Below, one piece after another: positions 1 through 63,395 of a stretch of DNA of 63,395 nucleotides. Source of the stretch: a bacterium (GTDB lineage Bacteria > Patescibacteriota > Minisyncoccia > Phycocordibacterales > UBA5272). How positions within the stretch are numbered: the first letter of the stretch is position 1; every line of letters starts with the position of its first letter. Location: positions 1-63,395 of the forward strand of contig JAYTSG010000033.1 of NCBI GenBank assembly GCA_043745785.1, read 5' to 3'. Position numbers and translations under genes: made by a program. The notes beneath the pieces were generated by a model. The model saw only the letters and a list, made by a program, of their open reading frames with translations. It searched no databases and was not told the DNA's origin.

Positions 1-1
1 A

Positions 2-1132
2 TTTGACGGAGCACAGTACTCTGTAGGAAAACCAATTACTCACCGTGTAGAAGAATTATTATCAGGTGTACGAGCACCAATAGTAATCAAGCTTTATGGG
101 GATGATATTGATAAGTTAAGAGCTTATGGAACAACCATTGTTGGACTACTTGATAATGTCTCTGGGGTGACCAATCCTCAACTTTCTCGTGACATCAAAG
201 TGCCAGAAATTCATATTTACCCAGATAGAGATATTCTAGGAAAACTTGGAGTCTCTCCTGGAACACTTGGTGAAGAAATAGAATCTGGCTTCTTGGGTAA
301 TACTGTTGGGGAAGTTCTTGAGGGTCTTCAGAGAATCCCTATTGTTACAAAACTTGATAATGAAAGCAGAAACTCATTTGGAGGATTACGTGATACGTCG
401 ATAAGTGAAATAGGTTCTTCTATTGGAAACCTATCAGCAATTGAAGTAGCTGAAGGAAGAAACAAGATTACTCATGAAGGTGGTAAACGAGTTGTTGTTG
501 TGAGTGCTAATTACGAAGGGAAAGATATTGTGGGCGCAGTGGATGCAGTAAAGAGCAAGTTAGAAAATCAGACACAGCCAGAAAATATCACCATCTCGTA
601 TGAAGGAACGTATAAAAGTCAAAAAGAGAATAGTCTTCGTTTAGCAATTCTCTTCTTAGCTGTTATTGTTCTTATTTCCTTTATTCTCTACAGAGCATTT
701 CCTTCAGCTATTCTTGTATCTCTTATCATGATTAATATCCCAACAGCTCTTTTTGGAGGGTTGGTTGCGGTATGGATGACAGGAGGAAGTATTAGCTTGG
801 CCCACTTGGTAGGATTTATTTCTCTTGCAGGAATTGTTTCTAGAAATGGAATTATTCTTATTAGTCGTACCATTGATCTTTCTACTAATGAAAATAGGTT
901 TATGTCTCCTGAGATTATCAGAGAAGCAACCAGAGAAAGAATTGTGCCAATCCTTATGACATCTATTGTGACAGCTTTAGCACTTGTACCTCTACTCTTA
1001 AATGGATCAGCTCCTGGGAAAGAATTCTTACACCCGCTTGCTATTGTTATGACAGGAGGACTAATTACTTCGACGATAACATCATTACTCTTTATGCCGG
1101 TATTGCTTAATAAGTTTAGTAAGTGGATATAA
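2..1132 (+). CDS. RND-superfamily efflux pump (CzcA/CusA/AcrB-like), C-terminal portion; 5' end outside window
   Basis: Frame of ORF 167..1132 stays open back to nt 2; C-terminal multi-TM bundle with RND-like stretch AHLVGFISLAGIVSRNGIILI. Confidence 0.7.
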   Translation, partial: FDGAQYSVGKPITHRVEELLSGVRAPIVIKLYGDDIDKLRAYGTTIVGLLDNVSGVTNPQLSRDIKVPEIHIYPDRDILGKLGVSPGTLGEEIESGFLGNTVGEVLEGLQRIPIVTKLDNESRNSFGGLRDTSISEIGSSIGNLSAIEVAEGRNKITHEGGKRVVVVSANYEGKDIVGAVDAVKSKLENQTQPENITISYEGTYKSQKENSLRLAILFLAVIVLISFILYRAFPSAILVSLIMINIPTALFGGLVAVWMTGGSISLAHLVGFISLAGIVSRNGIILISRTIDLSTNENRFMSPEIIREATRERIVPILMTSIVTALALVPLLLNGSAPGKEFLHPLAIVMTGGLITSTITSLLFMPVLLNKFSKWI

Positions 1133-1150
1133 AAGGTTCGATGGCGACAT

Positions 1151-1190
1151 CAATAAAAAATACCTATTTTAAAGTAGGTATTTTTTATTG
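1151..1190. terminator. Perfect 16-bp hairpin caataaaaaataccta/taggtattttttattg after the RND gene
   Basis: Inverted repeat read directly; A/T runs on both sides. Confidence 0.6.
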
Positions 1191-1223
1191 ATGTAACTAG
1201 CCTTCTCGTGCTAGCACGTTTGG

Positions 1224-1429
1224 GTGTCCCCAGCAGGGATCTCTCCGACTCGCAACAAAAGGCATAGTCGCTCGCTATGTGCCCAGCATAAACTCGTTAG
1301 TTTAACTGCCAATTTCAAGAGCTTGAATACAAGCTAAGAAATTTGGTAGCCTTCGGTTCTTCACCTGCATGAGGAACTCAGACAAAAGAAAAACATCACA
1401 GGATAAAGTGTTATGTTTTTCTTTTGTTG
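1224..1429 (-). repeat. Insert downstream of tRNA-Lys bounded by an 18-nt exact direct repeat of the tRNA 3' end
   Basis: gtgtccccagcagggatc occurs at 1224-1241 and at 1429-1446 (the latter is the tRNA T-arm/acceptor); internal hairpin 1383-1396/1414-1427. Confidence 0.6.
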
Positions 1430-1502
1430 TGTCCCCAGCAGGGATCGAACCTGCGACCGTCTGCTTAAAAGGCAGCTGCTCTACCGGCTGAGCTATAGGG
1501 AC
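1430..1502 (-). tRNA. tRNA-Lys (anticodon UUU)
   Basis: Cloverleaf folded by eye; anticodon loop CUUUUAA; T-loop GGTTCGATCC; no encoded CCA. Confidence 0.85.
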
Positions 1503-1900
1503 ATTTTATTTTTATTAATTTTTCTCTTTTTAAGCTCACTTTCTTTTAAAGGCAACCGGCAATACTTTCTTGCTAGCTGAGCTGTGGGAGCTTTTTCTTT
1601 GGTGAGAGTAGTGAAGATTCTACCATAAATAACTAGATTAATCTAGGGGGAAAAAGGGTTAGTTGTTTTTCATATGCCTATTTATAGACGAGAGTGAATG
1701 CCTTAAAACTATTGACGAGAGCTGGTTGCGTAAATATATCCCTTAGTGCTTTGAAACTTCACGAGAGGGTATTCGTTCGTCGTTCGTAATGGTCCACCAG
1801 TAATATACCAAATGAGCCATACGAACCAGAATACAGCGAAGACAATACCGAGAGCTTTAAACATATAGAAAGTATACAACAAACTTTCCTATTTCGTAGC

Positions 1901-2827
1901 TTATTTCTGACAGGTATTACAAAAATGTGCGCTACGTCCACCTATTTTCTTTTTCCCCACTCTGCCCATGCAGTTTTCTTGAAGACATTCTTTGCCGTGA
2001 CGGAGGTACACTCTATGTTTTCCTTGGAAAGTTCCACGACCTCCGTCCACATTTCGATAGTCGCTCATGCTGTCACCACCAAAGTCTATACCAGAGGATA
2101 AGACATTCTTAATGTTTTCATAGAGAGCAATTTTTTCTTTTTCTGTGAGTGTTGTTACATCACGAAGTGGATTTATACGCGCAAGGTGGAGCGCTTCATC
2201 GGAGTAAATGTTACCAACGCCAACGAGTACTGTTTGATCAAGAAGTATACTTTTGATGAGCCCACTCTTTTTTCTTTCAAGTATTTTCTTAAAAATTTCC
2301 TCGGTGAAGGTTTCATCGAGTGGTTCTGGTCCGAGCTTTCCAAGCTTAGTATCAAGCTTTCCTTTTTCAAAAAATTCTATAGTTCCAAATTTCCGAGAGT
2401 CACAAAAAGCTAGATGAGATTCTTTACTTTTCTGATCATGAAAGGTAAAAACTGCGCGTATATGTCTGTTGAAGAGATCAGAAAGAGGGGTGTCTTTTTC
2501 TTTTGGAAGCCACGGCCACTCAGACGACACTTCATCTACTAATTCGTACTTGCCATAGAGTAGATGCCCAGTCATTTTCATGTGTATGACAATGGTTCCT
2601 CCACCACTTAAGTTTATGAGTATATGTTTGCCACGACGGGTCACGTCAGCTACTTTTTTACCAAGGATATTTGTGCGGAGTTTTTCAAAGTAAGCCTTAT
2701 TTTTATGATTATTTCTGTTGACATACGCTACACTAAAGGCGTTTGCCCACAAGTCCGTAATGGTGAGCCCCACAATTTTTTTCTGTAGTCCTGTGACGGT
2801 GGTATGTACTTCGGGAAGTTCTGGCAT
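1901..2827 (-). CDS. mutM: Formamidopyrimidine-DNA glycosylase (Fpg/MutM)
   Basis: N-terminus MPELPEV at internal ATG 2827; C-terminal CxxC..CxxC zinc finger (CLQENC...CNTC); upstream part of the 353-aa ORF overlaps ruvA and is not coding. Confidence 0.85.
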   Translation of the reverse strand: MPELPEVHTTVTGLQKKIVGLTITDLWANAFSVAYVNRNNHKNKAYFEKLRTNILGKKVADVTRRGKHILINLSGGGTIVIHMKMTGHLLYGKYELVDEVSSEWPWLPKEKDTPLSDLFNRHIRAVFTFHDQKSKESHLAFCDSRKFGTIEFFEKGKLDTKLGKLGPEPLDETFTEEIFKKILERKKSGLIKSILLDQTVLVGVGNIYSDEALHLARINPLRDVTTLTEKEKIALYENIKNVLSSGIDFGGDSMSDYRNVDGGRGTFQGKHRVYLRHGKECLQENCMGRVGKKKIGGRSAHFCNTCQK

Positions 2828-2828
2828 A

Positions 2829-3392
2829 TTACTTCTGTAAATACGTGAGTGCTTCACGGATAAGGTCTTGGGAACTCTTGGTAGAATCTTTAAGAGAAGA
2901 AAGCGCATCATGTACATCTTTGGAATGATAGCCAAGCGCTTCAAGTGCGAGGCGTACTTCAAAGAGTGAATCGCTTGTTGCTATACCGAGGTAGTCGTCG
3001 AGTTTCCCGCGTAGTTCAATAATCATTTTTTCGGCAGTTTTCTTTCCGATGCCAGGGGAGTGAGAAAGAAGTGCTATGTCATTTTGAGCGACAGCACTTG
3101 CAATGGATGCTGGTGAGTGCACAGAGAGGATTCCGAGCGCGCCTTTTGGACCAATACCCGAAACCCCCATAAGTTTTTCAAAGACAAACTTTTCATCTTT
3201 ATTGGCAAAGCCAAAGAGGGTGAACTGATCTTCTCGTACATGACTATAAATATAAAATTGTGCAAAGTCTCCTTCTTTGAATGATAAAAGTGTTTGTAGT
3301 GGTGTATATATTTCGTAGCCAACACCTCCAACAGAAAGACAGAGAGTCTTTTCATTCGTGAATAAAATAGTGCCTGTGAGATAAGAAATCAT
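2829..3392 (-). CDS. ruvA: Holliday junction branch-migration protein RuvA
   Basis: MISYLTGTI...VGGVGYEI N-terminus typical of RuvA; HhH-like GIGPKGA/PGIGKKTAE; stop abuts fpg start. Confidence 0.85.
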   Translation of the reverse strand: MISYLTGTILFTNEKTLCLSVGGVGYEIYTPLQTLLSFKEGDFAQFYIYSHVREDQFTLFGFANKDEKFVFEKLMGVSGIGPKGALGILSVHSPASIASAVAQNDIALLSHSPGIGKKTAEKMIIELRGKLDDYLGIATSDSLFEVRLALEALGYHSKDVHDALSSLKDSTKSSQDLIREALTYLQK

Positions 3393-3491
3393 TCTTCTAG
3401 TATATAGGAAGAAAGAAGGAAGTAGAAAGGGAAGTAGAAAGGGAAGAAAAAACTTGTAGAAGGGGTGGAGTTGTGGTATAATCATCCCACT

Positions 3492-3758
3492 ATGGCAATT
3501 ACAAAGTCCGCAAAAAGAGCAATAAAAGTGAGTACAAAAAAAGCTTTTGTTAACTCAAAAGTTGAGAGAACAATGAAAGATGCAGTGAAGACTCTTCGTA
3601 AGTCTGTTTTAGCTTCGGCAAAAACTCTTACTGAAGATCTAAGAGTGGCGTACCAAGCGCTTGATAAAGCAGCTAAAGGTGGCATTATCAAGAAAGGAAC
3701 TGCGGACAGAAAGAAGTCTCGTTTAGCAATAGCGGCCGCAAAGGTAGAAAAAAAATAA
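3492..3758 (+). CDS. rpsT: 30S ribosomal protein S20
   Basis: MAITKSAKRAIKVS... basic alpha-helical 88-aa protein. Confidence 0.85.
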   Translation: MAITKSAKRAIKVSTKKAFVNSKVERTMKDAVKTLRKSVLASAKTLTEDLRVAYQALDKAAKGGIIKKGTADRKKSRLAIAAAKVEKK

Positions 3759-3760
3759 CA

Positions 3761-3787
3761 AAAAAGTGCCGCTAAGGCACTTTTTTG
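3761..3787 (+). terminator. Intrinsic terminator after rpsT
   Basis: agtgcc/ggcact stem followed by a T run. Confidence 0.6.
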
Positions 3788-3791
3788 CAAT

Positions 3792-3863
3792 GCTCTCGTA
3801 GTTCAATGGATAGAATATGGGTTTGCGGTACCCACGATGCAGGTTCGATTCCTGCCGAGAGCA
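3792..3863 (+). tRNA. tRNA-Arg (anticodon GCG)
   Basis: Acceptor gctctcg/cgagagc; anticodon loop UUGCGGU; T-arm gcagg-ttcgatt-cctgc. Confidence 0.8.
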
Positions 3864-3958
3864 CAACTGTGTGAGACAGACCGAGGTGCTTAAAAACAAC
3901 ATGTTTTGTATGTAGTTTTAATGGTTTACGAGGTTAACCTAGTATTGTTTACTAGTTT

Positions 3959-4633
3959 TTAAGAGCGTTCTTTACTATTAAGTATTTCTTGTGCAACCCT
4001 ATCATTTTCTTCTTTTGCTTGTTTTAGTGCCTCAGGTATTTTACCGATACTTTCGGCCATGTATGGAAGATCTTCTGCAGTATTTATCAGTGTGTCGTGT
4101 TCGCTGCCCTGCACATAAAACGACACGCCGATGAAGTTGGCGAGTTCCCGAGCACGAGCTAGTTCTTGGAAGCTTCGTACAGTTTGGTTTAATGCAGTGA
4201 AAGAATTTGTCGGTATTGGCAAAGGAATAGGTTTCCTGCCCTGATAGTACATGGAACTAGTTTGTTCACTTTTAAGTGTGATATAAAATGAGCTGTTTTT
4301 ACTCTCAACACCCTGAGTATTTACTGAAGAAGTAATAGTCTGATAAATGAAAACTATGTCAGCATAAGGGTATACAACACAGGTACTACCAACAATTCTC
4401 TTTTTTGTTACAGTTAGAGTTCTGGCGATACTATCCGCAGACACTGAAGTATTTGAGGATAAGAATAGAGCAACCAGCATAAAACAGAAGACAATAAGTG
4501 GAATGGCGACAGGTACAGTCTTTCCTGTTAAGAAAATAAAGAGTGTTATAAGGAAAACACTAGCACCAGTTAATCTTACTGGCCAGGCTGGACTGATGAA
4601 GGTTAATGTTGATGATGTGGGGGATGTTTCCAT
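3959..4633 (-). CDS. Hypothetical membrane protein (N-terminal TM helices)
   Basis: 224-aa ORF with hydrophobic N-terminal third; no recognisable family. Confidence 0.5.
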   Translation of the reverse strand: METSPTSSTLTFISPAWPVRLTGASVFLITLFIFLTGKTVPVAIPLIVFCFMLVALFLSSNTSVSADSIARTLTVTKKRIVGSTCVVYPYADIVFIYQTITSSVNTQGVESKNSSFYITLKSEQTSSMYYQGRKPIPLPIPTNSFTALNQTVRSFQELARARELANFIGVSFYVQGSEHDTLINTAEDLPYMAESIGKIPEALKQAKEENDRVAQEILNSKERS

Positions 4634-4641
4634 GCCAATTA

Positions 4642-5568
4642 TTATTTAACTGTTACTGTTGTTACAGAAGAAGACTGTAGTCTAGTTTTTGTATTTTTTG
4701 CTGTTAAGGTCTTTGTAAGAGTGCAGCCTATAAGGTAGGTATTAATCTTAAAAGAATCTTTCCCAGAAGCTGCAATATCTCGAGGCGGTCTTGTCTCATT
4801 TGACTTTGGATCAACACAACCTGTGGCTGAGTATGTCTCTGTAAGACTGTCAGCACCCGTTGAAGTCCATTCGTAATTCGCCCAATCACCAGCTGTAACA
4901 GTTATTTTGGTTGCTCCATTTGGAAAATCTGCACTTACAGAATAAGATATTATTGGTGCGGTGCCAGATGTTTTGTTGTTATCACTAGCGCCAGGAGCAA
5001 CATTAGCTGCTGTGGTATTCTTAATATAAAAATAATCACTCGTTCCTCCAGAATTATAAACTGTACTTACATTACTAAAAACTAACTGATATTTTTCATA
5101 CTGTTTTCTACTCATGTCTGGAACAGTAAAAGAAAACTTCCCGATTGTCTCGTCTGCATTACCTAATACTGTATCAAACTGGTACGTTGAATCAATAAGT
5201 CTAACTTGATATGAAGGTGCTCTAGCCATTTTGCCAGCAACCCATGTAACTGTATATGTTTGACCTGGCACAAGAACTGTTCCAAAACTTGGGTATGTGA
5301 CTTTAAAAGAAGTCACTTCTCTGTATTCCTCCGGAGTCATATCAGTTTTTGCCGTTTCTTTTACAATTTTTGTTAGTTGCTCGCCATCAGGTAATGCATC
5401 TGATTTAGTGGCAACACTAGCGGGAGTGGTTTGAAGAGCTTGACTATTTTTTATTTGTTTATATTTCCACAAACCCCCGACAGCGAGACAAATGACAAGA
5501 ATTAATACAAAAATTATTTTTTTCATACTATTTATTATATCATTTTTCAGTTCATTTGTCTTAAACAC
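4642..5568 (-). CDS. Hypothetical secreted or membrane-anchored protein
   Basis: 308-aa ORF; N-terminal anchor KKIIFVLILVICLAVGG; Thr/Ser-rich; no recognisable family. Confidence 0.55.
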   Translation of the reverse strand: MFKTNELKNDIINSMKKIIFVLILVICLAVGGLWKYKQIKNSQALQTTPASVATKSDALPDGEQLTKIVKETAKTDMTPEEYREVTSFKVTYPSFGTVLVPGQTYTVTWVAGKMARAPSYQVRLIDSTYQFDTVLGNADETIGKFSFTVPDMSRKQYEKYQLVFSNVSTVYNSGGTSDYFYIKNTTAANVAPGASDNNKTSGTAPIISYSVSADFPNGATKITVTAGDWANYEWTSTGADSLTETYSATGCVDPKSNETRPPRDIAASGKDSFKINTYLIGCTLTKTLTAKNTKTRLQSSSVTTVTVK

Positions 5569-5648
5569 CCCTGACCAAGAGGGTCCAAAATGTGTTTCCT
5601 GAAATTACTAGTAAGCCCTTATAGAGCTTGATTGTATAAAATCCGAGA

Positions 5649-5866
5649 CCGAGCGAGAGCACAGAATATAAAAGACCGAGAAGCCTCTCGGTCTTTTATA
5701 TTCTGTGCTCTCGGAGCAAGCAAACTGCTTTGCTTGCGTCAGGAATCGAAGGGTGGAGCTATGTTTTTCTAGCAAGAAAAACGAGCGAGCCGGGGTCGAG
5801 GAAATTTCGAGTGGCGACGAGAAATTATCCGTGACCGAAAGTGTACTCACATTTCCTGCCGAGAGC
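5649..5866 (+). repeat. tRNA-matched structured module, Arg-type copy
   Basis: 27-bp perfect hairpin 5655-5681/5686-5712; antisense acceptor tgtgctctcgg 5704-5714; hairpin H1 5715-5739; antisense T-arm caggaatcgaa 5740-5750; ccggggtcgag 5790-5800; sense repeat 5853-5866. Confidence 0.7.
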
Positions 5867-5998
5867 GCTCTCATGTGAGACAGGTCGAGAGGTTTATTTT
5901 CTTGGTCCCTAAAAAGACTATAGTTCAAAAGACGTACATATGAAGAATCCTCAAAAAAATTTTCTTTTGTTTGTTGTTCTGAGACAAAACAACTACAT

Positions 5999-6485
5999 CT
6001 ATGCTCTTTTCCATTCCGTCTTTACACCTTTAAGTTTGTTGTCCGCCATCAAAAGTTCATCATATATTCCGTCGATTAAATCTTTTTCTTTCACCGTTTC
6101 AAGCGTTACCCATTCGTAGGCATCAGTTTCACTTTCCTGTAGCTTCACTTCTCCAGAAACATAATCTGCCATGCACGATATCACGAGGGAAGGTGCACCA
6201 TCGGCGTGTACCGTTGCAAGACTTGTAACGTACTCTATAATTAGTGATTTCGAGTCCAACCTCTTCGCGCACTTCTCTTTTTAGAACTTGTTCAAGTACA
6301 TTGTACCAGTAATCTTTCGTATCTTTTGGAAGGTTGATATAATCATCAGTTTCTAATTTTCCTCCAGGCACAGTCCACATCGAAGGGAAGCGTTTTTTTC
6401 CTGCAGAACGTCTTGTAATGAGATACTTACCATCTTTAATAACAATTGCTGTCATAACCACTTCATGCAAATATTTATTTTCCAT
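5999..6485 (-). pseudogene. Nudix hydrolase interrupted by a 1-nt frameshift
   Basis: Nudix box GGKLE...REVREEVGLEI in ORF 6129..6485 continues as IEYVTSLATVHADG... in ORF 5999..6259 in another frame; junction near 6235-6245. Confidence 0.6.
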
Positions 6486-6610
6486 ATAATAAAGTGTAAC
6501 AAGGAACGATTTTTATAACAAGATATCTCCATGTCGCACCAAAAATATACCAATAGGCGTATACTACTACAGCGAAGGCAAACTGATTCGCATTATTTTA
6601 GTAAATTAGT

Positions 6611-7072
6611 ATGTTAACTATGAAAAAAACCATTACAACAATAGCGCTCTTTACACTTTTGGCGACAAGCATTCCAATGCTTTTTGCTCAAACCAGTATC
6701 TCTACTACAACGACAAAGAAAATAAAGACCGTCAAGAAAGTTGACGTTCTCTGTCTTCAGAATGCAATAGAGAAAAGAGATTCCACACTGATTGCCGGAC
6801 TAAATACAGAGAATGCTTCTCTTGTGGCAGCGATGACCGCGCGAAAAGATTCTCTCAAATCTGCGATCTCTCTTTCATCAAGCGCACAGATTCAAGCCGC
6901 TCGAAAGAATTCTGAAAGTTCATTTAAAACATCGGTAAAGTCTGCACATGAAGCAATGAAAGGTACGAGAACATCTTCATGGTCAATATATAAGACTGAA
7001 GCAAAAGCGTGTGGTAGCACAGCCATCGAAGCCCCAGTGCAGATAGCAATAGAAAAAACTATTTCGCTCTAA
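6611..7072 (+). CDS. Hypothetical secreted protein
   Basis: Signal-peptide-like N-terminus KKTITTIALFTLLATSIPMLFAQ. Confidence 0.55.
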   Translation: MLTMKKTITTIALFTLLATSIPMLFAQTSISTTTTKKIKTVKKVDVLCLQNAIEKRDSTLIAGLNTENASLVAAMTARKDSLKSAISLSSSAQIQAARKNSESSFKTSVKSAHEAMKGTRTSSWSIYKTEAKACGSTAIEAPVQIAIEKTISL

Positions 7073-7096
7073 GTTAAAAGCTTAAAATGGTAAAAG

Positions 7097-7128
7097 CAAA
7101 AGAAGTCCGAAAGACTTCTTTTGTTTTT
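7097..7128. terminator. Bidirectional terminator between convergent genes
   Basis: caaaagaagtc/gacttcttttg 11-bp stem flanked by A and T runs. Confidence 0.65.
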
Positions 7129-7131
7129 ATA

Positions 7132-8001
7132 TTACTCTTTCGGAAACTCCTTTATCAGCTCATCACTTTCTAAAAATCTTTGAGCTACTTCCCCATAGGT
7201 GTATGATTTACCTCCGACGGTAATGTATGCACCACCAATTTGAGGGTTGTCGTTTGGTCTCGACTTTACAAAACCAAGATTAAAGAGTGTTGCGTACACA
7301 CCTTGCTTTTCTTTTGCAATAGGAAAACCAGCTTTAGTCCATGATGCATCTATTTCTTTAATAAAAAATGCGGTATAGAGATAGGAGTAATAATGATTTT
7401 TGGAATCAGTAAGGCGTGCGTACTGTTCTTTATCTTTATCGATTCCGTCAGTATAGGCAAGTTTTTTTTCGTACTCCCTACCAAGATAGTAAGGGGAAGA
7501 TGTCGAAGCGAGGGCGAGCTCTATATCGCTTGCAGTGCGAGGTTTGATACCAGTAATACCAAGAGAAAACTGAGACATTACGCCTAATACTTTGAGCGGT
7601 TCAAAATATTTTTTATACACCTCTCTCTCGGCAGAGAAAAAACGAAGTTGTTCAGGTACAGCAAGAGAGATGAGTAATCTGATAGGTACGACTGTTTCTT
7701 TGCTGACCTCTTGAAGAACTTTGGAATCTTTTTGCAAACCATAGGCAACAGTTTGCCATTCGGGGGTGAGAAAAATATCACAAACTTTCGTGCCGTCAGT
7801 ACAAACATAATTGTCTTTTACTCTTATTGAAAGAGTGCTACTTGCTGTCTGCTGAAAGAAAGCGTTTCGATCAGAAATAGATCCTTTTACAGAAAAGAGA
7901 TTGTTTTGCATGCCAATAAAGACAGAAGAAAAAACAAAACCAATAACAGCAAAAGAATACACAAAAAAATGGAAGATGATTCGTAGGTAAGAGGCTTTCA
8001 T
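7132..8001 (-). CDS. Hypothetical N-terminally anchored protein
   Basis: 289-aa ORF; TM segment IIFHFFVYSFAVIGFVFSSVFIG. Confidence 0.55.
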   Translation of the reverse strand: MKASYLRIIFHFFVYSFAVIGFVFSSVFIGMQNNLFSVKGSISDRNAFFQQTASSTLSIRVKDNYVCTDGTKVCDIFLTPEWQTVAYGLQKDSKVLQEVSKETVVPIRLLISLAVPEQLRFFSAEREVYKKYFEPLKVLGVMSQFSLGITGIKPRTASDIELALASTSSPYYLGREYEKKLAYTDGIDKDKEQYARLTDSKNHYYSYLYTAFFIKEIDASWTKAGFPIAKEKQGVYATLFNLGFVKSRPNDNPQIGGAYITVGGKSYTYGEVAQRFLESDELIKEFPKE

Positions 8002-8019
8002 GTTAGTAACAATTCAAAC

Positions 8020-8110
8020 TGCGGAGGAGGTGAGATTCGAACTCACGGTCCGGTTGCCCAGACTCCTGTTTTCAAGACAGGTGCAATCGACCACTCTGCC
8101 ACTCCTCCGC
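8020..8110 (-). tRNA. tRNA-Ser (anticodon UGA)
   Basis: Acceptor gcggagg/cctccgc; anticodon loop CUUGAAA; long variable arm. Confidence 0.85.
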
Positions 8111-8468
8111 ACTTGGAACTCTTGCTGAATGTCAAGAGATTATAGCACAAAAAGTATTAGGATGCCACTCTATATAAGCTCCCTACTACATCAAAAAGAA
8201 TCAGATTAGTGGTTGTTTTTGTTCTTTCAGTTTATTTAATACTGATAAGTAAAGTAATTATGGAAATCAATTTTCTTGAACTGACAGTAGTTAAATAATA
8301 AGTGTTGGTATTTATGCAAAAACTTGATATATAAAAGATTAATCCTTATTTTATGCTCAGTGTAAAAAATAAAAAAAGTAATAGCTAGAGCTACTAGGTA
8401 GTAGAGGTTTCTAGAAATGTTTATATGGAGTGCGTGAGGTATCAGTAACTTTCTGTTATACTGAGAGC

Positions 8469-8939
8469 ATGAAATATTTAGGTATAGATTTTGGTTCAAA
8501 AAAAATAGGTTTTGCAGAATCTGACGACGATGGAAGGCTCGCTTTTCCCTTGATGATCTCCCTAAATGATAACCTTCTCCTTAAGGATACCCTCGAACTT
8601 ATTCGCGAGATGAAATATTCTGCGGTAGTTATAGGTGAAAGTGTTGACCAAAAAGGAAAGCCAAATGAAATAGCTAAATTAGCGAGAGCTTTTGGATCTG
8701 AGCTAGAAAATGCTATGGACGTTCGAGTTGTTTTCGAGAAAGAGTGGTTCACAACAGTTGAGGCAAGAAAACAACCAGGAAGAGAGGGAAATCATGATGT
8801 TGATGATTCGGCAGCAGCTCTTTTACTACAAAGGTATTTAGATAAAGTAAATGGTCCGATGCTCGGAGCAGATGAAGTATTTGATGTCGATGATGATTCC
8901 GAAGAAGAGTCTCCTACAGGAAGGAATGATACTTGGTAA
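8469..8939 (+). CDS. ruvX: YqgF/RuvX-family putative Holliday junction resolvase / pre-16S nuclease
   Basis: MKYLGIDFGSKKIGFA N-terminus characteristic of YqgF. Confidence 0.75.
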   Translation: MKYLGIDFGSKKIGFAESDDDGRLAFPLMISLNDNLLLKDTLELIREMKYSAVVIGESVDQKGKPNEIAKLARAFGSELENAMDVRVVFEKEWFTTVEARKQPGREGNHDVDDSAAALLLQRYLDKVNGPMLGADEVFDVDDDSEEESPTGRNDTW

Positions 8940-8941
8940 CT

Positions 8942-9277
8942 ATGTCAGAAGAAAAAATAACCATCGACGATTTTCTCAAAGTAGAAATAAAATTAGGAAC
9001 AGTGACGTCGGTCTCTATTGTTGAGGGAGCTGATAAACTCTACAAGCTCTCTGTTGACTTGGGTGAAGAGAAAGAGAGACAGATACTTTCGGCAATAAGA
9101 GAGTATGTAAAAGAAGAAGATCTTCTTGGTAAGCAATTTCCATTCATCACCAATCTTGCACCTCGAATAATACGAGGACATGAATCAAATGGCATGATAC
9201 TCGCTGGCAGTGACATACACTCTTTTTCGTTATTACAGCCTTCGAAGATACTCATCAATGGGACGAAGTTGAGGTAG
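8942..9277 (+). CDS. Stand-alone tRNA-binding domain protein (CsaA/Trbp111-like)
   Basis: FLKVEIKLGTVTSV...GADKLYKLSVDLG...NGMILA OB-fold tRNA-binding pattern, as in the MetRS C-terminal domain. Confidence 0.7.
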   Translation: MSEEKITIDDFLKVEIKLGTVTSVSIVEGADKLYKLSVDLGEEKERQILSAIREYVKEEDLLGKQFPFITNLAPRIIRGHESNGMILAGSDIHSFSLLQPSKILINGTKLR

Positions 9278-9336
9278 GTTTGCTGTTTGTGTAGCTTTCT
9301 TAGTTCTTTGTTCATTGCCTGGTATACTCACTTGTA

Positions 9337-9570
9337 ATGATACATCACATTTGTTTACAAAAACATATTACTGTTTGTGACGGAAATCCACTACCTTTTG
9401 GAGCTCTTGCTCTTCTTGAAAGTACAGATGCAGTGCTGCCAGAATTGTTGTCGAGCATTGTTCCTCAAATAGGGGAAGACTCGGTAGTTGTCTGTGGTGA
9501 AGAACCAGGAAAAAGAATGCTCGGAAGAAAACTAGAAGACATTTTAAAGAGAGAAGTTTTCTATGAATAG
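9337..9570 (+). CDS. Hypothetical small protein
   Basis: 77-aa ORF only; no family recognised. Confidence 0.25.
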   Translation: MIHHICLQKHITVCDGNPLPFGALALLESTDAVLPELLSSIVPQIGEDSVVVCGEEPGKRMLGRKLEDILKREVFYE

Positions 9571-9585
9571 AGAACAGAAGGTTAA

Positions 9586-9878
9586 TGGAAGAGAGGACTC
9601 AGTCACCAAACATATCTTTTACTTTTCTTTTTTAAAGTAAATAAAAAAGATATTTCGCTACATAAGGAAAACAGACAAAATCATTTCACAAAAACACTTA
9701 GGCTAATTTTCGTAAAAATTCCGTAATTAGTTTTTCATTTTGCCTCCTCTTTGTTTGATTTACAGCTTGATAGAGTTTTCCTAGGGATTAATCGTTTACT
9801 ATGAGTAGATTCTTTACTATCTATCTCCCACTAAAAATAAATATCACGAAGCAGGTGCTTCGTGATATTTATTTTTAG
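9586..9878 (-). repeat. Module downstream of tRNA-Val (partial homology to the Leu-type module)
   Basis: 33-bp perfect palindrome 9820-9852/9857-9889; on the minus strand aaaagatatgtttggtgac is followed by a degenerate tRNA-Val 3' copy gagtcctctcttcc (plus coordinates about 9586-9620). Confidence 0.5.
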
Positions 9879-9951
9879 TGGGAGATAGAGGGCTCGAACC
9901 TCTGACCTTCTCGGTGTAAACGAGTTGCTCTACCAACTGAGCTAATCTCCC
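9879..9951 (-). tRNA. tRNA-Val (anticodon UAC)
   Basis: Acceptor gggagat/atctccc; anticodon loop UUUACAC; T-arm agagg-ttcgagc-cctct. Confidence 0.85.
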
Positions 9952-10008
9952 TGGTAAGTGAAAGACTATCATAAATTCAAATTTTTTGCTAGTATAGAGA
10001 CCTAACTT

Positions 10009-10083
10009 GCCCTTGTAGTTAAATGGATATAACTGCGGACTTCTAAGCCGTTATTCTAGGTTCGATTCCTAGCGAGGGCACCA
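10009..10083 (+). tRNA. tRNA-Arg (anticodon UCU), CCA encoded
   Basis: Acceptor gcccttg/cgagggc; anticodon loop CUUCUAA; 3' ACCA present. Confidence 0.8.
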
Positions 10084-10162
10084 AAAGCACAGAAAAAGAT
10101 AAAGAGCCTGAAACTATCCCTTTTATCATCTTTTCTCATGCCATTTGATAAACATCATTTTT

Positions 10163-10891
10163 ATGACTACTATTTTCGAAACAATCTATGAAAGCGACGC
10201 AGCTTTAGTTATTGATAAGCCGTCAGGTATCATGGTGCATGAAGATGGTCGTTCTGAAGAAGAGACCGTAGCAAGTATTCTTCTTGCGAAGTACCCAACC
10301 CTTATTAAAGTTGGAGATAGTGGCAGACAAGGAATAGTACATCGTTTAGATAGAGAGACAACAGGGGTGATGATCATTGCGAAAACTCTCGAGGCATATA
10401 AGTACTTCAAAAAGCAGTTTAAAGAACATACAACAAGAAAAGTATATAGGGCAATAGTAGAAGGAAGAATAAAAGATGACACAGGAATGATCAGTGCCTC
10501 TTTAGCAAGGGCAAAGAGTGATTTTCGTAAACGTACTACTGTTGACCCATATACAGAAGACGCTCGTGGTGCCGAGAGAGAAGCCGTCACTCGCTATAAA
10601 GTGTTGCAAAGAGTAAAACGTGAATCAGACGGTAAGAATTTTACCTATGTAGAGATATATCCCATTACTGGTAGAACACATCAAATCAGAGCCCATTTTC
10701 GCTCAATTAGGCACCCTATTATTGGTGATGACCTTTATGGTTCCAGCGAAGGAAAAAAAGAAGCCCCGCGTAGCATGCTTCATGCATTTTCGCTTACATT
10801 ACTTCTTCCTCAGCTTGGCGAAAAAACCTTTTCTGCCCCAATTCATAAGGATATGAAAGACACCCTTGAAAGACTCGGATTTTTGTGCTAA
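10163..10891 (+). CDS. RluA-family pseudouridine synthase
   Basis: LVIDKPSGIMVH, HRLDRETTGVMIIAKT and THQIRAH motifs. Confidence 0.85.
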   Translation: MTTIFETIYESDAALVIDKPSGIMVHEDGRSEEETVASILLAKYPTLIKVGDSGRQGIVHRLDRETTGVMIIAKTLEAYKYFKKQFKEHTTRKVYRAIVEGRIKDDTGMISASLARAKSDFRKRTTVDPYTEDARGAEREAVTRYKVLQRVKRESDGKNFTYVEIYPITGRTHQIRAHFRSIRHPIIGDDLYGSSEGKKEAPRSMLHAFSLTLLLPQLGEKTFSAPIHKDMKDTLERLGFLC

Positions 10892-10903
10892 AATACTAGA
10901 ACT

Positions 10904-11326
10904 ATGAAAACGATTGCACTTGATGAAAAAGAAATCATTGCCCGCAAGGCTCTTTCTTTTGCTGCTGGAGACACAGTAAAAGTTTGGAATAAAATCAAAG
11001 AATCTGATGGTAAAATCAGACTTCAGGCATTTGAAGGTATGGTTCTCGCTCGAAAGCATGGCACTGAAACAGGTGCTACTTTTACGATGAGAAAAGTAAC
11101 TTCAGGTGTTGGTGTCGAAAGAGTGTACCCACTTTTTAGTAATTCAATTGATAAAGTTGAAATCATTCGTAAGAATACTACTCGCCGGAGTAAACTTTAC
11201 TACGTTCGTGATAAAGCTCTTCGTGATGTTCGTCGTAAACTTAAAGCAAATACTAAAGTTGTGAAGAAAGGTTCAGCAACAACAACTGAAGTTTCAGAAA
11301 CAGAAGAAATTACAGTTACAGAATAA
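10904..11326 (+). CDS. rplS: 50S ribosomal protein L19 with C-terminal extension
   Basis: GDTVKVWNKIKE...RLQAFEGMVLARKH...ERVYPLFSNSIDKVEI typical of L19. Confidence 0.85.
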   Translation: MKTIALDEKEIIARKALSFAAGDTVKVWNKIKESDGKIRLQAFEGMVLARKHGTETGATFTMRKVTSGVGVERVYPLFSNSIDKVEIIRKNTTRRSKLYYVRDKALRDVRRKLKANTKVVKKGSATTTEVSETEEITVTE

Positions 11327-11330
11327 AGAA

Positions 11331-11360
11331 AAGAAGACCTCAAGGAGGTCTTCTTTTCTT
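11331..11360 (+). terminator. Intrinsic terminator after rplS
   Basis: gaagacctc/gaggtcttc stem followed by a T run. Confidence 0.65.
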
Positions 11361-11472
11361 TTTCTCTTTTTTGTGTTAGTATTCCCATACCTCATGAGTA
11401 TTTTGTAAGGAAAAAATTTCTCAAAAAAATTCTATTCCGTGTGTTAAATAAAAAAGTGAGAAAATAATGTTT

Positions 11473-11556
11473 GCCCAGGTGGCGGAATTGGTAGACGCAC
11501 TACCTTGAGGTGGTAGCGGGGTTATCCTCGTGGAGGTTCAAGTCCTCTCTTGGGCA
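11473..11556 (+). tRNA. tRNA-Leu (anticodon GAG)
   Basis: Acceptor gcccagg/cttgggc; anticodon loop UUGAGGU; long variable arm. Confidence 0.85.
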
Positions 11557-11815
11557 CAGAGAAATAAAAAACAAAGCTTTGTAGCTTTGTTTTTTATTTC
11601 TCTGTGCCCAAGAAGCAAGTGACCAATGTCACTTGCGTGAGGACTTGAAAGAATTGCCGGTCTACAGCTTTGAGTACTTCGAAAAGTTGTCGGCAATTCC
11701 CGGGGTCGCGAAACAATCTTTTTCTCAAGTCGAAGACGAAAAGAAAAAGATATGTTTGGTGACCAAGTCCTCTCTGTGCCCAAGAAGAAAGCAAACCGGT
11801 TTGCTTTCGTTACCA
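11557..11815 (+). repeat. tRNA-matched structured module, Leu-type copy
   Basis: 30-bp perfect palindrome 11548-11577/11584-11613; antisense acceptor 11603-11613; H1 11614-11638; antisense T-arm 11639-11649; cccggggtcgcg 11699-11710; sense T-arm 11764-11774; second antisense acceptor plus H1' 11775-11810. Confidence 0.7.
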
Positions 11816-12044
11816 AGTCTGATATCCTGATGATATTATTCTAACTATTACACATGAAAATAGTATACAAAGATAATGAATTTTAATCCTTGAAGAAAAG
11901 CCAAATGCAATCTTAATTATTGCTGGGGTATCGCTCGGCTTATTACTAGGTGTCACTAAACATCTTTACTCTGAAGACCCTGAGCTTTTTATTAGCACTC
12001 ATACGCATGTTGGTTTAGGGGCCATTGCTGTATTTCTGTTTGCA

Positions 12045-12407
12045 ATGACTTATTATCTATATTTTTCTACTAGAGTTATTATAAAAAAAGCAGATCTTTC
12101 AGTAGTCATTAAAACAAGTAAACGATTTCAGAAGGAAGAAGATCATTTCTCGCTTAACTTGTGTAAAAGCGTTAGTCTAGAGAAATACTATCAAGAGTTT
12201 AGTAAACCACATGGAACAAATACACTGCCTTGGTATGGGTTAGTATTGTACTTTGAAAAAGAAAAAGAAAAAGTTCTTAACCCTTTTGGAGCAATGTCTA
12301 GTACTTTTCTTACTTCTAAGAAACAAAAAGAAGAGCTTCTTAAAATTTCTGATGAAATTGCAACGTTTATTGGTGTCCCTGCGATAGACAATACTAGGGA
12401 GTCTTAA
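12045..12407 (+). CDS. Hypothetical protein; frame is open upstream to 11880 without an ATG
   Basis: The same frame encodes two TM-like segments (IILIIAGVSLGLLLGV, GLGAIAVFLFAMTYYLYF) before the first ATG. Confidence 0.35.
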   Translation: MTYYLYFSTRVIIKKADLSVVIKTSKRFQKEEDHFSLNLCKSVSLEKYYQEFSKPHGTNTLPWYGLVLYFEKEKEKVLNPFGAMSSTFLTSKKQKEELLKISDEIATFIGVPAIDNTRES

Positions 12408-12568
12408 ACTATGATGTAATAATTTGTTTTTTGCTATAAAAATCGTTACTTTGCAACGCTTACGCAAAAGATTTAGCCCCTCGCAGGGTATAATTCTCTT
12501 GGGTTTAAACACTGCCGGCTGAAACAAAATTTTCTTTCTCTTGTAAATAAAATCTATATACTAAAGTA

Positions 12569-13014
12569 ATGAACTTATATTTTAGAAAAGCTGTAGTAGA
12601 TGATATTCCTTTGCTTCTTTCTCTTGAAGAAAGTGCTCGGGATTTAAAAGTATACTCAGGTACTTATAGCAGAGATGAATGGACAGAAGAGCTTAAGATC
12701 GGAGTCGTCTATATTATAGAAAGAAATGGAGTGCCTGTTGGTGATGTCATGTATGAAAAGAAGAGTGAGTGCTATTTTTATATCGATAAAATTTGGTACT
12801 ACCTGAGCATCAGGGTCAAGGCATTGCGAAAATAGCAATGGAGTATATTCTCTCAGAAATAGGAGAGGCAAAAAGAATAGATCTTGTCACTCATCCTGAA
12901 AATAATAAAGCCGTCAATCTATACGCATCGCTGGGCTTTGCTATCGAGTCGAGAAAAGAAGATTACTTTGGTGATGGAGAGCCAAGGATTGTTATGGTTA
13001 AAATTAGAGACTGA
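12569..13014 (+). pseudogene. GNAT acetyltransferase split by a frameshift
   Basis: ORF 12569..12835 and ORF 12793..13014 (LPEHQGQGIAK acetyl-CoA motif) are two halves of one GNAT fold; shift lies in the aaaattt run near 12790. Confidence 0.6.
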
Positions 13015-13450
13015 TAATCTCCTTGAAATAAAACCTATCCAAGAACAGTAATAGCTTATATACTTGAAAAAATAAAGCAATCATACCTATGTCAAAAGAA
13101 CAAAAAATATTATTACTTTTTATTTTTCTTCTAGAGCTTAATAATATCGAAAGGTAGACACCGAAGCTAGAGCCCATAACATTAATATTATGTATGTCTA
13201 TATTAGGAATAGATAGTAAAGAATCGTAAAGGGTAAGAATATATTGAAGAAAATTTTCTCGTGTTAGTAAATTGATAGTAGTCTTATCCTTTCCGTGCCC
13301 AGGCAAGTCAAAGTTTACACAACAATAACCTTTCTGAGTAAGTGTCTTTACATAAAGAAGATTACTTTCACTACTACCATTCTAACCATGTATAAAAATA
13401 ATGACAGGATGCTTTTCAATCAGGTGAGCAGGGTATGCAACCATAAGCAT
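13004..13450 (-). pseudogene. Alpha/beta-hydrolase remnant with in-frame TAG and C-terminal truncation
   Basis: Minus-strand reading MLMVAYPAHLIEKHPVIIFIHG*NGSS...LPGHGKD...GSSFG; TAG at 13382-13384 sits at a position usually aromatic (HGW/HGF); no Asp/His part of the triad. Confidence 0.55.
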
Positions 13451-13602
13451 ATCAAAATATATTCTATTACTTTTTAACTCAAGTGTTTGCAGGTTAAAAT
13501 ATAGGTATTCTCTTTCTCAAGTCATTCTAAAATACTCATTTTATCCCCACCCATGAAATAAAAAGGTTTCCTCTTTCCTAGTAACATTATATACTTATAC
13601 AC

Positions 13603-14142
13603 ATGACAAAAGAACAAAAAATATTAATGCTTCTTGTGTTACTCGTGGCCGGAGGAGGAGTCTCTCTCTATCTATTGACGCAAAATGCAGTTACACCTCT
13701 AGAGACTCAGGAGATGATAAATAAAACCGGAAATACAACCACAAAAGGAAGCGCTACGACTACGCAAGTGCCAGTCACCACTATTCCAGCTAAAGATCCC
13801 TCTACCGGAGCTTTCATGCCTCCAATGGGTATACCGAAAAATATTAATGCTCCTCACTTGAGTAATGTCACCTATGTTATTCCTGAAAAAGGAACAGAGA
13901 CAATCCATGTCACTCTTTTTGTAAAAGAGGGACTAATACAAGACGTACGTTTCACTTTCGATCCTGCCTCAACAAGACAGTCAGGAGAGTATCTCAGTGC
14001 TTTTAGCAAAGCCCTTGCAGTAGCGAATCTTAAAGGTCAAAAAGTTAATGAGGTGTCTCTTTCTCGTGTTGGCGGAGCAAGTCTCACTACTGACGCTTTC
14101 ATGAAAGCTGTTACTGAGATAAATGTCAAAATTGGCAGCTAA
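13603..14142 (+). CDS. Membrane-anchored FMN-binding-domain protein (likely ApbE substrate)
   Basis: N-terminal TM; C-terminal SRVGGASLTTDAF resembles the FMN_bind flavinylation motif (sGAT/S); adjacent to apbE. Confidence 0.5.
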   Translation: MTKEQKILMLLVLLVAGGGVSLYLLTQNAVTPLETQEMINKTGNTTTKGSATTTQVPVTTIPAKDPSTGAFMPPMGIPKNINAPHLSNVTYVIPEKGTETIHVTLFVKEGLIQDVRFTFDPASTRQSGEYLSAFSKALAVANLKGQKVNEVSLSRVGGASLTTDAFMKAVTEINVKIGS

Positions 14143-15028
14143 TTTTTTCCTTATTGATTCTTTCCCAGCGCTCGGCACTGTATTTTGGGTCGAGTGTTTT
14201 GACCTCTCTCTTAAAGAGAATTTAGTAAGAAGGTTATTGATTGCTGAAGATTTATATACATATATATCTACTTTTGAAGAAAAATTTTCTAGATTTAAAA
14301 AGTCTTCTTTGGTGACAAGATTAAATAAAGACAAAAAAGTTTTATATGATGAAGACCTTTTTGTAATGCTTTCCTTTGGGAAGGATCTTTCAGAAAAAAC
14401 AAATACTCTTTTTTCTTTGTATTTGGGAAATGAACTCATTGAAAAAGGTTATGGAGAAAAAGATTTTCAAACTGTATCATTTGAGAAAATTTCCTCAAAC
14501 TTTACGAGAAAAGGAAAAGAGATATTCTTAGAAGGGGGTGGTGCTGTTGATCTCGGAGGTGTTGGAAAAGGTTATCTCATAGATTTACTTGCGAATCGTT
14601 TGCAAAAAAAATGGGGAGTACTTTTTTTTCTCATTAACGGTGGGGGAGACATGTATGGCACAACAGATAATGGTGAACCACTACAAATACTTCTAGAGCA
14701 TCCGTTAGAAAAAGAAATATACCTTGGAAAAATTGAAATAAAATATCAAGGTTTTGCAGCATCTTCCTCTTTTAAACGAATGTGGAATAAAGAAGGAAAA
14801 GAGGTGAACCACTTTGTCACTCAAGGCGATGAAGTGTGGGGGGCTTCCTTTGTTGTTGCAAAAAATGCTCTCATTGCTGACGCCCTCGCTACTTGTTTAC
14901 TTCTTTATTTACCATCAAAAAAAGAGCAAGAGAAACTTTGTCAAACTTACTCTGCTTCGTATATGCTTATAGATGATGAAGGGGTATTTCTTGATCCGAC
15001 TTTCCCTCCTCTGCAGACGCTCGCATAA
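14123..15028 (+). CDS. apbE: FAD:protein FMN transferase (ApbE family)
   Basis: GGGAVDLGGVGKGYLIDLLA motif typical of ApbE. Confidence 0.7.
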   Translation: MSKLAANFFLIDSFPALGTVFWVECFDLSLKENLVRRLLIAEDLYTYISTFEEKFSRFKKSSLVTRLNKDKKVLYDEDLFVMLSFGKDLSEKTNTLFSLYLGNELIEKGYGEKDFQTVSFEKISSNFTRKGKEIFLEGGGAVDLGGVGKGYLIDLLANRLQKKWGVLFFLINGGGDMYGTTDNGEPLQILLEHPLEKEIYLGKIEIKYQGFAASSSFKRMWNKEGKEVNHFVTQGDEVWGASFVVAKNALIADALATCLLLYLPSKKEQEKLCQTYSASYMLIDDEGVFLDPTFPPLQTLA

Positions 15029-15191
15029 TCTGTTACAATCATAGTATGAGCACTCCACACGTTTACTCCTCCTTATTTTATTTACTACGTTTGCTTAGTG
15101 TGTATTGTCATCATAAAAAAAACTACTTTTTTCTAAAATTAAGAAAGAGAATATTTATTATGAAGAGCTTGAGTTTTTATATGGAAAAACA

Positions 15192-16562
15192 ATGAAAAAA
15201 ATATTGACTACTTTCAAAAAGTATATACGCGCTCTAGTTCCAGAACAACTGCTCTTGATATATCATGGGGTTACTGCATATACAGGGGCTGTTCTGTATG
15301 GTTTCCCCTCAAAAGGAATGGTTATTATTGGTATTACGGGCACTAAAGGTAAAACTACTTCAGCAAATGTAATGTATTCAGTTTTGTCTACTACGTATAA
15401 GACAGGTCTTATTACTACAGCAAATATAAAGATAGGAGATAAGGAAAGATTAAATCCTTGGCATATGACCATGCCAGGAAGATTTGTCATACAAAAGTTA
15501 TTAAGAGAAATGAAAGATGTTGGGGTTACTCATGTCATCATTGAGACAACTTCGGAAGGTCTTAAACAAAAGAGGCATGTAGGTATTTACTATGATGTCG
15601 CTGTTTTTACTAATCTCTCTCCTGAACATTTGCCGTCTCATAATAATAATTATGAGACGTATCGCAAAGCAAAAGAAGTACTCTTTGCTTCAATCGTGAA
15701 GAAAAAGAAAAAAATACCTCATACCCTATCCCCAACAATTATCGTCAATGGTGATGACATCGAAGCTATTCATTTTAAAAAACATAAAGCAGACAAATAT
15801 TTTTCTTTTGGTACTGGTGATACTGTGGAAGTGAAAGGGGTAGATGTTGTTCAAAAAGGTAAACTCCTTACTTTTTCAACACTTGGTAAAGTTTATAAGG
15901 TAAATGCTTTTGGTTCTTATTTTATTTATAACGTGCTCCCCGCTCTTATTGTTGCGAAAGAGTGTGCAGTTAATGATGAAGATATTTCTTTTGCTTTAGC
16001 TCATTTGCCTGTGATACCAGGAAGAATGGAAGTGATAGACGAGGGGCAGAATTTCCTAGCTCTCGTTGATTATGCACATGAAAAACTCAGTATGACGCGT
16101 CTCGCTGAGACAGTGCACGAACTAAAAAAAGAAAACCCTTTATCAAGATGGATAGTTCTTCTTGGTGCTGAAGGGGGAGGGAGAGATAAAAGAAAGCGTG
16201 CGGACATGGGGAAGGTGGTGGGACGTATGGCAGATATTGTTATTATTTCCAACACTGACCCTTATGAGGAAGATGAAATGGCTATAGCGCGTGAGATAGC
16301 GAGTTATGTAGAACAGTATGACAAGAAAGAGGGCTCTGGCTATCGGATTGTATTAGATAGAAAAGAAGGAATAAGGGTTGCTCTCGCATATGCGAAGAAA
16401 GGTGATATCGTCACCATCACAGGAAATGGGTCTCAGCAGTTTTTTCATAGGAAAGGAGAAAAAGTTCCTCATGACGATAGAAACGTCATGAGAGAAATAC
16501 TGAGAGAGATGAGAGACACTAAGGGAGAGCTTTTTGCCCTAAAGTATTCCGTCAGTAACTAA
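15192..16562 (+). CDS. murE: Mur ligase, MurE-type (UDP-MurNAc-tripeptide synthetase)
   Basis: P-loop GITGTKGKTT, DYAHEK and GGGRDKRKR motifs. Confidence 0.7.
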   Translation: MKKILTTFKKYIRALVPEQLLLIYHGVTAYTGAVLYGFPSKGMVIIGITGTKGKTTSANVMYSVLSTTYKTGLITTANIKIGDKERLNPWHMTMPGRFVIQKLLREMKDVGVTHVIIETTSEGLKQKRHVGIYYDVAVFTNLSPEHLPSHNNNYETYRKAKEVLFASIVKKKKKIPHTLSPTIIVNGDDIEAIHFKKHKADKYFSFGTGDTVEVKGVDVVQKGKLLTFSTLGKVYKVNAFGSYFIYNVLPALIVAKECAVNDEDISFALAHLPVIPGRMEVIDEGQNFLALVDYAHEKLSMTRLAETVHELKKENPLSRWIVLLGAEGGGRDKRKRADMGKVVGRMADIVIISNTDPYEEDEMAIAREIASYVEQYDKKEGSGYRIVLDRKEGIRVALAYAKKGDIVTITGNGSQQFFHRKGEKVPHDDRNVMREILREMRDTKGELFALKYSVSN

Positions 16563-16699
16563 AAGATTAAACGCTTGTATTCTCGTGCAAAAGTAAGGAT
16601 TGACTTCAATGGACTTTGACGAGAAATATGGTAGAATAAAGGTCTTCCGTTAAGTCATAAACCTCCAGTAATAAAAGAAGTTGTCAAGGAATGAATATG

Positions 16700-16771
16700 G
16701 TGGCTATAGTGTAACGGTTAGCACTAGGGTTTGTGGAACCCTCAGTTCGGGTTCAAATCCCGATAGCCACA
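16700..16771 (+). tRNA. tRNA-His (anticodon GUG)
   Basis: Acceptor gtggcta/tagccac (a G precedes at 16699); anticodon loop UUGUGGA; T-arm tcggg-ttcaaat-cccga. Confidence 0.85.
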
Positions 16772-16962
16772 CAAAAGTTCAAATCCCGATAAGTATACTT
16801 ATCGGGATTTGAACTTTTGTGTGGCTAAGCAAGCAAACTGCTTTGCTTGTGTGCGGGATTTGAAAGTCCGGAACATGTTTCGCTAGCAAGCGAAACGGTG
16901 AGGAGCGGGAGGCGAGAACTTTTTGTGGCGACAAAAAGTTACTTGCGGAAAAATCCCGATAG
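16772..16962 (+). repeat. tRNA-matched structured module, His-type copy M1
   Basis: 64-nt perfect palindrome 16764-16827; antisense acceptor 16820-16827; H1 16828-16852; antisense T-arm 16853-16864; H2 and H3 hairpins; sense repeat 16951-16962. Confidence 0.7.
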
Positions 16963-17042
16963 AATTTATCTAGATTTTTTGATAAATCTAATTTTATAGA
17001 GACATTGGTATTTAATAAAAATAGGAGTAGAATTAAAGTAGT

Positions 17043-18473
17043 ATGAAAGTAATAAAAATTTTGAGTATCACACTTTCTTTTGTATTAAGTCTTACTTTGC
17101 ATGCTTCCGCTGAAGGTAGTGCTTATACAGATATTATAGGTATCACGCACTACAGTAGCGGAGTAACTTCTCAGACTGACAGTATAGGCAATACGCACCT
17201 TAGTAACGGCGTAACATATTACACCGATTCTATTGGCAATACTCATTATAGTGGAGGATTAAACGGCATTAGTGGAACATCCTATACCGATAGTATAGGA
17301 ATTACACATTTTACATTTAGTGATGGAACTACAATTACAAAAGATACTGATGTAATAGGAAATACCCATTATACAGATAACAAAGGAAGAACAGGAACCT
17401 CATACACTGATAGTATTGGTAATACTTATTTTAGTGGTAGTTTGTTTCCTAGTAGTTGCCCATCGTATCAGGTCTATGATAATGTTCTTAATAAGTGCAT
17501 CATGAAGACTGCCTCCTCTGGTTCAAATAGTAATAATTGTACACAGTCAGAATTACTTTCTATAAAATCAAAATACAATATTGAAACACAGGAACAGCAA
17601 ATTAAAGATTTAAAAAATCAAATAACTGACCTTGATACACAAAGAAAATTGATACCAATTAAGCTCAACGAAGAAATGGTAGGAAGAGGTGCAACAGATT
17701 CAGGACTCGCCCCAATTCTTGCTAGCAGGTTAAGAGAAAATAGTAATAAGGTGACTGCCCTTAATATTCAACTTGAAGATGTATATTTAAAATATACGAA
17801 AGACATTAATTTAGTAAAAGAAGAATGTTATAGTCTTGGTGACAAAGCTTACCACAACACATTGGCTGTAAATACACAAAACAAAACTCAAGAAGTGGTG
17901 GTACCAACAGTAATAGAAGGTGGTTACATACGATGGCAAGATTTGTACTGTGACACTGGATACAACAAAGATATTGCTAACTTAAAATGTATAAGAGATA
18001 ATTCTGTCGCTATATGTTCTCAGAATCCAGACCAAAATGGAAACCTGTCAATGTCTTGTCGTTGTTCTGCGGGTTACAAATGGGCAGGTGGAACTAAGTG
18101 TCAGAAATATAATATCCAAACTGGTGAATTGATTGAAGAAAAACCTGTAACTGTTCAAACTACATCAATAGTCACTTCTACAACAAACAGTATTAACCAA
18201 AATGTAGTAAAAGCTACTTCTCCTGTAACTAAGATTAGTGATCCTTTTTTTACCAGAACCCTTAAAAGGGGAATGTCTGGTGACGACGTAAAACAATTGC
18301 AGACACTTCTTCAAAAGCTTAGTTACTTACCAAACACACAAACCCCTTCAACTTACTTTGGAGGTATAACAAGCAGTGCTCTTATAAAGTTTCAAAAGGA
18401 TAATAAGATACAGCCAGCAACAGGCTCCTTTGGCCCTGCAACACAAGCAAAACTACTCTCTCTAACCAAATAG
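17043..18473 (+). CDS. Secreted repeat protein with C-terminal peptidoglycan-binding domain
   Basis: Signal peptide; about 8 copies of a (Y)TDSIGNTHY motif; Cys-rich middle; C-terminal LKRGMSGDDVKQLQTLL...FGPATQAKL resembles PG_binding_1. Confidence 0.7.
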   Translation: MKVIKILSITLSFVLSLTLHASAEGSAYTDIIGITHYSSGVTSQTDSIGNTHLSNGVTYYTDSIGNTHYSGGLNGISGTSYTDSIGITHFTFSDGTTITKDTDVIGNTHYTDNKGRTGTSYTDSIGNTYFSGSLFPSSCPSYQVYDNVLNKCIMKTASSGSNSNNCTQSELLSIKSKYNIETQEQQIKDLKNQITDLDTQRKLIPIKLNEEMVGRGATDSGLAPILASRLRENSNKVTALNIQLEDVYLKYTKDINLVKEECYSLGDKAYHNTLAVNTQNKTQEVVVPTVIEGGYIRWQDLYCDTGYNKDIANLKCIRDNSVAICSQNPDQNGNLSMSCRCSAGYKWAGGTKCQKYNIQTGELIEEKPVTVQTTSIVTSTTNSINQNVVKATSPVTKISDPFFTRTLKRGMSGDDVKQLQTLLQKLSYLPNTQTPSTYFGGITSSALIKFQKDNKIQPATGSFGPATQAKLLSLTK

Positions 18474-18577
18474 ATTCTGACCACTCATCTGAGTTCTAAT
18501 CCCATCTACGACAGTACACATGTAATAGTAAAAGACTGAGCTTCTTGCCCAGTCTTTTACTTTACACAAAGTGACTA

Positions 18578-18696
18578 TTCGGGATTTGAACCGCTGATTA
18601 GCAAATCACGCCGTGAGGTGATGGCCGCAAGGAGCGAAGAGCGACTGTAGGTTTCGAGCACAGCAGTGCAAGAGGCAAATCCCGATAGCCATACAA
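18578..18696 (+). repeat. Partial His-type module M2 (lacks H1)
   Basis: cgggatttgaacc 18580-18592 is antisense to the tRNA-His T-arm; cgtgaggtgatgg...ggagcgaagagcgac is homologous to the M1 body; ends in sense repeat 18676-18696. Confidence 0.55.
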
Positions 18697-18912
18697 GAGA
18701 AAAAAGACAGCTTACGCTGCCTTTTTGTCTAGCTATCAGTAACAAGATCTAAGTTTTGTTATGTAGGATTTGAAAAGAAAACTGGTATATGGAATGATAT
18801 TTTAAAAATATAATTTTGCTAGTTTTCTCCGGGGTCGAGACTACATGCCAAGATGAAAAAAAGCAAAACTTTTGAAGCGATCCATAGCTGTGACCAAATA
18901 TTCCGATAGTGG
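18697..18912 (+). repeat. His-type module M3
   Basis: H1-like taacaagatctaagttttgttatgt 18740-18764; aggatttgaaa 18765-18775; ccggggtcgag 18829-18839; gtgacc, then degenerate sense repeat 18897-18912. Confidence 0.6.
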
Positions 18913-19009
18913 CACTAATTCATAATTAACTAAAAATATCCTTACATATCAGGAGATTTTTAGCTCCGACATTTGTCTACTCAGTAGAGAATTACATTGA
19001 ATGTCATAA

Positions 19010-19426
19010 ATGGTATACTATTTTTATATGAAAGGATTTATTTCAAATATTGAAAAAGAAACTCTAGAAAATGATGCTTTCCGTAAGGTTTTATACACAG
19101 GAAAACATAGTCAATTAGTTTTAATGAGTTTAAAACCTCAAGAAGAAATTGGCTCAGAGACTCACAATGAGAATGATCAGTTCTTTCGTTTTGAGAGTGG
19201 AGAAGGAAAATGTTTTATTGATGGGAACGAATATGATTTAAGCGATGGTGTGGCTGTCATTATTCCATCGGGCGCACAACATAATATTATTAATATCTCC
19301 GAAACAGAAGATTTAAAATTCTACACAATGTATTCTCCTGCACATCATAAAGATGGAATTATAAGAAAAACAAAAGAAGAAGCAGAAAACAACGAAGAAG
19401 ATTTTGATGGTATGACTTCGGAATAA
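19010..19426 (+). CDS. Cupin-domain protein
   Basis: GSETHNENDQFFRFESGEG...IIPSGAQHNIIN two-motif cupin pattern; real start may be 19028. Confidence 0.6.
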   Translation: MVYYFYMKGFISNIEKETLENDAFRKVLYTGKHSQLVLMSLKPQEEIGSETHNENDQFFRFESGEGKCFIDGNEYDLSDGVAVIIPSGAQHNIINISETEDLKFYTMYSPAHHKDGIIRKTKEEAENNEEDFDGMTSE

Positions 19427-19487
19427 AAAGAAGGATTCAATTATTCAGCACCATACAGCTTAGTTTTAATACCAGCTACAATAGTAG

Positions 19488-19690
19488 ACAAAATTTAAAT
19501 CCCGAAAGGTAAACCTTTCGGGATTTAAATTTTGCGAATACTCATAACAAGATCTAAGTTTTGTTATGTTAGATTTGAGTAAGATATCCGTATTTTCTGG
19601 AGTCGAGACTATGAGCCGAGATAAGAAGGTAAAACTTTTGAAGCGATCCGTAGTGTTGACTAAACATCATAATGATCACACCGTTTTGTG
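19488..19690 (+). repeat. His-type module M4 (paralog of M3)
   Basis: Hairpin 19490-19533 containing ttaaatcccgaa; 25 nt identical to M3 H1 (19546-19570); ctggagtcgag 19597-19607; aaaacttttgaagcgatcc shared with M3. Confidence 0.6.
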
Positions 19691-20122
19691 AGTTCACTTT
19701 GTAGTACAGATATTAAATTAAATTTACCTAAAATATCCTTATGAAAAAATATTTTTTGTTTATAACTTACGTACAGACGTCGTTAGGTATAGAATGTATT
19801 ACAATCACTGAGCTTGATTAAAGGTCTTTTTTCAAAATTCTCAAAACTTTACTGCATTATTATTCTTGTGAAAGCAGATCCAAGACATGATTTAATAATT
19901 CAGAATACAGTATATTTCAGGATAATACTGGACCCTAGTCTCCGTTTAGAGTGACAGCAGGGGATCTTTTGAAAGAGGCCTAATGATTATTTGAAAAATA
20001 GTAGAAAATGACGAGTCAACTATAGAGAGTATTTATACTAGCTATAGTTGGGTGATGTTAGATTTAATTTTAAAAAAGCAAACTTAGACGGACTCTTCCA
20101 TGTGAGTTTGTTTCCAGATACC

Positions 20123-20153
20123 AAAAGGTGGTGTTTAGACCACCTTTCTTTTT
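20123..20153. terminator. Bidirectional hairpin downstream of the P-type ATPase
   Basis: aaaggtggt/accaccttt stem with flanking A/T runs. Confidence 0.6.
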
Positions 20154-20234
20154 AGGGAAGCTGGCTCTCAAAAGTGTACAGCTGACTTATCTTGTAATGA
20201 GGTGTTCATATCTAGTTACGGACTACCTTCAATT

Positions 20235-22646
20235 TTAAAATCGTCTTTTATAAAGAGTTTTAAACAAAGCATCTACTAAGAAGATGGAAAGAGCTGAAAC
20301 AATAATAAGTATCATGAGAGGATAATTAATAGGTATTGTATGTAGAAAAGAATTACCTAAAAAATGATAAAAACTACCTAGTAGTAAGATTGCTTCTACA
20401 GCAATTGCTCCTAAAATAAACCTATTTGAAAAAAGAGAAAAAGAGAAAATAGTTTCATAGTTTTTTCTTACATTGAAAGCATTAAACCAGACGAATGCAG
20501 AAATAAGTAATAGTGTGGCTGTTCTTGCTTCTGGAAGCGAATAATGTTCTGTAAAAAGAGAGAAACCAAACAAAGAGACAGACCCGATAAAAGTTCCAAT
20601 GACGAGTATTTTCATAATGTCATACATGTTTAGTAGAAATCCAGAGTACCTTTTAAAGTTATAGCTTTTAAAAATAATTTCAGGCTCTTCTGTTGCAATA
20701 GAAACATCGAGTAATCCGGCAGTCACAAAATTGAGCCATAAGATTTGTATCGCAAGAAATGGTAATGGTATGGAAAGTGCAAGTGATCCTAGTAGTGCCA
20801 CTACTATGCCAAGAGAGGAGGTCATCAAGAATACTAAAGTCTTTCTAATATTCTCAGAGATGGTTCTTGCTTCAAAAATAGCAAGTGCTATGTCTGAGAA
20901 GTTATCATCTAAGAGCACGAGATCAGAAGCTTCTCTTGCAACTTCTGTACCAGACTTACCCATAGAAATTCCAATATTAGCTAATGAAAGAGCTGGTCCG
21001 TCGTTGACACCGTCACCTGTCATTGCTACCACTTCACCTAACTCTTGCAATATTGTTACTATTCTTTCCTTATGCATTGGGCTAGCACGTGCTATTACTT
21101 TTATTGTATATATTTTCTCTTTTAGTTCTTCGTCATGTAAAGTATCTAAGATATCTCCCGTAATAGAAATGTCATCTTTATGGTTCATGATGCCAACTTC
21201 CTTCGCTACGTATTCTCCAGTTAGAATATTATCTCCTGTAATCACAAGAAGGCTTATCCCTGCTTGCTTGCACTCACTTATAGATTGCTTCACCTCAGCC
21301 CTTATTTTATCTTCAAAGACGACGATACCAATAGGAGATATATTTTGCGTCATAAACTCTGAAGAAGCTGAAAGTTTTTTGTAGCCGACAACCAGAACTC
21401 TAAAACCCTTTTTAGTATATGGAGCAATAATAGCTTCATGAACACCAAGTGCTTCGGGTGACCCTTTGTATATTTGAATAAATGAGTCATCTATCTGGTA
21501 TTCTTTAGCATTATATTTTGCCTCACTTGTGAACGGAAGCTCTTTTATTTCTTTATAGATAAATGAACCTTGTAGATTTTTTTCCAATACAAGATCGAGT
21601 ACGTCTCCAACTTTTTCACCATTAATATTTTTGATATCAATACTATGATAAAGATAATTATTCCAAATTTCTTCAGGAAGATTATTTTTATTAATGTTAA
21701 CAATTTCTTTTACAGACAAATCACCATAAGTAAGTGTTCCTGTTTTATCTGTACAAATAAAAGAAACTGAAGCAAGGGTAGATCCAGATTGTAAATTACG
21801 AAGGAGAGCCCTTGCTCGACTTATGTGAAGTGCTCCTAAAGATAAAACAACAGTAAGCACAACAGGTAATCCTTCAGGTATAACTGCCACTCCTATTGCT
21901 ATGCTTGTTTTTATTGCTGTAGATACATTAACGCCCGTACTAATTGAAAATAATAAAAACAGGATAATGACAAACAAGAGTATAATAAGTAGATAGAGTG
22001 AGAAGGAAGAAAGTTTTTTACTTAACTCAGATTTTTTATCTGCATTTTTAGAAATATCTTTAGCAATAGTTCCTATAAAAGTATATTTTCCAATATTTTT
22101 AATTCGCATAAATGCATTACCAGAAACGATGACACTTCCTCGGTAAAGAGTGTCTTTTAACTTTTTTTCTATAGGCAAAGATTCACCAGTGAGTTGGCTC
22201 TCGTTTACCATGAGCATATGAGACTCAATTAGTTCACCGTCTGCAGGAATAAGATCTCCTGACTCTAGAAAAATAATGTCATCTATCGTCAAGTCTTCTG
22301 TTTTTATGTGTAATAACGTTGTACCCCTTAGAGCTCTTGATTTTGTATGGGAGAGCTTTTTTAAAGCTTTTATGGCATTATTTGCTTTGTATTCCTGCAA
22401 AGTACCAATAATAGAATTTACTATAAGTATGGCCAGAATGACAAAAGTATCAGTAGTCTCACCGCTTATAAATGATAATAATGATACTGCAAGTAATATA
22501 TAAATAAATGGGCTGGCAAATTGCTTTACAAATAAAAGTATGGGGTTATTTTTGTTAGCTTCTGGAAGAATATTTTTCCCATAAATTTCTAAATTTTTCT
22601 TCGCAACATCTTGGGATAGTCCTTCTAAGTTATAGGCTTTGTACAT
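20235..22646 (-). CDS. P-type cation-transporting ATPase (Ca2+/Mg2+-type)
   Basis: DKTGTLT phosphorylation motif, TGDGVNDGPAL hinge, about 10 TM segments. Confidence 0.85.
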   Translation of the reverse strand: MYKAYNLEGLSQDVAKKNLEIYGKNILPEANKNNPILLFVKQFASPFIYILLAVSLLSFISGETTDTFVILAILIVNSIIGTLQEYKANNAIKALKKLSHTKSRALRGTTLLHIKTEDLTIDDIIFLESGDLIPADGELIESHMLMVNESQLTGESLPIEKKLKDTLYRGSVIVSGNAFMRIKNIGKYTFIGTIAKDISKNADKKSELSKKLSSFSLYLLIILLFVIILFLLFSISTGVNVSTAIKTSIAIGVAVIPEGLPVVLTVVLSLGALHISRARALLRNLQSGSTLASVSFICTDKTGTLTYGDLSVKEIVNINKNNLPEEIWNNYLYHSIDIKNINGEKVGDVLDLVLEKNLQGSFIYKEIKELPFTSEAKYNAKEYQIDDSFIQIYKGSPEALGVHEAIIAPYTKKGFRVLVVGYKKLSASSEFMTQNISPIGIVVFEDKIRAEVKQSISECKQAGISLLVITGDNILTGEYVAKEVGIMNHKDDISITGDILDTLHDEELKEKIYTIKVIARASPMHKERIVTILQELGEVVAMTGDGVNDGPALSLANIGISMGKSGTEVAREASDLVLLDDNFSDIALAIFEARTISENIRKTLVFLMTSSLGIVVALLGSLALSIPLPFLAIQILWLNFVTAGLLDVSIATEEPEIIFKSYNFKRYSGFLLNMYDIMKILVIGTFIGSVSLFGFSLFTEHYSLPEARTATLLLISAFVWFNAFNVRKNYETIFSFSLFSNRFILGAIAVEAILLLGSFYHFLGNSFLHTIPINYPLMILIIVSALSIFLVDALFKTLYKRRF

Positions 22647-23016
22647 TGATTACTATTTTAGCACACCCAGTCAAAGATTTTAATCTAAAGTATTTCTCTA
22701 TTTTTATACAGAGTTAGTTCATTAACAAAAAAATAAATCCACTTGGAATAATGGTACATTACAATGGTAGGTTGTTACGCATAAACAAAATTGATAAGCT
22801 TAGATTTTTTCTACCCTACTCTCCATATTTGCTGGAGTGTTGTTGATTAGTATAAAAATACTAACACAAAGAATGTCAGGTAAAGTGACCGTACGTGCTT
22901 ATTATTCGAACATGATATAATGTTTGTAAGAACAGCTAACTAAAGCTAGCTGTAAACACACCTCCTAAAGAAAAGATAATCACAAAAAAGTTCAGAACAT
23001 TCCTCGTGTATATAAT

Positions 23017-23250
23017 ATGAAAATAATAATAAAATTTTTTAGAAAGTTTTTTTCAAACCCAAAAGTTAGAAAGTTTATTGGAGTATTTTTAGTGATATTT
23101 GGGTTTATAGGACTTGTTACACCGTTTACTCCTTGGGGGTTTTTATTTTTCGTCGGTTTAGAAATGGTAGGTATTCGTGTTCTTTTTATAGAAAAATGGA
23201 AAAAAAGATTTTTAGCACTAAAATTTTTCCAAAAAATACCTAAAGTATAA
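23017..23250 (+). CDS. Small hypothetical membrane protein
   Basis: 77 aa with two hydrophobic helices. Confidence 0.35.
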   Translation: MKIIIKFFRKFFSNPKVRKFIGVFLVIFGFIGLVTPFTPWGFLFFVGLEMVGIRVLFIEKWKKRFLALKFFQKIPKV

Positions 23251-23678
23251 AAAGCTATGCTCTCCTCTGTGTTGGTAAAGGTGAAAGCACTCTTCATATC
23301 TTTCATTTTGTTATGAGCTTATTCTTATAAGGTTAGCCTTCTTGTCTTTGAGTGATCTTGCGAAGAGATTCTGTATCCTTGTTATAGAATGAAGGTTATC
23401 TCTAGGTTGTTTCTGTCGTACTCGCTCACAAAGTTTGCTATGCGTTTCTCTGTGCATAAAAGACAGCTTTTTTGTTGATGTTGCAGTTCCTCTTGTTTGT
23501 GCGAAATCTGTTCCTCTCGTAAGTGGAATGACTAAAGAAATACTTGCTATTACTTTTTGTATACATATTTTTATTATTTACAATGGAAACTATTACCTAA
23601 GTATTAGCATAAATCGCCACACCTTTAATACAAGAGAAATATTTATTGACTTATATTATTTTCATACAAAAAAAGACA

Positions 23679-24332
23679 ATGCCAACTAATTCAAACTGTG
23701 ATACAGTAAAGGTTATGGTAACTCTTCTCCATCTTTTCGATACAGCTCAGCTCATGGAGACACTCAAAGTTATTGGGTATGGAGGAATAGGTGCAATCGT
23801 TTTTGCAGAATCAGGACTCTTTTTTGGTTTTTTCTTACCAGGAGATAGTCTTCTCTTTGCTGCTGGAATACTTGCAAGTAGCGGAGTTTTCTCTTTATCT
23901 GCCTTACTCGTAATCGTTATTCTTGCTGCAATCGTAGGGGATAGTGTTGGATATTTTTTTGGCAGATGTGTTGGTAGAAAACTTTTAAAGAAAAAAAACT
24001 CTTTTTTCTTTAAAAGGAAATATTTACTTGAGGCAGAAGTGTTCTACGAGAAACATGGACCAAAAGCAATTGTACTCGGAAGGTTCATACCAATTGTTCG
24101 TACTTTTGTCCCTATAGTAGCAGGTGTAGCTTTGATGAAGTATGGAACTTTTTTGAAATATAATATTCTTGGAGGGTTCATTTGGGGAGGAGGAGTGATT
24201 TGTCTAGGTTATTTGCTAGGTACTCGAATACCTGCTGTCGAACATTATTTGCTTCCAATCATTGTTATTATCATTACAGTATCTTTCCTACCTTTATTGT
24301 ATGAGCTACTATCTGCTCAAAAAAAGAAGTGA
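23679..24332 (+). CDS. DedA-family membrane protein
   Basis: GIGAIVFAESGLFFGFFLPGDSLLFAAG and GRFIPIVRTF motifs; start codon uncertain (23646 TTG, 23679 or 23712 ATG). Confidence 0.75.
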   Translation: MPTNSNCDTVKVMVTLLHLFDTAQLMETLKVIGYGGIGAIVFAESGLFFGFFLPGDSLLFAAGILASSGVFSLSALLVIVILAAIVGDSVGYFFGRCVGRKLLKKKNSFFFKRKYLLEAEVFYEKHGPKAIVLGRFIPIVRTFVPIVAGVALMKYGTFLKYNILGGFIWGGGVICLGYLLGTRIPAVEHYLLPIIVIIITVSFLPLLYELLSAQKKK

Positions 24333-24395
24333 TGACTATGTGAAAGTGCTTAGTGTAAGTTTCTCTAGGTTTAAAATCGGGTAGGCTAGACTGAT

Positions 24396-25095
24396 ATGAA
24401 AAAAACTATAAGTACTTTTGTTGCAGGAAGAGTTATTTCTGGTGCCGGTAAAAGAATTGCAACTTTACCGATTGTTGTTATTTTAAAAACAAAGGCTTAC
24501 GGTGTAAATATTATTGAAGCTAATCCTTATTTGAATGTCGATGCAAGAACTATGAATACTAAAGAACGGGGATAATTTTTCGTGCTTGCTGACAGTTTAG
24601 AAACTGATCAAGATATCGGTAATTATGAGAGATTTTTGCGTAAAGATGCTGATTCTTCAGATTATATGACATCGGTATAGCCTACCATTTGGTAGTTGAA
24701 AGGACATCTCTCTTGGATATTAAGGTAATTATGGTGAGACTCTGAGACTTAGTTTTAATACTTGCGAGTTATTTGCAGGAATTATTACAGAAAATAAATA
24801 TCTAAAAAAGAATAAAACCTATATAAATATATGAGAAAAAGACATTTTAGTGATTAGTAAGAGATGTAGATATTGATTTCAAGCAACTATAAAGTTTATA
24901 TTGCTTCTTTCAGAAAAAAATCTTATTTTTCCTATGGTGTCATTAGACAAAAAACTCATGGAGATAGCTGAACTCTCTCATAAAGATGATCTATTTTTCC
25001 TCGATACTTAGTTTCATCCTGAACTCGTAGCTAGAGTGCTTGCTCCGTATCCACTCTTTACAGAATTTTTGAAAGCGTCCATTCTTCAAAAAAAA
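24396..25095 (+). pseudogene. pyrG: Decayed CTP synthase (pyrG) remnant
   Basis: N-terminal GAGKRIATL...ANPYLNVDARTMN..RG*FFVLADSLETDQDIGNYERFL (in-frame TAA at 24573-24575), then frameshifts and a large internal deletion; C-terminal FHPELVARVLAPYPLFTEFLKA preceded by TAG. Confidence 0.65.
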
Positions 25096-25136
25096 TACGT
25101 AGAAAAGTTTATTGGTAAATATCTTAAGTTTTTGCT

Positions 25137-25871
25137 ATGCTCATACATATGAGTGAAATAGTGATAAAAAATGTTAGTAAATCGTATGATGGAGGAGTTA
25201 CTTATTCAGTAAAAAATCTATCACTAAGTCTCAAAAAAGGAACTATTTTTGGTTTTTTAGGGGCAAATGGTGCTGGTAAAACAACAACAATTAAAATGTT
25301 GGTAGGACTTACTAGACCAACAAATGGAGAAATTCTTATTTTAGGAAAGTCGCCTGAAGACAGTGAAATAAAATCGTTCATAGGCTTTATGTCTGAGTCA
25401 CCATCTTTTTACCCCCATCTTACAGGTAAGGAGCTTCTCTCTTTTATTGCTAATCTTTTTAAGATAAAGAATCCAGAAAAGAAAATAGAGGAGGTTCTTC
25501 TTTTAGTTGACTTACAGAATGCTGGCAATAAAAAAGTTAAAACGTATTCAAAAGGAATGCTTCAAAGGCTTGGTTTCGCGCAAGCGCTATTAAATGATCC
25601 AGATATCATTTTTCTGGACGAGCCTCTCGACGGTCTTGATCCACTTGGGCGTGCTGAAATCAAAAAAATTATTTTTTCATTAAAAACGAAGAAGAAAACC
25701 ATTTTCTTTAATTCTCACATTTTGGGAGATATGGAAGAAATTTGTGATGAGGTAGGGATTATTGACAAAGGGGTGCTTATCGTTCACGATAGTCCTGCGA
25801 AAGTAAGAGGTAAATACGGCAACCTCGAGGAAGCTTTTGTTTCAATTATTAAAGAAGCCCGTAAAAAATAA
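25137..25871 (+). CDS. ABC transporter ATP-binding protein (ABC-2 type)
   Basis: Walker A GANGAGKTT, signature YSKGMLQRL, Walker B IIFLDEP. Confidence 0.85.
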   Translation: MLIHMSEIVIKNVSKSYDGGVTYSVKNLSLSLKKGTIFGFLGANGAGKTTTIKMLVGLTRPTNGEILILGKSPEDSEIKSFIGFMSESPSFYPHLTGKELLSFIANLFKIKNPEKKIEEVLLLVDLQNAGNKKVKTYSKGMLQRLGFAQALLNDPDIIFLDEPLDGLDPLGRAEIKKIIFSLKTKKKTIFFNSHILGDMEEICDEVGIIDKGVLIVHDSPAKVRGKYGNLEEAFVSIIKEARKK

Positions 25872-25874
25872 ATT

Positions 25875-26645
25875 ATGTTACATCAGATTTTTTTGATTGC
25901 AAAAAATACCTATCTTGAGACAGTTCGTGACAGAGTTATCCTCGGAGGGACTGTAATCTCTTTCTTTGCGATACTCTTTTCTTTATTTATAGGAACTATT
26001 TCAGTAGAGCAAAACACAAGAATTATTATCGACCTCAGTCTTTCTTCAATCTACATACTGCAAGTATTTATCTCTATCTTCATCGGAGCGACATTACTCT
26101 CAAAAGAGATTGAAAGAAAAACACTTTTTTTACTTATTCCTAAAGTTTCAAGAAGGGAATCTCTTCTTGTTGGTAAAATAGCTGGCCTCCTTTTTGTCGT
26201 TGTCGTTGTTACTGTTATCAATGTATTTTTACTTCTCGTGTTACTTTACTCAAGAACAGGAGTTTCCTTTGCAGGAATTATCACTATTTCACTTTTGTAC
26301 AGCCTTCTCGAAGTGTTGATTCTCATTGTGCTTTCAGTCTTTTTTTCACTTTTTACTTCACCTATACTTTCAGTACTCTTCACGTTCTCAATGTTTTTAG
26401 TTGGGCATTCACAAAGTATTTTAAAATTCATTATTCTTCACACGAACTCAGCAACACTCTCTGAGACTCTTAAAGTTTTTTATTATCTATTGCCTAATTT
26501 AGAGAAGTTTAATATACGTAACGATGTTATCTATAAAGTAATTCCAGAGTGGAAAAACATGCTCTTTACCCTCATTTATGCGCTTCTGTACACTGCTCTT
26601 ATCTTCTCCATTTCAAGAATCTTATTTAAAAGAAAAGAGTTTTAA
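25875..26645 (+). CDS. ABC-2-type transporter permease
   Basis: 256 aa, 6 predicted TM helices, immediately follows the ATPase. Confidence 0.7.
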   Translation: MLHQIFLIAKNTYLETVRDRVILGGTVISFFAILFSLFIGTISVEQNTRIIIDLSLSSIYILQVFISIFIGATLLSKEIERKTLFLLIPKVSRRESLLVGKIAGLLFVVVVVTVINVFLLLVLLYSRTGVSFAGIITISLLYSLLEVLILIVLSVFFSLFTSPILSVLFTFSMFLVGHSQSILKFIILHTNSATLSETLKVFYYLLPNLEKFNIRNDVIYKVIPEWKNMLFTLIYALLYTALIFSISRILFKRKEF

Positions 26646-26647
26646 GT

Positions 26648-27499
26648 ATGCAGAGAGTTACTGATTTATTAAAAAATAAGAAAATATGGACAGCTCTTTT
26701 TTTTGTAGTGCTACTTCTCTCTGTCGTGTTAGTACAAAAAAAATATGACTCACAGTATGCTCGCCCATTGTCTATCATTGAATCGAGCACCTCTTATCTT
26801 TTTCCAGAAAAAATACTTCCCTATCTTTCTTTTGGTTTTACAAACCTCATTGCCGATTATTATTGGATAAATGCGATACAAGATATGAATCTTCGGTCAA
26901 CAAATATTGATCTCTATCTTAGCTATTTTTATAACATTTCAGCTCTTGACCCAAAATTTGCAGAACCCTACAGCTTTGCCATTTATGTAATCCCTAGTAA
27001 ACATGCTACAACGTTACTTGACTACGTGCTACCACTTGCCGAGAGGGGCATGGTAAATCTACCTAATAATTGGCAGATACCCTACTACTTAGGGTTTCAG
27101 TATCAGTTGGTTAAAAAATCTTACACTGACGCGTTACATTATATTTCTATTGCAGCAATAAAGCCTAATGCTCCTCAAGAGGTGGTGAGTGCTTATAGAG
27201 GTTACTTGGCTCGCTCCATTAGAGATGATAAAGTAGACAGCACCTTGATTAAGGTTATTTTAAAAACAAGTGAAAATCAAAATCTAAAAAATGAAGTACG
27301 AAAGGATTTAGCTGAGGAGTATTTTACTAAAGTTCTTGAACATGGCATTATTCAATACAAGATAAAATATCGTGAATATCCAAACAGGATAGAAGATCTG
27401 GTTAAGAAGAAGTTCGTTACTCTTCCTATAGATTTTTTTGAGAAACTTAGTGTTGATTATAATAAGTGGACAGGAACGGTGCTTGTAACTTTTAAATAG
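26648..27499 (+). CDS. Hypothetical membrane-anchored protein, operonic with the ABC transporter
   Basis: N-terminal TM; 2-nt gap from the permease stop. Confidence 0.5.
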   Translation: MQRVTDLLKNKKIWTALFFVVLLLSVVLVQKKYDSQYARPLSIIESSTSYLFPEKILPYLSFGFTNLIADYYWINAIQDMNLRSTNIDLYLSYFYNISALDPKFAEPYSFAIYVIPSKHATTLLDYVLPLAERGMVNLPNNWQIPYYLGFQYQLVKKSYTDALHYISIAAIKPNAPQEVVSAYRGYLARSIRDDKVDSTLIKVILKTSENQNLKNEVRKDLAEEYFTKVLEHGIIQYKIKYREYPNRIEDLVKKKFVTLPIDFFEKLSVDYNKWTGTVLVTFK

Positions 27500-27577
27500 A
27501 TTTGTCGAGTTCGCAAATCTTTTTCGAGATTAATTTTTATTCGCGAATAATACCCCGTGGCGTGAGCCCGGGGTTGT

Positions 27578-28270
27578 TTATTTTTGTTTTATTATTTCTA
27601 CAACTATCTTGATGGTTTGGTTTTCTTTTAGTAAAAAAGATGAAGGTAAAGAGTCTTCATTAAAAGAAACACCAATTACCGGTTCTATGCATATATATTT
27701 CTCGACATCGTCAGTCCATAGACAAAAAGCATAAGAAAAAATATGAGTAACATCAGTCGATATCGCTTGGCAACGTATGGTGTAGTTTCCGCTTATGTTC
27801 TGCATTTCTGCAACAGCGGAGGTGTCTCCCTCGTTACACGGAATCGCAAGTTTGATTGAAAGTGGTAGTGAATTTTTGAGAAGAGTTTTCCCTGCTATAT
27901 GTATTTGTAGATCATCTTTCATTACCATATAAGGGTGAAACCCTGGCCGTATCAATGTTTCATGAGAATGTGAGGTGATATCTATAGTAGAAGTGAACCC
28001 CGTTTCATCTATTTTCCAATTGCAAGTAGTTGCAAGAGACCCCCATGGTCCTTCTATGTTTTTACTATACATTTCATCATTTCCTTTTCCTGCTATTTTT
28101 CTATATTCACCATGCCTTACGGTAAATGGAATTACAGCTTCATCAAAATTAGGGAGACACCAAAAAGCACCTCCACGATATGGACTCTCATCGTCATAGG
28201 GGTAAATAATTTCTTTTTCTTCCATCGATAAGGAAAGAAGTGTTCCAGTAAAAGATAGTGGTAATGACAT
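27578..28270 (-). CDS. Aldose 1-epimerase-like (mutarotase-fold) protein
   Basis: RGGAFWCLPNF, RPGFHPYM and CIEP resemble conserved mutarotase-family blocks; start chosen at MSLPLSF. Confidence 0.45.
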   Translation of the reverse strand: MSLPLSFTGTLLSLSMEEKEIIYPYDDESPYRGGAFWCLPNFDEAVIPFTVRHGEYRKIAGKGNDEMYSKNIEGPWGSLATTCNWKIDETGFTSTIDITSHSHETLIRPGFHPYMVMKDDLQIHIAGKTLLKNSLPLSIKLAIPCNEGDTSAVAEMQNISGNYTIRCQAISTDVTHIFSYAFCLWTDDVEKYICIEPVIGVSFNEDSLPSSFLLKENQTIKIVVEIIKQK

Positions 28271-28355
28271 ATTCTTTTTAGTATACACCGGTGTTAAAGA
28301 AATAAAATAGAAATAATCACAGGCTTTTCTTTGCATATCATGTATACTAAGAACA

Positions 28356-28979
28356 ATGAATCAAACGGTAAGTATTGAAAAAAGAAAGTATAGTGAATCT
28401 CTTGCCGAAGGGTTCACTTTTTTTGTTTTTGCTGTTTTCCTTACTCACTACGCTAGTCTCTATGCGAAAATTAGAGCGAGTAATTTTGTTGACGATATTA
28501 TTTTGAGTAACACTCGTGTTTACAATTTTGAAACCATATTCGTAGAAGGAGCGATATTTATGTCTTTCTTTGTTATTCTTTTGTGTTTCAAATATTACAA
28601 AGGCGCTCCGTACATACTCAAGACAGTTTCAATGTTTATTGCTGTTAGAGCTCTCTTTGTTATGATGACGCACATTGCGCCGTTTCCTCTACAGCTTGAT
28701 GTGTCTTCTAACCTTCTTAGTTTTATTACGACAGGCAATGATCTTTTTTTCTCAGGGCATACAGGGTTACCTTTTCTTGTTGCGCTTATATTTTGGAAAC
28801 ATGAGTATTTAAGAAGGTTCTTTCTCTCATCTTCTTTCGTATTTGGCACAATAGTACTACTCGCACATCTGCATTACACTATTGACGTTTTTGCTGCATT
28901 CTTTATTACTCATAGTATTTATACTGTCTCCAAGAAACTTTTCAGTGAAGATTATGAACGATTTGAAAAGTGTATATAA
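28356..28979 (+). CDS. PAP2_C / sphingomyelin-synthase-like membrane protein
   Basis: FFSGHTG and HYTIDVF motifs in a polytopic membrane protein. Confidence 0.5.
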   Translation: MNQTVSIEKRKYSESLAEGFTFFVFAVFLTHYASLYAKIRASNFVDDIILSNTRVYNFETIFVEGAIFMSFFVILLCFKYYKGAPYILKTVSMFIAVRALFVMMTHIAPFPLQLDVSSNLLSFITTGNDLFFSGHTGLPFLVALIFWKHEYLRRFFLSSSFVFGTIVLLAHLHYTIDVFAAFFITHSIYTVSKKLFSEDYERFEKCI

Positions 28980-29844
28980 ATGGCGCTTCTTTAAAACTAA
29001 AAAAGAGAAAGACTTTATTATAAAAAATATAAAAAAAGGAAAACTCATTCCATTAGGCATCTATGTTTGTTACCTGCTTGGCGCGACGAGATTTGTTAAA
29101 GTAGAAAGGAACTATTATAAACTTTACTTCTCGAGAGACCCTTATGCGCTTTGGCTCTATTTTCACCCAAAGAAAGAAAGAAAAGAAGAAGAATTTGTCT
29201 ATGAATTTTTAAAAGAGGGAAATAACTTCGTGGACTGTGGGGCTCACTTAGGAACAGTGAGTTTCACTGCGTCATATAAAGTCGGTGTGAGAGGCAAAGT
29301 GATAAGCATAGAAGCACACCCCGATACTTTTCGGTACCTTAAAAGAAATAATGAGCTTCAGAAATATGAAAATACCATCTTTATCAATGCTGGAGTAGGA
29401 GAGAGAGAAGGGTTCTCGTATATATCTACGTCCTATGTGAGTGATATGAACCATATTGGTGCAAGTGGCAGGGAAGTAAAGATGATTACTCTGGAACCAC
29501 TTATACAAAAAATGGGAAAAGTCGACTTACTCAAGCTTGATGTTGAGGGTATGGAACTCGTAGCTCTCCGTGGAGCGGGAGAAGGGTTAACATTAGTCGA
29601 TGCGATTATCTTTGAAAGTTCAGAAAGTCTTTACGAAAGAAATGGCTATTCATTACAGGAAATGTTTCATTTTCTTACAATGCGAGGATACGAAGTTTTT
29701 CGTTTTGTCGGCGATAGTGTTTTTTGTATGGAAAAAATAGATTATCTTTATCGCACAAAAAAGAGGTACGAAGATTTAGTTGCGGTTAAGGGTGCTGGAA
29801 AAATTCGCCTCCAAATGATGTTAAAGAATCGACAACCTTTTTAA
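28954..29844 (+). CDS. FkbM-family methyltransferase
   Basis: FVDCGAHLGTVS SAM-binding motif and IEAHPDTFRYLKRN; start chosen at MNDLKS. Confidence 0.65.
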   Translation: MNDLKSVYKWRFFKTKKEKDFIIKNIKKGKLIPLGIYVCYLLGATRFVKVERNYYKLYFSRDPYALWLYFHPKKERKEEEFVYEFLKEGNNFVDCGAHLGTVSFTASYKVGVRGKVISIEAHPDTFRYLKRNNELQKYENTIFINAGVGEREGFSYISTSYVSDMNHIGASGREVKMITLEPLIQKMGKVDLLKLDVEGMELVALRGAGEGLTLVDAIIFESSESLYERNGYSLQEMFHFLTMRGYEVFRFVGDSVFCMEKIDYLYRTKKRYEDLVAVKGAGKIRLQMMLKNRQPF

Positions 29845-29879
29845 AAGGTTCTGTTTTTTTTAGTATAAAAAGTATAACT

Positions 29880-30135
29880 CCATTCCCTATCATCTCTACC
29901 TCAAGCCCTTGTAGGAAAGTTTGAAAACCCTCGGTTTTCAATAATCCTTGCGGAGTAGTTCCTATAGATACCCGGTTGATACGAACGGAGTGAGTGAGGG
30001 GAGGTCTTTGACCTGGGGAGTTTTATTCGAATCTCTCTAAGAAGTTCTCTGTTTTTGCAAAAGGAGAAGAGTGACAAAGATTTTTCCTTTGTATTTCTGT
30101 GCGGAACATGACTGTGTTCTAACAAGCATTTAATA
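29880..30135 (+). repeat. Degenerate module-like sequence with no adjacent tRNA
   Basis: gaacggagtgagtgaggggagg resembles the M1 body aaacggtgaggagcgggagg; gtaggaaagtttgaaaacc resembles gcgggatttgaaagtcc; gtgacaaag...atttctgtgcgg resembles the Arg-type 3' end. Confidence 0.3.
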
Positions 30136-30186
30136 ACTTTATAAATAAAAGCCATTAAGTTACAATAATAAACATAAATAAAAAAT

Positions 30187-30822
30187 ATGAAAACAATACA
30201 GGATGCATTTTTATGGAGAGCTGCTATTAAAGAATATAATAAAGAAGAGATACTTACTTCAAATGAGGTAGAGACTTTGCTCGAAGCTTTACGTATGTCT
30301 CCGTCGTCTTATGGATTACAGCCGTATAAGGTAGTCGTTGTTGAGAACAAAGAAATTCGTGAGAAATTAAAAACAGTTTCATATGATCAGACTCAAATAA
30401 CTGACGCATCACATTTTATCGTCCTTGCAGCAAGGATTGATGAAAATGAAAAAGATGTCGCTTTGTTTATAGAAAATATTGCCTTAGTTCGTGGTATGAA
30501 GAAAGAAGATTTAGCTAGTTATCAAGGTATGATGAACGGAGCTTTGTCTCATATGACTGCAGTCGGAGCAAAGACTATTTGGGCTAGTAAGCAAGCGTAT
30601 CTTGGTCTCGGAGTACTGCTTACTGCTGCGGCGCTTATGGAAATTGATGCATCTCCCATGGAAGGTTTCGATGCTACTGCCTACGATGAAATTCTCGATC
30701 TTACAAAAGACGGCTACACAACAGTGGTTATCTGCGCTCTCGGAAAGCGTGCAGAGACAGATGAGTATTCAAAGTTACTAAAGGTGAGAAAGAGTAAAGA
30801 AGATTTTATTGTTATTGTTTAA
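30187..30822 (+). CDS. Nitroreductase-family protein
   Basis: AIKEYNKE...LEALRMSPSSYGLQPYKVVVV and MEGFD patterns. Confidence 0.75.
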   Translation: MKTIQDAFLWRAAIKEYNKEEILTSNEVETLLEALRMSPSSYGLQPYKVVVVENKEIREKLKTVSYDQTQITDASHFIVLAARIDENEKDVALFIENIALVRGMKKEDLASYQGMMNGALSHMTAVGAKTIWASKQAYLGLGVLLTAAALMEIDASPMEGFDATAYDEILDLTKDGYTTVVICALGKRAETDEYSKLLKVRKSKEDFIVIV

Positions 30823-30843
30823 ATAAAAAATTAGTAATGACGG

Positions 30844-30888
30844 AAAAGGATGGGCTCGCCCTACGGGCGAGCCCATCCTTTTCTTTTT
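30844..30888 (+). terminator. Strong intrinsic terminator
   Basis: aaaaggatgggctcgcc/ggcgagcccatcctttt 17-bp stem followed by a T run. Confidence 0.8.
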
Positions 30889-30912
30889 GTCTATATTTGT
30901 TAGTATGTCTAT

Positions 30913-31755
30913 ATGTATACAGTACTCCTCTTCTATAAATACGTCACCATTAAAGACGCATCGACTCTTATGCTTTATATGAAAGGTTTATGCGAAGGCC
31001 TTTCGCTCACAGGTAGAATCATCCTTGCAGAAGAGGGGGTTAATGGAACTCTCGAAGGAAAAACGGAAGATACTGAAAGATTTCTTAAACAGTTTCTTCT
31101 TGATAAAAGGTTCAAAGATATTGAGGTCAAGAAAAGTGTAGGAATAGGAAATGCTTTCCCAAAACTCTCTATCAAAGTTCGTGAAGAAATAGTGGCTACT
31201 AAATTACCAAAAGAAATTAATCCAAGAAAAAAGACAGGTATCTATCTGAAACCAGAAGAGCTCCATGCTTTTTATGAAGAAGGAAAAGATTTTGTGGTCA
31301 TTGATATGCGCAATTCCTACGAAATAAAATCAGGCTACTTTGATAAGACGATAGATCCAGGGATGAGTGCATCGAGAGAACTCTCTGACGTAGTTGAAAA
31401 ACTTCGTATTTACAAAGATAAAACTATTGTTACCACCTGTACAGGTGGAGTAAGATGTGAAAAAATGTCGGCATACCTCCTTCATGAGGGTTTCAAAAAT
31501 GTGTATCAACTCCATAATGGCATACATAGTTACATGGAAAAATATCCAGGTAAAAACTTTAAAGGAACACTTTATACTTTTGACAATAGGCGGGTTATGG
31601 ATTTTGGTGGAGAAAGAGAAATAGTGGGGAGATGTGCAGATTGTGACGCTTCAACAGAAGACTACTATGATTTTAAAAAAGAAAATGGAGAAGAGAATCA
31701 GACACTCTTTTGTTTCTCTTGTGCGGAGAAAAAAGGTGAAAAAGTGAGGAAATAG
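30913..31755 (+). CDS. trhO: Rhodanese-domain tRNA uridine(34) hydroxylase (TrhO/YceA family)
   Basis: LLFYKY...GRIILAEEGVNGTLEG N-terminal domain; rhodanese loop CTGGVRCEK. Confidence 0.75.
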   Translation: MYTVLLFYKYVTIKDASTLMLYMKGLCEGLSLTGRIILAEEGVNGTLEGKTEDTERFLKQFLLDKRFKDIEVKKSVGIGNAFPKLSIKVREEIVATKLPKEINPRKKTGIYLKPEELHAFYEEGKDFVVIDMRNSYEIKSGYFDKTIDPGMSASRELSDVVEKLRIYKDKTIVTTCTGGVRCEKMSAYLLHEGFKNVYQLHNGIHSYMEKYPGKNFKGTLYTFDNRRVMDFGGEREIVGRCADCDASTEDYYDFKKENGEENQTLFCFSCAEKKGEKVRK

Positions 31756-31825
31756 TATAAATTACTTTTCAGTCACTGTCTTTGCTATACTGGCTCTATT
31801 AGTCGTATGTAAAGAATAAACAACT

Positions 31826-32611
31826 ATGAATGAACAAAAAAATTATTATATGAAAACTTGGCCTGTTATTGTGCTTGCCACCTCACTCGCTCTGTCTGCG
31901 CTCATCGCATCTAGTGCGTATCGCTTTAGTGCTTTGCATGGAAATGACCTCGCTACTCCTACTATAACTGTTTCTGGTGAAGGAGAAGCGACAGCGCTTC
32001 CAGATATCGCCACAGTAACTTTTACTATTAACCAAGTCTCAGTAAATGTGAAAGATGCACAAAAGAAGGTTGAGAATACGATGAGTACCGTATCAATCGC
32101 TCTTAATGCTCTTGGTGTTAGTGGTAAGGACGTCAAGACTGAAACTTATTCAGTAAGTCCAAAGTACAGCTATCCTCAGATAATTTGCATGTCATCATCT
32201 TGTCCTGCTTCTTCACCTAAACTCGAAGGGTATGAAGTAAGCGAGACTGTTTCGGTAAAGGTTCGCAAGATAGATGTAGCAGGGGATGTGCTCGCACTTC
32301 TTGGTAAAAATGAAGTAAAAGATATTTCTGGTCCTCAATTTTCTGTTGAGAACAATGAAGCGCTTCTTAAAACTGCACGTACACAAGCAATAGAAAAAGC
32401 AGAAGTAAAAGCAAAAGAAACAGCAAAGTCCCTCGGTGTTTCTCTCGGTGAAATAAAGTCATATAATGAAGGTGGAAGTACACCGTATATGCCTATGTAT
32501 ACCAAAACCATGTCTTTAGATGCGTTTGCGGGAGGGGTAGAGAAAGTTACTTTAGCTCCTGGAGAGTCAAAAGTAAAGGTAAGTGTGTCTATTGTGTATA
32601 CACTAAAATAG
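31826..32611 (+). CDS. SIMPL/DUF541-family secreted protein
   Basis: N-terminal TM, then ITVSGEGEATALPDIATVTFTI typical of DUF541. Confidence 0.65.
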   Translation: MNEQKNYYMKTWPVIVLATSLALSALIASSAYRFSALHGNDLATPTITVSGEGEATALPDIATVTFTINQVSVNVKDAQKKVENTMSTVSIALNALGVSGKDVKTETYSVSPKYSYPQIICMSSSCPASSPKLEGYEVSETVSVKVRKIDVAGDVLALLGKNEVKDISGPQFSVENNEALLKTARTQAIEKAEVKAKETAKSLGVSLGEIKSYNEGGSTPYMPMYTKTMSLDAFAGGVEKVTLAPGESKVKVSVSIVYTLK

Positions 32612-32751
32612 TTTTTAGTAAGATACAAAAAAGGGTTAATACAAAACACGGAGCCGAAGGTCCCGTGTTTTGTATTAACCAACTACATTTCATAAAAACT
32701 TGCGTTATTTTATTTTTTCACTATACTTGCACAAGTCCTTGAGATAATTAA

Positions 32752-33330
32752 ATGCTCAAGTTTTTGAAAATAAATCAGCAAGGAGTTGAGATGAAATGTA
32801 AGCAGGTGATTCTGTGTGGAGTCCTCTCAGTTTTTTTAGCTACGACAGGTCACTCTCAAATCGTAGCTGTCACGGCGTGTCTTTCGTCTGATATTATGTA
32901 CACTGCGTTTAACGATGCCGTTTGGCCTGCAGATGCCGTCAAACTGGGAAAGGTATTTCAGGGTTGTCACCCCGACAAAGTCTCATCTGAAATGGTTGAC
33001 AGGATCGAAATAATGAAGGCTTCGCAGGCGGTTATCCGGAAGACATCTTTATTTCCCGAAGGTTTTTTTGCAGCAAAGCAAGAATACCTTCGTCTTGCAG
33101 GGTTAGGCGACTCAGATGCTGCGTTAAAAGCTGCCGAAAGTTGCAAAGAAGGCTCTCGGCGTATTGCATGGCTCGAGTACGCGGCACTGCTCGGCAATGC
33201 TAGAGCAGCCAAAAGTCTCACCAACCACTACAGTACTTTGGGACAAACAAATGAGGCGGCAAAGTGGCTAAAGCTTGCAGTCGAGCAGGGTGCGCAGATG
33301 CCAGCAACTTTTGACAATGTAAGAAAATAA
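32752..33330 (+). CDS. Sel1-like repeat protein with signal peptide
   Basis: AAKSLTNHYSTLGQTNEAAKWLKLAVEQG Sel1/TPR-like repeats; GC visibly higher than neighbours. Confidence 0.6.
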   Translation: MLKFLKINQQGVEMKCKQVILCGVLSVFLATTGHSQIVAVTACLSSDIMYTAFNDAVWPADAVKLGKVFQGCHPDKVSSEMVDRIEIMKASQAVIRKTSLFPEGFFAAKQEYLRLAGLGDSDAALKAAESCKEGSRRIAWLEYAALLGNARAAKSLTNHYSTLGQTNEAAKWLKLAVEQGAQMPATFDNVRK

Positions 33331-33408
33331 TAACCTTCTCAATGAGGAGGTCATTGAAAATCCGTTTGACAAACGGATTTTTTGTATAGCACTCTCTTTA
33401 ATAAGACC

Positions 33409-33436
33409 TTGACTTTCCGACTCTTTCTAGTATACT
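33409..33436 (+). promoter_or_regulatory. Sigma-70-like promoter upstream of secE
   Basis: TTGACT (33409-33414), 16-nt spacer, TATACT (33431-33436). Confidence 0.5.
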
Positions 33437-33456
33437 TTGTGTTATTAGAGAAGTTT

Positions 33457-33500
33457 CGCTCCATGATATCTGTTTACGATATCCATTTCGGAGCGTTTTT
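33457..33500 (+). promoter_or_regulatory. Terminator-like hairpin inside the secE-nusG leader (possible attenuator)
   Basis: cgctcc...gatatc-tgtttac-gatatc...ggagcg stem followed by TTTTT, ending 14 nt before the secE ATG. Confidence 0.45.
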
Positions 33501-33513
33501 TAGAATAAGAACT

Positions 33514-33708
33514 ATGAGTATTATTTCCTACATCGGTGAAGTGAAAGCAGAACTTAAGAATGTAAAGTGGCCAACGTTTGAGCAAACAGTCATGTATACA
33601 GCTTCAGTTCTTTTAGTTTCGGCAGTAGCAGGACTTTTCCTAACAGGGGTCGACGTCACTCTCAAAGAGGGATTGAAACGTATGGTAGAAATCATTATTA
33701 AAAAATAA
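33514..33708 (+). CDS. secE: Preprotein translocase subunit SecE
   Basis: 64 aa; EVKAELKNVKWPT followed by a single TM; sits upstream of nusG. Confidence 0.8.
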   Translation: MSIISYIGEVKAELKNVKWPTFEQTVMYTASVLLVSAVAGLFLTGVDVTLKEGLKRMVEIIIKK

Positions 33709-33711
33709 TTT

Positions 33712-34257
33712 ATGGCAAAACAAGAACTTGGAGGAGATAGGCACTGGTACGCAATCCATACCTACAGTGGGTATGAAAATGCAGTGATGAGAAATCTCAA
33801 GCAACGTATTGAGTCTCTCGGTATGGAAGATAAAATTTTCACCGTGCTTGTCCCTGTTGAAAAGAAAATCAAAGTAAAAGGCGCAAAGCGTGTCGAGGTA
33901 GAAGAAAAAATTTATCCTGGCTATGTTCTCGTCGATATGATTGTAGATGATAATTCATGGTACGTTGTGCGTAACACTCCGCGCGTAACAGGTTTTGTCG
34001 GAGCTGGAACTACTCCAGTACCACTCTCACAGCATGAAATAGACCTCCTCTTTTCCCGTATGGAAAATAGTAAAATAGAACATGAGATTACTGTTGAGTC
34101 TGGAGAAATGGTCACTATTACTGATGGTCCGTTTAAAGATTTTGAAGGAAAGGTGAGTGAAGTTGATAAAGGCAGAGGAAAGCTCAAGGTTTTGGTAAAT
34201 ATGTTTGGACGTGAGACTCCAGTTGAGCTCGATTTTCTCCAAGTAAAGAAAATATAA
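33712..34257 (+). CDS. nusG: Transcription termination/antitermination factor NusG
   Basis: [17 protein letters not shown] start and C-terminal KOW ([10 protein letters not shown]). Confidence 0.9.
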
Positions 34258-34458
34258 ATAAAGAAGAGATAAATCACTCCATCTATTTTGTTGAAAATAA
34301 TTTTTTCTTCCGTATTGTACAAGTAAGTACATTTTGGTTGTAAAAATCATTTTCTCCTCGCAACTAAAGCAGTATCTCTCTTCCTAGGCTTAAGAAATAA
34401 AAATTGCCAAAAAGCAAAAAATCTGATAGAATAAGCAAACTTTAAAAGAAAAAATATC

Positions 34459-34869
34459 ATGGCTAAGAAAATTACAAAATACGTCAAAGTACAAATAGAA
34501 GCAGCAAAGGCAACTCCCGCTCCACCACTTGGTCCCGCTCTCGGTCAGGCTGGTGTTCAGATTGGTGATTTCGTGAACAAGTTCAACACAGCTACACAAG
34601 GAATGCAGGGAAGACTTTCTGTTAAAATCTACGTGTATGAAGACAGAACTTACGATTTCGTTATAAAGACTCCAACCGCTACATCTCTTATCATGAAAGC
34701 AGCTGGCATCACCAAAGGTAATTCAAAAGGGAATGCTGGAACTATTTCAAAGGATGAAATCAAGCGCATCGCAGAACTTAAGATGAAAGATTTGACAGCT
34801 CACTCTGTAGAGCAGGCGATGAAAATCATTGAAGGGTCAGCACGTTCTATGGGTCTCAAAGTAAAGTAG
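34459..34869 (+). CDS. rplK: 50S ribosomal protein L11
   Basis: KVQIEAAKATPAPPLGPALGQAGV typical of L11. Confidence 0.9.
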   Translation: MAKKITKYVKVQIEAAKATPAPPLGPALGQAGVQIGDFVNKFNTATQGMQGRLSVKIYVYEDRTYDFVIKTPTATSLIMKAAGITKGNSKGNAGTISKDEIKRIAELKMKDLTAHSVEQAMKIIEGSARSMGLKVK

Positions 34870-34984
34870 TTCTAAAAGTATTCCGTCTTCTTTGTTGTAA
34901 CTTCATTTTTGTCAGTCATCGTACCACTAAGTACGTTTCCTTCCAAAAACTCGTTACGCCTTGAATACGAAACACTTTTAAAAC
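34869..34984 (+). repeat. Dispersed roughly 115-nt element R3, copy A
   Basis: Core cgtaccactaagtacgtttccttccaaaaactcgttacgcct is homologous to 52908-52946; locus-specific imperfect inverted termini 34869-34885 / 34968-34984. Confidence 0.55.
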
Positions 34985-35017
34985 TACATAAAATTCTTTA
35001 GTTAACAACTTAGAATC

Positions 35018-35046
35018 AAAAAATCTCGCATTCGCGAGATTTTTTG
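35018..35046. terminator. Bidirectional terminator
   Basis: aaaaaatctcgc-attc-gcgagatttttt. Confidence 0.75.
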
Positions 35047-35106
35047 CTTTATGATAGAGTGCTTTCTGTACAGCCCTCGTGGCTGAAATAACATCTGGAG
35101 GCTCGT

Positions 35107-35688
35107 ATGAGCATCAAGAGTGATAAGTGGATACGCCGCATGGCGCAGCAGTCGGGCATGATCGAACCGTTTGAGCCCGGTCAAGTACGCCAGTCGGTCG
35201 ACGGCCAGAAGATCGTCAGCTACGGCACCAGCAGCTACGGCTACGATGTGCGTTGTGGCCCTGAGTTCAAAGTTTTTACGAACATTTTCAGTACTGTGGT
35301 CGATCCGAAGAACTTCGATGAAAAGAGCTTCGTTGACTGGAATGCGGATGATCACGAAGGGGTTTGTGTCATTCCTCCAAACAGCTTTGCACTCGCGCGC
35401 ACGCTGGAGTACTTCCGCATACCGCGCAACGTGCTGACCATCTGCTTGGGTAAGTCCACCTACGCCCGCTGCGGCATCATCGTCAACGTCACGCCTTTCG
35501 AGCCTGAGTGGGAAGGTTACGTGACGCTAGAGTTCAGTAATACGACGCCGCTGCCGGCCAAGATTTACGCTGGTGAAGGCTGCGCGCAGGTGCTGTTCTT
35601 CGAGAGCGACGAGGTCTGCGAGACGAGTTACAAGGACCGAGGGGGCAAGTATCAAGGACAGCGTGGTGTGACGCTACCTAAGGCGTGA
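35107..35688 (+). CDS. dcd: dCTP deaminase
   Basis: [20 protein letters not shown]...[20 protein letters not shown] pattern of Dcd; about 60% GC in hand-counted lines. Confidence 0.85.
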
Positions 35689-35790
35689 TGGGTGAGGTGC
35701 TGTGAGTACCAAAGAAAGGTGAGTCTACGGACCCACCTTTTCTTCTTTCTTACTTTCAGAGTTGACACCTAAAGAAATGTTTTCATAACC

Positions 35791-35822
35791 CAAAAAAAGA
35801 AAGAGGCACCTTTGTGGTGCCC
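35791..35822 (-). terminator. Intrinsic terminator for thyX
   Basis: ggcacc/ggtgcc stem followed on the minus strand by a T run. Confidence 0.6.
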
Positions 35823-35841
35823 CGAGCCAAATGGCTGCTGT

Positions 35842-36666
35842 TCAAACTTTCCAGTATTCAGGAACGAGTGCCCCGTTCACCTCTTTGAAGTCTCCGAACA
35901 GCTCAGGGACGTTTGCAAGCATCTCCTTTCCGACCTTCTTGTAGACGTGAACGATTTCTTCTTCTGCTCCTTCGTTCGTACGGAGTGCAATGATGTGCCG
36001 AAGGGCACGAACATTTAGACTCCAGACACCTCCTGTTGCGATTCCCATGCCGATGCCACGGCGAAAAGCGGAGGTCAGTACTTTCTTGCCATGGAATGTG
36101 CTCGAAGGGTCGAGCTCTTCCTTCCATGTTCCTGCGAAGAATGCCATCATTTCTTCTTGGCTCGTGAACTGGGCAGTCAAGCGTTCTCGGCTAAGCTGTT
36201 TCTTACGAGCAAGTGTCTCTGAGTCGCTAGTTTCTTCTCGAAAGCATTCGGGCATCCAAAATTCAATGTTCTCGTAGCGTACGTATCGCATACTCCGTTC
36301 GGAGATAGCGACGCCTGCGCGATGACGATTGTTTTCTCCCGTGAAGACTCGTGAACAGCCGTTGATGCCGAAAGTGAAGACGGCGTGCTCAAGAACAGAG
36401 CCATGTCGTTGCTTCATGACATTGTCAAGATAGTTAACCATGTCTTTTCTCACCTTGGTGACGTTAGGGTTGAGCCCGGGTTGAAACGACATATAGCACT
36501 GCTTTGCCGCAAGAGCGACGAGGAGTGCGGGGTCAGAGACAGCTTCTTGTTCGGGTATCTCAAACTCGTCTGCCCCGAGATCGTCAAGCCAAAGGCGTAC
36601 AGCTTTGCGGTCAACAACAGTTTTTGCAATTTGGAAGACACGAATTTCGTTAAAGGATGATGCCAT
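35842..36666 (-). CDS. thyX: Flavin-dependent thymidylate synthase ThyX
   Basis: ThyX signature RHRAGVAISERSMRY (RHR-x8-S-x-R-Y). Confidence 0.85.
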   Translation of the reverse strand: MASSFNEIRVFQIAKTVVDRKAVRLWLDDLGADEFEIPEQEAVSDPALLVALAAKQCYMSFQPGLNPNVTKVRKDMVNYLDNVMKQRHGSVLEHAVFTFGINGCSRVFTGENNRHRAGVAISERSMRYVRYENIEFWMPECFREETSDSETLARKKQLSRERLTAQFTSQEEMMAFFAGTWKEELDPSSTFHGKKVLTSAFRRGIGMGIATGGVWSLNVRALRHIIALRTNEGAEEEIVHVYKKVGKEMLANVPELFGDFKEVNGALVPEYWKV

Positions 36667-36834
36667 GATGGCCTCCGTATGGGTTAGGGATTGCGTGTGC
36701 AGAGATCTCTTTTCAGGGACTCTTAAAAAACTCTACTACTTTAAGCTCTATTTTGCAATTTTGTTTATTCTTTTAGCAAGAGTATAATTGCTGGCAAGGT
36801 AGCATTAGGCTACTTTGTTCATTAACTAAACCTT

Positions 36835-37458
36835 GTGAGGACGCAAATGATACACGCAAAATATATCGTTATTGACGGTATTGACGGTGGTGGAAAAACT
36901 AGCCTTTTCTCTTGGCTGAAAACAGTTTTTCCAACAGGAAAGTTTGAATATACGCGAGAGCCCGGAGGAACACCTCTCTCTGAAAAGATTCGCCCACTTC
37001 TTTTGCAGGAACCCATGTCTCCGTACTCTGAAATGTGTCTCTTCATCGCTGCTCGCGAAGACACTCGAAAACAAGTCGTTGCTCCAGCACTTGCGCGTGG
37101 TGTTCATGTCATTTCTGATCGTTCTGATTCTTCTACATTTGCCTATCAGCTTCGTGGAAGAAGACATGAAGACCTGCAAGATCTTTTTTGGAAGATGAGT
37201 GAAAGGATCCACCCTTCGCCGTCACTCTATATCTTTCTTGACCTTGATCCAAAGGTTGCTGCTGGGCGTATGGAAGGGCGAAGAGCGGATAGGTTCGATA
37301 CCGAGAGTATTGAATTCTTTAGAAGAGTGAGGCGAGGTTTTCAGGATTTTGCTGCTCATGTTCAAAGTCCTTGCCAAGTCGTCAGTGCTGAGCATTCACC
37401 AGAAATGGTTGCAGAAGAAGTTCGTGTGCTCATACAAGATCACTTGAGGGGGGAGTGA
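36835..37458 (+). CDS. tmk: Thymidylate kinase
   Basis: P-loop IVIDGIDGGGKT and DR(S/Y) motif; start may be 36847. Confidence 0.85.
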   Translation: MRTQMIHAKYIVIDGIDGGGKTSLFSWLKTVFPTGKFEYTREPGGTPLSEKIRPLLLQEPMSPYSEMCLFIAAREDTRKQVVAPALARGVHVISDRSDSSTFAYQLRGRRHEDLQDLFWKMSERIHPSPSLYIFLDLDPKVAAGRMEGRRADRFDTESIEFFRRVRRGFQDFAAHVQSPCQVVSAEHSPEMVAEEVRVLIQDHLRGE

Positions 37459-37533
37459 TTTCAGACGCAATACAAACAAGAGGGTGGTCAGAAGTGACCG
37501 CCCCTTGTCTTTTTTCTATAATACGATATTATC

Positions 37534-37959
37534 ATGCGAATGAGGCTCTTGATTAAAAAATTAGAACAAGACGCGAAGTTGCCTGAAAGGGCTCATAAAG
37601 AAGATGCAGGAGCTGATATTTTTTCTTTCGGTGAGCAAACTATTCTGCCGGGCGAAACCAAAAAGCTGCGCACTGGGATTTCCTTCGCTTTTCCTCCAGG
37701 TTATGTTGCTCTCATCTGGGACAAATCCTCTGTTGGAGCGCTTGGTATTAAAACTCTTGGAGGTGTAGTAGATGCTGGGTACCGAGGAGAAGTGCAGGTG
37801 GTTATGATAAATCTTTCAAAAAATAAAATCATCTTCTCGCATGGACAAAAAATAGCACAGATACTCATACAAAAAGTAGAACTTCCAGAAATAGTAGAGG
37901 TAGAAAGTCTCGATGCTACTTTGCGTGGAGAAGGTGGTTTTGGAAGTACTGGGAAATAA
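37534..37959 (+). CDS. dut: dUTP diphosphatase (trimeric dUTPase)
   Basis: AGADIFS, GVVDAGYRGE and GFGSTG motifs. Confidence 0.85.
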   Translation: MRMRLLIKKLEQDAKLPERAHKEDAGADIFSFGEQTILPGETKKLRTGISFAFPPGYVALIWDKSSVGALGIKTLGGVVDAGYRGEVQVVMINLSKNKIIFSHGQKIAQILIQKVELPEIVEVESLDATLRGEGGFGSTGK

Positions 37960-37973
37960 GGTAGTATGTTTGT

Positions 37974-39821
37974 ATGAATCCAGAGGAAGAGATCAGAAAC
38001 GCACTTATAAAAGTTAGTCAAAACTGTTTTAACAATTGGTCACCTATGTTTAATTTGGAGAAAAAAGATGATCTTAGACATGGAGATTACTCTACAAATT
38101 ACGCGTTCGGTTTCTTTGCGGATTTTGCTCGACTTACTGACACTCATGTTGGAGAAATGACAATTATTTTCCCAAATGATCTTCCAAAGCTAAAAAAATC
38201 AGCTAATCCTAAAGAGTTGGCTGATCAGTTGGTTCTTGTATTGAACAGTGATAATAAATTGAAAGAGATTGTTTACCATATCGAGTCTGCTGGTACAGGA
38301 TTTATCAACTTTTTTATAAAACCTGAGGTAATAAGGGAAGCTGCGTACACTGTCGGGAAAATAAAGACGAAATTTTCTGGTAAAAAAATTCTTGTTGAGC
38401 ACTCCTCTCCAAATCTCTTTAAGCCATTTCATATTGGCCACCTGATGAATAATATAGTAGGGGAGTTTTTAACAAGAGGAATGAGTTTCGCAAATAATGG
38501 TAATGTAACAGTACTTTGTTTCCCTTCAGACATTTCTTTTGGTATTGCAAAAGCTCTATATGTTTTGATGAAAGAAGAAGACATAAATACATCTTTATTT
38601 AATGAGTTTAAAACAATTGGCAGCGATGAAGATTTGTCAGAGGTTGTTTCCTATCTCGGCATCTGCTATGTAAAAGGCACAGCGCTGATACACCTCTCAC
38701 CAGAAGATAATTTGTTAGTACCTGAGGTTCGAGGGATAGCAAAAAAACTCTATGACGCGATTGAAGGAAGGGGGGATAAAAAATCCAGAGAGTATGAGTT
38801 ATGGCAAAGAGCCCATGAGCTCAATACTCAATACTTTCAAACAGTTATTGAAAGTATTGGCTCTCAGATGGGAAAGCCTATTTTTGAAAGTGAAGTCTCT
38901 TTGCTGGGAAAAGATATTGTTACAAAGAATATTCCTAACGTATTTACCGCAAGCGAAGGAGCTGTTGTTTATATTCCAAATGAAGAAAGAAAAGATATAA
39001 ATATCAGTGTATTCATCAACAGTGAAGGGCATCCTACCTATGAAGCGAAAGACCTCGGTCTTATTTATAAAAAGTTTTTTGATTATAAAGAGACAGATGT
39101 TTCACTATTTGTGACTGATGCAGAACAAACACAACACTTTAAGGTAGTGCTTGATGCTGCTTCAAAGTTGGGTGGAGACTGGGAGCAAAGAGTAAAAAAG
39201 AGCATTCACGTTCCTCATGGTAGGATGCTCTTTAAGGGGCAGAAAATGTCAAGTCGTCTGGGCGGCGTACCGCTTGCACTCGACGTGATTGCTGTAGTCG
39301 AAGAAGAAGTAAAAGAGCGCGCAGGGGACAAAATTGCGAATCTTTCGCAAGAAGAGAAAGGTAAACTCGCTCGAGAGATAGCACTCTCTGCGCTTCGTGT
39401 CGCGGTCCTTCGTTCCAAGCCAGGAATCAATATTAACTTTGATCCAGAAACATCACTTTCTTTTGAAGGGGATTCAGGGCCATACCTTTTGTATACGCAT
39501 GCTCGCTGTAGCTCACTTCTTGAAAAAGGCAAAGATATTGTACCAGAGTTTGATAATGCAGTTTCTGTGAGGGCTCTCGAGCGTACTCTTCTTCATTTCA
39601 ACAAGACTCTCAGAGAAAGTATTGAAGATATTGCTCCACAAAAACTAGTCACGTATCTTTTCCTTGTTGCTCAAGAATTTAATAGTTTTTATGGGCAAGA
39701 GCAGATTCTTTCGGAGAACGTCAAAAAAACGGCGCATAATCTCGCTATCGTTTCTTGGACAAAGGAAGTTCTGAAGCAAGGGTTGTATGTACTTGGCATT
39801 ACTGCTCCAGAGCGAATGTGA
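37974..39821 (+). CDS. argS: Arginyl-tRNA synthetase
   Basis: HIGH-type motif PFHIGHLMN; C-terminal anticodon-binding (DALR-like) region; ends in ...ERM as in ArgRS. Confidence 0.85.
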   Translation: MNPEEEIRNALIKVSQNCFNNWSPMFNLEKKDDLRHGDYSTNYAFGFFADFARLTDTHVGEMTIIFPNDLPKLKKSANPKELADQLVLVLNSDNKLKEIVYHIESAGTGFINFFIKPEVIREAAYTVGKIKTKFSGKKILVEHSSPNLFKPFHIGHLMNNIVGEFLTRGMSFANNGNVTVLCFPSDISFGIAKALYVLMKEEDINTSLFNEFKTIGSDEDLSEVVSYLGICYVKGTALIHLSPEDNLLVPEVRGIAKKLYDAIEGRGDKKSREYELWQRAHELNTQYFQTVIESIGSQMGKPIFESEVSLLGKDIVTKNIPNVFTASEGAVVYIPNEERKDINISVFINSEGHPTYEAKDLGLIYKKFFDYKETDVSLFVTDAEQTQHFKVVLDAASKLGGDWEQRVKKSIHVPHGRMLFKGQKMSSRLGGVPLALDVIAVVEEEVKERAGDKIANLSQEEKGKLAREIALSALRVAVLRSKPGININFDPETSLSFEGDSGPYLLYTHARCSSLLEKGKDIVPEFDNAVSVRALERTLLHFNKTLRESIEDIAPQKLVTYLFLVAQEFNSFYGQEQILSENVKKTAHNLAIVSWTKEVLKQGLYVLGITAPERM

Positions 39822-39929
39822 TTTTTTACTTTGAATTTACTAGCGAAAAATCACCCAGGCTTCGCTAGAAGGTCGGGTGAATTTTTTACTGGACTTAAGG
39901 CTAAAAATTAAGCTAAATCCCATGAGAAT

Positions 39930-40167
39930 AGTAAGAAAGTTTTTTCTTGCATCTCCCTTTATTTCTGTTATGATGGAACTATACAGCAATGAAGGGAATA
40001 ATCACCCCCGAGCGAGGGAAGAACATAGCATGTACGCTATAACTAGAACCCATAAATAAGTTTTGCTTTCTTGTGAGAGCAAATAAAACAAGGTGGTACC
40101 ACGATAAAAATCGTCCTTGGAAATAAGTTCATGTAAGTGAATCTATTTCTGTGGGCGATTTTTGTTT
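39930..40167 (+). promoter_or_regulatory. T-box riboswitch leader, candidate Ile specifier
   Basis: T-box sequence aggtggtaccacg 40091-40103; terminator arms aaaaatcgtcc 40106-40116 / gggcgattttt 40153-40163 plus T run; candidate specifier AUC followed by A at 40001-40004; 5' boundary approximate. Confidence 0.7.
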
Positions 40168-40199
40168 AAGGTGTGTCATCTTAGAATTTTTGTAATCAA

Positions 40200-40318
40200 A
40201 AATATCTGTATGAGTACATTTATACTAGGTATATAAGGATCCAGGTTACTGATCCCTAGATATGAATACCGAATGATTGCTTCTGTATGACAAATGCGAG
40301 ATACAGACTGCTCGATAT
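40200..40318 (+). repeat. Dispersed repeat R2, copy 1, between the T-box terminator and the ileS start
   Basis: Blocks ttgtaatcaaaaat, gtacatt, actaggta, aggatc, ataccgaatgattgc and ttctgtatgacaaatgc...gatacagac are shared with 63177-63390. Confidence 0.55.
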
Positions 40319-40350
40319 GAAGACTCTTTATTAAAAATATCAAAAACATT

Positions 40351-43300
40351 ATGGAAGACAAAAAAATAACAATATCAAAGACAATCAATGAAAAAGAACT
40401 TGAAACACTTGCCTTTTGGAATGAAGCAAAGATTTTCGAAAAGTCAGTAGAAACCCCAGCAGGGAGTGCTCCAGTCGGAAACTTTTCTTTTTACGACGGA
40501 CCTCCTTTTGCGACTGGACTTCCTCATCATGGGCATATACTTGCCGGAACCATCAAAGACACCATACCTCGCTATCAGACGATGCAAGGCAAACGTGTGC
40601 GCCGTATGTGGGGCTGGGATTGTCACGGTCTGCCTATAGAAAATCTTATAGAAAAGAAATTAAACTTATCATCTAAAAAAGCTATTGAAGAATATGGTAT
40701 TGATAAGTTTAATCATGAGGCGATGAACTCTGTCCTCGCCTACGATACAGAATGGAAAAAGATAGTGCCGCGTCTCGGTAGATGGGTAGATATGGAACAT
40801 CCGTATAAAACAATGGACGCCACCTATACAGAAAGTGTGTGGTGGAGTTTTTCTGAATTACATAAAAAAGGTTTTGTCTACGAAGGAAATAAAATGATGC
40901 ATATTTGTCCGAGATGTGAGACACCACTAGCACAAAGTGAAGTCGGTCTTGAATACCATGATGTGACGGATATTTCAGTGACGGCTAAGTTTGAGCTCAT
41001 TGATCCTACTACACCGGATAATCATCCTTCTTCTTCTGAAACCCTGAAAGAGTTCAACTCAGAGAATTCTACCAAAAAGACTTATATTCTGGCATGGACG
41101 ACGACACCGTGGACTTTGCCAGGTAATACTGCCCTTGCTGTGAATAAAGGTATCACTTATGTGAAAGTTAAAGCTGTAAAGAAATCAGTATCTGTTAATA
41201 GTATTTCGGATAGAGATGTCTCAGGAGGGGATGATATCGTATGTGTATATTTTATTTTAGCTAAATCAAAATTTCAAGAATATAAAGCTTTTTCGGAAAA
41301 AGATTTTATGATTTTCATAGTCGAAGAAGAATTTTCTGGAGAAAAACTGATTGGAAAATCATATAAACCAGTTTTTCCTTATTTTGTAGATAAAGAAATG
41401 GATAATAGAGAAAATCTTTTCAAAATATGGCATGCAGACTTTATTACTGATGATACTGGTACAGGTATCGCGCATGAAGCGCCAGCATTCGGAGCAGAAG
41501 ATATGGATCTTGCAAAGGAAAATAATATCCCCGTTATAAAGCATGTCAAAATGGATGGCACGTTTACTGTAGAGGTGACTGACTTTGCTGGCATGAAAGT
41601 GAAAGTTAAAGACGATACACAGTCAGCAGACATAGAAATCATCAAGTATCTCGCGTATCACGGGTCACTTTTTGAAAAACATAAAATAATACACTCGTAT
41701 CCATTATGCTGGAGATGTAAAACTCCGCTCCTTAATTATGCGACTAGTTCATGGTTCGTCGATGTTCCAAGTTTTAGAGATAAACTTGTTTCAGAGAATC
41801 AAAAGATTGGTTGGACCCCAGAGCATATGCGCGATGGACGATTTGGTAAATGGTTAGAAGGCGCTCGTGAATGGGCTGTTTCGAGGCTTCGCTACTGGGG
41901 AGCCCCACTGCCTGTTTGGAGAAGTGAGAGTGGAAAAATAAAAGTTATTTCATCACTGAAAGAACTTGCCGAACTTTCTATAACCAAACCAAAGAACAGT
42001 TATTTTGCGATGAGACATGGGCAGTCACTCTATAATACAGAGCAAAAGCTGGACTCCCTTGGTGTGGAAGAAAACGTCCTGACAGAGGTGGGAAGAGAAA
42101 AAATAAAATCTCAAAGAGAAGTATTTAAGAAAGTAGGTATTAATATCATTCTCGTTTCTCCTCTCCCTCGCACGAGAGAGACAGCTCATATAGTAAGTGA
42201 AGGCAGTGATGTAAGTATCATTATTGAGGAGAAGCTTCGTGAGTTTGCCTTTGGAGAATTCGAAGGTAAAAGTTCAGACGAGTTTCATAATCATAAAACT
42301 CTACATGAACATTTAGACGAAAAAGTAGAAAAAGGAGAGTCATTTCGAGATCTTGCTAAAAGATTTATGCAGGTAGTAGCTGAGTGTGAAGAAAAATATG
42401 AAGGTAAAAAAATACTTTTTGTAACACACGGTTCCAATGCATATATGGGTCGAGCTGAAGCTCATTTGTGGACTGATGAAGAAATCTTACAGGGTAACAA
42501 TGAGCTCACTGTCCATAATGGTGAATGTATACCTATAGAAATTAAAATGGTTCCGCGCGATGCCACAGGGGCCGTTAACTTACATCGCCCTTATATAGAC
42601 GATGTTGTTTTAGATATAGATGGTGAAGAGTATAGACGTATTCCTGACGTGTTTGACTGCTGGTATGAGTCTGGCTCTATGCCGTATGCTTCGCTCCATT
42701 ATCCTTTTGAAAATAAAAAGGTCTTTGAAAATAATTTTCCAGCTGACTTTATTGCAGAAGGGCTCGACCAAACTCGCGGATGGTTTTATTCACTGATGAA
42801 CCTTGGAGTTGGTGTTTTTGATAAGTCTCCGTATAAACAAGTAGTAGTCAACGGTACTATTTTGACTGGTGATGGTGAAAAAATGAGTAAAAGTCTGAGT
42901 AATTTTACCGACCCTATGCTTCTTGTGGAAAAGTATGGAGCAGATGCACTTCGTTATTTCTTGCTTTCTTCCCCTGTAGTGAAGGGAGAAAGTATGGAGT
43001 TTCATGATAAAGGAGTGGAAGATGTTTATAAGAAAGTTATTGGTCGCTTAGAAAATGTGGTGTCACTGTATATGATGAATAAAGATGAAGCAGTAACAGC
43101 TAAAGCAGACAGTACGAATGTTCTTGATATCTGGATAGTAAGCCTACTTCATGCCATGCAGAGAAATGTGACTATAGCCTATGATACATATAAACTTGAC
43201 GAAGCAACGAGACCTCTTGAAAGTTTTATCGACAGTCTTTCTGTCTGGTATGTCAGACGCTCAAGAGATAGGTTCAAAGGGGTTCTTGGTGAGCTGGAAA

Positions 43301-43938
43301 AACGTGAGGCTCTCGCTACTCTTAAGTATGTACTGCTCGAGCTCGCAAAAATGATGGCACCGGTTATGCCATTCCTCGCGGAGCGCATATATCTTGAAAT
43401 GGGTGGAGGAAGTGAGAGCGTCCATTTGGAGAAATGGTCGGCTATAAAACCTCTTGTAGATACCGAAGCGGAGGGTGTCAAAAATATGTCTCTCACCAGA
43501 GACTTTGTGTCAGTGCTTTTAATGCAAAGAACCAAAGCAGGTATACCTGTACGTCAACCGCTAGCTAGTGCAACTATCAATGATAGCTTACCTGAAGTGT
43601 ATCTTGAAATTATTAAAGAAGAAGTAAATATCAAAAAAATCCTTATTGATACAAGAGAAAAAGAAGAGGTGTCGATTGAGACGACTATGACAAAGGAGCT
43701 TATCCGCGAAGGAGATATCAGAAATATCATGAGATCTCTTCAAGATACTCGTAAAGAAAAAGGGATGACTCAGGGTGACATGGCGCAAGGAGAAATAGCT
43801 CTCACTCTTACGGAAAGTGAGAGAAATGAAATCATGAAAGTATGTAATCTTTCTACACTTGCTTTTGTTTCCGAAATAGAAAATGCGAATAAGTCTCAAG
43901 TATCTTTTGGTAAGATTTTATTTTCTGTAAAGCTGTAA
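40351..43938 (+). CDS. ileS: Isoleucyl-tRNA synthetase carrying an internal histidine-phosphatase-like domain
   Basis: HIGH (PHHGH) and KMSKS motifs and editing domain; extra segment at about aa 548-735 with RHG, SPLPRTRETA and THG motifs. Confidence 0.85.
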   Translation: MEDKKITISKTINEKELETLAFWNEAKIFEKSVETPAGSAPVGNFSFYDGPPFATGLPHHGHILAGTIKDTIPRYQTMQGKRVRRMWGWDCHGLPIENLIEKKLNLSSKKAIEEYGIDKFNHEAMNSVLAYDTEWKKIVPRLGRWVDMEHPYKTMDATYTESVWWSFSELHKKGFVYEGNKMMHICPRCETPLAQSEVGLEYHDVTDISVTAKFELIDPTTPDNHPSSSETLKEFNSENSTKKTYILAWTTTPWTLPGNTALAVNKGITYVKVKAVKKSVSVNSISDRDVSGGDDIVCVYFILAKSKFQEYKAFSEKDFMIFIVEEEFSGEKLIGKSYKPVFPYFVDKEMDNRENLFKIWHADFITDDTGTGIAHEAPAFGAEDMDLAKENNIPVIKHVKMDGTFTVEVTDFAGMKVKVKDDTQSADIEIIKYLAYHGSLFEKHKIIHSYPLCWRCKTPLLNYATSSWFVDVPSFRDKLVSENQKIGWTPEHMRDGRFGKWLEGAREWAVSRLRYWGAPLPVWRSESGKIKVISSLKELAELSITKPKNSYFAMRHGQSLYNTEQKLDSLGVEENVLTEVGREKIKSQREVFKKVGINIILVSPLPRTRETAHIVSEGSDVSIIIEEKLREFAFGEFEGKSSDEFHNHKTLHEHLDEKVEKGESFRDLAKRFMQVVAECEEKYEGKKILFVTHGSNAYMGRAEAHLWTDEEILQGNNELTVHNGECIPIEIKMVPRDATGAVNLHRPYIDDVVLDIDGEEYRRIPDVFDCWYESGSMPYASLHYPFENKKVFENNFPADFIAEGLDQTRGWFYSLMNLGVGVFDKSPYKQVVVNGTILTGDGEKMSKSLSNFTDPMLLVEKYGADALRYFLLSSPVVKGESMEFHDKGVEDVYKKVIGRLENVVSLYMMNKDEAVTAKADSTNVLDIWIVSLLHAMQRNVTIAYDTYKLDEATRPLESFIDSLSVWYVRRSRDRFKGVLGELEKREALATLKYVLLELAKMMAPVMPFLAERIYLEMGGGSESVHLEKWSAIKPLVDTEAEGVKNMSLTRDFVSVLLMQRTKAGIPVRQPLASATINDSLPEVYLEIIKEEVNIKKILIDTREKEEVSIETTMTKELIREGDIRNIMRSLQDTRKEKGMTQGDMAQGEIALTLTESERNEIMKVCNLSTLAFVSEIENANKSQVSFGKILFSVKL

Positions 43939-43944
43939 TCATCA

Positions 43945-44511
43945 TTGTTCTCTGTGGCAATAGAAAAATATACAACGGAAGCCTTTGTTCTTAGAGACTA
44001 TGAGCAAGGAGAGCATGATAAAGTCTTTAAACTCTTTACAAGAGAATTTGGCGTGCTGTACACTCTTGCTAAAAGTGTAAGAAAACTTGAAAGTAAACTA
44101 AGGTATCACCTCGATACTTCAAAGAAATTATCCGTCACGCTCGTCAAGGGTAAAGAAGTGTGGAGATTAACAGGTGTTGAAAGTTTAAGTGAAAGTAGTA
44201 ATAACACAGCACTCGCTTGTCATATAGTAGAGCGTTTTGTACGTGGTGAAGGGGCTCAGAAAAAACTTTTTGATCATGTCTCGGAGTTCTCACTCTTAGA
44301 AGACGGGTCACTTCCGAGCGATGTCGGCGTACTCACTTTGTATTATCTGCTCCTGGTCGATCTTGGTTATGCAGATGGTAGTCTAGGTGGGGCAAAAGAT
44401 ATAGAAGAGTTTTTCTCGTTCTCACTTACTGATCATTTTACTCACATACTACTACATAAAGCTGTCGTCAAAAGTCATGTACACACAGTAATGGCTGAAA
44501 TGCAGTTATAA
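43945..44511 (+). CDS. recO: DNA repair protein RecO (short form)
   Basis: N-terminal OB-fold pattern EAFVLRDYEQGEHDKVFKLFTREFG; TTG start. Confidence 0.55.
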   Translation: MFSVAIEKYTTEAFVLRDYEQGEHDKVFKLFTREFGVLYTLAKSVRKLESKLRYHLDTSKKLSVTLVKGKEVWRLTGVESLSESSNNTALACHIVERFVRGEGAQKKLFDHVSEFSLLEDGSLPSDVGVLTLYYLLLVDLGYADGSLGGAKDIEEFFSFSLTDHFTHILLHKAVVKSHVHTVMAEMQL

Positions 44512-44518
44512 TAGATAT

Positions 44519-46363
44519 ATGCCACGCGGAAGCCTCGATCATACAGAAGAAATGCTCTATAAACAGTCCAAGGAAAGCCTGGGTAATGGCATAAATGGTG
44601 TCTATCAAGGAGGGTCTTTTCATCATAATACTGCGTGGGAATCTGGCGACCTTTATACAGGAGAATCAAAATCCTCATCCTCCTTTTCATTCAAAGTTTT
44701 TGTTTTTTCACTCTTGGTTTGTATTTTTGCAGGAGCATTTCTTTTTTATAAGTTGACCATTAGTCCAGTAACTATTGATAGTAAAAAAATAGCAATCACC
44801 CTTACCGCTGATCCCTATGTTGATGGAGGGCAAGAAGAAAAGCTTTCGGTAACGGTTACTAATAATAATCAGATTACTCTTGACGAAGCAAAACTAACCT
44901 TTACCTACAATAAAGGATCAAATCTTTCAGGTGATGCAGAAAAGATTACCGTCACTAAAGACATTGGACAGATACCTATTATGGGAATAGTGAAGCAAGA
45001 GTTCCCTTTTATTTTGTATGGTCCTCTTGAAGATAAAAGACCTCTGATAGTTCGGCTTGATTACAAAATAAAAGGGTCAAATGCTCTTTTTCCTAAGGAA
45101 AGTAGCACTGAAGTAACTCTCAGTACTCCACCTTTATCTCTCGCGATAGAAGGGAGTGAAAATGTAGTTTCTGGTGATCAAACCGAGTATGTCATTGTGA
45201 TAAAAAATAATACAGCAACTTCAAGTACCCCATCATTTTTGAGTCTCACTCCTCCAACTGGTTTTTCTCTTATTAAGACAAGTGAAAATCCACTCGAGAA
45301 AACATTTTCATGGATACTTCCTGCATTTACATCAGGTGAAGAAAAAAGAATTAAAATTACTGGTGTGTTTACAGGAGTTGTTGGAGAAAAAGCAGTATTC
45401 AAGGGTGTCATTGGTTCGAAAAAAAGTAATGAAGACACTATCCTAGATTTGTATTCATTTGATGTGAAGGATGTAACTTATTCGAAACCAGGACTTTCTG
45501 CTAGTCTTACTCTGGTCACCGACAGAGGGGTGAGTACTATCCTTCGTAAAGGTGATAAAATATCCACTACTATCAAATATAAAAATGAGGGCATTTCTAA
45601 AATCTCTTATATTGAATATAGATTAGTACTCCCTGATGGCATTGATCCGCGAACCATCCTTGTTAATCAGAGTGGCTATTATGATTCGGGGACACATGCT
45701 ATTATCTGGAGTTCTGAAGCCTATGAAGGATTTCTCAGTCTTGGAGTAGGTCAAGAAGGATTTCTCAGTATGAGTTTTATACTACCGACTAACTTCAAAG
45801 ACACATCGTTACCCATAGAAATAAAATATAAAGGAATGGATGCAGGGGTAGGGAAAGTTATTACTTCAGCGAAAGATTTCTCTTATCAGATAGGTGGTAG
45901 TGTGGCTTTCAATACCTATACTATCTACAAAGATGAAACCTCTCCAAATAAAGGTCCTCTCCCTCCAAAAGTAGATACTGAGACTACTTACACTGCAGTG
46001 CTGGTGCTCTCATCTGAAACTGATCTGCATAATGCTCGAGTTTCTTTTACTCTTCCAGCTTTATATGTCACTTGGCTTGATAGTGTTATTTCATCGAGTA
46101 CAGTTATATATGATTCACGCTCAAAAATCGTCTCCTGGAATGTTGGGGACGTGAAAAAAGATGAAAAGCTTACAGCAAGGATAAAACTCTCCGTTAAACC
46201 ATCTCTCGTACATCTGGGGTCGTCACCACAACTAAGCTCTAAAATAGTTTTTTCAGCTGAAGACATTATGACGAAAGAAAAAATACAGCAAATACTAGAC
46301 CCGCTGACGACAAGTATCATAGGTGCAGATAATCTTTCAGATCAAATACACGTTATTAAGTAA
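44519..46363 (+). CDS. Large hypothetical membrane-anchored extracytoplasmic protein
   Basis: TM at about aa 55-80, then beta-rich repetitive sequence; no family recognised. Confidence 0.55.
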   Translation: MPRGSLDHTEEMLYKQSKESLGNGINGVYQGGSFHHNTAWESGDLYTGESKSSSSFSFKVFVFSLLVCIFAGAFLFYKLTISPVTIDSKKIAITLTADPYVDGGQEEKLSVTVTNNNQITLDEAKLTFTYNKGSNLSGDAEKITVTKDIGQIPIMGIVKQEFPFILYGPLEDKRPLIVRLDYKIKGSNALFPKESSTEVTLSTPPLSLAIEGSENVVSGDQTEYVIVIKNNTATSSTPSFLSLTPPTGFSLIKTSENPLEKTFSWILPAFTSGEEKRIKITGVFTGVVGEKAVFKGVIGSKKSNEDTILDLYSFDVKDVTYSKPGLSASLTLVTDRGVSTILRKGDKISTTIKYKNEGISKISYIEYRLVLPDGIDPRTILVNQSGYYDSGTHAIIWSSEAYEGFLSLGVGQEGFLSMSFILPTNFKDTSLPIEIKYKGMDAGVGKVITSAKDFSYQIGGSVAFNTYTIYKDETSPNKGPLPPKVDTETTYTAVLVLSSETDLHNARVSFTLPALYVTWLDSVISSSTVIYDSRSKIVSWNVGDVKKDEKLTARIKLSVKPSLVHLGSSPQLSSKIVFSAEDIMTKEKIQQILDPLTTSIIGADNLSDQIHVIK

Positions 46364-46422
46364 TTAAGTACGACGAGTGACACTAGTATGTCACTCGTCG
46401 TAAAGTATGTTAGTATAAATCT

Positions 46423-47481
46423 ATGGAAACAAAGACTATATCTATTACGACAGGTACTTTAATACGAACATTTATGGTCGTTATTTTTGCGTCACTTTTT
46501 TTATTTTTGAGCAAGGTCGTCATAACCCTTCTTGTTGCAGTAGTACTTGCATCTGCCATTGAACCATGGATACTTTTTCTCAAGAAATATAAAATGGGAC
46601 GAGGAATTTCTGTTTCACTCATATTCCTAGCCATTCTCTCTCTTCTGTTCTCAGTTTTTTACTTTCTTTTACCTCCACTCGCTAAAGATGTTGTAGAATT
46701 TCTCAAGCACATACCAGAAATGTTTCAGAAGGTCACATTTTTTGGTAATGATTATGGTTTTAGTGACCTCTCACTTTACTTTGAAAAACTTTCTAAAGAG
46801 ATTACTCCTGAAAAGATTATTAGCACCGTTAAGAATCTTATTTTAGGCGGAGGTACTTTTTTTCAGGCTGGGTCTGCAATTATTTCTAGTTTAATTAGTT
46901 TGTTTTTGACTTTTGTTATCGCTTTTTATTTAGCAACGGAAGAGCAAGGTGTGCAAAAGTTCCTTCGTATTGTTATTCCGAGTGCTCACGAAAAGTATGT
47001 CGAAGATCTTTGGAGGAGAGCACAAATCAAATTTGCTTATTGGCTTCGAGGTCAGCTTTTACTCTCACTCATTATATCGATACTCGTTTACATACCACTC
47101 CTTATTATAGGTTTACCTTTTGCAACACTCCTTGCAGTCTTTGTCTTCTTTGGTGAGCTCGTACCTATGGTAGGGATACTTATAGCAACTATTCCAGCAC
47201 TGATCATTGCTTTCGTTTCAGGAGGGTTTTCACTTGTTCTTGTGGTTCTCGCGATATATGTGGTCGTCAATTTCCTCGAGAACCATGTTATTTATCCATC
47301 GATTATGAATAAAGCAGTCGGTGTTCCTTCAGTTCTTATTCTCATTGGTGTACTCATCGGGGCTGAGCTTGCGGGTATTTGGGGAGTTATTCTTTCTGTA
47401 CCCCTTTCTGCTGTACTTATGGAGCTCGCTTCCGATGTTGAAAAAAGAAAGTCAGTATCTACAGTAAATAGTGTTGTATGA
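46423..47481 (+). CDS. AI-2E family transporter (PerM/UPF0118)
   Basis: 352-aa polytopic protein; C-terminal GAELAGIWGVILSVPLSAV pattern. Confidence 0.7.
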   Translation: METKTISITTGTLIRTFMVVIFASLFLFLSKVVITLLVAVVLASAIEPWILFLKKYKMGRGISVSLIFLAILSLLFSVFYFLLPPLAKDVVEFLKHIPEMFQKVTFFGNDYGFSDLSLYFEKLSKEITPEKIISTVKNLILGGGTFFQAGSAIISSLISLFLTFVIAFYLATEEQGVQKFLRIVIPSAHEKYVEDLWRRAQIKFAYWLRGQLLLSLIISILVYIPLLIIGLPFATLLAVFVFFGELVPMVGILIATIPALIIAFVSGGFSLVLVVLAIYVVVNFLENHVIYPSIMNKAVGVPSVLILIGVLIGAELAGIWGVILSVPLSAVLMELASDVEKRKSVSTVNSVV

Positions 47482-48962
47482 AAAAAGTAATCTCTACTGC
47501 AATAGCGTACGCCAATGCTGGTCCTCATATTGGGCACGCTTTTGAGTACGTCTTAGCTGATACTATTTCTCGGTATCTTAAAAATAAAGAGGGCATTGAC
47601 AATGTTTTTTTCGTCACTGGCATGGATGAGCATGGACAAAAAATTGAACAAAAAGCAAAAGAGATGAATATCCCTCTTCAAGACTTTGTTGATACCAATG
47701 CAAACCTCTTTAAAAATCTAGATATCGAGCTAGGTATTAACTATGACTACTTTGTGAGAACAAGTGATAAAGAAGCTCACTATAAAGGAGCTCAATTATT
47801 ATGGAATAAGCTACTAGATGCTGGAACTCTTGAAAAAAGAGAGTACAGCGCTCTCTATTGTATTGGTTGTGAGGAGTTTAAAATGGAGAAAGATCTGAGT
47901 GAAAAAGGGGAATGCATAGTACATCTCAAAGCCCCCGAAGAAGTAAAAGAAGAAAACTGGTTTTTTAAACTTTCAAAGTATGGAAAGGAGATACAGCAAA
48001 AAATAGAAAGTGATGAGCTCAAGATTCACCCAGAAACGAGAAAGAATGAAATCATGGCTCTTCTTGAAAGAGGTCTTGAGGATGTTAGTTTCTCAAGACC
48101 AAAAGAAAAAGTATCATGGGGTATTCCTGTGCCAGGAGATGACTCTCAGGTTATGTATGTGTGGTGTGATGCGCTCTCAAACTATATTACTGCTTTAGGT
48201 TACGGAAAGGACAAGTGGGAAGAGGGGAAAGAGTTTTGGAATGATGCAACTCACATTATTGGAAAAGATATACTTCGCTTCCACGGTGCTATTTGGCCAG
48301 GCATGCTTATGGCAGCTGGACTTCCACTCCCTAAAAATATTCTTGTGCATGGTTTTATTACTTCAGGTGGACAAAAGATGAGTAAGTCACTTGGAAATGT
48401 TATTAGTCCAAACGAAATCCTCGACCTCTTTCGCCCTGCCTGCGGCGACCTTGCTGGTGAGGCGCTTCGCTTCGTTCTTCTTCATGAGATTCCTTCTTTT
48501 GAGGATGGAGATTTAACGATGGAAGGTATCAAGGCGAGTTACACCGCGCATCTTGCAAATGGAATTGGAAATCTGACAAGTAGAATCATGAAAATGGCAA
48601 CAAGCTATGAGGTAACCTTTAATCCTAAAACAGATCCAATGAATATATTTGGTCTTTACGACTCGATGAAAGATATTAGTCGGATTATTCATTTAGAAGA
48701 TTTTGATACCAAGGAAGCTTTGAGTGAGATAATGAGTACAGCTAGATCCATTGATGGGCTTATTCAGTTAGAACAACCATTTAAACTCATAAAGATAGAC
48801 GAGAAGAGGGGTAAAGAAATTATTAAAGATCTGCTGGTTTATTTGTATAAAGATATTGCGCTACCTCTTCATCCATTCATGCCGAAAACTTCTGCGAAAA
48901 TTCTCGAGTGTATTCGCGAAAATAAAATGCCAGAGAAGCCACTTTTTAATCGCTTAGCATAA
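47478..48962 (+). CDS. metG: Methionyl-tRNA synthetase (short form, no C-terminal tRNA-binding domain)
   Basis: AYANAGPHIGHAFEY (HIGH) and KMSKSLGN motifs. Confidence 0.85.
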   Translation: MKKVISTAIAYANAGPHIGHAFEYVLADTISRYLKNKEGIDNVFFVTGMDEHGQKIEQKAKEMNIPLQDFVDTNANLFKNLDIELGINYDYFVRTSDKEAHYKGAQLLWNKLLDAGTLEKREYSALYCIGCEEFKMEKDLSEKGECIVHLKAPEEVKEENWFFKLSKYGKEIQQKIESDELKIHPETRKNEIMALLERGLEDVSFSRPKEKVSWGIPVPGDDSQVMYVWCDALSNYITALGYGKDKWEEGKEFWNDATHIIGKDILRFHGAIWPGMLMAAGLPLPKNILVHGFITSGGQKMSKSLGNVISPNEILDLFRPACGDLAGEALRFVLLHEIPSFEDGDLTMEGIKASYTAHLANGIGNLTSRIMKMATSYEVTFNPKTDPMNIFGLYDSMKDISRIIHLEDFDTKEALSEIMSTARSIDGLIQLEQPFKLIKIDEKRGKEIIKDLLVYLYKDIALPLHPFMPKTSAKILECIRENKMPEKPLFNRLA

Positions 48963-48966
48963 AATT

Positions 48967-49530
48967 ATGCAAGAAATATATTTTGAATTAAAAGTAGATG
49001 AGGATATTGTCTTAAAACTGAGAAACCAAAATCATCTCAAGGAAATGTTTGAGATTACTAAAAATAATATTGATAGATTAAAGCCTTGGCTGTCATGGGC
49101 AACTGACTCAATAGTTATTGAAGAAACTGAAGCATTTATACAGAGAAGTCAAGAAGGTTTCTTAAGTAAGAAAAGTCTAGATCTTGGCATTTTTTATCAG
49201 GGTAAACTGATTGGTAGCGCTGGATTTCATGGTATGGTAAAAAGCGACAGAAAGGCAGCAATCGGTTACTGGGTAGACAAAAACCATGAAGGTCAAGGAA
49301 TTGTCACTAAAAGTATGAGATGTCTTATTGAGTATGGTTTCGGTGAGCTTGATTTAAACCGGCTAGAGATACTTTGTGGAGAAGGTAATAAAGAGAGTAG
49401 GGCAGTAGCAGAGAGACTTGGCTTTGTTTTAGAAGGAAAAATGAGACAGTATCACATCATCAACGGCGTTATGATTGATGACCTTATCTTTAGTCTTTTA
49501 AAAGAAGATTTTCTTAAAAATAAGAATTAA
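48967..49530 (+). CDS. GNAT N-acetyltransferase (RimJ/RimL-like)
   Basis: IGYWVDKNHEGQGIVTKS and NKESRAVAERLGF patterns. Confidence 0.65.
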   Translation: MQEIYFELKVDEDIVLKLRNQNHLKEMFEITKNNIDRLKPWLSWATDSIVIEETEAFIQRSQEGFLSKKSLDLGIFYQGKLIGSAGFHGMVKSDRKAAIGYWVDKNHEGQGIVTKSMRCLIEYGFGELDLNRLEILCGEGNKESRAVAERLGFVLEGKMRQYHIINGVMIDDLIFSLLKEDFLKNKN

Positions 49531-49539
49531 AATTCAATC

Positions 49540-49911
49540 ATGAAATCCATACTTAAACTACACACCATACGGGCATTTACTCATATCGGCTACTACGACT
49601 CAGAACGTGCTACAGGGCAGTGGATAGAGCTTTCTGTCGACCTTCATATCAAAGACCCTGCGAGCTGCGCGTCAGATGATATCGAAACTACTCTTGACTA
49701 TGGCTTCCTCACGGGGCGTCTCACTACCTTTCTCCAAAAGTCAGAGGCAAAGCTTATCGAGAAACTCGCGCTCGACGTGAAGGACGAAGTTTTTCACATA
49801 GATAAAGATAAAAAAATCAGTGAAGTGCTTATTAAAATAAAAAAAACTTCGCCGTCGGATAAGTATGATGGTCACGCAGTGTATGAGCTTCAGTGTACGC
49901 GCCATGAGTAA
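49540..49911 (+). CDS. Dihydroneopterin-aldolase-fold protein (FolB-like)
   Basis: 123 aa; IGYYDSER...VDLHI...LDYG...LIEKLA pattern of the tunnelling-fold family. Confidence 0.45.
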   Translation: MKSILKLHTIRAFTHIGYYDSERATGQWIELSVDLHIKDPASCASDDIETTLDYGFLTGRLTTFLQKSEAKLIEKLALDVKDEVFHIDKDKKISEVLIKIKKTSPSDKYDGHAVYELQCTRHE

Positions 49912-50533
49912 AATGCTTTCCAAAGAAGACTACAGAGATGGACTTGTTAAGATAGGGAAACTTGTCTTTGACTTTGCGCGTGTACACAGAGTGACCTATC
50001 ATGATGATGGCATAACCCCAGAGTCAGACACAGACCATACGGTCATGCTGTCAGTCATCGCATGCGCGCTTGCTGATACATTTTATAAAGATGAACTTGA
50101 TATTGGTCTCGTGGCGCAGTACGCTGTCGTCCATGATCTTGTCGAAGCCTATGCGGGTGATACTGACACCTTTGGAATTATCGATACTGCAAGAAAAGAA
50201 AAAGAACACAGAGAAGAAAGAGCTCTCCATATGATAGAGGATCAGTTTCAGCAGGTTTATCCATGGCTTCCAAAAATAATTGGCGAGTATGAATCATTAC
50301 AAAAGAAAGAGGCAAGATTCGTCAAAACAGTTGATAAAATGATGTCTAAGATAACTCATATTTTAAATAATGGTATTTATTTTAAGAAAAAAAGAATTAG
50401 TGAGGAACATATGCTTGCTAATTATAAAAAAATGTTTGAGAGAATGGAAGGGTCTTATGGAAAAGAATTTCCACTCCTGCTATCTATCACCAAAGAGCTA
50501 ATAAATGAGGCTAGAATAAAAACATATGATTAA
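49904..50533 (+). CDS. HD-domain phosphohydrolase (YfbR-like 5'-nucleotidase)
   Basis: ESDTDHT...VHDLVEAYAGDT HD motif; ATG overlaps the upstream stop. Confidence 0.65.
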   Translation: MSKMLSKEDYRDGLVKIGKLVFDFARVHRVTYHDDGITPESDTDHTVMLSVIACALADTFYKDELDIGLVAQYAVVHDLVEAYAGDTDTFGIIDTARKEKEHREERALHMIEDQFQQVYPWLPKIIGEYESLQKKEARFVKTVDKMMSKITHILNNGIYFKKKRISEEHMLANYKKMFERMEGSYGKEFPLLLSITKELINEARIKTYD

Positions 50534-51356
50534 TTTTATTGACATACACTCTCACCTTCATGATAAAGCTTTTGATAGTGATAGAGAAAAAATAATGATA
50601 GAGCTAGAACAGGCGGGTGTGATGACTATCACCGTTGGTACTGACTATGTAGAGAGCTTAAAGGCTGTAGCACTTGCAAAAGAAAGTGCTTATATTTTTG
50701 CAAGTGTTGGTATGCATCCTGTCGATAACAGGAATGAAGAGTTTATCAAAGAGAGATACTTGTCACTTGCACTTGAAGAAAGAGTTGTGGCGATCGGAGA
50801 ATGTGGTCTTGATTATTTTAGATTAGAAGAAGATAAAAAAGCAGGATTTTTCCTAGAAGACGAAGATGAAAAAGAAAGACAGAAAAAGATTTTTGCGGCA
50901 CAGATAGAACTTGCTGTAGAGTTGAATAAACCACTCATGCTTCATGGCAGGCCAAGTAAAGGCAGTATGGACGCTTATAAGGACATGCTCGAGATGCTCC
51001 GGCAGGCCAAGCATGTCTACGGCGATAAAGTGAGAGGTAATTTTCATTTTTTTGTTGGCAATACTTATGTTGCTGAAAGAGTACTGAACCTCAATTTTAC
51101 AATGAGTTTTTCTGGTGTCATTACTTTTGCTAAAGAATATGAAGAGGTAGTACACTTTGTGCCACTCCATATGATGCACGCCGAGACAGATAGTCCCTAC
51201 GCGACACCTGCTCCATATCGTGGTAAGAGAAATGAGTCAACCTATGTAAGAGAGGTGGTAACAAGGATAGCTGAAATAAAGGTAAAAGAAGTAGAAGAGG
51301 TGAGAACTCAGTTGCTTCAGAACAGTTTGAGAGATTTTGCATTGACAGATAAGTAA
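50526..51356 (+). CDS. tatD: TatD-family metal-dependent hydrolase
   Basis: IDIHSHL start, GECGLDY and HAETDSPY motifs. Confidence 0.8.
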   Translation: MINFIDIHSHLHDKAFDSDREKIMIELEQAGVMTITVGTDYVESLKAVALAKESAYIFASVGMHPVDNRNEEFIKERYLSLALEERVVAIGECGLDYFRLEEDKKAGFFLEDEDEKERQKKIFAAQIELAVELNKPLMLHGRPSKGSMDAYKDMLEMLRQAKHVYGDKVRGNFHFFVGNTYVAERVLNLNFTMSFSGVITFAKEYEEVVHFVPLHMMHAETDSPYATPAPYRGKRNESTYVREVVTRIAEIKVKEVEEVRTQLLQNSLRDFALTDK

Positions 51357-51403
51357 ATAAAAGGCATCATAAAAGTATCGGCACTATATGAAAGGAGGTT
51401 GCC

Positions 51404-51796
51404 GTGGCAAACAGAGACAGACGTGCATACTTTGGTCCGGTGTATAATCGAAACTTCGGAAAACTTGTAAAAGAAGTAGATCGAGAAGTCCTCCAGCTTT
51501 TTGTTGGAAAACATAAACTACTCCTTGACTCACTTCTAGAAGAAAGTGGAATGCAATCGGGTGTGAGTAAAGCAAGACATCTTTTTGTTGTTGAGACAGT
51601 GAGGTTGCTTGATGACGGGAACAAACTCCTGAGACCGCTTTGCATCTGGTTTCTTCCAAGACATGATTTTGTGACGGAGGTTAATAGTCTTCTGACAGAG
51701 TCATATAACTTAGATGAGATCAAGCAGAATAAACTCCTCCTAGCCTTAAACCCACCACCAGATTGGAGTAACTGGGACTATGAGAAGGCTAACTAA
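51404..51796 (+). CDS. Hypothetical protein (GTG start with strong RBS)
   Basis: aaggagg 7 nt upstream of the GTG; terminator 51805-51842. Confidence 0.5.
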   Translation: MANRDRRAYFGPVYNRNFGKLVKEVDREVLQLFVGKHKLLLDSLLEESGMQSGVSKARHLFVVETVRLLDDGNKLLRPLCIWFLPRHDFVTEVNSLLTESYNLDEIKQNKLLLALNPPPDWSNWDYEKAN

Positions 51797-51872
51797 AATC
51801 GCCTGAAGGCTACACCAGCAGTAGTGGGGGTAGCCTTTTCATATGCTTAAAAATGTGCTATAGTGTGCTCCT

Positions 51873-52382
51873 ATGACTAAAGAAATAGAAACCACAGTAG
51901 ATAGCCGTGTGTATGAAGTTTCATACATTTTCGATAATAAAATTGAAGAAAGTACGGCGCTTTTGAAGGTAGACGCCCTCAAGCAATCTATTGCTACCCT
52001 TGGAGGTAGCTTCGTTTCAGAAGAAACTCCGTATTTACGCGAGCTTGCTTACGAAATGATTCGCGTCGTTAACAATGTGAATATTCGTTTTAATGAAGGT
52101 TATTTCGGATGGATTAAATTTGAAATAGCTGGAGAGAAGATAAAAGATCTTGAGAAAACTCTCAAGGCTGACGAAGAAGTCGTCCGCTTTATTGTCGTTA
52201 AGACAGTCAAAGAAAATACCGTCTTTACCAAGCGTGCACCAGTAATCAAAGCTGAAAACCTTACTGATATTATTGGAGACGTTATAAGTGAAACTCCAGT
52301 TGCAGAAGAAGTAAAAATTGAGGAAGCTAAGGCAGAAGTGGAAATCACTCCTAGCATTGAAACGAAAGAAGCGGTACAATAA
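51873..52382 (+). CDS. rpsF: 30S ribosomal protein S6 with acidic C-terminal extension
   Basis: YEVSYIF...LRELAYEM pattern; followed by ssb and rpsR. Confidence 0.8.
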   Translation: MTKEIETTVDSRVYEVSYIFDNKIEESTALLKVDALKQSIATLGGSFVSEETPYLRELAYEMIRVVNNVNIRFNEGYFGWIKFEIAGEKIKDLEKTLKADEEVVRFIVVKTVKENTVFTKRAPVIKAENLTDIIGDVISETPVAEEVKIEEAKAEVEITPSIETKEAVQ

Positions 52383-52386
52383 AAAC

Positions 52387-52851
52387 ATGTATCTCAATAA
52401 AGCATTTATTTTCGGAAATTTAACTCGTGACCCAGAGCTTAAAGCGCTCCCTAGTGGAACAAAAGTAACTGAGTTTGCGATAGCAACGAATCGTTCCTAC
52501 AAAGATCCAAATGGTGTTGTTAAAGACGAAACGCAATTTCACAATGTTATTGTGTTTGGCCGTCAGGCGGAGATTTCTGCGCAGTATTTAAAGAAAGGGC
52601 AGGGGGTACTCATTGAAGGACGTATACAAACTCGTAGCTGGGATGATACAAATGGTGGTGGTAAAAAGTATCGTACAGAAATAATCGCAGAGTCAGTGCA
52701 GTTTGGTCCAAAAAGTAGTGGTAGCGGTGCACCGCAAGGAGCTCCACAAGGTATGACAGGAGAGCATGCGCCAGGAGTGATAAGTAAGCCTGGACTGGAT
52801 ACTATTGACTATGGAGACACCAACATCAATCTCGATGACATTCCATTTTAA
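52387..52851 (+). CDS. ssb: Single-stranded DNA-binding protein
   Basis: MYLNKAFIFGNLTRDPEL OB fold; Gly-rich tail ending DDIPF. Confidence 0.9.
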   Translation: MYLNKAFIFGNLTRDPELKALPSGTKVTEFAIATNRSYKDPNGVVKDETQFHNVIVFGRQAEISAQYLKKGQGVLIEGRIQTRSWDDTNGGGKKYRTEIIAESVQFGPKSSGSGAPQGAPQGMTGEHAPGVISKPGLDTIDYGDTNINLDDIPF

Positions 52852-52975
52852 GAGCTAAAATTACTTCATCTACTTCCCTGTAAAAGCTTTTCGCTCCAGC
52901 GTCGTATCACTTGTACGTCTTGGTCGCAAAAAACTCTTACGCCTCGCATCTAAAGCAATTTGTAGCTCTTAAAAA
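52846..52975 (+). repeat. Dispersed element R3, copy B, between ssb and rpsR
   Basis: Core 52908-52946 is homologous to copy A; locus-specific inverted termini ttttaagagcta..aaatt (52846-52864) and 52955-52975; left arm includes the ssb stop codon. Confidence 0.55.
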
Positions 52976-53179
52976 TCTATGCCAAAGCTTTTGTCTAACC
53001 AAGAAAGCTTTTGAATAAGTCCAAAAAGCAGATGTACTGAGAGTTAGTTTCTTTACCTGAAAGCATGAAGTGTCAATTTCAGTTAAAAAATACACACTAA
53101 TCAAATACATACCCCACACTCCGTCCTAAAAGAACCGAAGAATTCTTTAGATTAAAAAAGAAATTTATCTATTAAATAT

Positions 53180-53383
53180 ATGAAAAAACAAGATTACTTC
53201 AAACAAAATAGCATCAAGTTCATCGACTACAAGGATACAGAAATCCTCGTTAAGTTCTTAAACCCACATGCGCGTATTCTTTCACGTAAAAAAACTGGCC
53301 TTACTGCTGGTAGTCAGCGTGATCTCTCACAAGCTATCAAGCGAGCAAGATTTATGGGGTTACTTCCGTACGTTAGCCACTAA
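53180..53383 (+). CDS. rpsR: 30S ribosomal protein S18
   Basis: IDYKDTEILVKFLNPHARILSRKKTGLTAGSQRDLSQAIKRAR. Confidence 0.9.
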   Translation: MKKQDYFKQNSIKFIDYKDTEILVKFLNPHARILSRKKTGLTAGSQRDLSQAIKRARFMGLLPYVSH

Positions 53384-53407
53384 AGAAAGACAGAGAGAAA
53401 GTAGGCA

Positions 53408-53440
53408 CATAAAAACCACAGAATTTCTGTGGTTTTTATG
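53408..53440 (+). terminator. Intrinsic terminator after rpsR
   Basis: cataaaaaccacaga/tctgtggtttttatg 15-bp stem. Confidence 0.7.
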
Positions 53441-53579
53441 TAGCTCAATGTGCTGGTAAAAATTAAGATGATTGTAGTTACGTCCTCTCTGTTACGGCAG
53501 CAATAATTTCTGCAAGTTCAGTAGTCACATTTTGAGCGTAACTAAAATCTTTTGAGGTGTTAATATTATATTTGAGTTC

Positions 53580-53897
53580 CTATAGAATCTCTTTTACTTT
53601 ACTTAGTTCATCTTTGTTCATAGTATCAAAGACTTTTTGTATAAAATGAGGATCTGCATCCAAAAGTACTTCAAGTCCTTTCCTTCCAAGAGATAATCTC
53701 AAAGCTTTTTCTAGAGGGAAGATGGGTTTATTTTTATTATCAGACAACTGAGCTGGACTCATCGGTTGAGAAGTCTTAGCTATCGTATCAAAGAGGTTAA
53801 AAACATTAGCTGAAGTAAGCTCTGTTTGGCCTGATTTGCGTGATGCTTCGTTTTCTTTTGAGTCAGGAACTGGTGCCTGTTTATTTATTTTTGTCAT
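53580..53897 (-). CDS. Hypothetical protein
   Basis: 105-aa ORF only. Confidence 0.4.
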   Translation of the reverse strand: MTKINKQAPVPDSKENEASRKSGQTELTSANVFNLFDTIAKTSQPMSPAQLSDNKNKPIFPLEKALRLSLGRKGLEVLLDADPHFIQKVFDTMNKDELSKVKEIL

Positions 53898-53978
53898 ATA
53901 TGGTAATTAGTACACACAAAAGATTAGAAACAGCCACTATTTTATGGTAGTATACTTACATACTATTTATAAAAGTCC

Positions 53979-54611
53979 ATGTCATTACAAACACATCCAA
54001 AAAAAGAAAGAACCTTTGTTATTCTCAAGCCAGATACAGTACAGCGCGGTCTCGTTGGAGAGATATTTAAGCGTTTCGAACGTATCGGTCTTAAAATCGT
54101 CGCTACTAAAATGCATATGGTCGATGAAAAAACTCTCTGGGAACATTATAATAAAGACGATACTTGGTATGAGAAGAAAGGGCTCCGTATTGTAGAGAAC
54201 AAGAAATCACTTGGGCATGTTATCGACAAAGAAGCTATTGAATACGGTAAAGATATTATTCGTGCTATGGTGCATTATATGTGTGCAGGACCAGTTGTTT
54301 CACTTGTGTTAGAAGGTAATAATGCACAGGCAGTTGTCAAGCGTATTGTTGGTAGCACAGAGCCTTCTACGGCAGATACAGGTACTATACGCGGTGATTA
54401 CTCTATCGACTCTTACTACCTTTGTGATGTTGATGGCAGCCGTGGAATGAGAAATCTCATTCACTGTACAGATCCAGCCGATGGTGAGGGTGCATATCAG
54501 CGCGAAGTAGATCTCTGGTTCTCAGAAGATGAAATCATGAAATATCGTCTCGTCACTGAAGCGATGCTCTATGATGTAAGTCTCGATAGTATGCGAGATA
54601 GTCTTACATAA
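53979..54611 (+). CDS. ndk: Nucleoside diphosphate kinase, long variant
   Basis: ERTFVILKPDTVQRGLVGEI start; catalytic-His region NLIHCTD; about 60 aa longer than typical Ndk. Confidence 0.75.
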   Translation: MSLQTHPKKERTFVILKPDTVQRGLVGEIFKRFERIGLKIVATKMHMVDEKTLWEHYNKDDTWYEKKGLRIVENKKSLGHVIDKEAIEYGKDIIRAMVHYMCAGPVVSLVLEGNNAQAVVKRIVGSTEPSTADTGTIRGDYSIDSYYLCDVDGSRGMRNLIHCTDPADGEGAYQREVDLWFSEDEIMKYRLVTEAMLYDVSLDSMRDSLT

Positions 54612-54709
54612 AGATATAAATACTCTCTTAAAACTTTCTTTATCAGGATTCACTGTAAAGTAAAGTCAAAAGACACAGTAACACGAAAGCGAACTATGAT
54701 GGTTCGTTT

Positions 54710-55120
54710 TTGTGTTACACTCAAACCATGAAAAAGACACAACATTTTTATGCAACTATGATAAATATGAATATGCCTGCAACTCGCACAGAATGGTGGA
54801 TTATTGCAACACTTTTCTTTTTTCCATGGATTATTTTCGCACCTCTAGTGCTCGTTTCAATGCTCTTCGTTCCTTTCTTTTTTATGAGTCTTCTTTCTTT
54901 TGTGCTCAGTCTTTTTCTTGTTCCTCTTCTTTTTCTAATAACCCTTGTGTCGATTTTTGCTTGTCTACAGGTGCTCTATGTTATTGTTTCGCTACGTCGA
55001 TATAAAGATTTAGGAAAAAGTGGTCTCTGGTTTTTTGTTATATTCATTCCAGTTATTGGTTCACTTTGGCAGATAGTAGAGCTTGGTTTTATTAAAGGGA
55101 AAATAGGTCATCACTCATAA
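54710..55120 (+). CDS. DUF805-family membrane protein
   Basis: RTEWW... and RRYKDLGKSGLWFF...IPVIGSLW patterns; start may be 54728. Confidence 0.6.
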   Translation: MCYTQTMKKTQHFYATMINMNMPATRTEWWIIATLFFFPWIIFAPLVLVSMLFVPFFFMSLLSFVLSLFLVPLLFLITLVSIFACLQVLYVIVSLRRYKDLGKSGLWFFVIFIPVIGSLWQIVELGFIKGKIGHHS

Positions 55121-55328
55121 AGAAGAGTTGCGATATTTTTTCTGCGCGTTATACTACAAAGTAGGTACTCGGACATTTTATCCTTCGCACATTCCGGGCT
55201 ATGAGACATTGAAGTTTGCTGAGGCATATTTCTTTCTCTGCCCACCTGAAATATTTTCAGGTAATGTGCCCGAGTGCCGAGCAATTGCGCCCACTCTTGT
55301 GGGCGCTTTTGCATGGTATACTTTTGCG

Positions 55329-55697
55329 ATGAAGGGAGCATTTTTGTTTCTTTGCGGAATCATCGTTATGGTAGGTATTTCTCACTTTGTGTTTGAAAGA
55401 CTTCATCTGTACGATGAGTTTTTATGGCTTGATATTCCGATGCATTTCATCGGAGGTTTTCTGATATTTGGTTGTGTCGAAAGCTTGTTGCGAGCATGTA
55501 AGGTGAAGCATGATTTTTTGCTCACCATATCCATTTTTCTCATTTGCGCGAGTATTTGGGAGCTAAATGAATATTTCGTGAGACATGTCACCGAACGTAG
55601 CTGGTATGGATTCTTCGATACTATTAAAGATTACTGTGTAGGAGTTTTTGGATTTACCCTCGGGTACTATATACTTTATATTAAAAAATATTTATGA
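55329..55697 (+). CDS. Hypothetical membrane protein
   Basis: Start chosen at MKGAFLF, after hairpin gcgcccac-tctt-gtgggcgc (55289-55308); 4 TM-like helices. Confidence 0.45.
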   Translation: MKGAFLFLCGIIVMVGISHFVFERLHLYDEFLWLDIPMHFIGGFLIFGCVESLLRACKVKHDFLLTISIFLICASIWELNEYFVRHVTERSWYGFFDTIKDYCVGVFGFTLGYYILYIKKYL

Positions 55698-57058
55698 AAA
55701 TTTCATTTTTAGGTGGTGAGGGGACGGCGACAGGGTCGCTTTTCTTGATAGAAATTGGTGGTAAAAAAATACTCATTGATTGTGGTCTGTATCAAGGGGA
55801 AAAGTATGGTTCAGATTTAAACAGAGAGGATTTTACTTTTGAGCCAAACGATATTACGTATCTCTTTGTGACACATGCTCACCTTGATCATGTGGGAAGA
55901 ATACCTAAAATGGTACATGAAGGATTTAATGGACAAATTATTAGTACGGCACCAACGAGAGATATGGCAGAGCTTATTCTACTCGACTCGTATCGTATTC
56001 TTTCAAAAGAAGCACTTCGTGATAATCTCCCTCCTCTCTATGAGGAAAAAGACGTACTTGCTGCATTGCCTCTCTGGAAAACAATTGACTATCATGAAAA
56101 GTACATTTTTGACACCAGTGATGGTCCTGTGACTATTGAACTTTATAATTCTGGTCACATACTTGGCTCAGCTATTGTCGTTATTGAACATCAAGGAAAG
56201 AGAATCGCCCTCACTGGCGACCTCGGTAACACTCCTTCTCCGTTGATGCAAGAAACAGAGGTTCCTGAAGATCTGGATTATCTTGTTTGTGAAAGTGTTT
56301 ATGGTGATAGAAATCATGAAGATTATGATGAGCGAGTAGCACTCCTTAAAGAGGCTATTGTTTCAACGGTGAAGCGTGGAGGTGTGCTAATGGTTCCTAC
56401 TTTTTCTATAGAACGTGCCCAAGAAATGCTCTATTATCTTGAACAAATGATTAAAAATGGCGAAATACCAAGACTTCCTATTTTTCTTGATTCACCACTT
56501 GCTATCAATATTACTAAGGTGTATAAAAAATATGAAAATCTTTTTAACAATACAGCACAGGATATTATTAAAAACGGTGATGATATTTTTGCTTTCCCAG
56601 GACTCGTCCAAACAGTGACCGCTGATGAAAGTAAGCAAATACTCCATTCACCAAATCCTAAAATTATCCTTGCTGGGAGTGGTATGAGTAATGGTGGACG
56701 AATACTTCATCATGAAAGAAACTATTTACCATTCCATGAAAATAGTCTTTTACTCGTAGGGTATCAGGCAGTAGGAACTCTCGGCAGATTACTCCAAGAA
56801 GGCGAGAAGAAAATATTTATGAAAGGTGAAGAAGTAAAAGTTGAAGCTCGTATCTTACAGATACATGGTTTTAGTGCTCACAAAGACTCTGATCACCTTC
56901 TCGAATGGGTGAGTAAAGTAGCAGAAAAAGGAAGACTCAAGAAAATATACTTTGTGCTTGGTGAACCAAAAAGTTCTATGTATATTGCTCAGCGTGTGCG
57001 TGAACATACAGGTATATCCGTCTCTGTGCCAGAAAGGGGAGAGTCGTTCACACTTTAA
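55694..57058 (+). CDS. Beta-CASP metallo-beta-lactamase-fold ribonuclease
   Basis: HAHLDHVGRIP motif and beta-CASP-like C-terminal half. Confidence 0.75.
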   Translation: MKISFLGGEGTATGSLFLIEIGGKKILIDCGLYQGEKYGSDLNREDFTFEPNDITYLFVTHAHLDHVGRIPKMVHEGFNGQIISTAPTRDMAELILLDSYRILSKEALRDNLPPLYEEKDVLAALPLWKTIDYHEKYIFDTSDGPVTIELYNSGHILGSAIVVIEHQGKRIALTGDLGNTPSPLMQETEVPEDLDYLVCESVYGDRNHEDYDERVALLKEAIVSTVKRGGVLMVPTFSIERAQEMLYYLEQMIKNGEIPRLPIFLDSPLAINITKVYKKYENLFNNTAQDIIKNGDDIFAFPGLVQTVTADESKQILHSPNPKIILAGSGMSNGGRILHHERNYLPFHENSLLLVGYQAVGTLGRLLQEGEKKIFMKGEEVKVEARILQIHGFSAHKDSDHLLEWVSKVAEKGRLKKIYFVLGEPKSSMYIAQRVREHTGISVSVPERGESFTL

Positions 57059-57084
57059 GAGGAAGCTGTAGTATACTTTCCTTT

Positions 57085-57534
57085 ATGAAAACAGTATTTG
57101 TTATTGCTATTGTCTCAAAACTGTATGACGCCTACAAAGACGAGAAAAAAATTTCCCTTAAAAGAGAGCTTGGCTCTTTACTCGCAAAAAAAAGATTATC
57201 GGTGCTCGCTGATTTTTCACCGATGGCTCAGTATGTAAAAGAGTCAATTCTTGCAGAAGGAGGGACGTTGACGTCCATTTCACCAGCAAGTAAAAGAGAG
57301 GAACATGTCTCTGTCTTTCGCTTAGATACACTTCCAGGTGAAGTAGTTATCTATGCAGGCCTTGGACAGCATACTACCTTTTTGACACTGCTTCGTAGTG
57401 CGGATATAGTGATTTGTCTTGACGAAGTATCATTTTGTGATGCGACGATTCTTTTCCAAGAAGGAGTAGTGAAAGAGGTAAAAGAACTCAACCTTGAGAC
57501 ATTGAAATATGTTAAGGGACTTGGCACAGAGTAA
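57085..57534 (+). CDS. Hypothetical protein (possibly SLOG/LOG-like Rossmann fold)
   Basis: 149-aa ORF; weak resemblance only. Confidence 0.35.
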   Translation: MKTVFVIAIVSKLYDAYKDEKKISLKRELGSLLAKKRLSVLADFSPMAQYVKESILAEGGTLTSISPASKREEHVSVFRLDTLPGEVVIYAGLGQHTTFLTLLRSADIVICLDEVSFCDATILFQEGVVKEVKELNLETLKYVKGLGTE

Positions 57535-57602
57535 TCATTGCTCAGTACATATAGAACGGTTCTTATGGAGTAATTCTAGATATCCCTTAGCTAAGTAACT
57601 TA

Positions 57603-57644
57603 CTCAAAACAAAATCGCTCCTTACGGAGCGATTTTGTTTTGAG
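57603..57644. terminator. Bidirectional terminator
   Basis: ctcaaaacaaaatcgctcc-ttac-ggagcgattttgttttgag, 19-bp perfect stem. Confidence 0.8.
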
Positions 57645-57647
57645 TGT

Positions 57648-57995
57648 CTATGCTGTAACGACAGCAACGATTTTCTTGAATGTTTCAGGATTTTCTGCTG
57701 CTAGGATGGAAAGTATCTTACGATCAATTTGCATATTCTTAACAGTCGCAAGAGCTATGAATCTACTGTAAGTAATACCTATTTCTCGGAGAGCTGCATT
57801 TAATCTCACGGTAAAGAGGCGACGCATGTCGGTCTTCTTGTCTTTTCTATGAGAAAAAGCATGAGCTCCAGCGTGGCGAAGTGCTACTTTTGCCTCTACT
57901 TCTTTCTTGCTTCTTCCAAAACGGTAACCTTTTGCAGCTTTAAGCACGTTTCTACGGTGCTTCATGGCCATGAGGCCTCTTTTAACGCGTGACAT
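57648..57995 (-). CDS. rplT: 50S ribosomal protein L20
   Basis: MSRVKRGLMAMKHRRNVLKAAKGYRFGRS. Confidence 0.9.
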   Translation of the reverse strand: MSRVKRGLMAMKHRRNVLKAAKGYRFGRSKKEVEAKVALRHAGAHAFSHRKDKKTDMRRLFTVRLNAALREIGITYSRFIALATVKNMQIDRKILSILAAENPETFKKIVAVVTA

Positions 57996-58028
57996 ATCTT
58001 TTCTTGTACAATTTAATAAATTACCTAA

Positions 58029-58220
58029 CTATTTAAGAAGACCTGGAAGGAAACGAGATTTCTCTTTTCCTGTCATATGGAATTCTTGGGGTCTTTTTGC
58101 AGAAAGCTGCTTACTTCTCTTCGCTTTTGCATTGAAGTGATTAATTCCTGGCTTGCGCGAAAGGATTTTACCATTCTTTGTTATTCGAAGACGCTTGAGA
58201 AATGATTTGTTCGTTTTCAT
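58029..58220 (-). CDS. rpmI: 50S ribosomal protein L35
   Basis: MKTNKSFLKRLRITKNGKILSRKPG. Confidence 0.85.
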   Translation of the reverse strand: MKTNKSFLKRLRITKNGKILSRKPGINHFNAKAKRSKQLSAKRPQEFHMTGKEKSRFLPGLLK

Positions 58221-58289
58221 ACCGTACCTTTGTGTGTAATTTGCCTATTCTATCATAAAAATAAAGAGGAATCAAGAGACTTTCCTACT

Positions 58290-58802
58290 TTACTTTGCTT
58301 TTTCAATAACGATCATATAGCTCTTGGGAACTTTTTTTAGGGGTTCAGCTATTTTGTATTCTGCGGGGATCACCGCCAGTATTCTGTCCATGCGTTCACG
58401 AAGGAATGAGTCTTCCATATACTTTGTTCTTCCTTTGAGTTGCATTTCTATTTTGACGCGATGTCCTTCTTTGAGCCATTCTGCGGCCTGTTTGGCTTTA
58501 ATAAAAATATCATGCTCTGATATGCCGACAGAAATTTGTATATTCTTAGTCTCAGTAATGTGTGACTTTGCTTTTACTTCTTTTTGTTTTTTAGACTGTT
58601 CGAACATGTACTTCCCGTAATCAGTGATACGAGCGACAGGGGGTTCTGCGTTCGGAGAAACTTCGATGAGATCGAGCTTGAGTGCTTTTGCTTGCTCAAG
58701 CGCTACTTCTTTAGAAAGAACACCGAAGTTTTCACCTTGGGGTCCGATGACACGAAGAGTCAGTGCGCGAATTTGTTGATTGATGGAAACTTTAGTAGAC
58801 AA
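58290..58802 (-). CDS. infC: Translation initiation factor IF-3 (TTG start)
   Basis: INQQIRALTLRVIGPQGENFGV start; infC-rpmI-rplT order. Confidence 0.85.
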   Translation of the reverse strand: MSTKVSINQQIRALTLRVIGPQGENFGVLSKEVALEQAKALKLDLIEVSPNAEPPVARITDYGKYMFEQSKKQKEVKAKSHITETKNIQISVGISEHDIFIKAKQAAEWLKEGHRVKIEMQLKGRTKYMEDSFLRERMDRILAVIPAEYKIAEPLKKVPKSYMIVIEKAK

Positions 58803-58914
58803 AGTGTTTATAGTTATTTCTTAGTAAGTAAAGTGTATTATACAACATTTTTGTCGATTTGAAAATAACTAAAAGCAATTAAATTATTCTGGACATTAGT
58901 TGGAGTTGTATTTG

Positions 58915-59733
58915 CTAGTATCCTTTTTTTGGAGGAAAAGGTAAAAATGCATTCGTCTTTTTTGCATACGCTTCCCATTCTTTATCACCACGCCATCTTT
59001 TTTCTACCATAGGTATACCGCTGACAAAGAGTAAAAGTGTCGTAATGAGTAAAGGAGAGAGATAAACGATGAAGCTGCTACCCCCTCCAAAGCTGATGGT
59101 CGCCAGCCCTAACCACATCATTGATTCCCCAAAATAGTTAGGGTGTCTAGTGTAGGCGAAAAGACCTGTAGTAAGAAATCTGAGACCATGTTTGTTTCGT
59201 TTGGCAATAAAGCTATCGAGCTGTGCATCTCCTACCGCTTCAAAGAAGAATCCAAGCATCCAGAGTAGTATTCCTATACAAGAAAGAACTGAAATAGTGG
59301 TTCCTGTGAGAGAGAGTGTGAAGGGGAGTAACACTAAAGAAATGATAAATGCCTGCAAGACATATATTTGCAGATAGCTACGCAGTATACAATAAAGCTT
59401 CCCGTACCTTGACCATTCTATGCGCCAAACTGCATAACGGAAATCTTCTTCCTTGTTTTTGTTTCTTTTGTATATTCTCATCGCAAGACGAGATCCCCAA
59501 ATAAGTATGAGAAAAAGGAGTAGGAGTGAAATAAAAGGTAAGCCCTTCTGTGTTATAGCAATATAGGAAAGAATAATACTGGTAAAAATAAAACAGAGAC
59601 CATAACCTATATCCATGATGCTATTATTTTTAATACGCAAGGCGAGTGAAAAAATAAGAGTAGTAAAAAGAAGCGAGAGAATAAATGAAAGGGTGTAGAT
59701 TACAGGTAGTACCATAAGTAAAGTATATAGCAA
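58915..59733 (-). CDS. DUF1295 / steroid-5-alpha-reductase-like membrane protein
   Basis: TRHPNYFGESMMWLGLA motif; polytopic. Confidence 0.65.
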   Translation of the reverse strand: MLYTLLMVLPVIYTLSFILSLLFTTLIFSLALRIKNNSIMDIGYGLCFIFTSIILSYIAITQKGLPFISLLLLFLILIWGSRLAMRIYKRNKNKEEDFRYAVWRIEWSRYGKLYCILRSYLQIYVLQAFIISLVLLPFTLSLTGTTISVLSCIGILLWMLGFFFEAVGDAQLDSFIAKRNKHGLRFLTTGLFAYTRHPNYFGESMMWLGLATISFGGGSSFIVYLSPLLITTLLLFVSGIPMVEKRWRGDKEWEAYAKKTNAFLPFPPKKGY

Positions 59734-60044
59734 TTTGAGTTTATTGCATCTATTTTATTGACATTTACCGGAAACTTTTATTGAATACTACTAAAAATAT
59801 TCGTACCATTTTCATCAACGCCAATAAGAAATGAGTTCTTGGTAAGAGAGACATCCCCCTTCCTGAGGTAGGAAATGGTCTTCTAAAGAAAAAGAGTAAG
59901 CACTAAGAATTTTTTCATGAGATAAAGAGGAGAAACTTATATAACTTCTCGTCATGCCATGGGCATTTATTGTGATTGGAATGAACAGTAAATTTCATCA
60001 GACTCCTTCTTTTCATGAGACTCACAAGTTATTAGCTTTCTCAA

Positions 60045-60260
60045 GACATTTAGGGTCTTTCCGTCGCAAGTACTCGCGAGCTCATCTCGCTTGTTTTAGT
60101 TTTGTCTTGAACCCAACAAAACTAAAACATAGCTGCGACCGTTCGAATCCTCACAGACGTGAGCGTCTCCCAATATGATTCTCTAATCAGCGGTTCACGT
60201 CTTCCATCTCCACAGAAAATAAAAGTGCGACACCTTTCGGTGTCGCACTTTTATTTTCTG
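60045..60260 (-). repeat. tmRNA-matched module
   Basis: 31-bp perfect palindrome 60204-60234/60239-60269 includes the tmRNA 3' end; on the minus strand tgggagacgc, hairpin ctcac-gtct-gtgag, ggattcgaacgg (antisense T-arm), then atgttttagttttg...caaaactaaaac hairpin and gtacttgcgacggaaag as in M1. Confidence 0.55.
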
Positions 60261-60654
60261 TGGAGATGGGCGGATTCGAACCGCCGTGTACAAAAGGGTA
60301 AGGGTAGCATCTACGTTACGTAGTTTGCTTTTATATGTCTCGACATCCTCCTCTAAAAAACAAACCAAATGAGAAAGATGTCAAAGCACATTGTTTCGGA
60401 ATTTCTCTGTGCGTGTAGAAGTTCCTACGCTCGTAAGTATATTGCCCACACTTTCTCTTACGAGTAAAGAAAAAGGGGACACCAGGTTGGCGTATTACGC
60501 GAACGCTGGAGCAAATCCGAACGCCATATATGGTGAAGGGATAGCCTTAGCAGTTTTGTTTGCACAAAATTGTTACAACAAGCTTAACGAAATTTGTTGC
60601 CACTTCGGTGACGCACTACCTCTACCTTTTTTGTATCGATACCAGTACATCCCC
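60261..60654 (-). ncRNA. ssrA: tmRNA (SsrA)
   Basis: 5' GGGGAUG pairs with 3' CAUCUCC-A including G3:U; T-arm ggcggttcgaatccgcc; tag ORF 60563..60495 encodes ANKTAKAIPSPYMAFGFAPAFA*; lies downstream of smpB. Confidence 0.85.
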
Positions 60655-60735
60655 GTGTACAAGCTGTAAGCTCTGAGACACAAGCTTCAAGCTTTTTGAA
60701 TTAAACCTATATTTATAAACCAAACTTGATGTCTC

Positions 60736-61179
60736 TTAGACAGAGTGACTTATATTTCTTAAATCACGTTTACTTTCTTTTTCTTTCAAACTTTCCCGTT
60801 TGTCACCTTTAGTTTTTCTTTTCCCTAAAGCAAAACGGATTTTGATAAGCAGACCTTTACTGTACAACGAAAGAGGAATCATTGTCAAGTGTTTATTTTC
60901 AGATTCACGGTAAAGATCTTCTATTTCTTTTTTAGAGAGAAGAAGTTTACGGACTCGGTGTGCGTCATAGTCTTTACCAGCATTAAGAACTTGATAGGGT
61001 GGTACAAACATGCCTACAATAAAAACCTCGCCACCACGAACTATCACGCGCGCACCATCTAGCGATCCATGTTTTTGTTTAAGACTCTTGACCTCTTGAC
61101 CGGTGAGTTTGATTCCCGCCTCAAAAGATTCTTGTAGTTCAAAATCTAACCCTGCTTTTTTATTTTCAACAAATGACAT
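60736..61179 (-). CDS. smpB: SsrA-binding protein SmpB
   Basis: NKKAGLDFELQESFEAGIKLTGQEVKSL and basic C-terminal tail. Confidence 0.9.
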   Translation of the reverse strand: MSFVENKKAGLDFELQESFEAGIKLTGQEVKSLKQKHGSLDGARVIVRGGEVFIVGMFVPPYQVLNAGKDYDAHRVRKLLLSKKEIEDLYRESENKHLTMIPLSLYSKGLLIKIRFALGKRKTKGDKRESLKEKESKRDLRNISHSV

Positions 61180-61242
61180 AATTCGATTATATCATGGACT
61201 AAAGTTCTACATTTAGCTCTTGATTTGGTATAATAGGGGCAT

Positions 61243-63150
61243 ATGTCTAAAAAGGTAACAAGTAAAGTGAAGGATTTGCTGAAAAAAGGTGATGTAAAAG
61301 GAGATACCCCATTTGGAACGCTCTTTAAACAGTTTCTCATAGTCGTGCTAGTTATTACTGCACTCACCTTTATGTATGGTCGTTTGACGAAGAAGAAGGA
61401 GACAGAAGTTATCTCGCTCGGAGCACTTTCCTCACTTGTAACAGCAAAACAAGTGAAACAAATAGAAGTGTACGACAATGATTTAGAGGTGCTTAAAATA
61501 GACGGGACTAAGTTACTAGCTCATAAAGAAAAAGAGTTATCTGCTTCAGAGACGCTCCTCTCTTATGGAGTAAGTACAACAACTCTTGCGAGTACTAGTC
61601 TCTTGGTGAAGGGTCAGACGGCTAGTACTGTTCTACTTGCAATGCTACCAATACTACTCCCATTCCTTTTTATAGGTTTTACCATTTGGTGGCTCGCTCG
61701 CGGCGTCAAGGGTGCAAATATGCAAGCATTATCTTTTGGACAAAGTAAAGCAAAGGTGATCATGCCGGATGACACCGCAAAGAAAGTCCTCTTTAAAGAT
61801 GTAGCAGGTGTCAAAGAAGCAAAAGAAGAATTGACAGAAGTTGTCGACTTTCTTCGTAATCCTAAAAAGTTTACCGAGATTGGAGCAGAAATACCAAAAG
61901 GCGTACTTCTGATGGGTGCGCCAGGAACGGGTAAGACTATGCTTGCTCGTGCTGTGGCAGGAGAAGCAGGGGTTCCGTTCTTTCATCTTTCTGGAAGTGA
62001 GTTTGAAGAAATGTTTGTCGGTATTGGTGCAGCACGCGTACGAGACCTCTTTGATATGGCAAAGAAGCAGGCTCCATCAATTATTTTTATTGATGAAATA
62101 GATGCTATTGGACGCGCTCGATCGACGAGTATGGGGGGGCAAGGTGAAGCTCGCGAGCAGACACTTAATCAGATACTTGTTGAAATGGACGGTTTTGAGA
62201 AAAAAGAAAATGTTATCGTCATGGCGGCAACTAATAGACCGGACGTACTCGACTCTGCACTGCTTCGCCCTGGACGATTTGATAGAAGAGTCACACTTGA
62301 TTTGCCAGACAGATTAGATAGAGTAGAAATACTGAAGGCACACATCAAAGATAAACCACTCGCAGAAGATGTCAATTTTCAAACCATTGCCGAGCGTACG
62401 CCAGGCTTTTCTGGAGCAGATTTGTATTCACTGATGAATGAAGGTGCCATCCTCGCAGCTCGTGAAGGTAGAAATAAAGTAGCCCAATTTGATCTCGTTC
62501 GCTCTATTGAAAAAGTGATGCTTGGTCCTGAGCGAAAGAGTCATGTGCTGTCACTGAAGGAAAAGAGAATCACTGCATACCATGAGGCAGGACACGCTCT
62601 TGTTGCTTCGATGTTGCCTGATGCTGACCCTGTGCACAAAATATCTATCATCGCTCGCGGTCGCGCTGGAGGCTATACGCTGAAGCTTCCCTTTGATGAG
62701 AAAAGACTTATGAGTAAGCGTGCATTCTTAGATGATATTGCGATGTCTCTTGGTGGATATGTTGCAGAAAAGCTTGTCTTTGGAGATTTAACAACGGGGC
62801 CATCAAATGACTTACAGGTAGCGACAGCTCTTGCAAGAGATATGGTGACTAAATACGGCATGAGTGATTTACTCGGTCCGATAGCGCTCGAAGGAGATGG
62901 ATCAGCTCTCTATGGCAGGGGAATGTACGGCAAAGAATACAGCGAAGAAATGGGGGCGAAGATAGATAGTGAAGTCAAGCGCATCATGAATGAAAACTGG
63001 GAAAGGGCAACAAAGATACTGACCGAAAAAAGATCAGCGCTCAACTCTATTGCTGAGGAACTTATTAGGGTAGAAAACATTGAAAGAGAAGAATTTGAAA
63101 AGCTCCTTATTTTAAATGGTATTGTTCCAAAGAAGAGGGAAGTGGAGTAA
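61243..63150 (+). CDS. ftsH: ATP-dependent zinc metalloprotease FtsH
   Basis: Two N-terminal TMs, Walker [12 protein letters not shown] region, HEAGHA zinc motif. Confidence 0.95.
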
Positions 63151-63176
63151 TCTCTTTAGTATATAATACCGGAAAC

Positions 63177-63395
63177 TTGTAATTAAAAATGTATGAATAA
63201 GTACATTCAAACTAGGTACACTAGGATCTAGCTTTCTGATTTATAGACTTGGATATCGAACTGATTACTCATCACTAGGGATGATATTAGTACATCAGGC
63301 ATGACAGATACAGATACAGATACAGACCTGGATACCAGATAGTTTTTGAGTACAAAATACTTCTGGTATGACAAATACTTGAACACAGAGAAATA
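63177..63395 (+). repeat. Dispersed repeat R2, copy 2 (runs to the window edge), with an internal (agatac)n microsatellite
   Basis: Shares ordered blocks with 40200-40318; extra segment includes gacagatacagatacagatacagac, about 63304-63327. Confidence 0.5.

Follow-up and report, generated by a model that had tools for sequence, protein, structure and literature searches.

The 3' flank of tRNA-His in a 63,395-nt stretch of bacterial DNA (GCA_043745785.1 JAYTSG010000033.1:1-63395; hereafter the window, labelled W in cross-genome comparisons) is best explained as a hot spot of serial, site-specific insertion whose sites derive from duplication of the tRNA 3' end, a reading to which we assign a probability of about one half. 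The host clade is a narrow group within Patescibacteria (candidate-phyla-radiation bacteria), and an element family that is retailored to each gene marks strain-variable insertion sites in this lineage. Foreign DNA is joined exactly at tRNA-end segments, either at the tRNA end itself (as in the related locus L112 and in a tRNA-Arg insert of the window) or at the direct tRNA-end copy S of a module (junction after GATAG), and a further end resembling that of tRNA-His (S*) closes each insert.

Layout of the tRNA-His array

Downstream of tRNA-His, genes for a PG-binding protein and a cupin alternate with four non-coding modules, related to one another, and with numerous copies of the tRNA 3' end in either orientation (sense or antisense). 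An array of at least four modules and tRNA-His end fragments interleaved with cargo genes had been reported in a preliminary description, and this observation was confirmed, each of its coordinates having been checked. The features of the array are as follows:

16700–16772, plus strand: tRNA-His (GTG), identified with ARAGORN; Rfam tRNA, 65.2 bits; no encoded CCA
16764–16827, no strand: T1, perfect 32+32-nt palindrome (A-tract, stem, T-tract), 100% complementary
16818–16966, plus strand: M1 ('A' module); CM R1 129 bits, E 1e-43; fold z -4.3
17043–18473, plus strand: cargo 1, secreted repeat protein with C-terminal PG_binding_1 (Pfam; PHROG endolysin-type PG-binding matches)
18485–18519, plus strand: S*, degenerate tRNA-His 3' half (CATCTGAGTTCTAATCCCATCTACGACAGTACAC) that closes cargo 1
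18527–18561, no strand: T2, terminator-like hairpin with 15-nt arms, 3' of cargo 1
18574–18699, plus strand: M2 (B-type, without H1); fold z -3.3; weak CM score, E 8.8
18701–18726, no strand: T3, terminator hairpin between S2 and M3, flagged in the terminator scan
18729–18915, plus strand: M3 (diverged H1-type); CM R1 E 0.1
19008–19426, plus strand: cargo 2, with the gene for a Cupin_2 protein at 19010–19426 (Pfam)
19459–19489, plus strand: degenerate S*-like motif after the cupin (TTAGTTTTAATACCAGCTACAATAGTAGAC), with 2 and 3 mismatches to the two S* halves
19489–19534, no strand: T4, perfect 22+22-nt palindrome from AAATCCCGAAAG and its complement, 80% identical to T1
19533–19690, plus strand: M4, degenerate M3 paralog with H1 and core blocks common to M3; CM R1 E 1.3

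The segment copied across the array is the 3' part of tRNA-His from the T loop onward, CAAATCCCGATAGCCACAC (site S0). When the entire window was scanned for AAATCCCGATAG with at most one mismatch, all seven occurrences fell inside 16755–19526, against an expectation of 0.29 for the whole window; none of 100 shuffles reached seven. Sense copies of the tRNA end lie at 16777–16791 (15 nt exact), 16951–16962 (12 nt exact), 18676–18699 (24 nt, 92%), and 18898–18909 (2 mismatches), and antisense copies at 16800–16814, 16854–16864, 18579–18592, 18766–18774, and 19515–19526. Direct repeats of the tRNA 3' end bound array segments (16754–16777 versus 18676–18699; 24 nt, 92%). The weaker motifs said to follow each cargo gene are present as AGTTCTAATCCC and CTACGACAGTACAC at 18492–18519 and as a degenerate copy at 19462–19489, and the stretch without an ORF behind the cupin extends over 19427–20234 (no ORF of at least 50 aa).

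The T1 palindrome overlaps the last nucleotides of the tRNA-His gene; its left arm begins within the acceptor 3' strand, and its right arm terminates in the acceptor-strand complement GTGTGGCTA (16819–16827). Judged from its sequence, T1 resembles a bidirectional intrinsic terminator in form. Perfect hairpins equivalent to T1, with unrelated interior sequence, occur in L062, L006, L059, and L066. By inspection, the palindromes T1 and T4 and those of the Leu, Val, tmRNA, and Arg units have the same form (A-tract, perfect stem, T-tract), and the G+C-containing stems with an A-tract and a T-tract mark the T hairpins in general as putative intrinsic bidirectional terminators.

From 5' to 3', M1 comprises an inverted acceptor copy, H1 (16829–16849, loop CTGC), the 5' strand of P1 (CGGGATTTG, 16854–16862), a core in the form of a three-way junction (P2, purine-rich joiner, P3), and the 3' strand of P1, which is site S1 (AAATCCCGATAG, 16951–16962). 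M2 consists of a contiguous inverted tRNA end (18574–18592), a core of about 86 nt, and the sense copy S2 (CAAATCCCGATAGCCATACAAGAG, 18676–18699). Both M1 (16818–16966) and M2 (18574–18699) close on long antisense/sense tRNA-end stems. In M3, a degenerate inverted acceptor (AGCTATC) is followed by H1 (18740–18762), TAGGATTTGAA, a core with GGGGTCGAGAC, and a degenerate S3 (GTGACCAAATATTCCGATAGTGGCAC); the region 18676–18795 is 81% identical to the His module of L066, which is itself a significant CM match (E 3e-6). The terminal tRNA-end copy of M4 is decayed. The view that M3 and M4 are close paralogs with 25 identical nt across H1 holds: they are 74% identical over the alignment and share an identical 25-mer (18740–18764 and 19545–19569) and an identical 19-mer (18865–18883 and 19631–19649), both absent from the rest of the window, and each is followed by CTAAAA(A)TATCCTTA, as had been noted.

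That the array is an assembly artefact, created by chimeric joins or collapsed repeats at palindromes, is scarcely credible. Suspicion could arise because no independent contig spans 18589–19835 and because Logan contigs end or start within T1 (16793 and 16798) and at 18588, where two of them end with the final base of M2's perfect left arm. However, ten independent Logan contigs, which come from several runs, match the window with 100% identity on both sides as far as each break, and the same architecture is present in the separately assembled relatives L062/L063, L006/L112, and L059. Moreover, a k=31 graph necessarily breaks at a perfect palindrome longer than k. As far as it can be tested, this alternative, which the preliminary description had raised as a caveat, is not supported.

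A module family rewritten for each tRNA gene

One unit consists of a perfect T palindrome, an inverted tRNA 3' end that is in many cases interrupted by the conserved hairpin H1, a conserved core in the form of a three-way junction, and the direct copy S, which spans the 3' end of the gene from the T loop onward. Such a repeated unit is present on the 3' side of most tRNA and tmRNA genes in the clade; its arms match the local gene, whereas the core is common to different genes. In the window, units are located also behind tRNA-Leu, Arg, Val, Lys, and tmRNA, and in relatives behind six tRNA types. The "His-type" modules of the preliminary description thus form a genuine array but are not specific to tRNA-His, as the family occurs also behind Leu, Arg, Ser, Val, Lys, and tmRNA, with the arms rewritten for each gene. 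Three further units illustrate this:

3865–5866, plus strand: parallel case at tRNA-Arg(GCG); CM 124 bits
11548–11825, plus strand: tRNA-Leu unit with perfect 31+31 palindrome, H1-type module, and partial second unit; CM 97 bits
60044–60269, minus strand: tmRNA unit with perfect 31+31 palindrome (60204–60269) and module (60044–60214); CM E 8e-4

The module arms behind the tRNA-Leu gene (11473–11557) match its T arm (GAGGACTTG / CAAGTCCTC). At tRNA-Arg(GCG) (3792–3864), a 1.8-kb insert with two orphan genes separates the tRNA from its displaced 3' remnant, a palindrome (5654–5713), and an H1-type module (5704–5866); in L062, modules lie directly 3' of tRNA-Arg.

With the covariance model (CM) R1, 20 copies reached significance across the window and six related loci, compared with none among 49 more distant loci and none among 33 viral pattern hits. 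In a search of Rfam 15, only tRNA and tmRNA matched at the gathering threshold, and only hairpin-driven miRNA noise appeared at E values up to 10. The modules apparently represent a family that has no apparent prior description and is restricted to this narrow clade of Patescibacteria. Every copy shares the strand of a tRNA or tmRNA gene and is located 17–47 nt 3' of it, or else follows another copy in tandem. The cognate tRNA was the best match of the arms in all 14 cases; the arms of M2, for example, score 30 against tRNA-His and 12 against the best other tRNA. Copying takes place at the DNA level, as the S copies include trailer bases past the mature tRNA end. All 22 listed modules have the same orientation relative to their own tRNA. 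A reading as invertons (invertible promoter switches), which requires both orientations, was rejected on these grounds.

The module helices covary strongly: 89% of cells are paired, compared with 65% in shuffles and 35–48% in slid controls, and 26 of 31 pairs changed on both sides. The strong covariation of H1, P1, P2, and P3, the location of all copies on the strand of the tRNA, and the excess of G.U over A.C pairs (33 versus 14) would also be in keeping with a reading in which the modules are structured non-coding RNAs of tRNA transcription units, with no part in recombination, and the array arose only from ordinary islands at tRNA genes and from unit duplication. They might then form a tRNA-like 3' appendage with a function in processing, termination, or insulation or as a decoy. 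A transcribed-RNA role of the modules may be considered because they sit behind strong terminators and because one G.T pair is conserved in 13 of 15 sequences; by inspection, acceptor-like and T-like helices could stack as a tRNA minihelix, and orthologous copies are retained in species with as little as 62–85% identity between their Mur ligases. However, the strong T-tract terminator immediately 5' of each module leaves no room for a promoter of its own, the excess of G.U pairs is weak (20 versus 14) when the single conserved pair is excluded, and the H1 and T hairpins contain hardly any pairs other than Watson-Crick ones, a pattern that is unusual in stems under selection solely at the RNA level. 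There is also no matching Rfam family, and the exact position of the cargo junctions at S is left unexplained. We therefore regard a purely RNA-based explanation as possible but somewhat unlikely.

A second alternative takes the modules for MITE-like selfish repeats that home to the terminators at tRNA ends, acquire their arms by copying the target at insertion, and are unrelated to the cargo. Their multiple copies, restriction to one clade, and occurrence in tandem fit this description, as does their presence or absence among species (tRNA-Ser and tRNA-Arg(TCT) have modules in L058 and lack them in the window). By contrast, each locus has different terminal repeats, no transposase was found, and orthologous copies are stable across species; to our knowledge, no transposition mechanism makes both an inverted and a direct copy of a 10–25-nt target. 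We consider such an origin very improbable.

Insertions bounded by tRNA ends

The hot-spot reading is based on the differences between related genomes. In the window, the inserted DNA of cargo 1, which contains six internal repeats of 48–63 nt, begins right after S1 (between 16962 and 16963). Three unrelated genes in three species (W, L006, and L062) are located between one module end (junction after GATAG or ATAG) and the same degenerate S*. The S* of the window is 97% identical to positions 9419–9453 of L066 and 89% identical to positions 3527–3563 of L006, and the DNA on either side of it is unrelated in the three genomes. L066 and L062 share the same right-hand DNA (beginning with AATCGAGAACATC), which follows S in one genome and S* in the other. 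The 20-nt promoter-like block AAATGGTATACTATTTTTAT 5' of the cupin gene is found also 5' of different genes in L066 and L062; the cupin, which was detected on no other contig, probably starts at the second ATG (19028). Contigs from many samples end at or just past tRNA-His, and such breaks in independent assemblies are in keeping with a variable insertion site.

Variation extends to close relatives. The flanks of L058 and L059 are 98% identical, and L059 contains one extra module and one extra gene. L006 and L112, which represent strains of the same species, are 99.8% identical up to the end of tRNA-His, where L112 carries an additional 15.2 kb before homology resumes at the T hairpin (93%). 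This island, which encodes an NucS-like protein, a large serine recombinase, a type I R-M system, and a ParB-methylase, is inserted at the exact end of tRNA-His as arranged in L006, which represents the empty site. Its junctions are GGCACACC joined to TAACG on the left and GTCACACC joined to AAATACAG on the right (the right-hand sequence also being written as AAATAC); its flanks share only the short repeat CACACC, and its right end resembles the tRNA end in 15 of 24 nt. The recombinase of L067/L112 (gene at 2249–3559 in L112) is a 436-aa protein with Resolvase, Recombinase, and Zn_ribbon_recom domains, encoded 1 kb from the junction. Such domains together with a precise insertion and a very short repeat, as in elements of large serine recombinases, are found in L112 only.

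An invariant, syntenic locus across relatives, which had been named as a possible refutation, was not observed; the relatives differ at the module sites. The proposal of serial insertions, or a cassette array, at one tRNA stands insofar as strain-variable insertions are bounded by tRNA-end copies (W/L006/L062, L058/L059, and L112), but does not extend to M1 or to an integron, as the window contains neither an integrase nor other integron machinery, and attC core motifs are lacking. M1 has orthologs with compensatory changes in L062, L006, and L059 and occupies the same place in four species; it is therefore an old, inherited resident rather than a recent insertion.

The same comparisons bear on the possibility that the array is what remains of classical integrative elements (prophage, ICE, or CIME-like accretion), a graveyard in which nothing recombines today, the modules being decayed attP arms and the end copies attL/attR scars. 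Units lie between direct repeats of the tRNA 3' end (e.g., the 23-nt repeats around module B in L058), some copies are degenerate (S3, M4, and the S*' behind the cupin), the window lacks a recombinase, and orphan cargo genes are typical of decayed islands. However, scars would not be expected to have a core that is conserved and covaries across tRNA genes and species, and S* retains 97% identity between genomes in which the Mur ligases have diverged to only 67% at the amino-acid level. Moreover, strains of the same species differ at module sites, and assemblies from several samples break at the array. A fully decayed locus is therefore improbable.

Possible mechanism and relation to known systems

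Each unit carries a direct S copy of the 3' end of the gene and therefore adds an attachment-site-like segment downstream of the tRNA. In the hot-spot reading, recombinases encoded elsewhere (large serine recombinases as in L067/L112, possibly others) would act on S-type sites, and segments ending in such a site would be added, lost, or exchanged; loss would occur by deletion between direct S repeats, as may have happened in L058 versus L059. The resulting order in the window would be tRNA, T1-M1-S1, PG-binding gene-S*, T2-M2-S2, T3-M3-S3, cupin-S*', and T4-M4. In the least secure step, the inverted arm would pair with S and most likely refold one strand into a duplex copy of the tRNA-end site, which would present or regulate the site in the manner of integron attC or CTX-phage attP.

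Several results count against the hot-spot reading. Pfam scans of 49 ORFs revealed no recombinase, integrase, or transposase in the 63-kb window, nor is any encoded in the small cargo segments. The junction type tied to a recombinase gene is only that after CACACC and not that after GATAG. In local alignments, the left ends of the cargo matched the reverse complement of S* no better than shuffles, which speaks against an attP-like dyad relation, and the uniform orientation of the modules contrasts with the inversion of some copies that would be expected if a recombinase acted on inverted arms.

A stronger claim, in which the modules serve as recombination sites for a new cassette system with tRNA genes as docking sites, appears rather doubtful. 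If true, each module would refold, as single-stranded DNA or a cruciform, into a duplex copy of the adjacent tRNA 3' end, and retargeting to a new tRNA would require only that two arms be rewritten around a constant three-way-junction scaffold. This would constitute a tRNA-programmed analogue of integron attC or CTX attP, served by recombinases encoded elsewhere in the tiny genomes of these bacteria.

In integrons, the tyrosine recombinase IntI and attI adjoin an array of cassettes, each comprising one mostly promoterless gene and an imperfect-palindrome site, the attC, with the cores R'' (RYYYAAC) and R' (GTTRRRY). As in integrons and CALINs, each single-gene segment terminates in an element resembling a recombination site; these imperfect palindromes of about 110–190 nt have a branched centre and a structure more conserved than their sequence, and the array content varies among strains. 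By contrast, the window lacks IntI and attI, the neighbouring tRNA determines the sequence of the stem, and, although cargo 1 is followed by S* and M2 in a cassette-like layout that varies among strains and species, the cargo genes are equipped with promoter-like blocks of their own and S* lacks a palindromic partner with which to fold back. An identity with attC was rejected, as the module ends (CGGGATTTGAA and CAAATCCCGATAG) are without R'' and R' cores by inspection, and GTTCAAA misfits GTTRRRY.

The attP(+) of CTX phage (IMEX elements) consists of two inverted dif-like sites about 90 nt apart, which fold in single-stranded DNA and mimic the chromosomal target. Likewise, inverted target copies 85–110 nt apart (85–88 nt in M1, M2, and L006; z-scores of the predicted folds, -3.3 to -4.3) are predicted to be capable of refolding into a duplex site copy, and serial integrations would regenerate the site and build arrays. 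Here, however, the target is a tRNA 3' end rather than dif, and there are no phage genes and no sign of XerCD.

Tandem accretion at tRNA genes is known from genomic islands and ICE/IME/CIME arrays, where the usual enzyme is a tyrosine integrase. The tRNA-His locus resembles them in that tRNA 3'-end copies, present as direct repeats, bound successive segments, the content is strain-variable, and an integrase-bearing island occupies the same tRNA in a sister strain. It differs in that most segments comprise only 0.2–1.7 kb without an integrase, the recombinase is a large serine recombinase found only in the sister-strain island (L067/L112), and the copies of the tRNA end form part of a conserved structured module, which is present also at other tRNAs without cargo.

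Elements mobilized by large serine recombinases are expected to have a short flanking repeat owing to the 2-bp crossover, which agrees with the CACACC around the island of L112. The array in the window lacks such a gene, and its junctions after GATAG lie 6–7 nt from the position of the junction after CACACC and may therefore require a different enzyme. Like REP/BIME elements and MITEs, the modules are short, multi-copy, structured, non-coding, and located just behind genes and next to terminators; they differ in that no RAYT-type or transposase gene was seen, the arms of each module correspond to the tRNA next to it, and the modules are strictly confined to the 3' flank of tRNA and tmRNA genes.

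The tRNA-His array

The window, a chromosomal region of low GC content (about 38%), carries housekeeping genes and eight tRNA or tmRNA genes, and the nearest relatives of its Mur ligase are found in Patescibacteria genomes from metagenomes. We put the probability that the flank of its tRNA-His is a hot spot of serial site-specific insertion at about one half. The repeats of the tRNA-His end reported in the preliminary description are all present, some offset by a base or two; the 12-mer AAATCCCGATAG (at most one mismatch) occurs seven times, always within 16755–19526, against an expectation of 0.29 for the whole window. The likeness of the third and fourth of the four fold-back elements (modules M1–M4) is equally real, as M3 and M4 have an exact 25-mer and an exact 19-mer in common, neither of which occurs elsewhere in the window. 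The cargo genes between the units also proved to be as described, namely a secreted repeat protein with a PG_binding_1 domain (17043–18473) and a Cupin_2 protein (19010–19426). To these features we add a perfect 32+32-nt palindrome at 16764–16827, which starts within tRNA-His, and a long stem of antisense and sense tRNA-end copies that closes M1 and likewise M2.

A 20-nt block, AAATGGTATACTATTTTTAT, precedes a different gene in each of three genomes: at 19008–19027 of the window and in the related loci L066 (8544–8563) and L062 (12945–12964). It holds an extended −10-like TGGTATACT a few bases upstream of the ATG, which suggests leaderless or short-leader expression of the inserted genes; the start codon of the cupin is probably at 19028 rather than at 19010. 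Further downstream, about 490 nt (19745–20235) have neither an ORF nor a match to any of the loci compared.

A module family matched to its tRNA genes

A Logan contig starting at a second perfect palindrome, which adjoins tRNA-Leu, extended the search to the other genes of the window. The modules had been described as His-type; they are real at tRNA-His but not specific to it, since the same unit follows several other genes.

Features at tRNA and tmRNA genes of the window (H1, module hairpin)
16700–16772, tRNA-His (GTG)
M1 behind tRNA-His, module of the H1 type
M2 behind tRNA-His, module without H1
M3 and M4 behind tRNA-His, diverged H1-type copies, M4 decayed
11548–11825, tRNA-Leu(GAG) unit, perfect 31+31-nt palindrome including the acceptor 3' strand
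5654–5866, displaced 3' remnant of tRNA-Arg(GCG) with unit, palindrome 5654–5713, module 5704–5866
60044–60269, minus strand, tmRNA unit, palindrome and module
9820–9889, tRNA-Val unit, palindrome and degenerate module
1223–1428, minus strand, tRNA-Lys unit, module without H1

Behind the tRNA-Leu palindrome lies a full H1-type module with Leu-matched arms, followed by a partial second unit. The tRNA-Lys module is flanked by a 19-nt direct repeat of the tRNA-Lys 3' end (GATCCCTGCTGGGGACAC). The DNA at 11.6–13.5 kb of the window is not shared by L062, a relative with 85% Mur ligase identity.

The units share a common order: terminator hairpin (T), inverted acceptor copy, often H1, the 5' strand of helix P1, a core, and a direct copy of the tRNA 3' end (S). 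T has the shape of a bidirectional terminator (A-tract, perfect stem, T-tract), and its palindrome reaches into the tRNA because the unit carries the complement of the acceptor 3' strand. H1 is a 9-bp hairpin with a conserved loop, present in many but not all units, and the P1 5' strand, CGGGATTTG, is the complement of T loop and T stem. The core consists of hairpins P2 and P3 with a purine-rich joining strand, GAGCGAGCCGGGG; the base of P3 is conserved (GGTCGAG.. / ..TGTGACC). Site S starts in the T loop (CAAATCCCGATAG) and is extended in some copies by CCACAC and trailer bases; because S copies hold trailer bases and no CCA, they were copied from the gene, which excludes a retro-copy of the mature tRNA.

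A covariance model built from six module copies recovered 20 significant copies across the window and six related loci, behind genes for tRNA-His, Leu, Arg(GCG), Arg(TCT), Ser, and Val, and gave no convincing match in 49 loci of more distant bacteria or in viral contigs. All copies lie on the same strand as the gene, 17–47 nt downstream or in tandem behind another copy, and in 14 of 14 cases the two arms fit the local tRNA best among all tRNAs of that genome (e.g., GAGGACTTG/CAAGTCCTC at Leu and CAGGAATCG/..TTCCTG at Arg). An interpretation of the modules as MITE-like repeats seems improbable.

The module helices covary. Paired cells make up 89% of them, versus 65% in shuffled alignments and 35–48% with the partners slid, and both partners have changed in 26 of 31 pairs, figures that lean towards structure because the alignment was fitted to the covariance model. 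RNAalifold on a MAFFT alignment of six sequences returned the same helices, with three compensatory H1 pairs between orthologs. The modules might be a tRNA-linked structured RNA with no part in recombination, a possibility that we regard as real but doubtful. On the tRNA strand, G.U pairs outnumber A.C pairs (33 versus 14), with one conserved position supplying 13 of the 33; pairing in H1 and the T hairpins is almost exclusively Watson-Crick, and module starts adjoin the terminator T-tract, leaving no space for a promoter of their own. On these features, the molecule that folds may be either a transcript or single-stranded DNA.

Searches of Rfam at gathering and permissive thresholds returned only tRNA and tmRNA, the hairpin-driven miRNA matches being noise, and junction motifs of hammerhead or other small ribozymes did not fit by eye. 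In M1, GAAAGUCCGG matches an RNase P motif that the orthologs do not keep, and ARAGORN found no antisense or permuted tRNA gene. The inverted arm is a perfect complement of the 3' strand rather than a copy of the 5' strand, as seen at tRNA-Leu, where a G.U pair of the tRNA corresponds to the base A in the module. Four scans of IMG/VR spoke against a viral origin: three module or S* patterns (S*, the degenerate tRNA-His 3' half described below) had no matches, and the core pattern had 33 chance matches, none confirmed by the covariance model. An inverton was rejected, as modules occur in a single orientation only. A tRNA-linked insertion hot spot, as proposed here, is of a known kind; the family of tRNA-matched structured elements that it contains is apparently undescribed.

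Insertion and proposed exchange of gene segments

The proposal that insertions at tRNA-His vary among strains is borne out by relatives that differ at module or tRNA-end sites (L006 vs L112; L058 vs L059). L006 and L067/L112 belong to the same species (99.7–99.8% identity through Mur ligase and tRNA-His). In L006, T and module A (the H1 type) come after tRNA-His, then a 124-aa membrane protein, S*, and genes for ArsR, rhodanese, and MBL proteins; L112 has a 15.2-kb insert exactly at the tRNA-His end, past which the L006 arrangement returns from the T hairpin on, with 93% identity. The island encodes a NucS-like protein, a 436-aa large serine recombinase, a type I restriction-modification system, and a ParB-methylase, among others, and this one class of events is tied to the large serine recombinase. 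The island's junctions (marked by slashes) read ..GATAGGCACACC/TAACGTTG.. and ..GTTCAGTACCGAGACGTCACACC/AAATACAG.., with CACACC as the sole repeat; the reconstructed attP is ..GTCACACC/TAACG.., and the right end of the island is like the tRNA end at 15 of 24 positions.

At tRNA-Arg(GCG) (window region 3865–5866), an insert of 1.8 kb, carrying two minus-strand orphan genes, moved the old tRNA end, palindrome, and module 1.8 kb away; in L062, modules directly follow tRNA-Arg with no such insert between. Its end motifs resemble those of the L112 island (left ..AGACCGAGGTGCTT.., right ..CCGAGAC..CACA/). A conserved element of ~75 nt at the left end of islands (L006 3565–3650, L067 11510–11600, window 3865–3900; ..GAAAATAGACCGAG..hairpin..GCGGTTC..GTCGAAAA) may serve as an att arm or encode a small RNA. 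Another serine-recombinase island next to a tRNA occurs in the more distant relative L109 (18469–22073), where DUF4238 and a 430-aa large serine recombinase lie behind tRNA-Ser(GCT) and a second, tRNA-Ser-like gene whose anticodon is ACT.

At tRNA-His, the window, L006, and L062 all have T and module A ending in ..ATAG/, followed by unrelated genes (a 476-aa PG-binding protein, the 124-aa membrane protein, and a 269-aa orphan, respectively), and in each S* closes the gene segment (CTCAGTTC[deletion]TAATCCC.TCTACRACAGTACAC). S* is 97% identical between the window and L066, while their Mur ligases share only 67% amino-acid identity, and it is flanked on both sides by different DNA in the window, L006, and L066. 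The few bases directly past S* fit the tRNA trailer of the respective genome (CACCAAA in L006, CACCAA in L062), as would be expected if this were a hybrid junction. L066 and L062 have the same downstream DNA (AATCGAGAACATC..) behind an intact S in one and S* in the other, which makes S and S* interchangeable as neighbours. The GTTC.AATCCC motif is 6 nt more distant from the junction in S* than in S, an offset that presumably resembles attP versus attB half-site geometry and serves as a lead only; a serine-integrase attP dyad in the small cargo segments was unsupported. Unit numbers also differ between strains, as anticipated: L059 has one T and module A unit more than L058, bounded by direct S repeats, amid flanks of 98% identity, and one gene more (C15 peptidase) after module B (without H1).

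In this model of serial insertion, every module would supply one more copy of the tRNA's attachment-like segment, and segments ending in such a copy could be gained, exchanged, or lost by deletion between direct S repeats. In its behaviour the array resembles tandem accretion at a tRNA gene, and its layout is like that of an integron array. It does not qualify as an integron, since it has no IntI, attI, or R''/R' motifs, its modules lack attC core motifs, and its cargo carries a promoter-like block of its own. PHROG and Pfam scans detected no mobility genes in the cargo, and the window encodes no recombinase. A graveyard of classical elements appears quite unlikely to us.

In each module, S is paired with an inverted partner across a conserved three-way junction. 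One strand might even refold there into a double-stranded mimic of the tRNA-end site, by analogy with the one-strand refolding of integron attC sites and CTX-phage attP. This putative folded site is the reading that explains most features, as it would account for arms tracking the local tRNA, structure conserved above sequence, the location behind terminators, and the position at segment boundaries, and yet we consider it unlikely. Candidate-phyla-radiation bacteria have very small genomes, and their gene gain and exchange are poorly understood; here, in one clade, a conserved structured element matched to the tRNA lies in the 3' flank of most tRNA and tmRNA genes, and it is precisely at these flanks that gene content changes. 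Should the modules be recombination sites, they would form a compact docking system for single genes that can be reprogrammed, with obvious appeal for genome engineering; should they be RNAs, they would represent a new class of tRNA-linked structured RNA.

Assembly breaks and neighbouring genes

Many Logan contigs break off at tRNA-His or just past it, as do contigs of 54, 98, and 5 kb. Logan contigs identical to the window stop at 16793/16798, the palindrome centre, and, in two samples, at 18588, where the perfect left arm of M2 has its final base. Such breaks might suggest that the array itself is an assembly artefact, which we judge extremely improbable in view of the window-identical contigs. 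Five of these, from different runs, all end at 19836–19890 within the ORF-free stretch, a hint of strain variation or low coverage. No other contig encodes the cupin protein, although three to six samples contain its neighbour genes. Such palindromes and repeats systematically interrupt short-read assembly at tRNA genes, and tRNA-adjacent cargo is therefore under-represented in metagenome-recovered genomes. Synteny through the P-type ATPase reached no further arrays.

Elsewhere in the window, a 1195-aa class I aminoacyl-tRNA synthetase (40351–43938), IleRS-like by its domains, has a His_Phos_1 (histidine-phosphatase) domain inserted at residues 553–695. The stretch 35000–37500, with genes for dCTP deaminase, ThyX, and thymidylate kinase, reaches a GC content of 47–52%, versus about 38% elsewhere, and is possibly acquired DNA. 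At about 24396–24575, gene calls on identical Logan contigs give a 59-aa fragment of a CTP synthase N-terminal domain, a probable pyrG remnant; in L108, a full 535-aa CTP synthase adjoins the same ATPase.

Follow-up and report, generated by a model that had tools for sequence, protein, structure and literature searches.

A PhoE-like histidine phosphatase inserted in the CP3 subdomain of a type-2 isoleucyl-tRNA synthetase: a putative bifunctional synthetase-phosphatase of Patescibacteria

The ileS gene at 40351..43938 (forward strand) of the window, by which we mean the whole stretch of 63,395 nucleotides analysed here, encodes a type-2 (eukaryote/archaea-like, MupA-like) isoleucyl-tRNA synthetase (IleRS) of 1195 aa that carries a PhoE-like histidine-phosphatase domain within it (His_Phos_1, Pfam PF00300; aa 550-733, ~184 aa; 41998..42549, forward strand). 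On balance, its sequence and that of its relatives suggest that the protein is a bifunctional synthetase-phosphatase in a Patescibacterium of the Parcubacteria group, and that the phosphatase in it acts as a partner of class Ia synthetases. Few enzymes are as conserved as the aminoacyl-tRNA synthetases, and in bacteria their catalytic cores rarely gain whole foreign enzymes. Here, a predicted-active phosphatase lies within an essential synthetase core, in organisms noted for gene loss. A preliminary description of this DNA had placed an RHG/PGAM-like domain at 41992-42555, which is exactly aa 548-735 of the 1195-aa IleS, and the motifs and flanks that it quoted are all present.

The family assignment was confirmed by a Pfam search, in which aa 553-695 matched PF00300 with an E-value of 5e-31 (108-113 bits vs a gathering cut-off of 21.7 bits), and by sequence matching to the PDB, where the insert found PhoE (1EBB/1H2E; E 1.4e-15). 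The signatures are MRHGQS (aa 554-559), SPLPRTRETA (603-612) and VTHGSN (691-696). The catalytic residues are the pair R555-H556 (42013-42018, forward strand), N562, R607, E631 and H693. In the preliminary description the catalytic-type residues looked intact; these six are invariant in 120/120 close relatives, across which the mean identity is 41% in the insert vs 69% in the N-terminal core. The pattern extends to 32 more distant GTDB species, where identity of the insert falls to ~25%: five of the catalytic residues were found in 32/32 and N562 in 31/32. The complete hexad RHNREH is present in 58 of 61 complete domains at the insertion site of the window (site A), in 4/4 at site B and in 5/5 at site C. 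Invariance of catalytic residues in a domain that otherwise drifts to 25-40% identity suggests that the phosphatase is under purifying selection; it is complete and apparently active.

We modelled the protein with AF2. The full-length model had a mean pLDDT of 85 and a pTM of 0.75, and residues 541-740 scored between 81 and 97 per 10-residue block, with 96 for the N-terminal junction block (541-550) and 92 for the C-terminal one (731-740). Modelled on its own, the domain reached a pLDDT of 93.4 and a pTM of 0.90. A Foldseek search with this domain model gave PhoE 1H2E as the best match (TM 0.80, rmsd 2.5 Å), and the top matches were PhoE, GpgP, CobC, HFP and phosphoserine phosphatase (TM 0.73-0.80). 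The fold comes nearest to small-molecule phosphatases of ~200 aa such as PhoE, and not to cofactor-dependent phosphoglycerate mutases or CobC. The models indicate that the domain folds independently as an alpha/beta structure and is joined to the host by short junctions modelled with confidence, as expected for the separate lobe that the preliminary description had proposed to look for.

The phosphatase splits the CP3 subdomain of IleRS, which we place at ~aa 511-770 (41881..42660, forward strand) by alignment to the yeast and Candida albicans enzymes and by the published limits (ScIleRS 459-526, PMC7955072; CaIleRS 473-534, PMC7191050). CP3 of IleRS is peripheral, and its fold and zinc content differ between species (PMC7191050). 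Ahead of the insert lies the helix ...SLKELAEL (aa 534-542), and after it the NLHRPYIDD element (aa 743-751). The insert is flanked by SSLKELAELSITKPKN at aa 534-549 and VPRDATGAVNLHRPYIDD at aa 734-751, and the junctions read ...KPKN/SYFAM... on the N side and ...IEIKM/VPRD... on the C side. In alignments with solved structures, the match ends at residue 495 and restarts at 498 of human IARS1, ends at 483 and restarts at 490 of Thermus thermophilus IleRS, and ends at 492 and restarts at 498 of yeast IleRS. From these three gaps we conclude that ~190 residues stand in place of the ordinary 2-6. The reading frame is open across the whole 1195-aa ORF, and matches to IleRS resume after the insert; the domain is internal to the synthetase core and not terminal, as had been claimed. 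No compositional break separates the insert (GC 0.373, GC3 0.27) from the remainder of ileS (GC 0.395, GC3 0.32; window GC 0.38).

The host protein matched the ileS model TIGR00392 with 819.1 bits (cut-off 621.4) in two stretches around the insert, and the Pfam model tRNA-synt_1 was broken in the same manner. Among PDB sequences, Priestia megaterium IleRS2 (8C8V) scored 631 bits and human IARS1 622 bits, vs 257 bits for the type-1 enzyme of Staphylococcus aureus (1FFY); Foldseek aligned the full-length model to 8C8V with E 4e-73. The C-terminal DUF5915 domain gave a weak match in the window IleRS and is present in its relatives. Judged by these matches, the window IleRS is type 2: IleRS2, MupA and the eukaryotic enzymes are nearer to it than the type-1 enzymes of bacteria are. 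It is not MupA or MupB itself (610-643 bits, under the 'exception' cut-offs of 1900).

The aminoacylation-site signature HIGH takes the form HHGH (H59-H60-G61-H62; 40525..40536, forward strand), KMSKS lies at aa 844-848 (42880..42894, forward strand), and the CP1 editing signatures TTTPWT (aa 250-255) and GTGIAHEAPAFGAED (aa 370-384) are found within 41098..41502 (forward strand). In 119 relatives, P58, H59 and G61 are invariant, as are K844, S846, K847 and S848, and so are T250-T255, G370-G372, H375 and D384 of the editing motifs (T-rich TTTPWT; GTG.(V/A)H..P..G..D).

Upstream of ileS we found a candidate T-box leader (39980..40121, forward strand; Rfam RF00230) with an AUC(A) isoleucine specifier in the region 40000-40008. 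The match of 45.9 bits lies under the Rfam gathering score of 93 and was missed at that threshold, but it was seen under an E-value threshold (E 5e-9). The leader has the T-box core (GGUGGUACCACG; 40092-40103, forward strand), the GA motif and the AUCA specifier; its Stem I is ultrashort, being almost wholly missing. In 13 related Patescibacteria loci, the T-box core is kept directly upstream of ileS. RNA folding predicted an intrinsic terminator hairpin with a U-run (40103..40167, forward strand) that overlaps the 3' half of the T-box antiterminator; its energy was -31.3 kcal/mol (z = -7.6) and none of 200 shuffles was equally stable. Taken together, the invariant HIGH, KMSKS and editing motifs and the candidate upstream T-box with AUC specifier and terminator suggest an intact IleRS whose gene is regulated as one for isoleucine; for the charging of tRNA-Ile with isoleucine, the leader is indirect support. 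Its conserved neighbours are argS upstream (arginyl-tRNA synthetase; 37974..39821, forward strand; Pfam Arg_tRNA_synt_N, tRNA-synt_1d and DALR_1, and synteny) and a recO-like gene downstream (43945..44511, forward strand; Pfam RecO_N, and synteny in related loci).

The architecture is widespread. Both PF00133 and PF00300 were present in all of the best 120 database relatives (56-99% identical), and we found the insert in ~50 GTDB species, almost all Patescibacteria (39 loci and 13 more; 32-65% identity). In public records the relatives are labelled 'isoleucyl-tRNA synthetase', 'class I tRNA ligase family protein' or 'hypothetical protein', and no dedicated NCBIfam model for a phosphatase-bearing IleRS was among the matches to the window protein. 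The preliminary description would have taken an architecture already common and annotated in public IleRS families as a refutation; it is common, but it is annotated only generically. The preliminary description knew of no such insertion, and our full-text searches, aimed at this architecture, at the domain architecture of CPR synthetases or at the nomenclature of CP3, found no account of it. Pairwise identities of the insert and of the core correlate (r = 0.69), which shows vertical co-inheritance of insert and host.

Beyond what the preliminary description had observed, there is a wider pattern: the phosphatase also occurs at further insertion sites, in further synthetases and as a standalone gene. 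Four insertion sites were found in IleRS (A, A2, B and C), and those at A2, B and C are in bona fide IleRS. What looked like 'tandem' copies at site A is one insertion in each of two CP3 loops, A and A2. ValRS hosts carried one and four phosphatase copies, at no fewer than two sites. In L044 and P0176 the phosphatase is fused to the C-terminus of ArgRS, and in some genomes it is fused to TsaC. All long hosts examined among the 150 nearest relatives were IleRS, ValRS, ArgRS or TsaC. At four further loci (L043, L045, L047 and L065), the phosphatase has a standalone gene of its own, flanked by argS and an ileS without the insert; tblastn had suggested ArgRS-phosphatase fusions in the first three of these, and ORF mapping resolved them into separate adjacent genes. 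In the window and at L046 and L050, argS is followed by ileS with the insert.

The standalone relatives came from an exhaustive representative search. A word-indexed search with the insert alone returned P0001 as the only standalone relative and missed the window protein itself. The GTDB scan for standalone homologues used a single protein as query, and the alignment of these homologues lacks a conserved stretch of 7-10 columns. We had considered that a standalone phosphatase might accompany every insert-less IleRS of the clade. This proved false, as many Patescibacteria have neither: insert-less IleRS that lack a phosphatase gene within 4.5 kb are found in other Patescibacteria and in every other phylum sampled. 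Since insert-less IleRS without such a neighbour exist, the phosphatase is dispensable for type-2 IleRS.

In a neighbour-joining (NJ) tree of the hosts, insert-bearing and insert-less IleRS are mixed within one clade, which suggests repeated gain or loss. A monophyletic group of insert-bearing IleRS, expected from a single origin at site A, was recovered in 0/100 bootstraps by NJ at ~50% identity, a weak method for this purpose. The B+C and the A+A2/A+C variants are nested in an insert-bearing clade that itself has 99% support.

We propose that the host is a functional housekeeping IleRS, under predicted T-box control, and that a complete PhoE-like phosphatase has been placed in a surface loop of its CP3 subdomain. 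Catalysis would proceed as in other branch-1 histidine phosphatases: H556 would attack a terminal phosphate held by R555, R607, N562 and H693 to give a phospho-histidine intermediate, E631 would protonate the leaving group, and water would then free the phosphate. The domain may have originated as the standalone gene sited between argS and ileS in related genomes, and would then have been joined repeatedly to class Ia synthetases within the clade (IleRS at four sites, ValRS, and the C-terminus of ArgRS). Its role would be in partnership with tRNA charging, with fusion ensuring equal amounts of the two enzymes and their co-location. The likeliest candidate substrate may be a small phosphorylated molecule or an adenylation by-product (a nucleotide such as AMP, or possibly pyrophosphate). 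Branch-1 histidine phosphatases are not known to act as pyrophosphatases, and literature searches yielded no information on the pyrophosphatases that these bacteria contain.

Such recurrent joining, together with the adjacent operon gene, argues for a real functional partnership. A more specific version is that the phosphatase is coupled to aminoacyl-adenylate chemistry and either clears a product shared by IleRS, ValRS, ArgRS and TsaC (pyrophosphate, AMP or another nucleotide) or processes the tRNA end. We put this forward tentatively, as one possibility that could well be wrong. If it holds, the class Ia synthetases of a large branch of Patescibacteria would have evolved an activity of their own that clears products or conditions substrates, selection for physical closeness would explain the insertions at four or more IleRS sites and in ValRS, and the protein would be a bifunctional aminoacyl-tRNA synthetase of a kind not recognised before. 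Identification of the phosphatase substrate could expose a new need of patescibacterial translation, be it for removal of a product, for nucleotide salvage or for conditioning of tRNA, and would account for a domain combination that records now label only 'class I tRNA ligase family protein'.

Alternatively, the domain may be an ordinary metabolic phosphatase, for example one of broad specificity for sugar or metabolite phosphates, that was taken up into essential, strongly expressed genes of streamlined genomes and gained expression and stability without mechanistic coupling. We regard this as doubtful, yet it has several observations on its side. The nearest folds are generalist or metabolic small-molecule phosphatases, and the domain, with a pI of 5.4 (family median ~6.3), is acidic and shows no obvious features of an RNA binder. 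Many related IleRS lack the insert, and the interspersed NJ tree would also suit a loosely coupled passenger. Unrelated fusions are common in Patescibacteria, where TsaC is fused to Ogt-like, TruB, 2H, NUDIX and GNAT domains. Because fusions are this promiscuous, fusion alone is weak evidence for a shared pathway, and we down-weighted the TsaC-phosphatase fusion for that reason. Against a mere passenger, however, the long hosts examined are a non-random set, and internal insertions, in up to four copies and at four IleRS and at least two ValRS sites, are much less easily achieved than a terminal fusion. In four genomes the standalone gene, too, is placed between argS and ileS.

A macromolecular target is unlikely. 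The phosphatase would here remove a tRNA phosphate (3', 2' or 5', for example after nuclease damage) or act on a phosphoprotein, and would be delivered by the tRNA-binding surface of the synthetase. Every host either binds tRNA or produces an intermediate of tRNA modification, and the phosphatase copies fused to ArgRS and TsaC are basic (pI 9.4-9.6). In yeast IleRS, the pocket for the tRNA CCA end is lined by the CP2-CP3 linker (PMC7955072); the insertion follows just after this linker. The superfamily also has protein phosphatases such as SixA, to which the insert is a weak match; it is not SixA itself (TIGR00249, 22.8 bits vs 74.5). The IleRS insert, however, is acidic, and in structure it most resembles enzymes that act on small molecules and have a cap about as large as that of PhoE. 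To our knowledge, the histidine phosphatase superfamily contains no RNA-end phosphatase, and the TsaC reaction needs no tRNA.

It is quite improbable that the domain is catalytically silent and serves CP3 only for structure or docking, for instance in place of the zinc ribbon of T. thermophilus IleRS or as a recruiter of a partner. CP3 is a protein-docking surface in human IARS1, and the zinc-binding CP3 cysteines of the T. thermophilus enzyme are missing from the window IleRS. Nevertheless, invariance of the six catalytic residues while the rest drifts is the pattern of a conserved active site and not of a scaffold.

There is very little likelihood that the insert is the cell's cofactor-dependent phosphoglycerate mutase (dPGM) or its alpha-ribazole phosphatase (CobC), moonlighting inside IleRS. 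Weak matches to dPGM_arch (NF038349, 72-78 bits vs 225), ribazole_cobC (TIGR03162, 76-80 bits vs 162.9) and GpmB (67-71 bits vs 261) would favour it, but every score is far under the curated cut-off, as is that to pgm_1 (TIGR01258, 22.4 bits vs 81.7). At 184 aa, the domain is ~50 aa shorter than dPGMs (~230-250 aa), and the TMt to dPGMs is only ~0.6. The asparagine of HGN, typical of dPGM, is not conserved (HGS in the window protein; HGG, HE or HN in relatives). Pipelines that score His_Phos as 'phosphoglycerate mutase' may over-call glycolytic capacity in these genomes.

An artefact has practically no chance of explaining the domain and is refuted, no evidence having been found in its favour. 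This holds for an assembly chimera, which the preliminary description had itself named as a refutation, for an intein, which it had denied, and for a mobile element that disrupts the gene. The identical 1195-aa protein is on four contigs from separate sources, the same architecture is seen in 120/120 relatives and ~50 species, insert and host co-evolve, the frame is open and the composition unbroken. No Hint, intein or transposase family is among the Pfam matches, and the junctions lack splice-junction residues (C/S at the N-terminus; HN plus C/S/T at the C-terminus).

Compared with known systems, the window IleRS belongs to the same family as the type-2 enzymes (P. megaterium IleRS2, 8C8U/8C8V; yeast and human cytoplasmic IleRS; MupA/MupB), with the same motifs and the same order of domains: Rossmann fold, CP core, CP1 editing, CP2, CP3, SC-fold, anticodon-binding domain and DUF5915. 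Solved and curated IleRS, however, have only a 2-6-residue loop at the insertion point, whereas the window IleRS has a 184-aa enzyme; the insertion sites provide a natural map of permissive IleRS positions for protein engineering. The insert shares its fold and the R-H-G...N...R...E...H set with PhoE/YhfR of Geobacillus stearothermophilus (1EBB/1H2E), GpgP (Rv2419c), CobC, HFP and PspA. PhoE-type phosphatases are of similar size (~185-205 aa), but they are free-standing while the insert is embedded in a synthetase; identity to them is 20-28%, and the insert scores under every curated family cut-off.

A precedent for a bacterial IleRS with a second enzymatic domain exists in the curated NCBIfam model NF040702 ('ileS_w_GNAT'). 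The added domain there is GNAT and not a histidine phosphatase, and the window protein is a non-member (296 bits vs 1999). In the Rv2228c-type RNase H/acid phosphatase (NF005567), a CobC/PhoE-like phosphatase is joined to a nucleic-acid enzyme, and the insert matches the phosphatase half with 75-79 bits. That score is far under the cut-off of 326, and NF005567 is a terminal fusion to RNase H, unlike the internal insertion in a synthetase found here. The connective polypeptides of class Ia synthetases (CP1 editing, CP2, CP3 and the leucine-specific domain of LeuRS) followed the same route, as modules in loops of the Rossmann fold. Known CP modules, however, serve the synthetase's own substrates through editing and tRNA contacts, whereas the insert is an enzyme of an unrelated superfamily.

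The uninterrupted ileS reading frame (40351-43938, plus strand) encodes a protein of 1195 aa. The preliminary description placed a histidine-phosphatase domain at 41992-42555, which corresponds exactly to residues 548-735, and all peptides it quoted were present. In the Pfam search, His_Phos_1 matched aa 553-695 between two tRNA-synt_1 stretches (E 5e-31; 108 bits versus a cut-off of 21.7), confirming the identity of the insert, and Anticodon_1 was also found. No intein, Hint or transposase signal was obtained with Pfam in this IleRS, in agreement with the earlier statement that the insert is not an intein, and the reading as a domain insertion in the IleRS core was supported. The whole protein scored 819 bits with the NCBIfam isoleucine-tRNA ligase model TIGR00392 (curated cut-off: 621), and the HIGH (aa 59-62), KMSKS (844-848) and editing motifs (250-255 and 370-384) were present and conserved. 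It gave 631 bits with P. megaterium IleRS2 versus 257 bits with the type-1 IleRS of S. aureus, and matched structure 8C8V in Foldseek (E 4e-73). By these comparisons the protein is a type-2 IleRS. The insert alone matched the PhoE/YhfR phosphatase of G. stearothermophilus (1EBB/1H2E; E 1.4e-15), and no compositional break was seen across it. We conclude that the protein is a member of both IleRS (type 2) and branch 1 of the histidine-phosphatase superfamily. With NCBIfam, membership of the protein in the MupA/MupB or GNAT-IleRS families was rejected, as was that of the insert in dPGM, CobC or SixA, whose curated models scored far below cut-off.

The insertion is real: the exact protein occurs on four contigs in NCBI and Logan assemblies, and all 120 best database matches (56-99% identical, on many independent contigs of up to 532 kb) combine PF00133 with PF00300. 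These relatives are 1138-1214 aa long, except for a truncated 795-aa fragment (P0033). The survey of Patescibacteria IleRS proposed in the preliminary description revealed the same insertion at 39 loci in a GTDB scan (one genome per species) and at 13 further IleRS loci found later. The carriers (GC 0.30-0.63) are nearly all Patescibacteria of the Parcubacteria group, comprising Paceibacterota, Nomura-, Kaiser-, Vogel-, Zambryski-, Lipton- and Tagabacteria. One insert-bearing IleRS on a contig labelled Actinomycetota (L039, CAVYAD010000032.1; GC 0.63) was readable only across three frames, with frameshifts at about 6342 and 6907 that are probably long-read assembly errors; the label is doubtful because all other carriers are Patescibacteria. 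The same architecture occurs on two short contigs, L023 (labelled Spirochaetales) and L036 (labelled Rhizobiaceae), which look like binning contaminants. The names given to the 120 relatives in public records are confined to 'isoleucyl-tRNA synthetase', 'class I tRNA ligase family protein' and 'hypothetical protein', and searches of open-access and bioRxiv full text found no account of IleRS or ValRS with an internal histidine phosphatase. The histidine-phosphatase IleRS is abundant in sequence databases and apparently uncharacterised.

Alignments to solved IleRS structures located the insertion point (site A). The alignment to human IARS1 ran up to ...ELEELSGAK495 and resumed at 498DLHRESVD; break and resumption were at 483 and 490 in T. 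thermophilus, 492 and 498 in yeast, and 499 and 505 in C. albicans IleRS. Since the alignments stop and resume within a few residues, the ~190 residues stand in place of a 2-6-residue loop. CP3 spans 459-526 in yeast (PMC7955072) and 473-534 in C. albicans IleRS (PMC7191050), and judged by these published limits the loop falls mid-way in the CP3 subdomain. The helix ...SLKELAEL precedes the insert and the NLHRPYIDD element follows it, with Rossmann strand beta-4 (DVFDCWYESG) shortly downstream. CP3 is peripheral, varies in fold and zinc content among species (PMC7191050), and in human IARS1 provides a docking surface for LARS1 (PMC13439101).

The six catalytic residues R555, H556, N562, R607, E631 and H693 were invariant in 120/120 relatives, with a mean identity of 41% for the whole insert versus 69% for the N-terminal core. 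A more divergent set of 32 GTDB sequences (insert identity down to ~25%) kept five of these residues in all members and N562 in 31. Insert length is tightly kept among the 120 relatives (188-196 aa), and pairwise identities of insert and core were correlated (r = 0.69) in a check for co-inheritance. AF2 modelled the full protein with a mean pLDDT of 85 and a pTM of 0.75 (pLDDT 81-97 per 10-residue block over residues 541-740; 96 and 92 at the N-terminal, 541-550, and C-terminal, 731-740, junctions) and the domain alone with 93.4 and 0.90. PhoE was the best structural neighbour of the domain model (TM 0.80, rmsd 2.5 Å), followed by GpgP, CobC, a riboflavin-pathway HFP and phosphoserine phosphatase, all small-molecule phosphatases of ~200 aa; larger dPGMs aligned less completely. 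By analogy to the superfamily mechanism, H556 would attack a terminal phosphate held by R555, R607, N562 and H693, E631 would give a proton to the leaving group, and the phospho-histidine would then be hydrolysed. The fold neighbours and the acidic surface of the insert (pI 5.4) favour a small phosphorylated molecule as putative substrate.

With the insert as query, HMMER was run exhaustively against 1.84 billion cluster representatives and yielded 8437 matches at E <= 1e-3, of which 497 reached E <= 1e-10. In the best 150 of these 8437, mapped with family-derived HMMs, Pfam and NCBIfam, about 65 domains were at site A, and bona fide IleRS (TIGR00392 816-857 bits) carried the phosphatase at three further sites: A2, in the second CP3 hairpin between DLHK..VD and ..KRI.EVLDCWFESG; B, between SGSMPYA..H.PF and FPADFIAEGLDQTRGWF; and C, where the SC-fold/first helix is separated from the LD.WI helix of the anticodon-binding domain. 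Sites occurred together as A+A2, A+B, A+C and B+C, in proteins of 1380-1470 aa; these extra-site IleRS (P0143, P0161, P0231, P0125, P0129, P0227, P0181 and P0139) kept the catalytic residues in all copies. Of the complete site-A domains, 58/61 had an intact hexad, as did 4/4 domains at site B and 5/5 at site C. Domains at sites B and C have closer relatives than the site-A copy in their own protein and hence did not arise by recent internal duplication.

Other hosts among these best 150 matches were two ValRS, both cut by contig ends, with one copy at about the CP3-equivalent position (P0226) or four copies, including one that precedes the ISRQR-like segment (P0127); and an ArgRS (P0176) and a TsaC/Sua5 protein (P0249), each with a C-terminal copy. 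The remaining matches were standalone (175-220 aa) or two-domain (~400 aa) proteins. Patescibacteria TsaC/Sua5, of the t6A pathway, was a promiscuous fusion partner (including P0249 and P0272-P0274): it was C-terminally joined to histidine phosphatase in 4-5 clusters, most commonly to Ogt-like PF01035, and also to TruB, 2H/cyclic phosphodiesterase, NUDIX, GNAT and methylpurine glycosylase domains. A TsaC-fused phosphatase was 49% identical to the site-A insert of the IleRS P0144. As TsaC is fused here to many unrelated domains, its fusion is weak support for a shared role.

The gene order argS, ileS, recO and a DUF11 protein gene in the window recurs in relatives, with the phosphatase in one of three states. 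It is a separate gene between argS and an insert-less ileS (958-969 aa) at four GTDB loci (L043, L045, L047 and L065), is fused to the ArgRS C-terminus at L044, which is 88% identical to P0176, and lies inside ileS in the window, L046 and L050. At L065 (3379-9401), argS ends 6 nt before the phosphatase gene; a 327-aa ORF (5555-6535) without a Pfam match lies between that gene and ileS. Judged from gene arrangement, these three states are the strongest evidence that the phosphatase probably partners these synthetases rather than being a chance passenger. Set against this, in other Patescibacteria (Portnoy- and Uhrbacteria, Kazan and others) and in each non-Patescibacteria phylum sampled, the type-2 ileS lacked the insert and no phosphatase gene was found within 4.5 kb of it. 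This makes the partnership both lineage-specific and dispensable.

When host IleRS were compared by neighbour-joining with the inserts masked (902 columns, 100 bootstraps), the Patescibacteria formed one clade (100%). All members of a 33-member clade (99%), which includes the window's protein, bear inserts; the B+C and A+A2/A+C variants fall within this clade, e.g. (P0169 A, (P0161, P0143 B+C)) at 99%, and thus the extra sites derive from site-A ancestors. A second clade (71%) mixed 20 insert-bearing, 13 insert-less and two 'standalone' genomes in supported subclades, which implies repeated gain or loss of the insert, although neighbour-joining at such divergence is not decisive. Another Patescibacteria contig (L082:1808-7635) has two tandem IleRS-like ORFs (783 and 1059 aa), both matching the N, C1 and C2 IleRS models, which may have arisen by duplication or represent a split or degenerate copy.

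Upstream of ileS, its 530-nt leader holds a probable T-box riboswitch (39980-40167, plus strand; Rfam 45.9 bits, E 5e-9) that standard annotation misses because the score is below the gathering score of 93. Stem I is almost absent (3 nt instead of 72 consensus positions), the specifier AUC(A) is that of isoleucine, and the canonical T-box core lies at 40092-40103. The antiterminator shares sequence with a strong terminator (-31.3 kcal/mol, z = -7.6), and in 13 related Patescibacteria loci the core is conserved immediately 5' of ileS. The window's ArgRS (37974-39821) has 615 aa versus about 500-560 aa in related loci; an 85-position Pfam model was matched over residues 5-115, so that its N-terminal domain has ~30 extra residues. 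Just upstream of argS is a compact pyrimidine-deoxynucleotide cluster (35107-37959) of dCTP deaminase-like, ThyX (minus strand), thymidylate kinase and dUTPase genes. A tmRNA gene (tag AKAIPSPYMAFGFAPAFA) and seven tRNA genes (60258-60654, minus strand, and 1429-16772) were also found, and the remainder of the window consists of ordinary housekeeping genes (MetRS, FtsH, Mur ligase, P-type ATPase, beta-CASP RNase, TatD and Fpg). This content fits a Patescibacteria chromosome rather than a mobile element.

IleRS, ValRS, ArgRS and TsaC have in common the use of ATP, the release of AMP and PPi, and a link to tRNA. Because the hosts share these properties, a nucleotide, PPi or a tRNA end would be the first candidate substrates. 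Hosts and synteny suggest that the phosphatase activity may be used alongside class Ia aminoacylation. The CP insertions of class Ia synthetases are a precedent for module insertion as seen here, and the recurrent-insertion pattern adds to the interest of phosphatase-bearing IleRS. A curated model of GNAT-bearing IleRS, to which the window's protein does not belong, is a precedent for an IleRS with an added domain, and the RNase H/acid-phosphatase fusion Rv2228c is one for a histidine phosphatase joined to a nucleic-acid enzyme.
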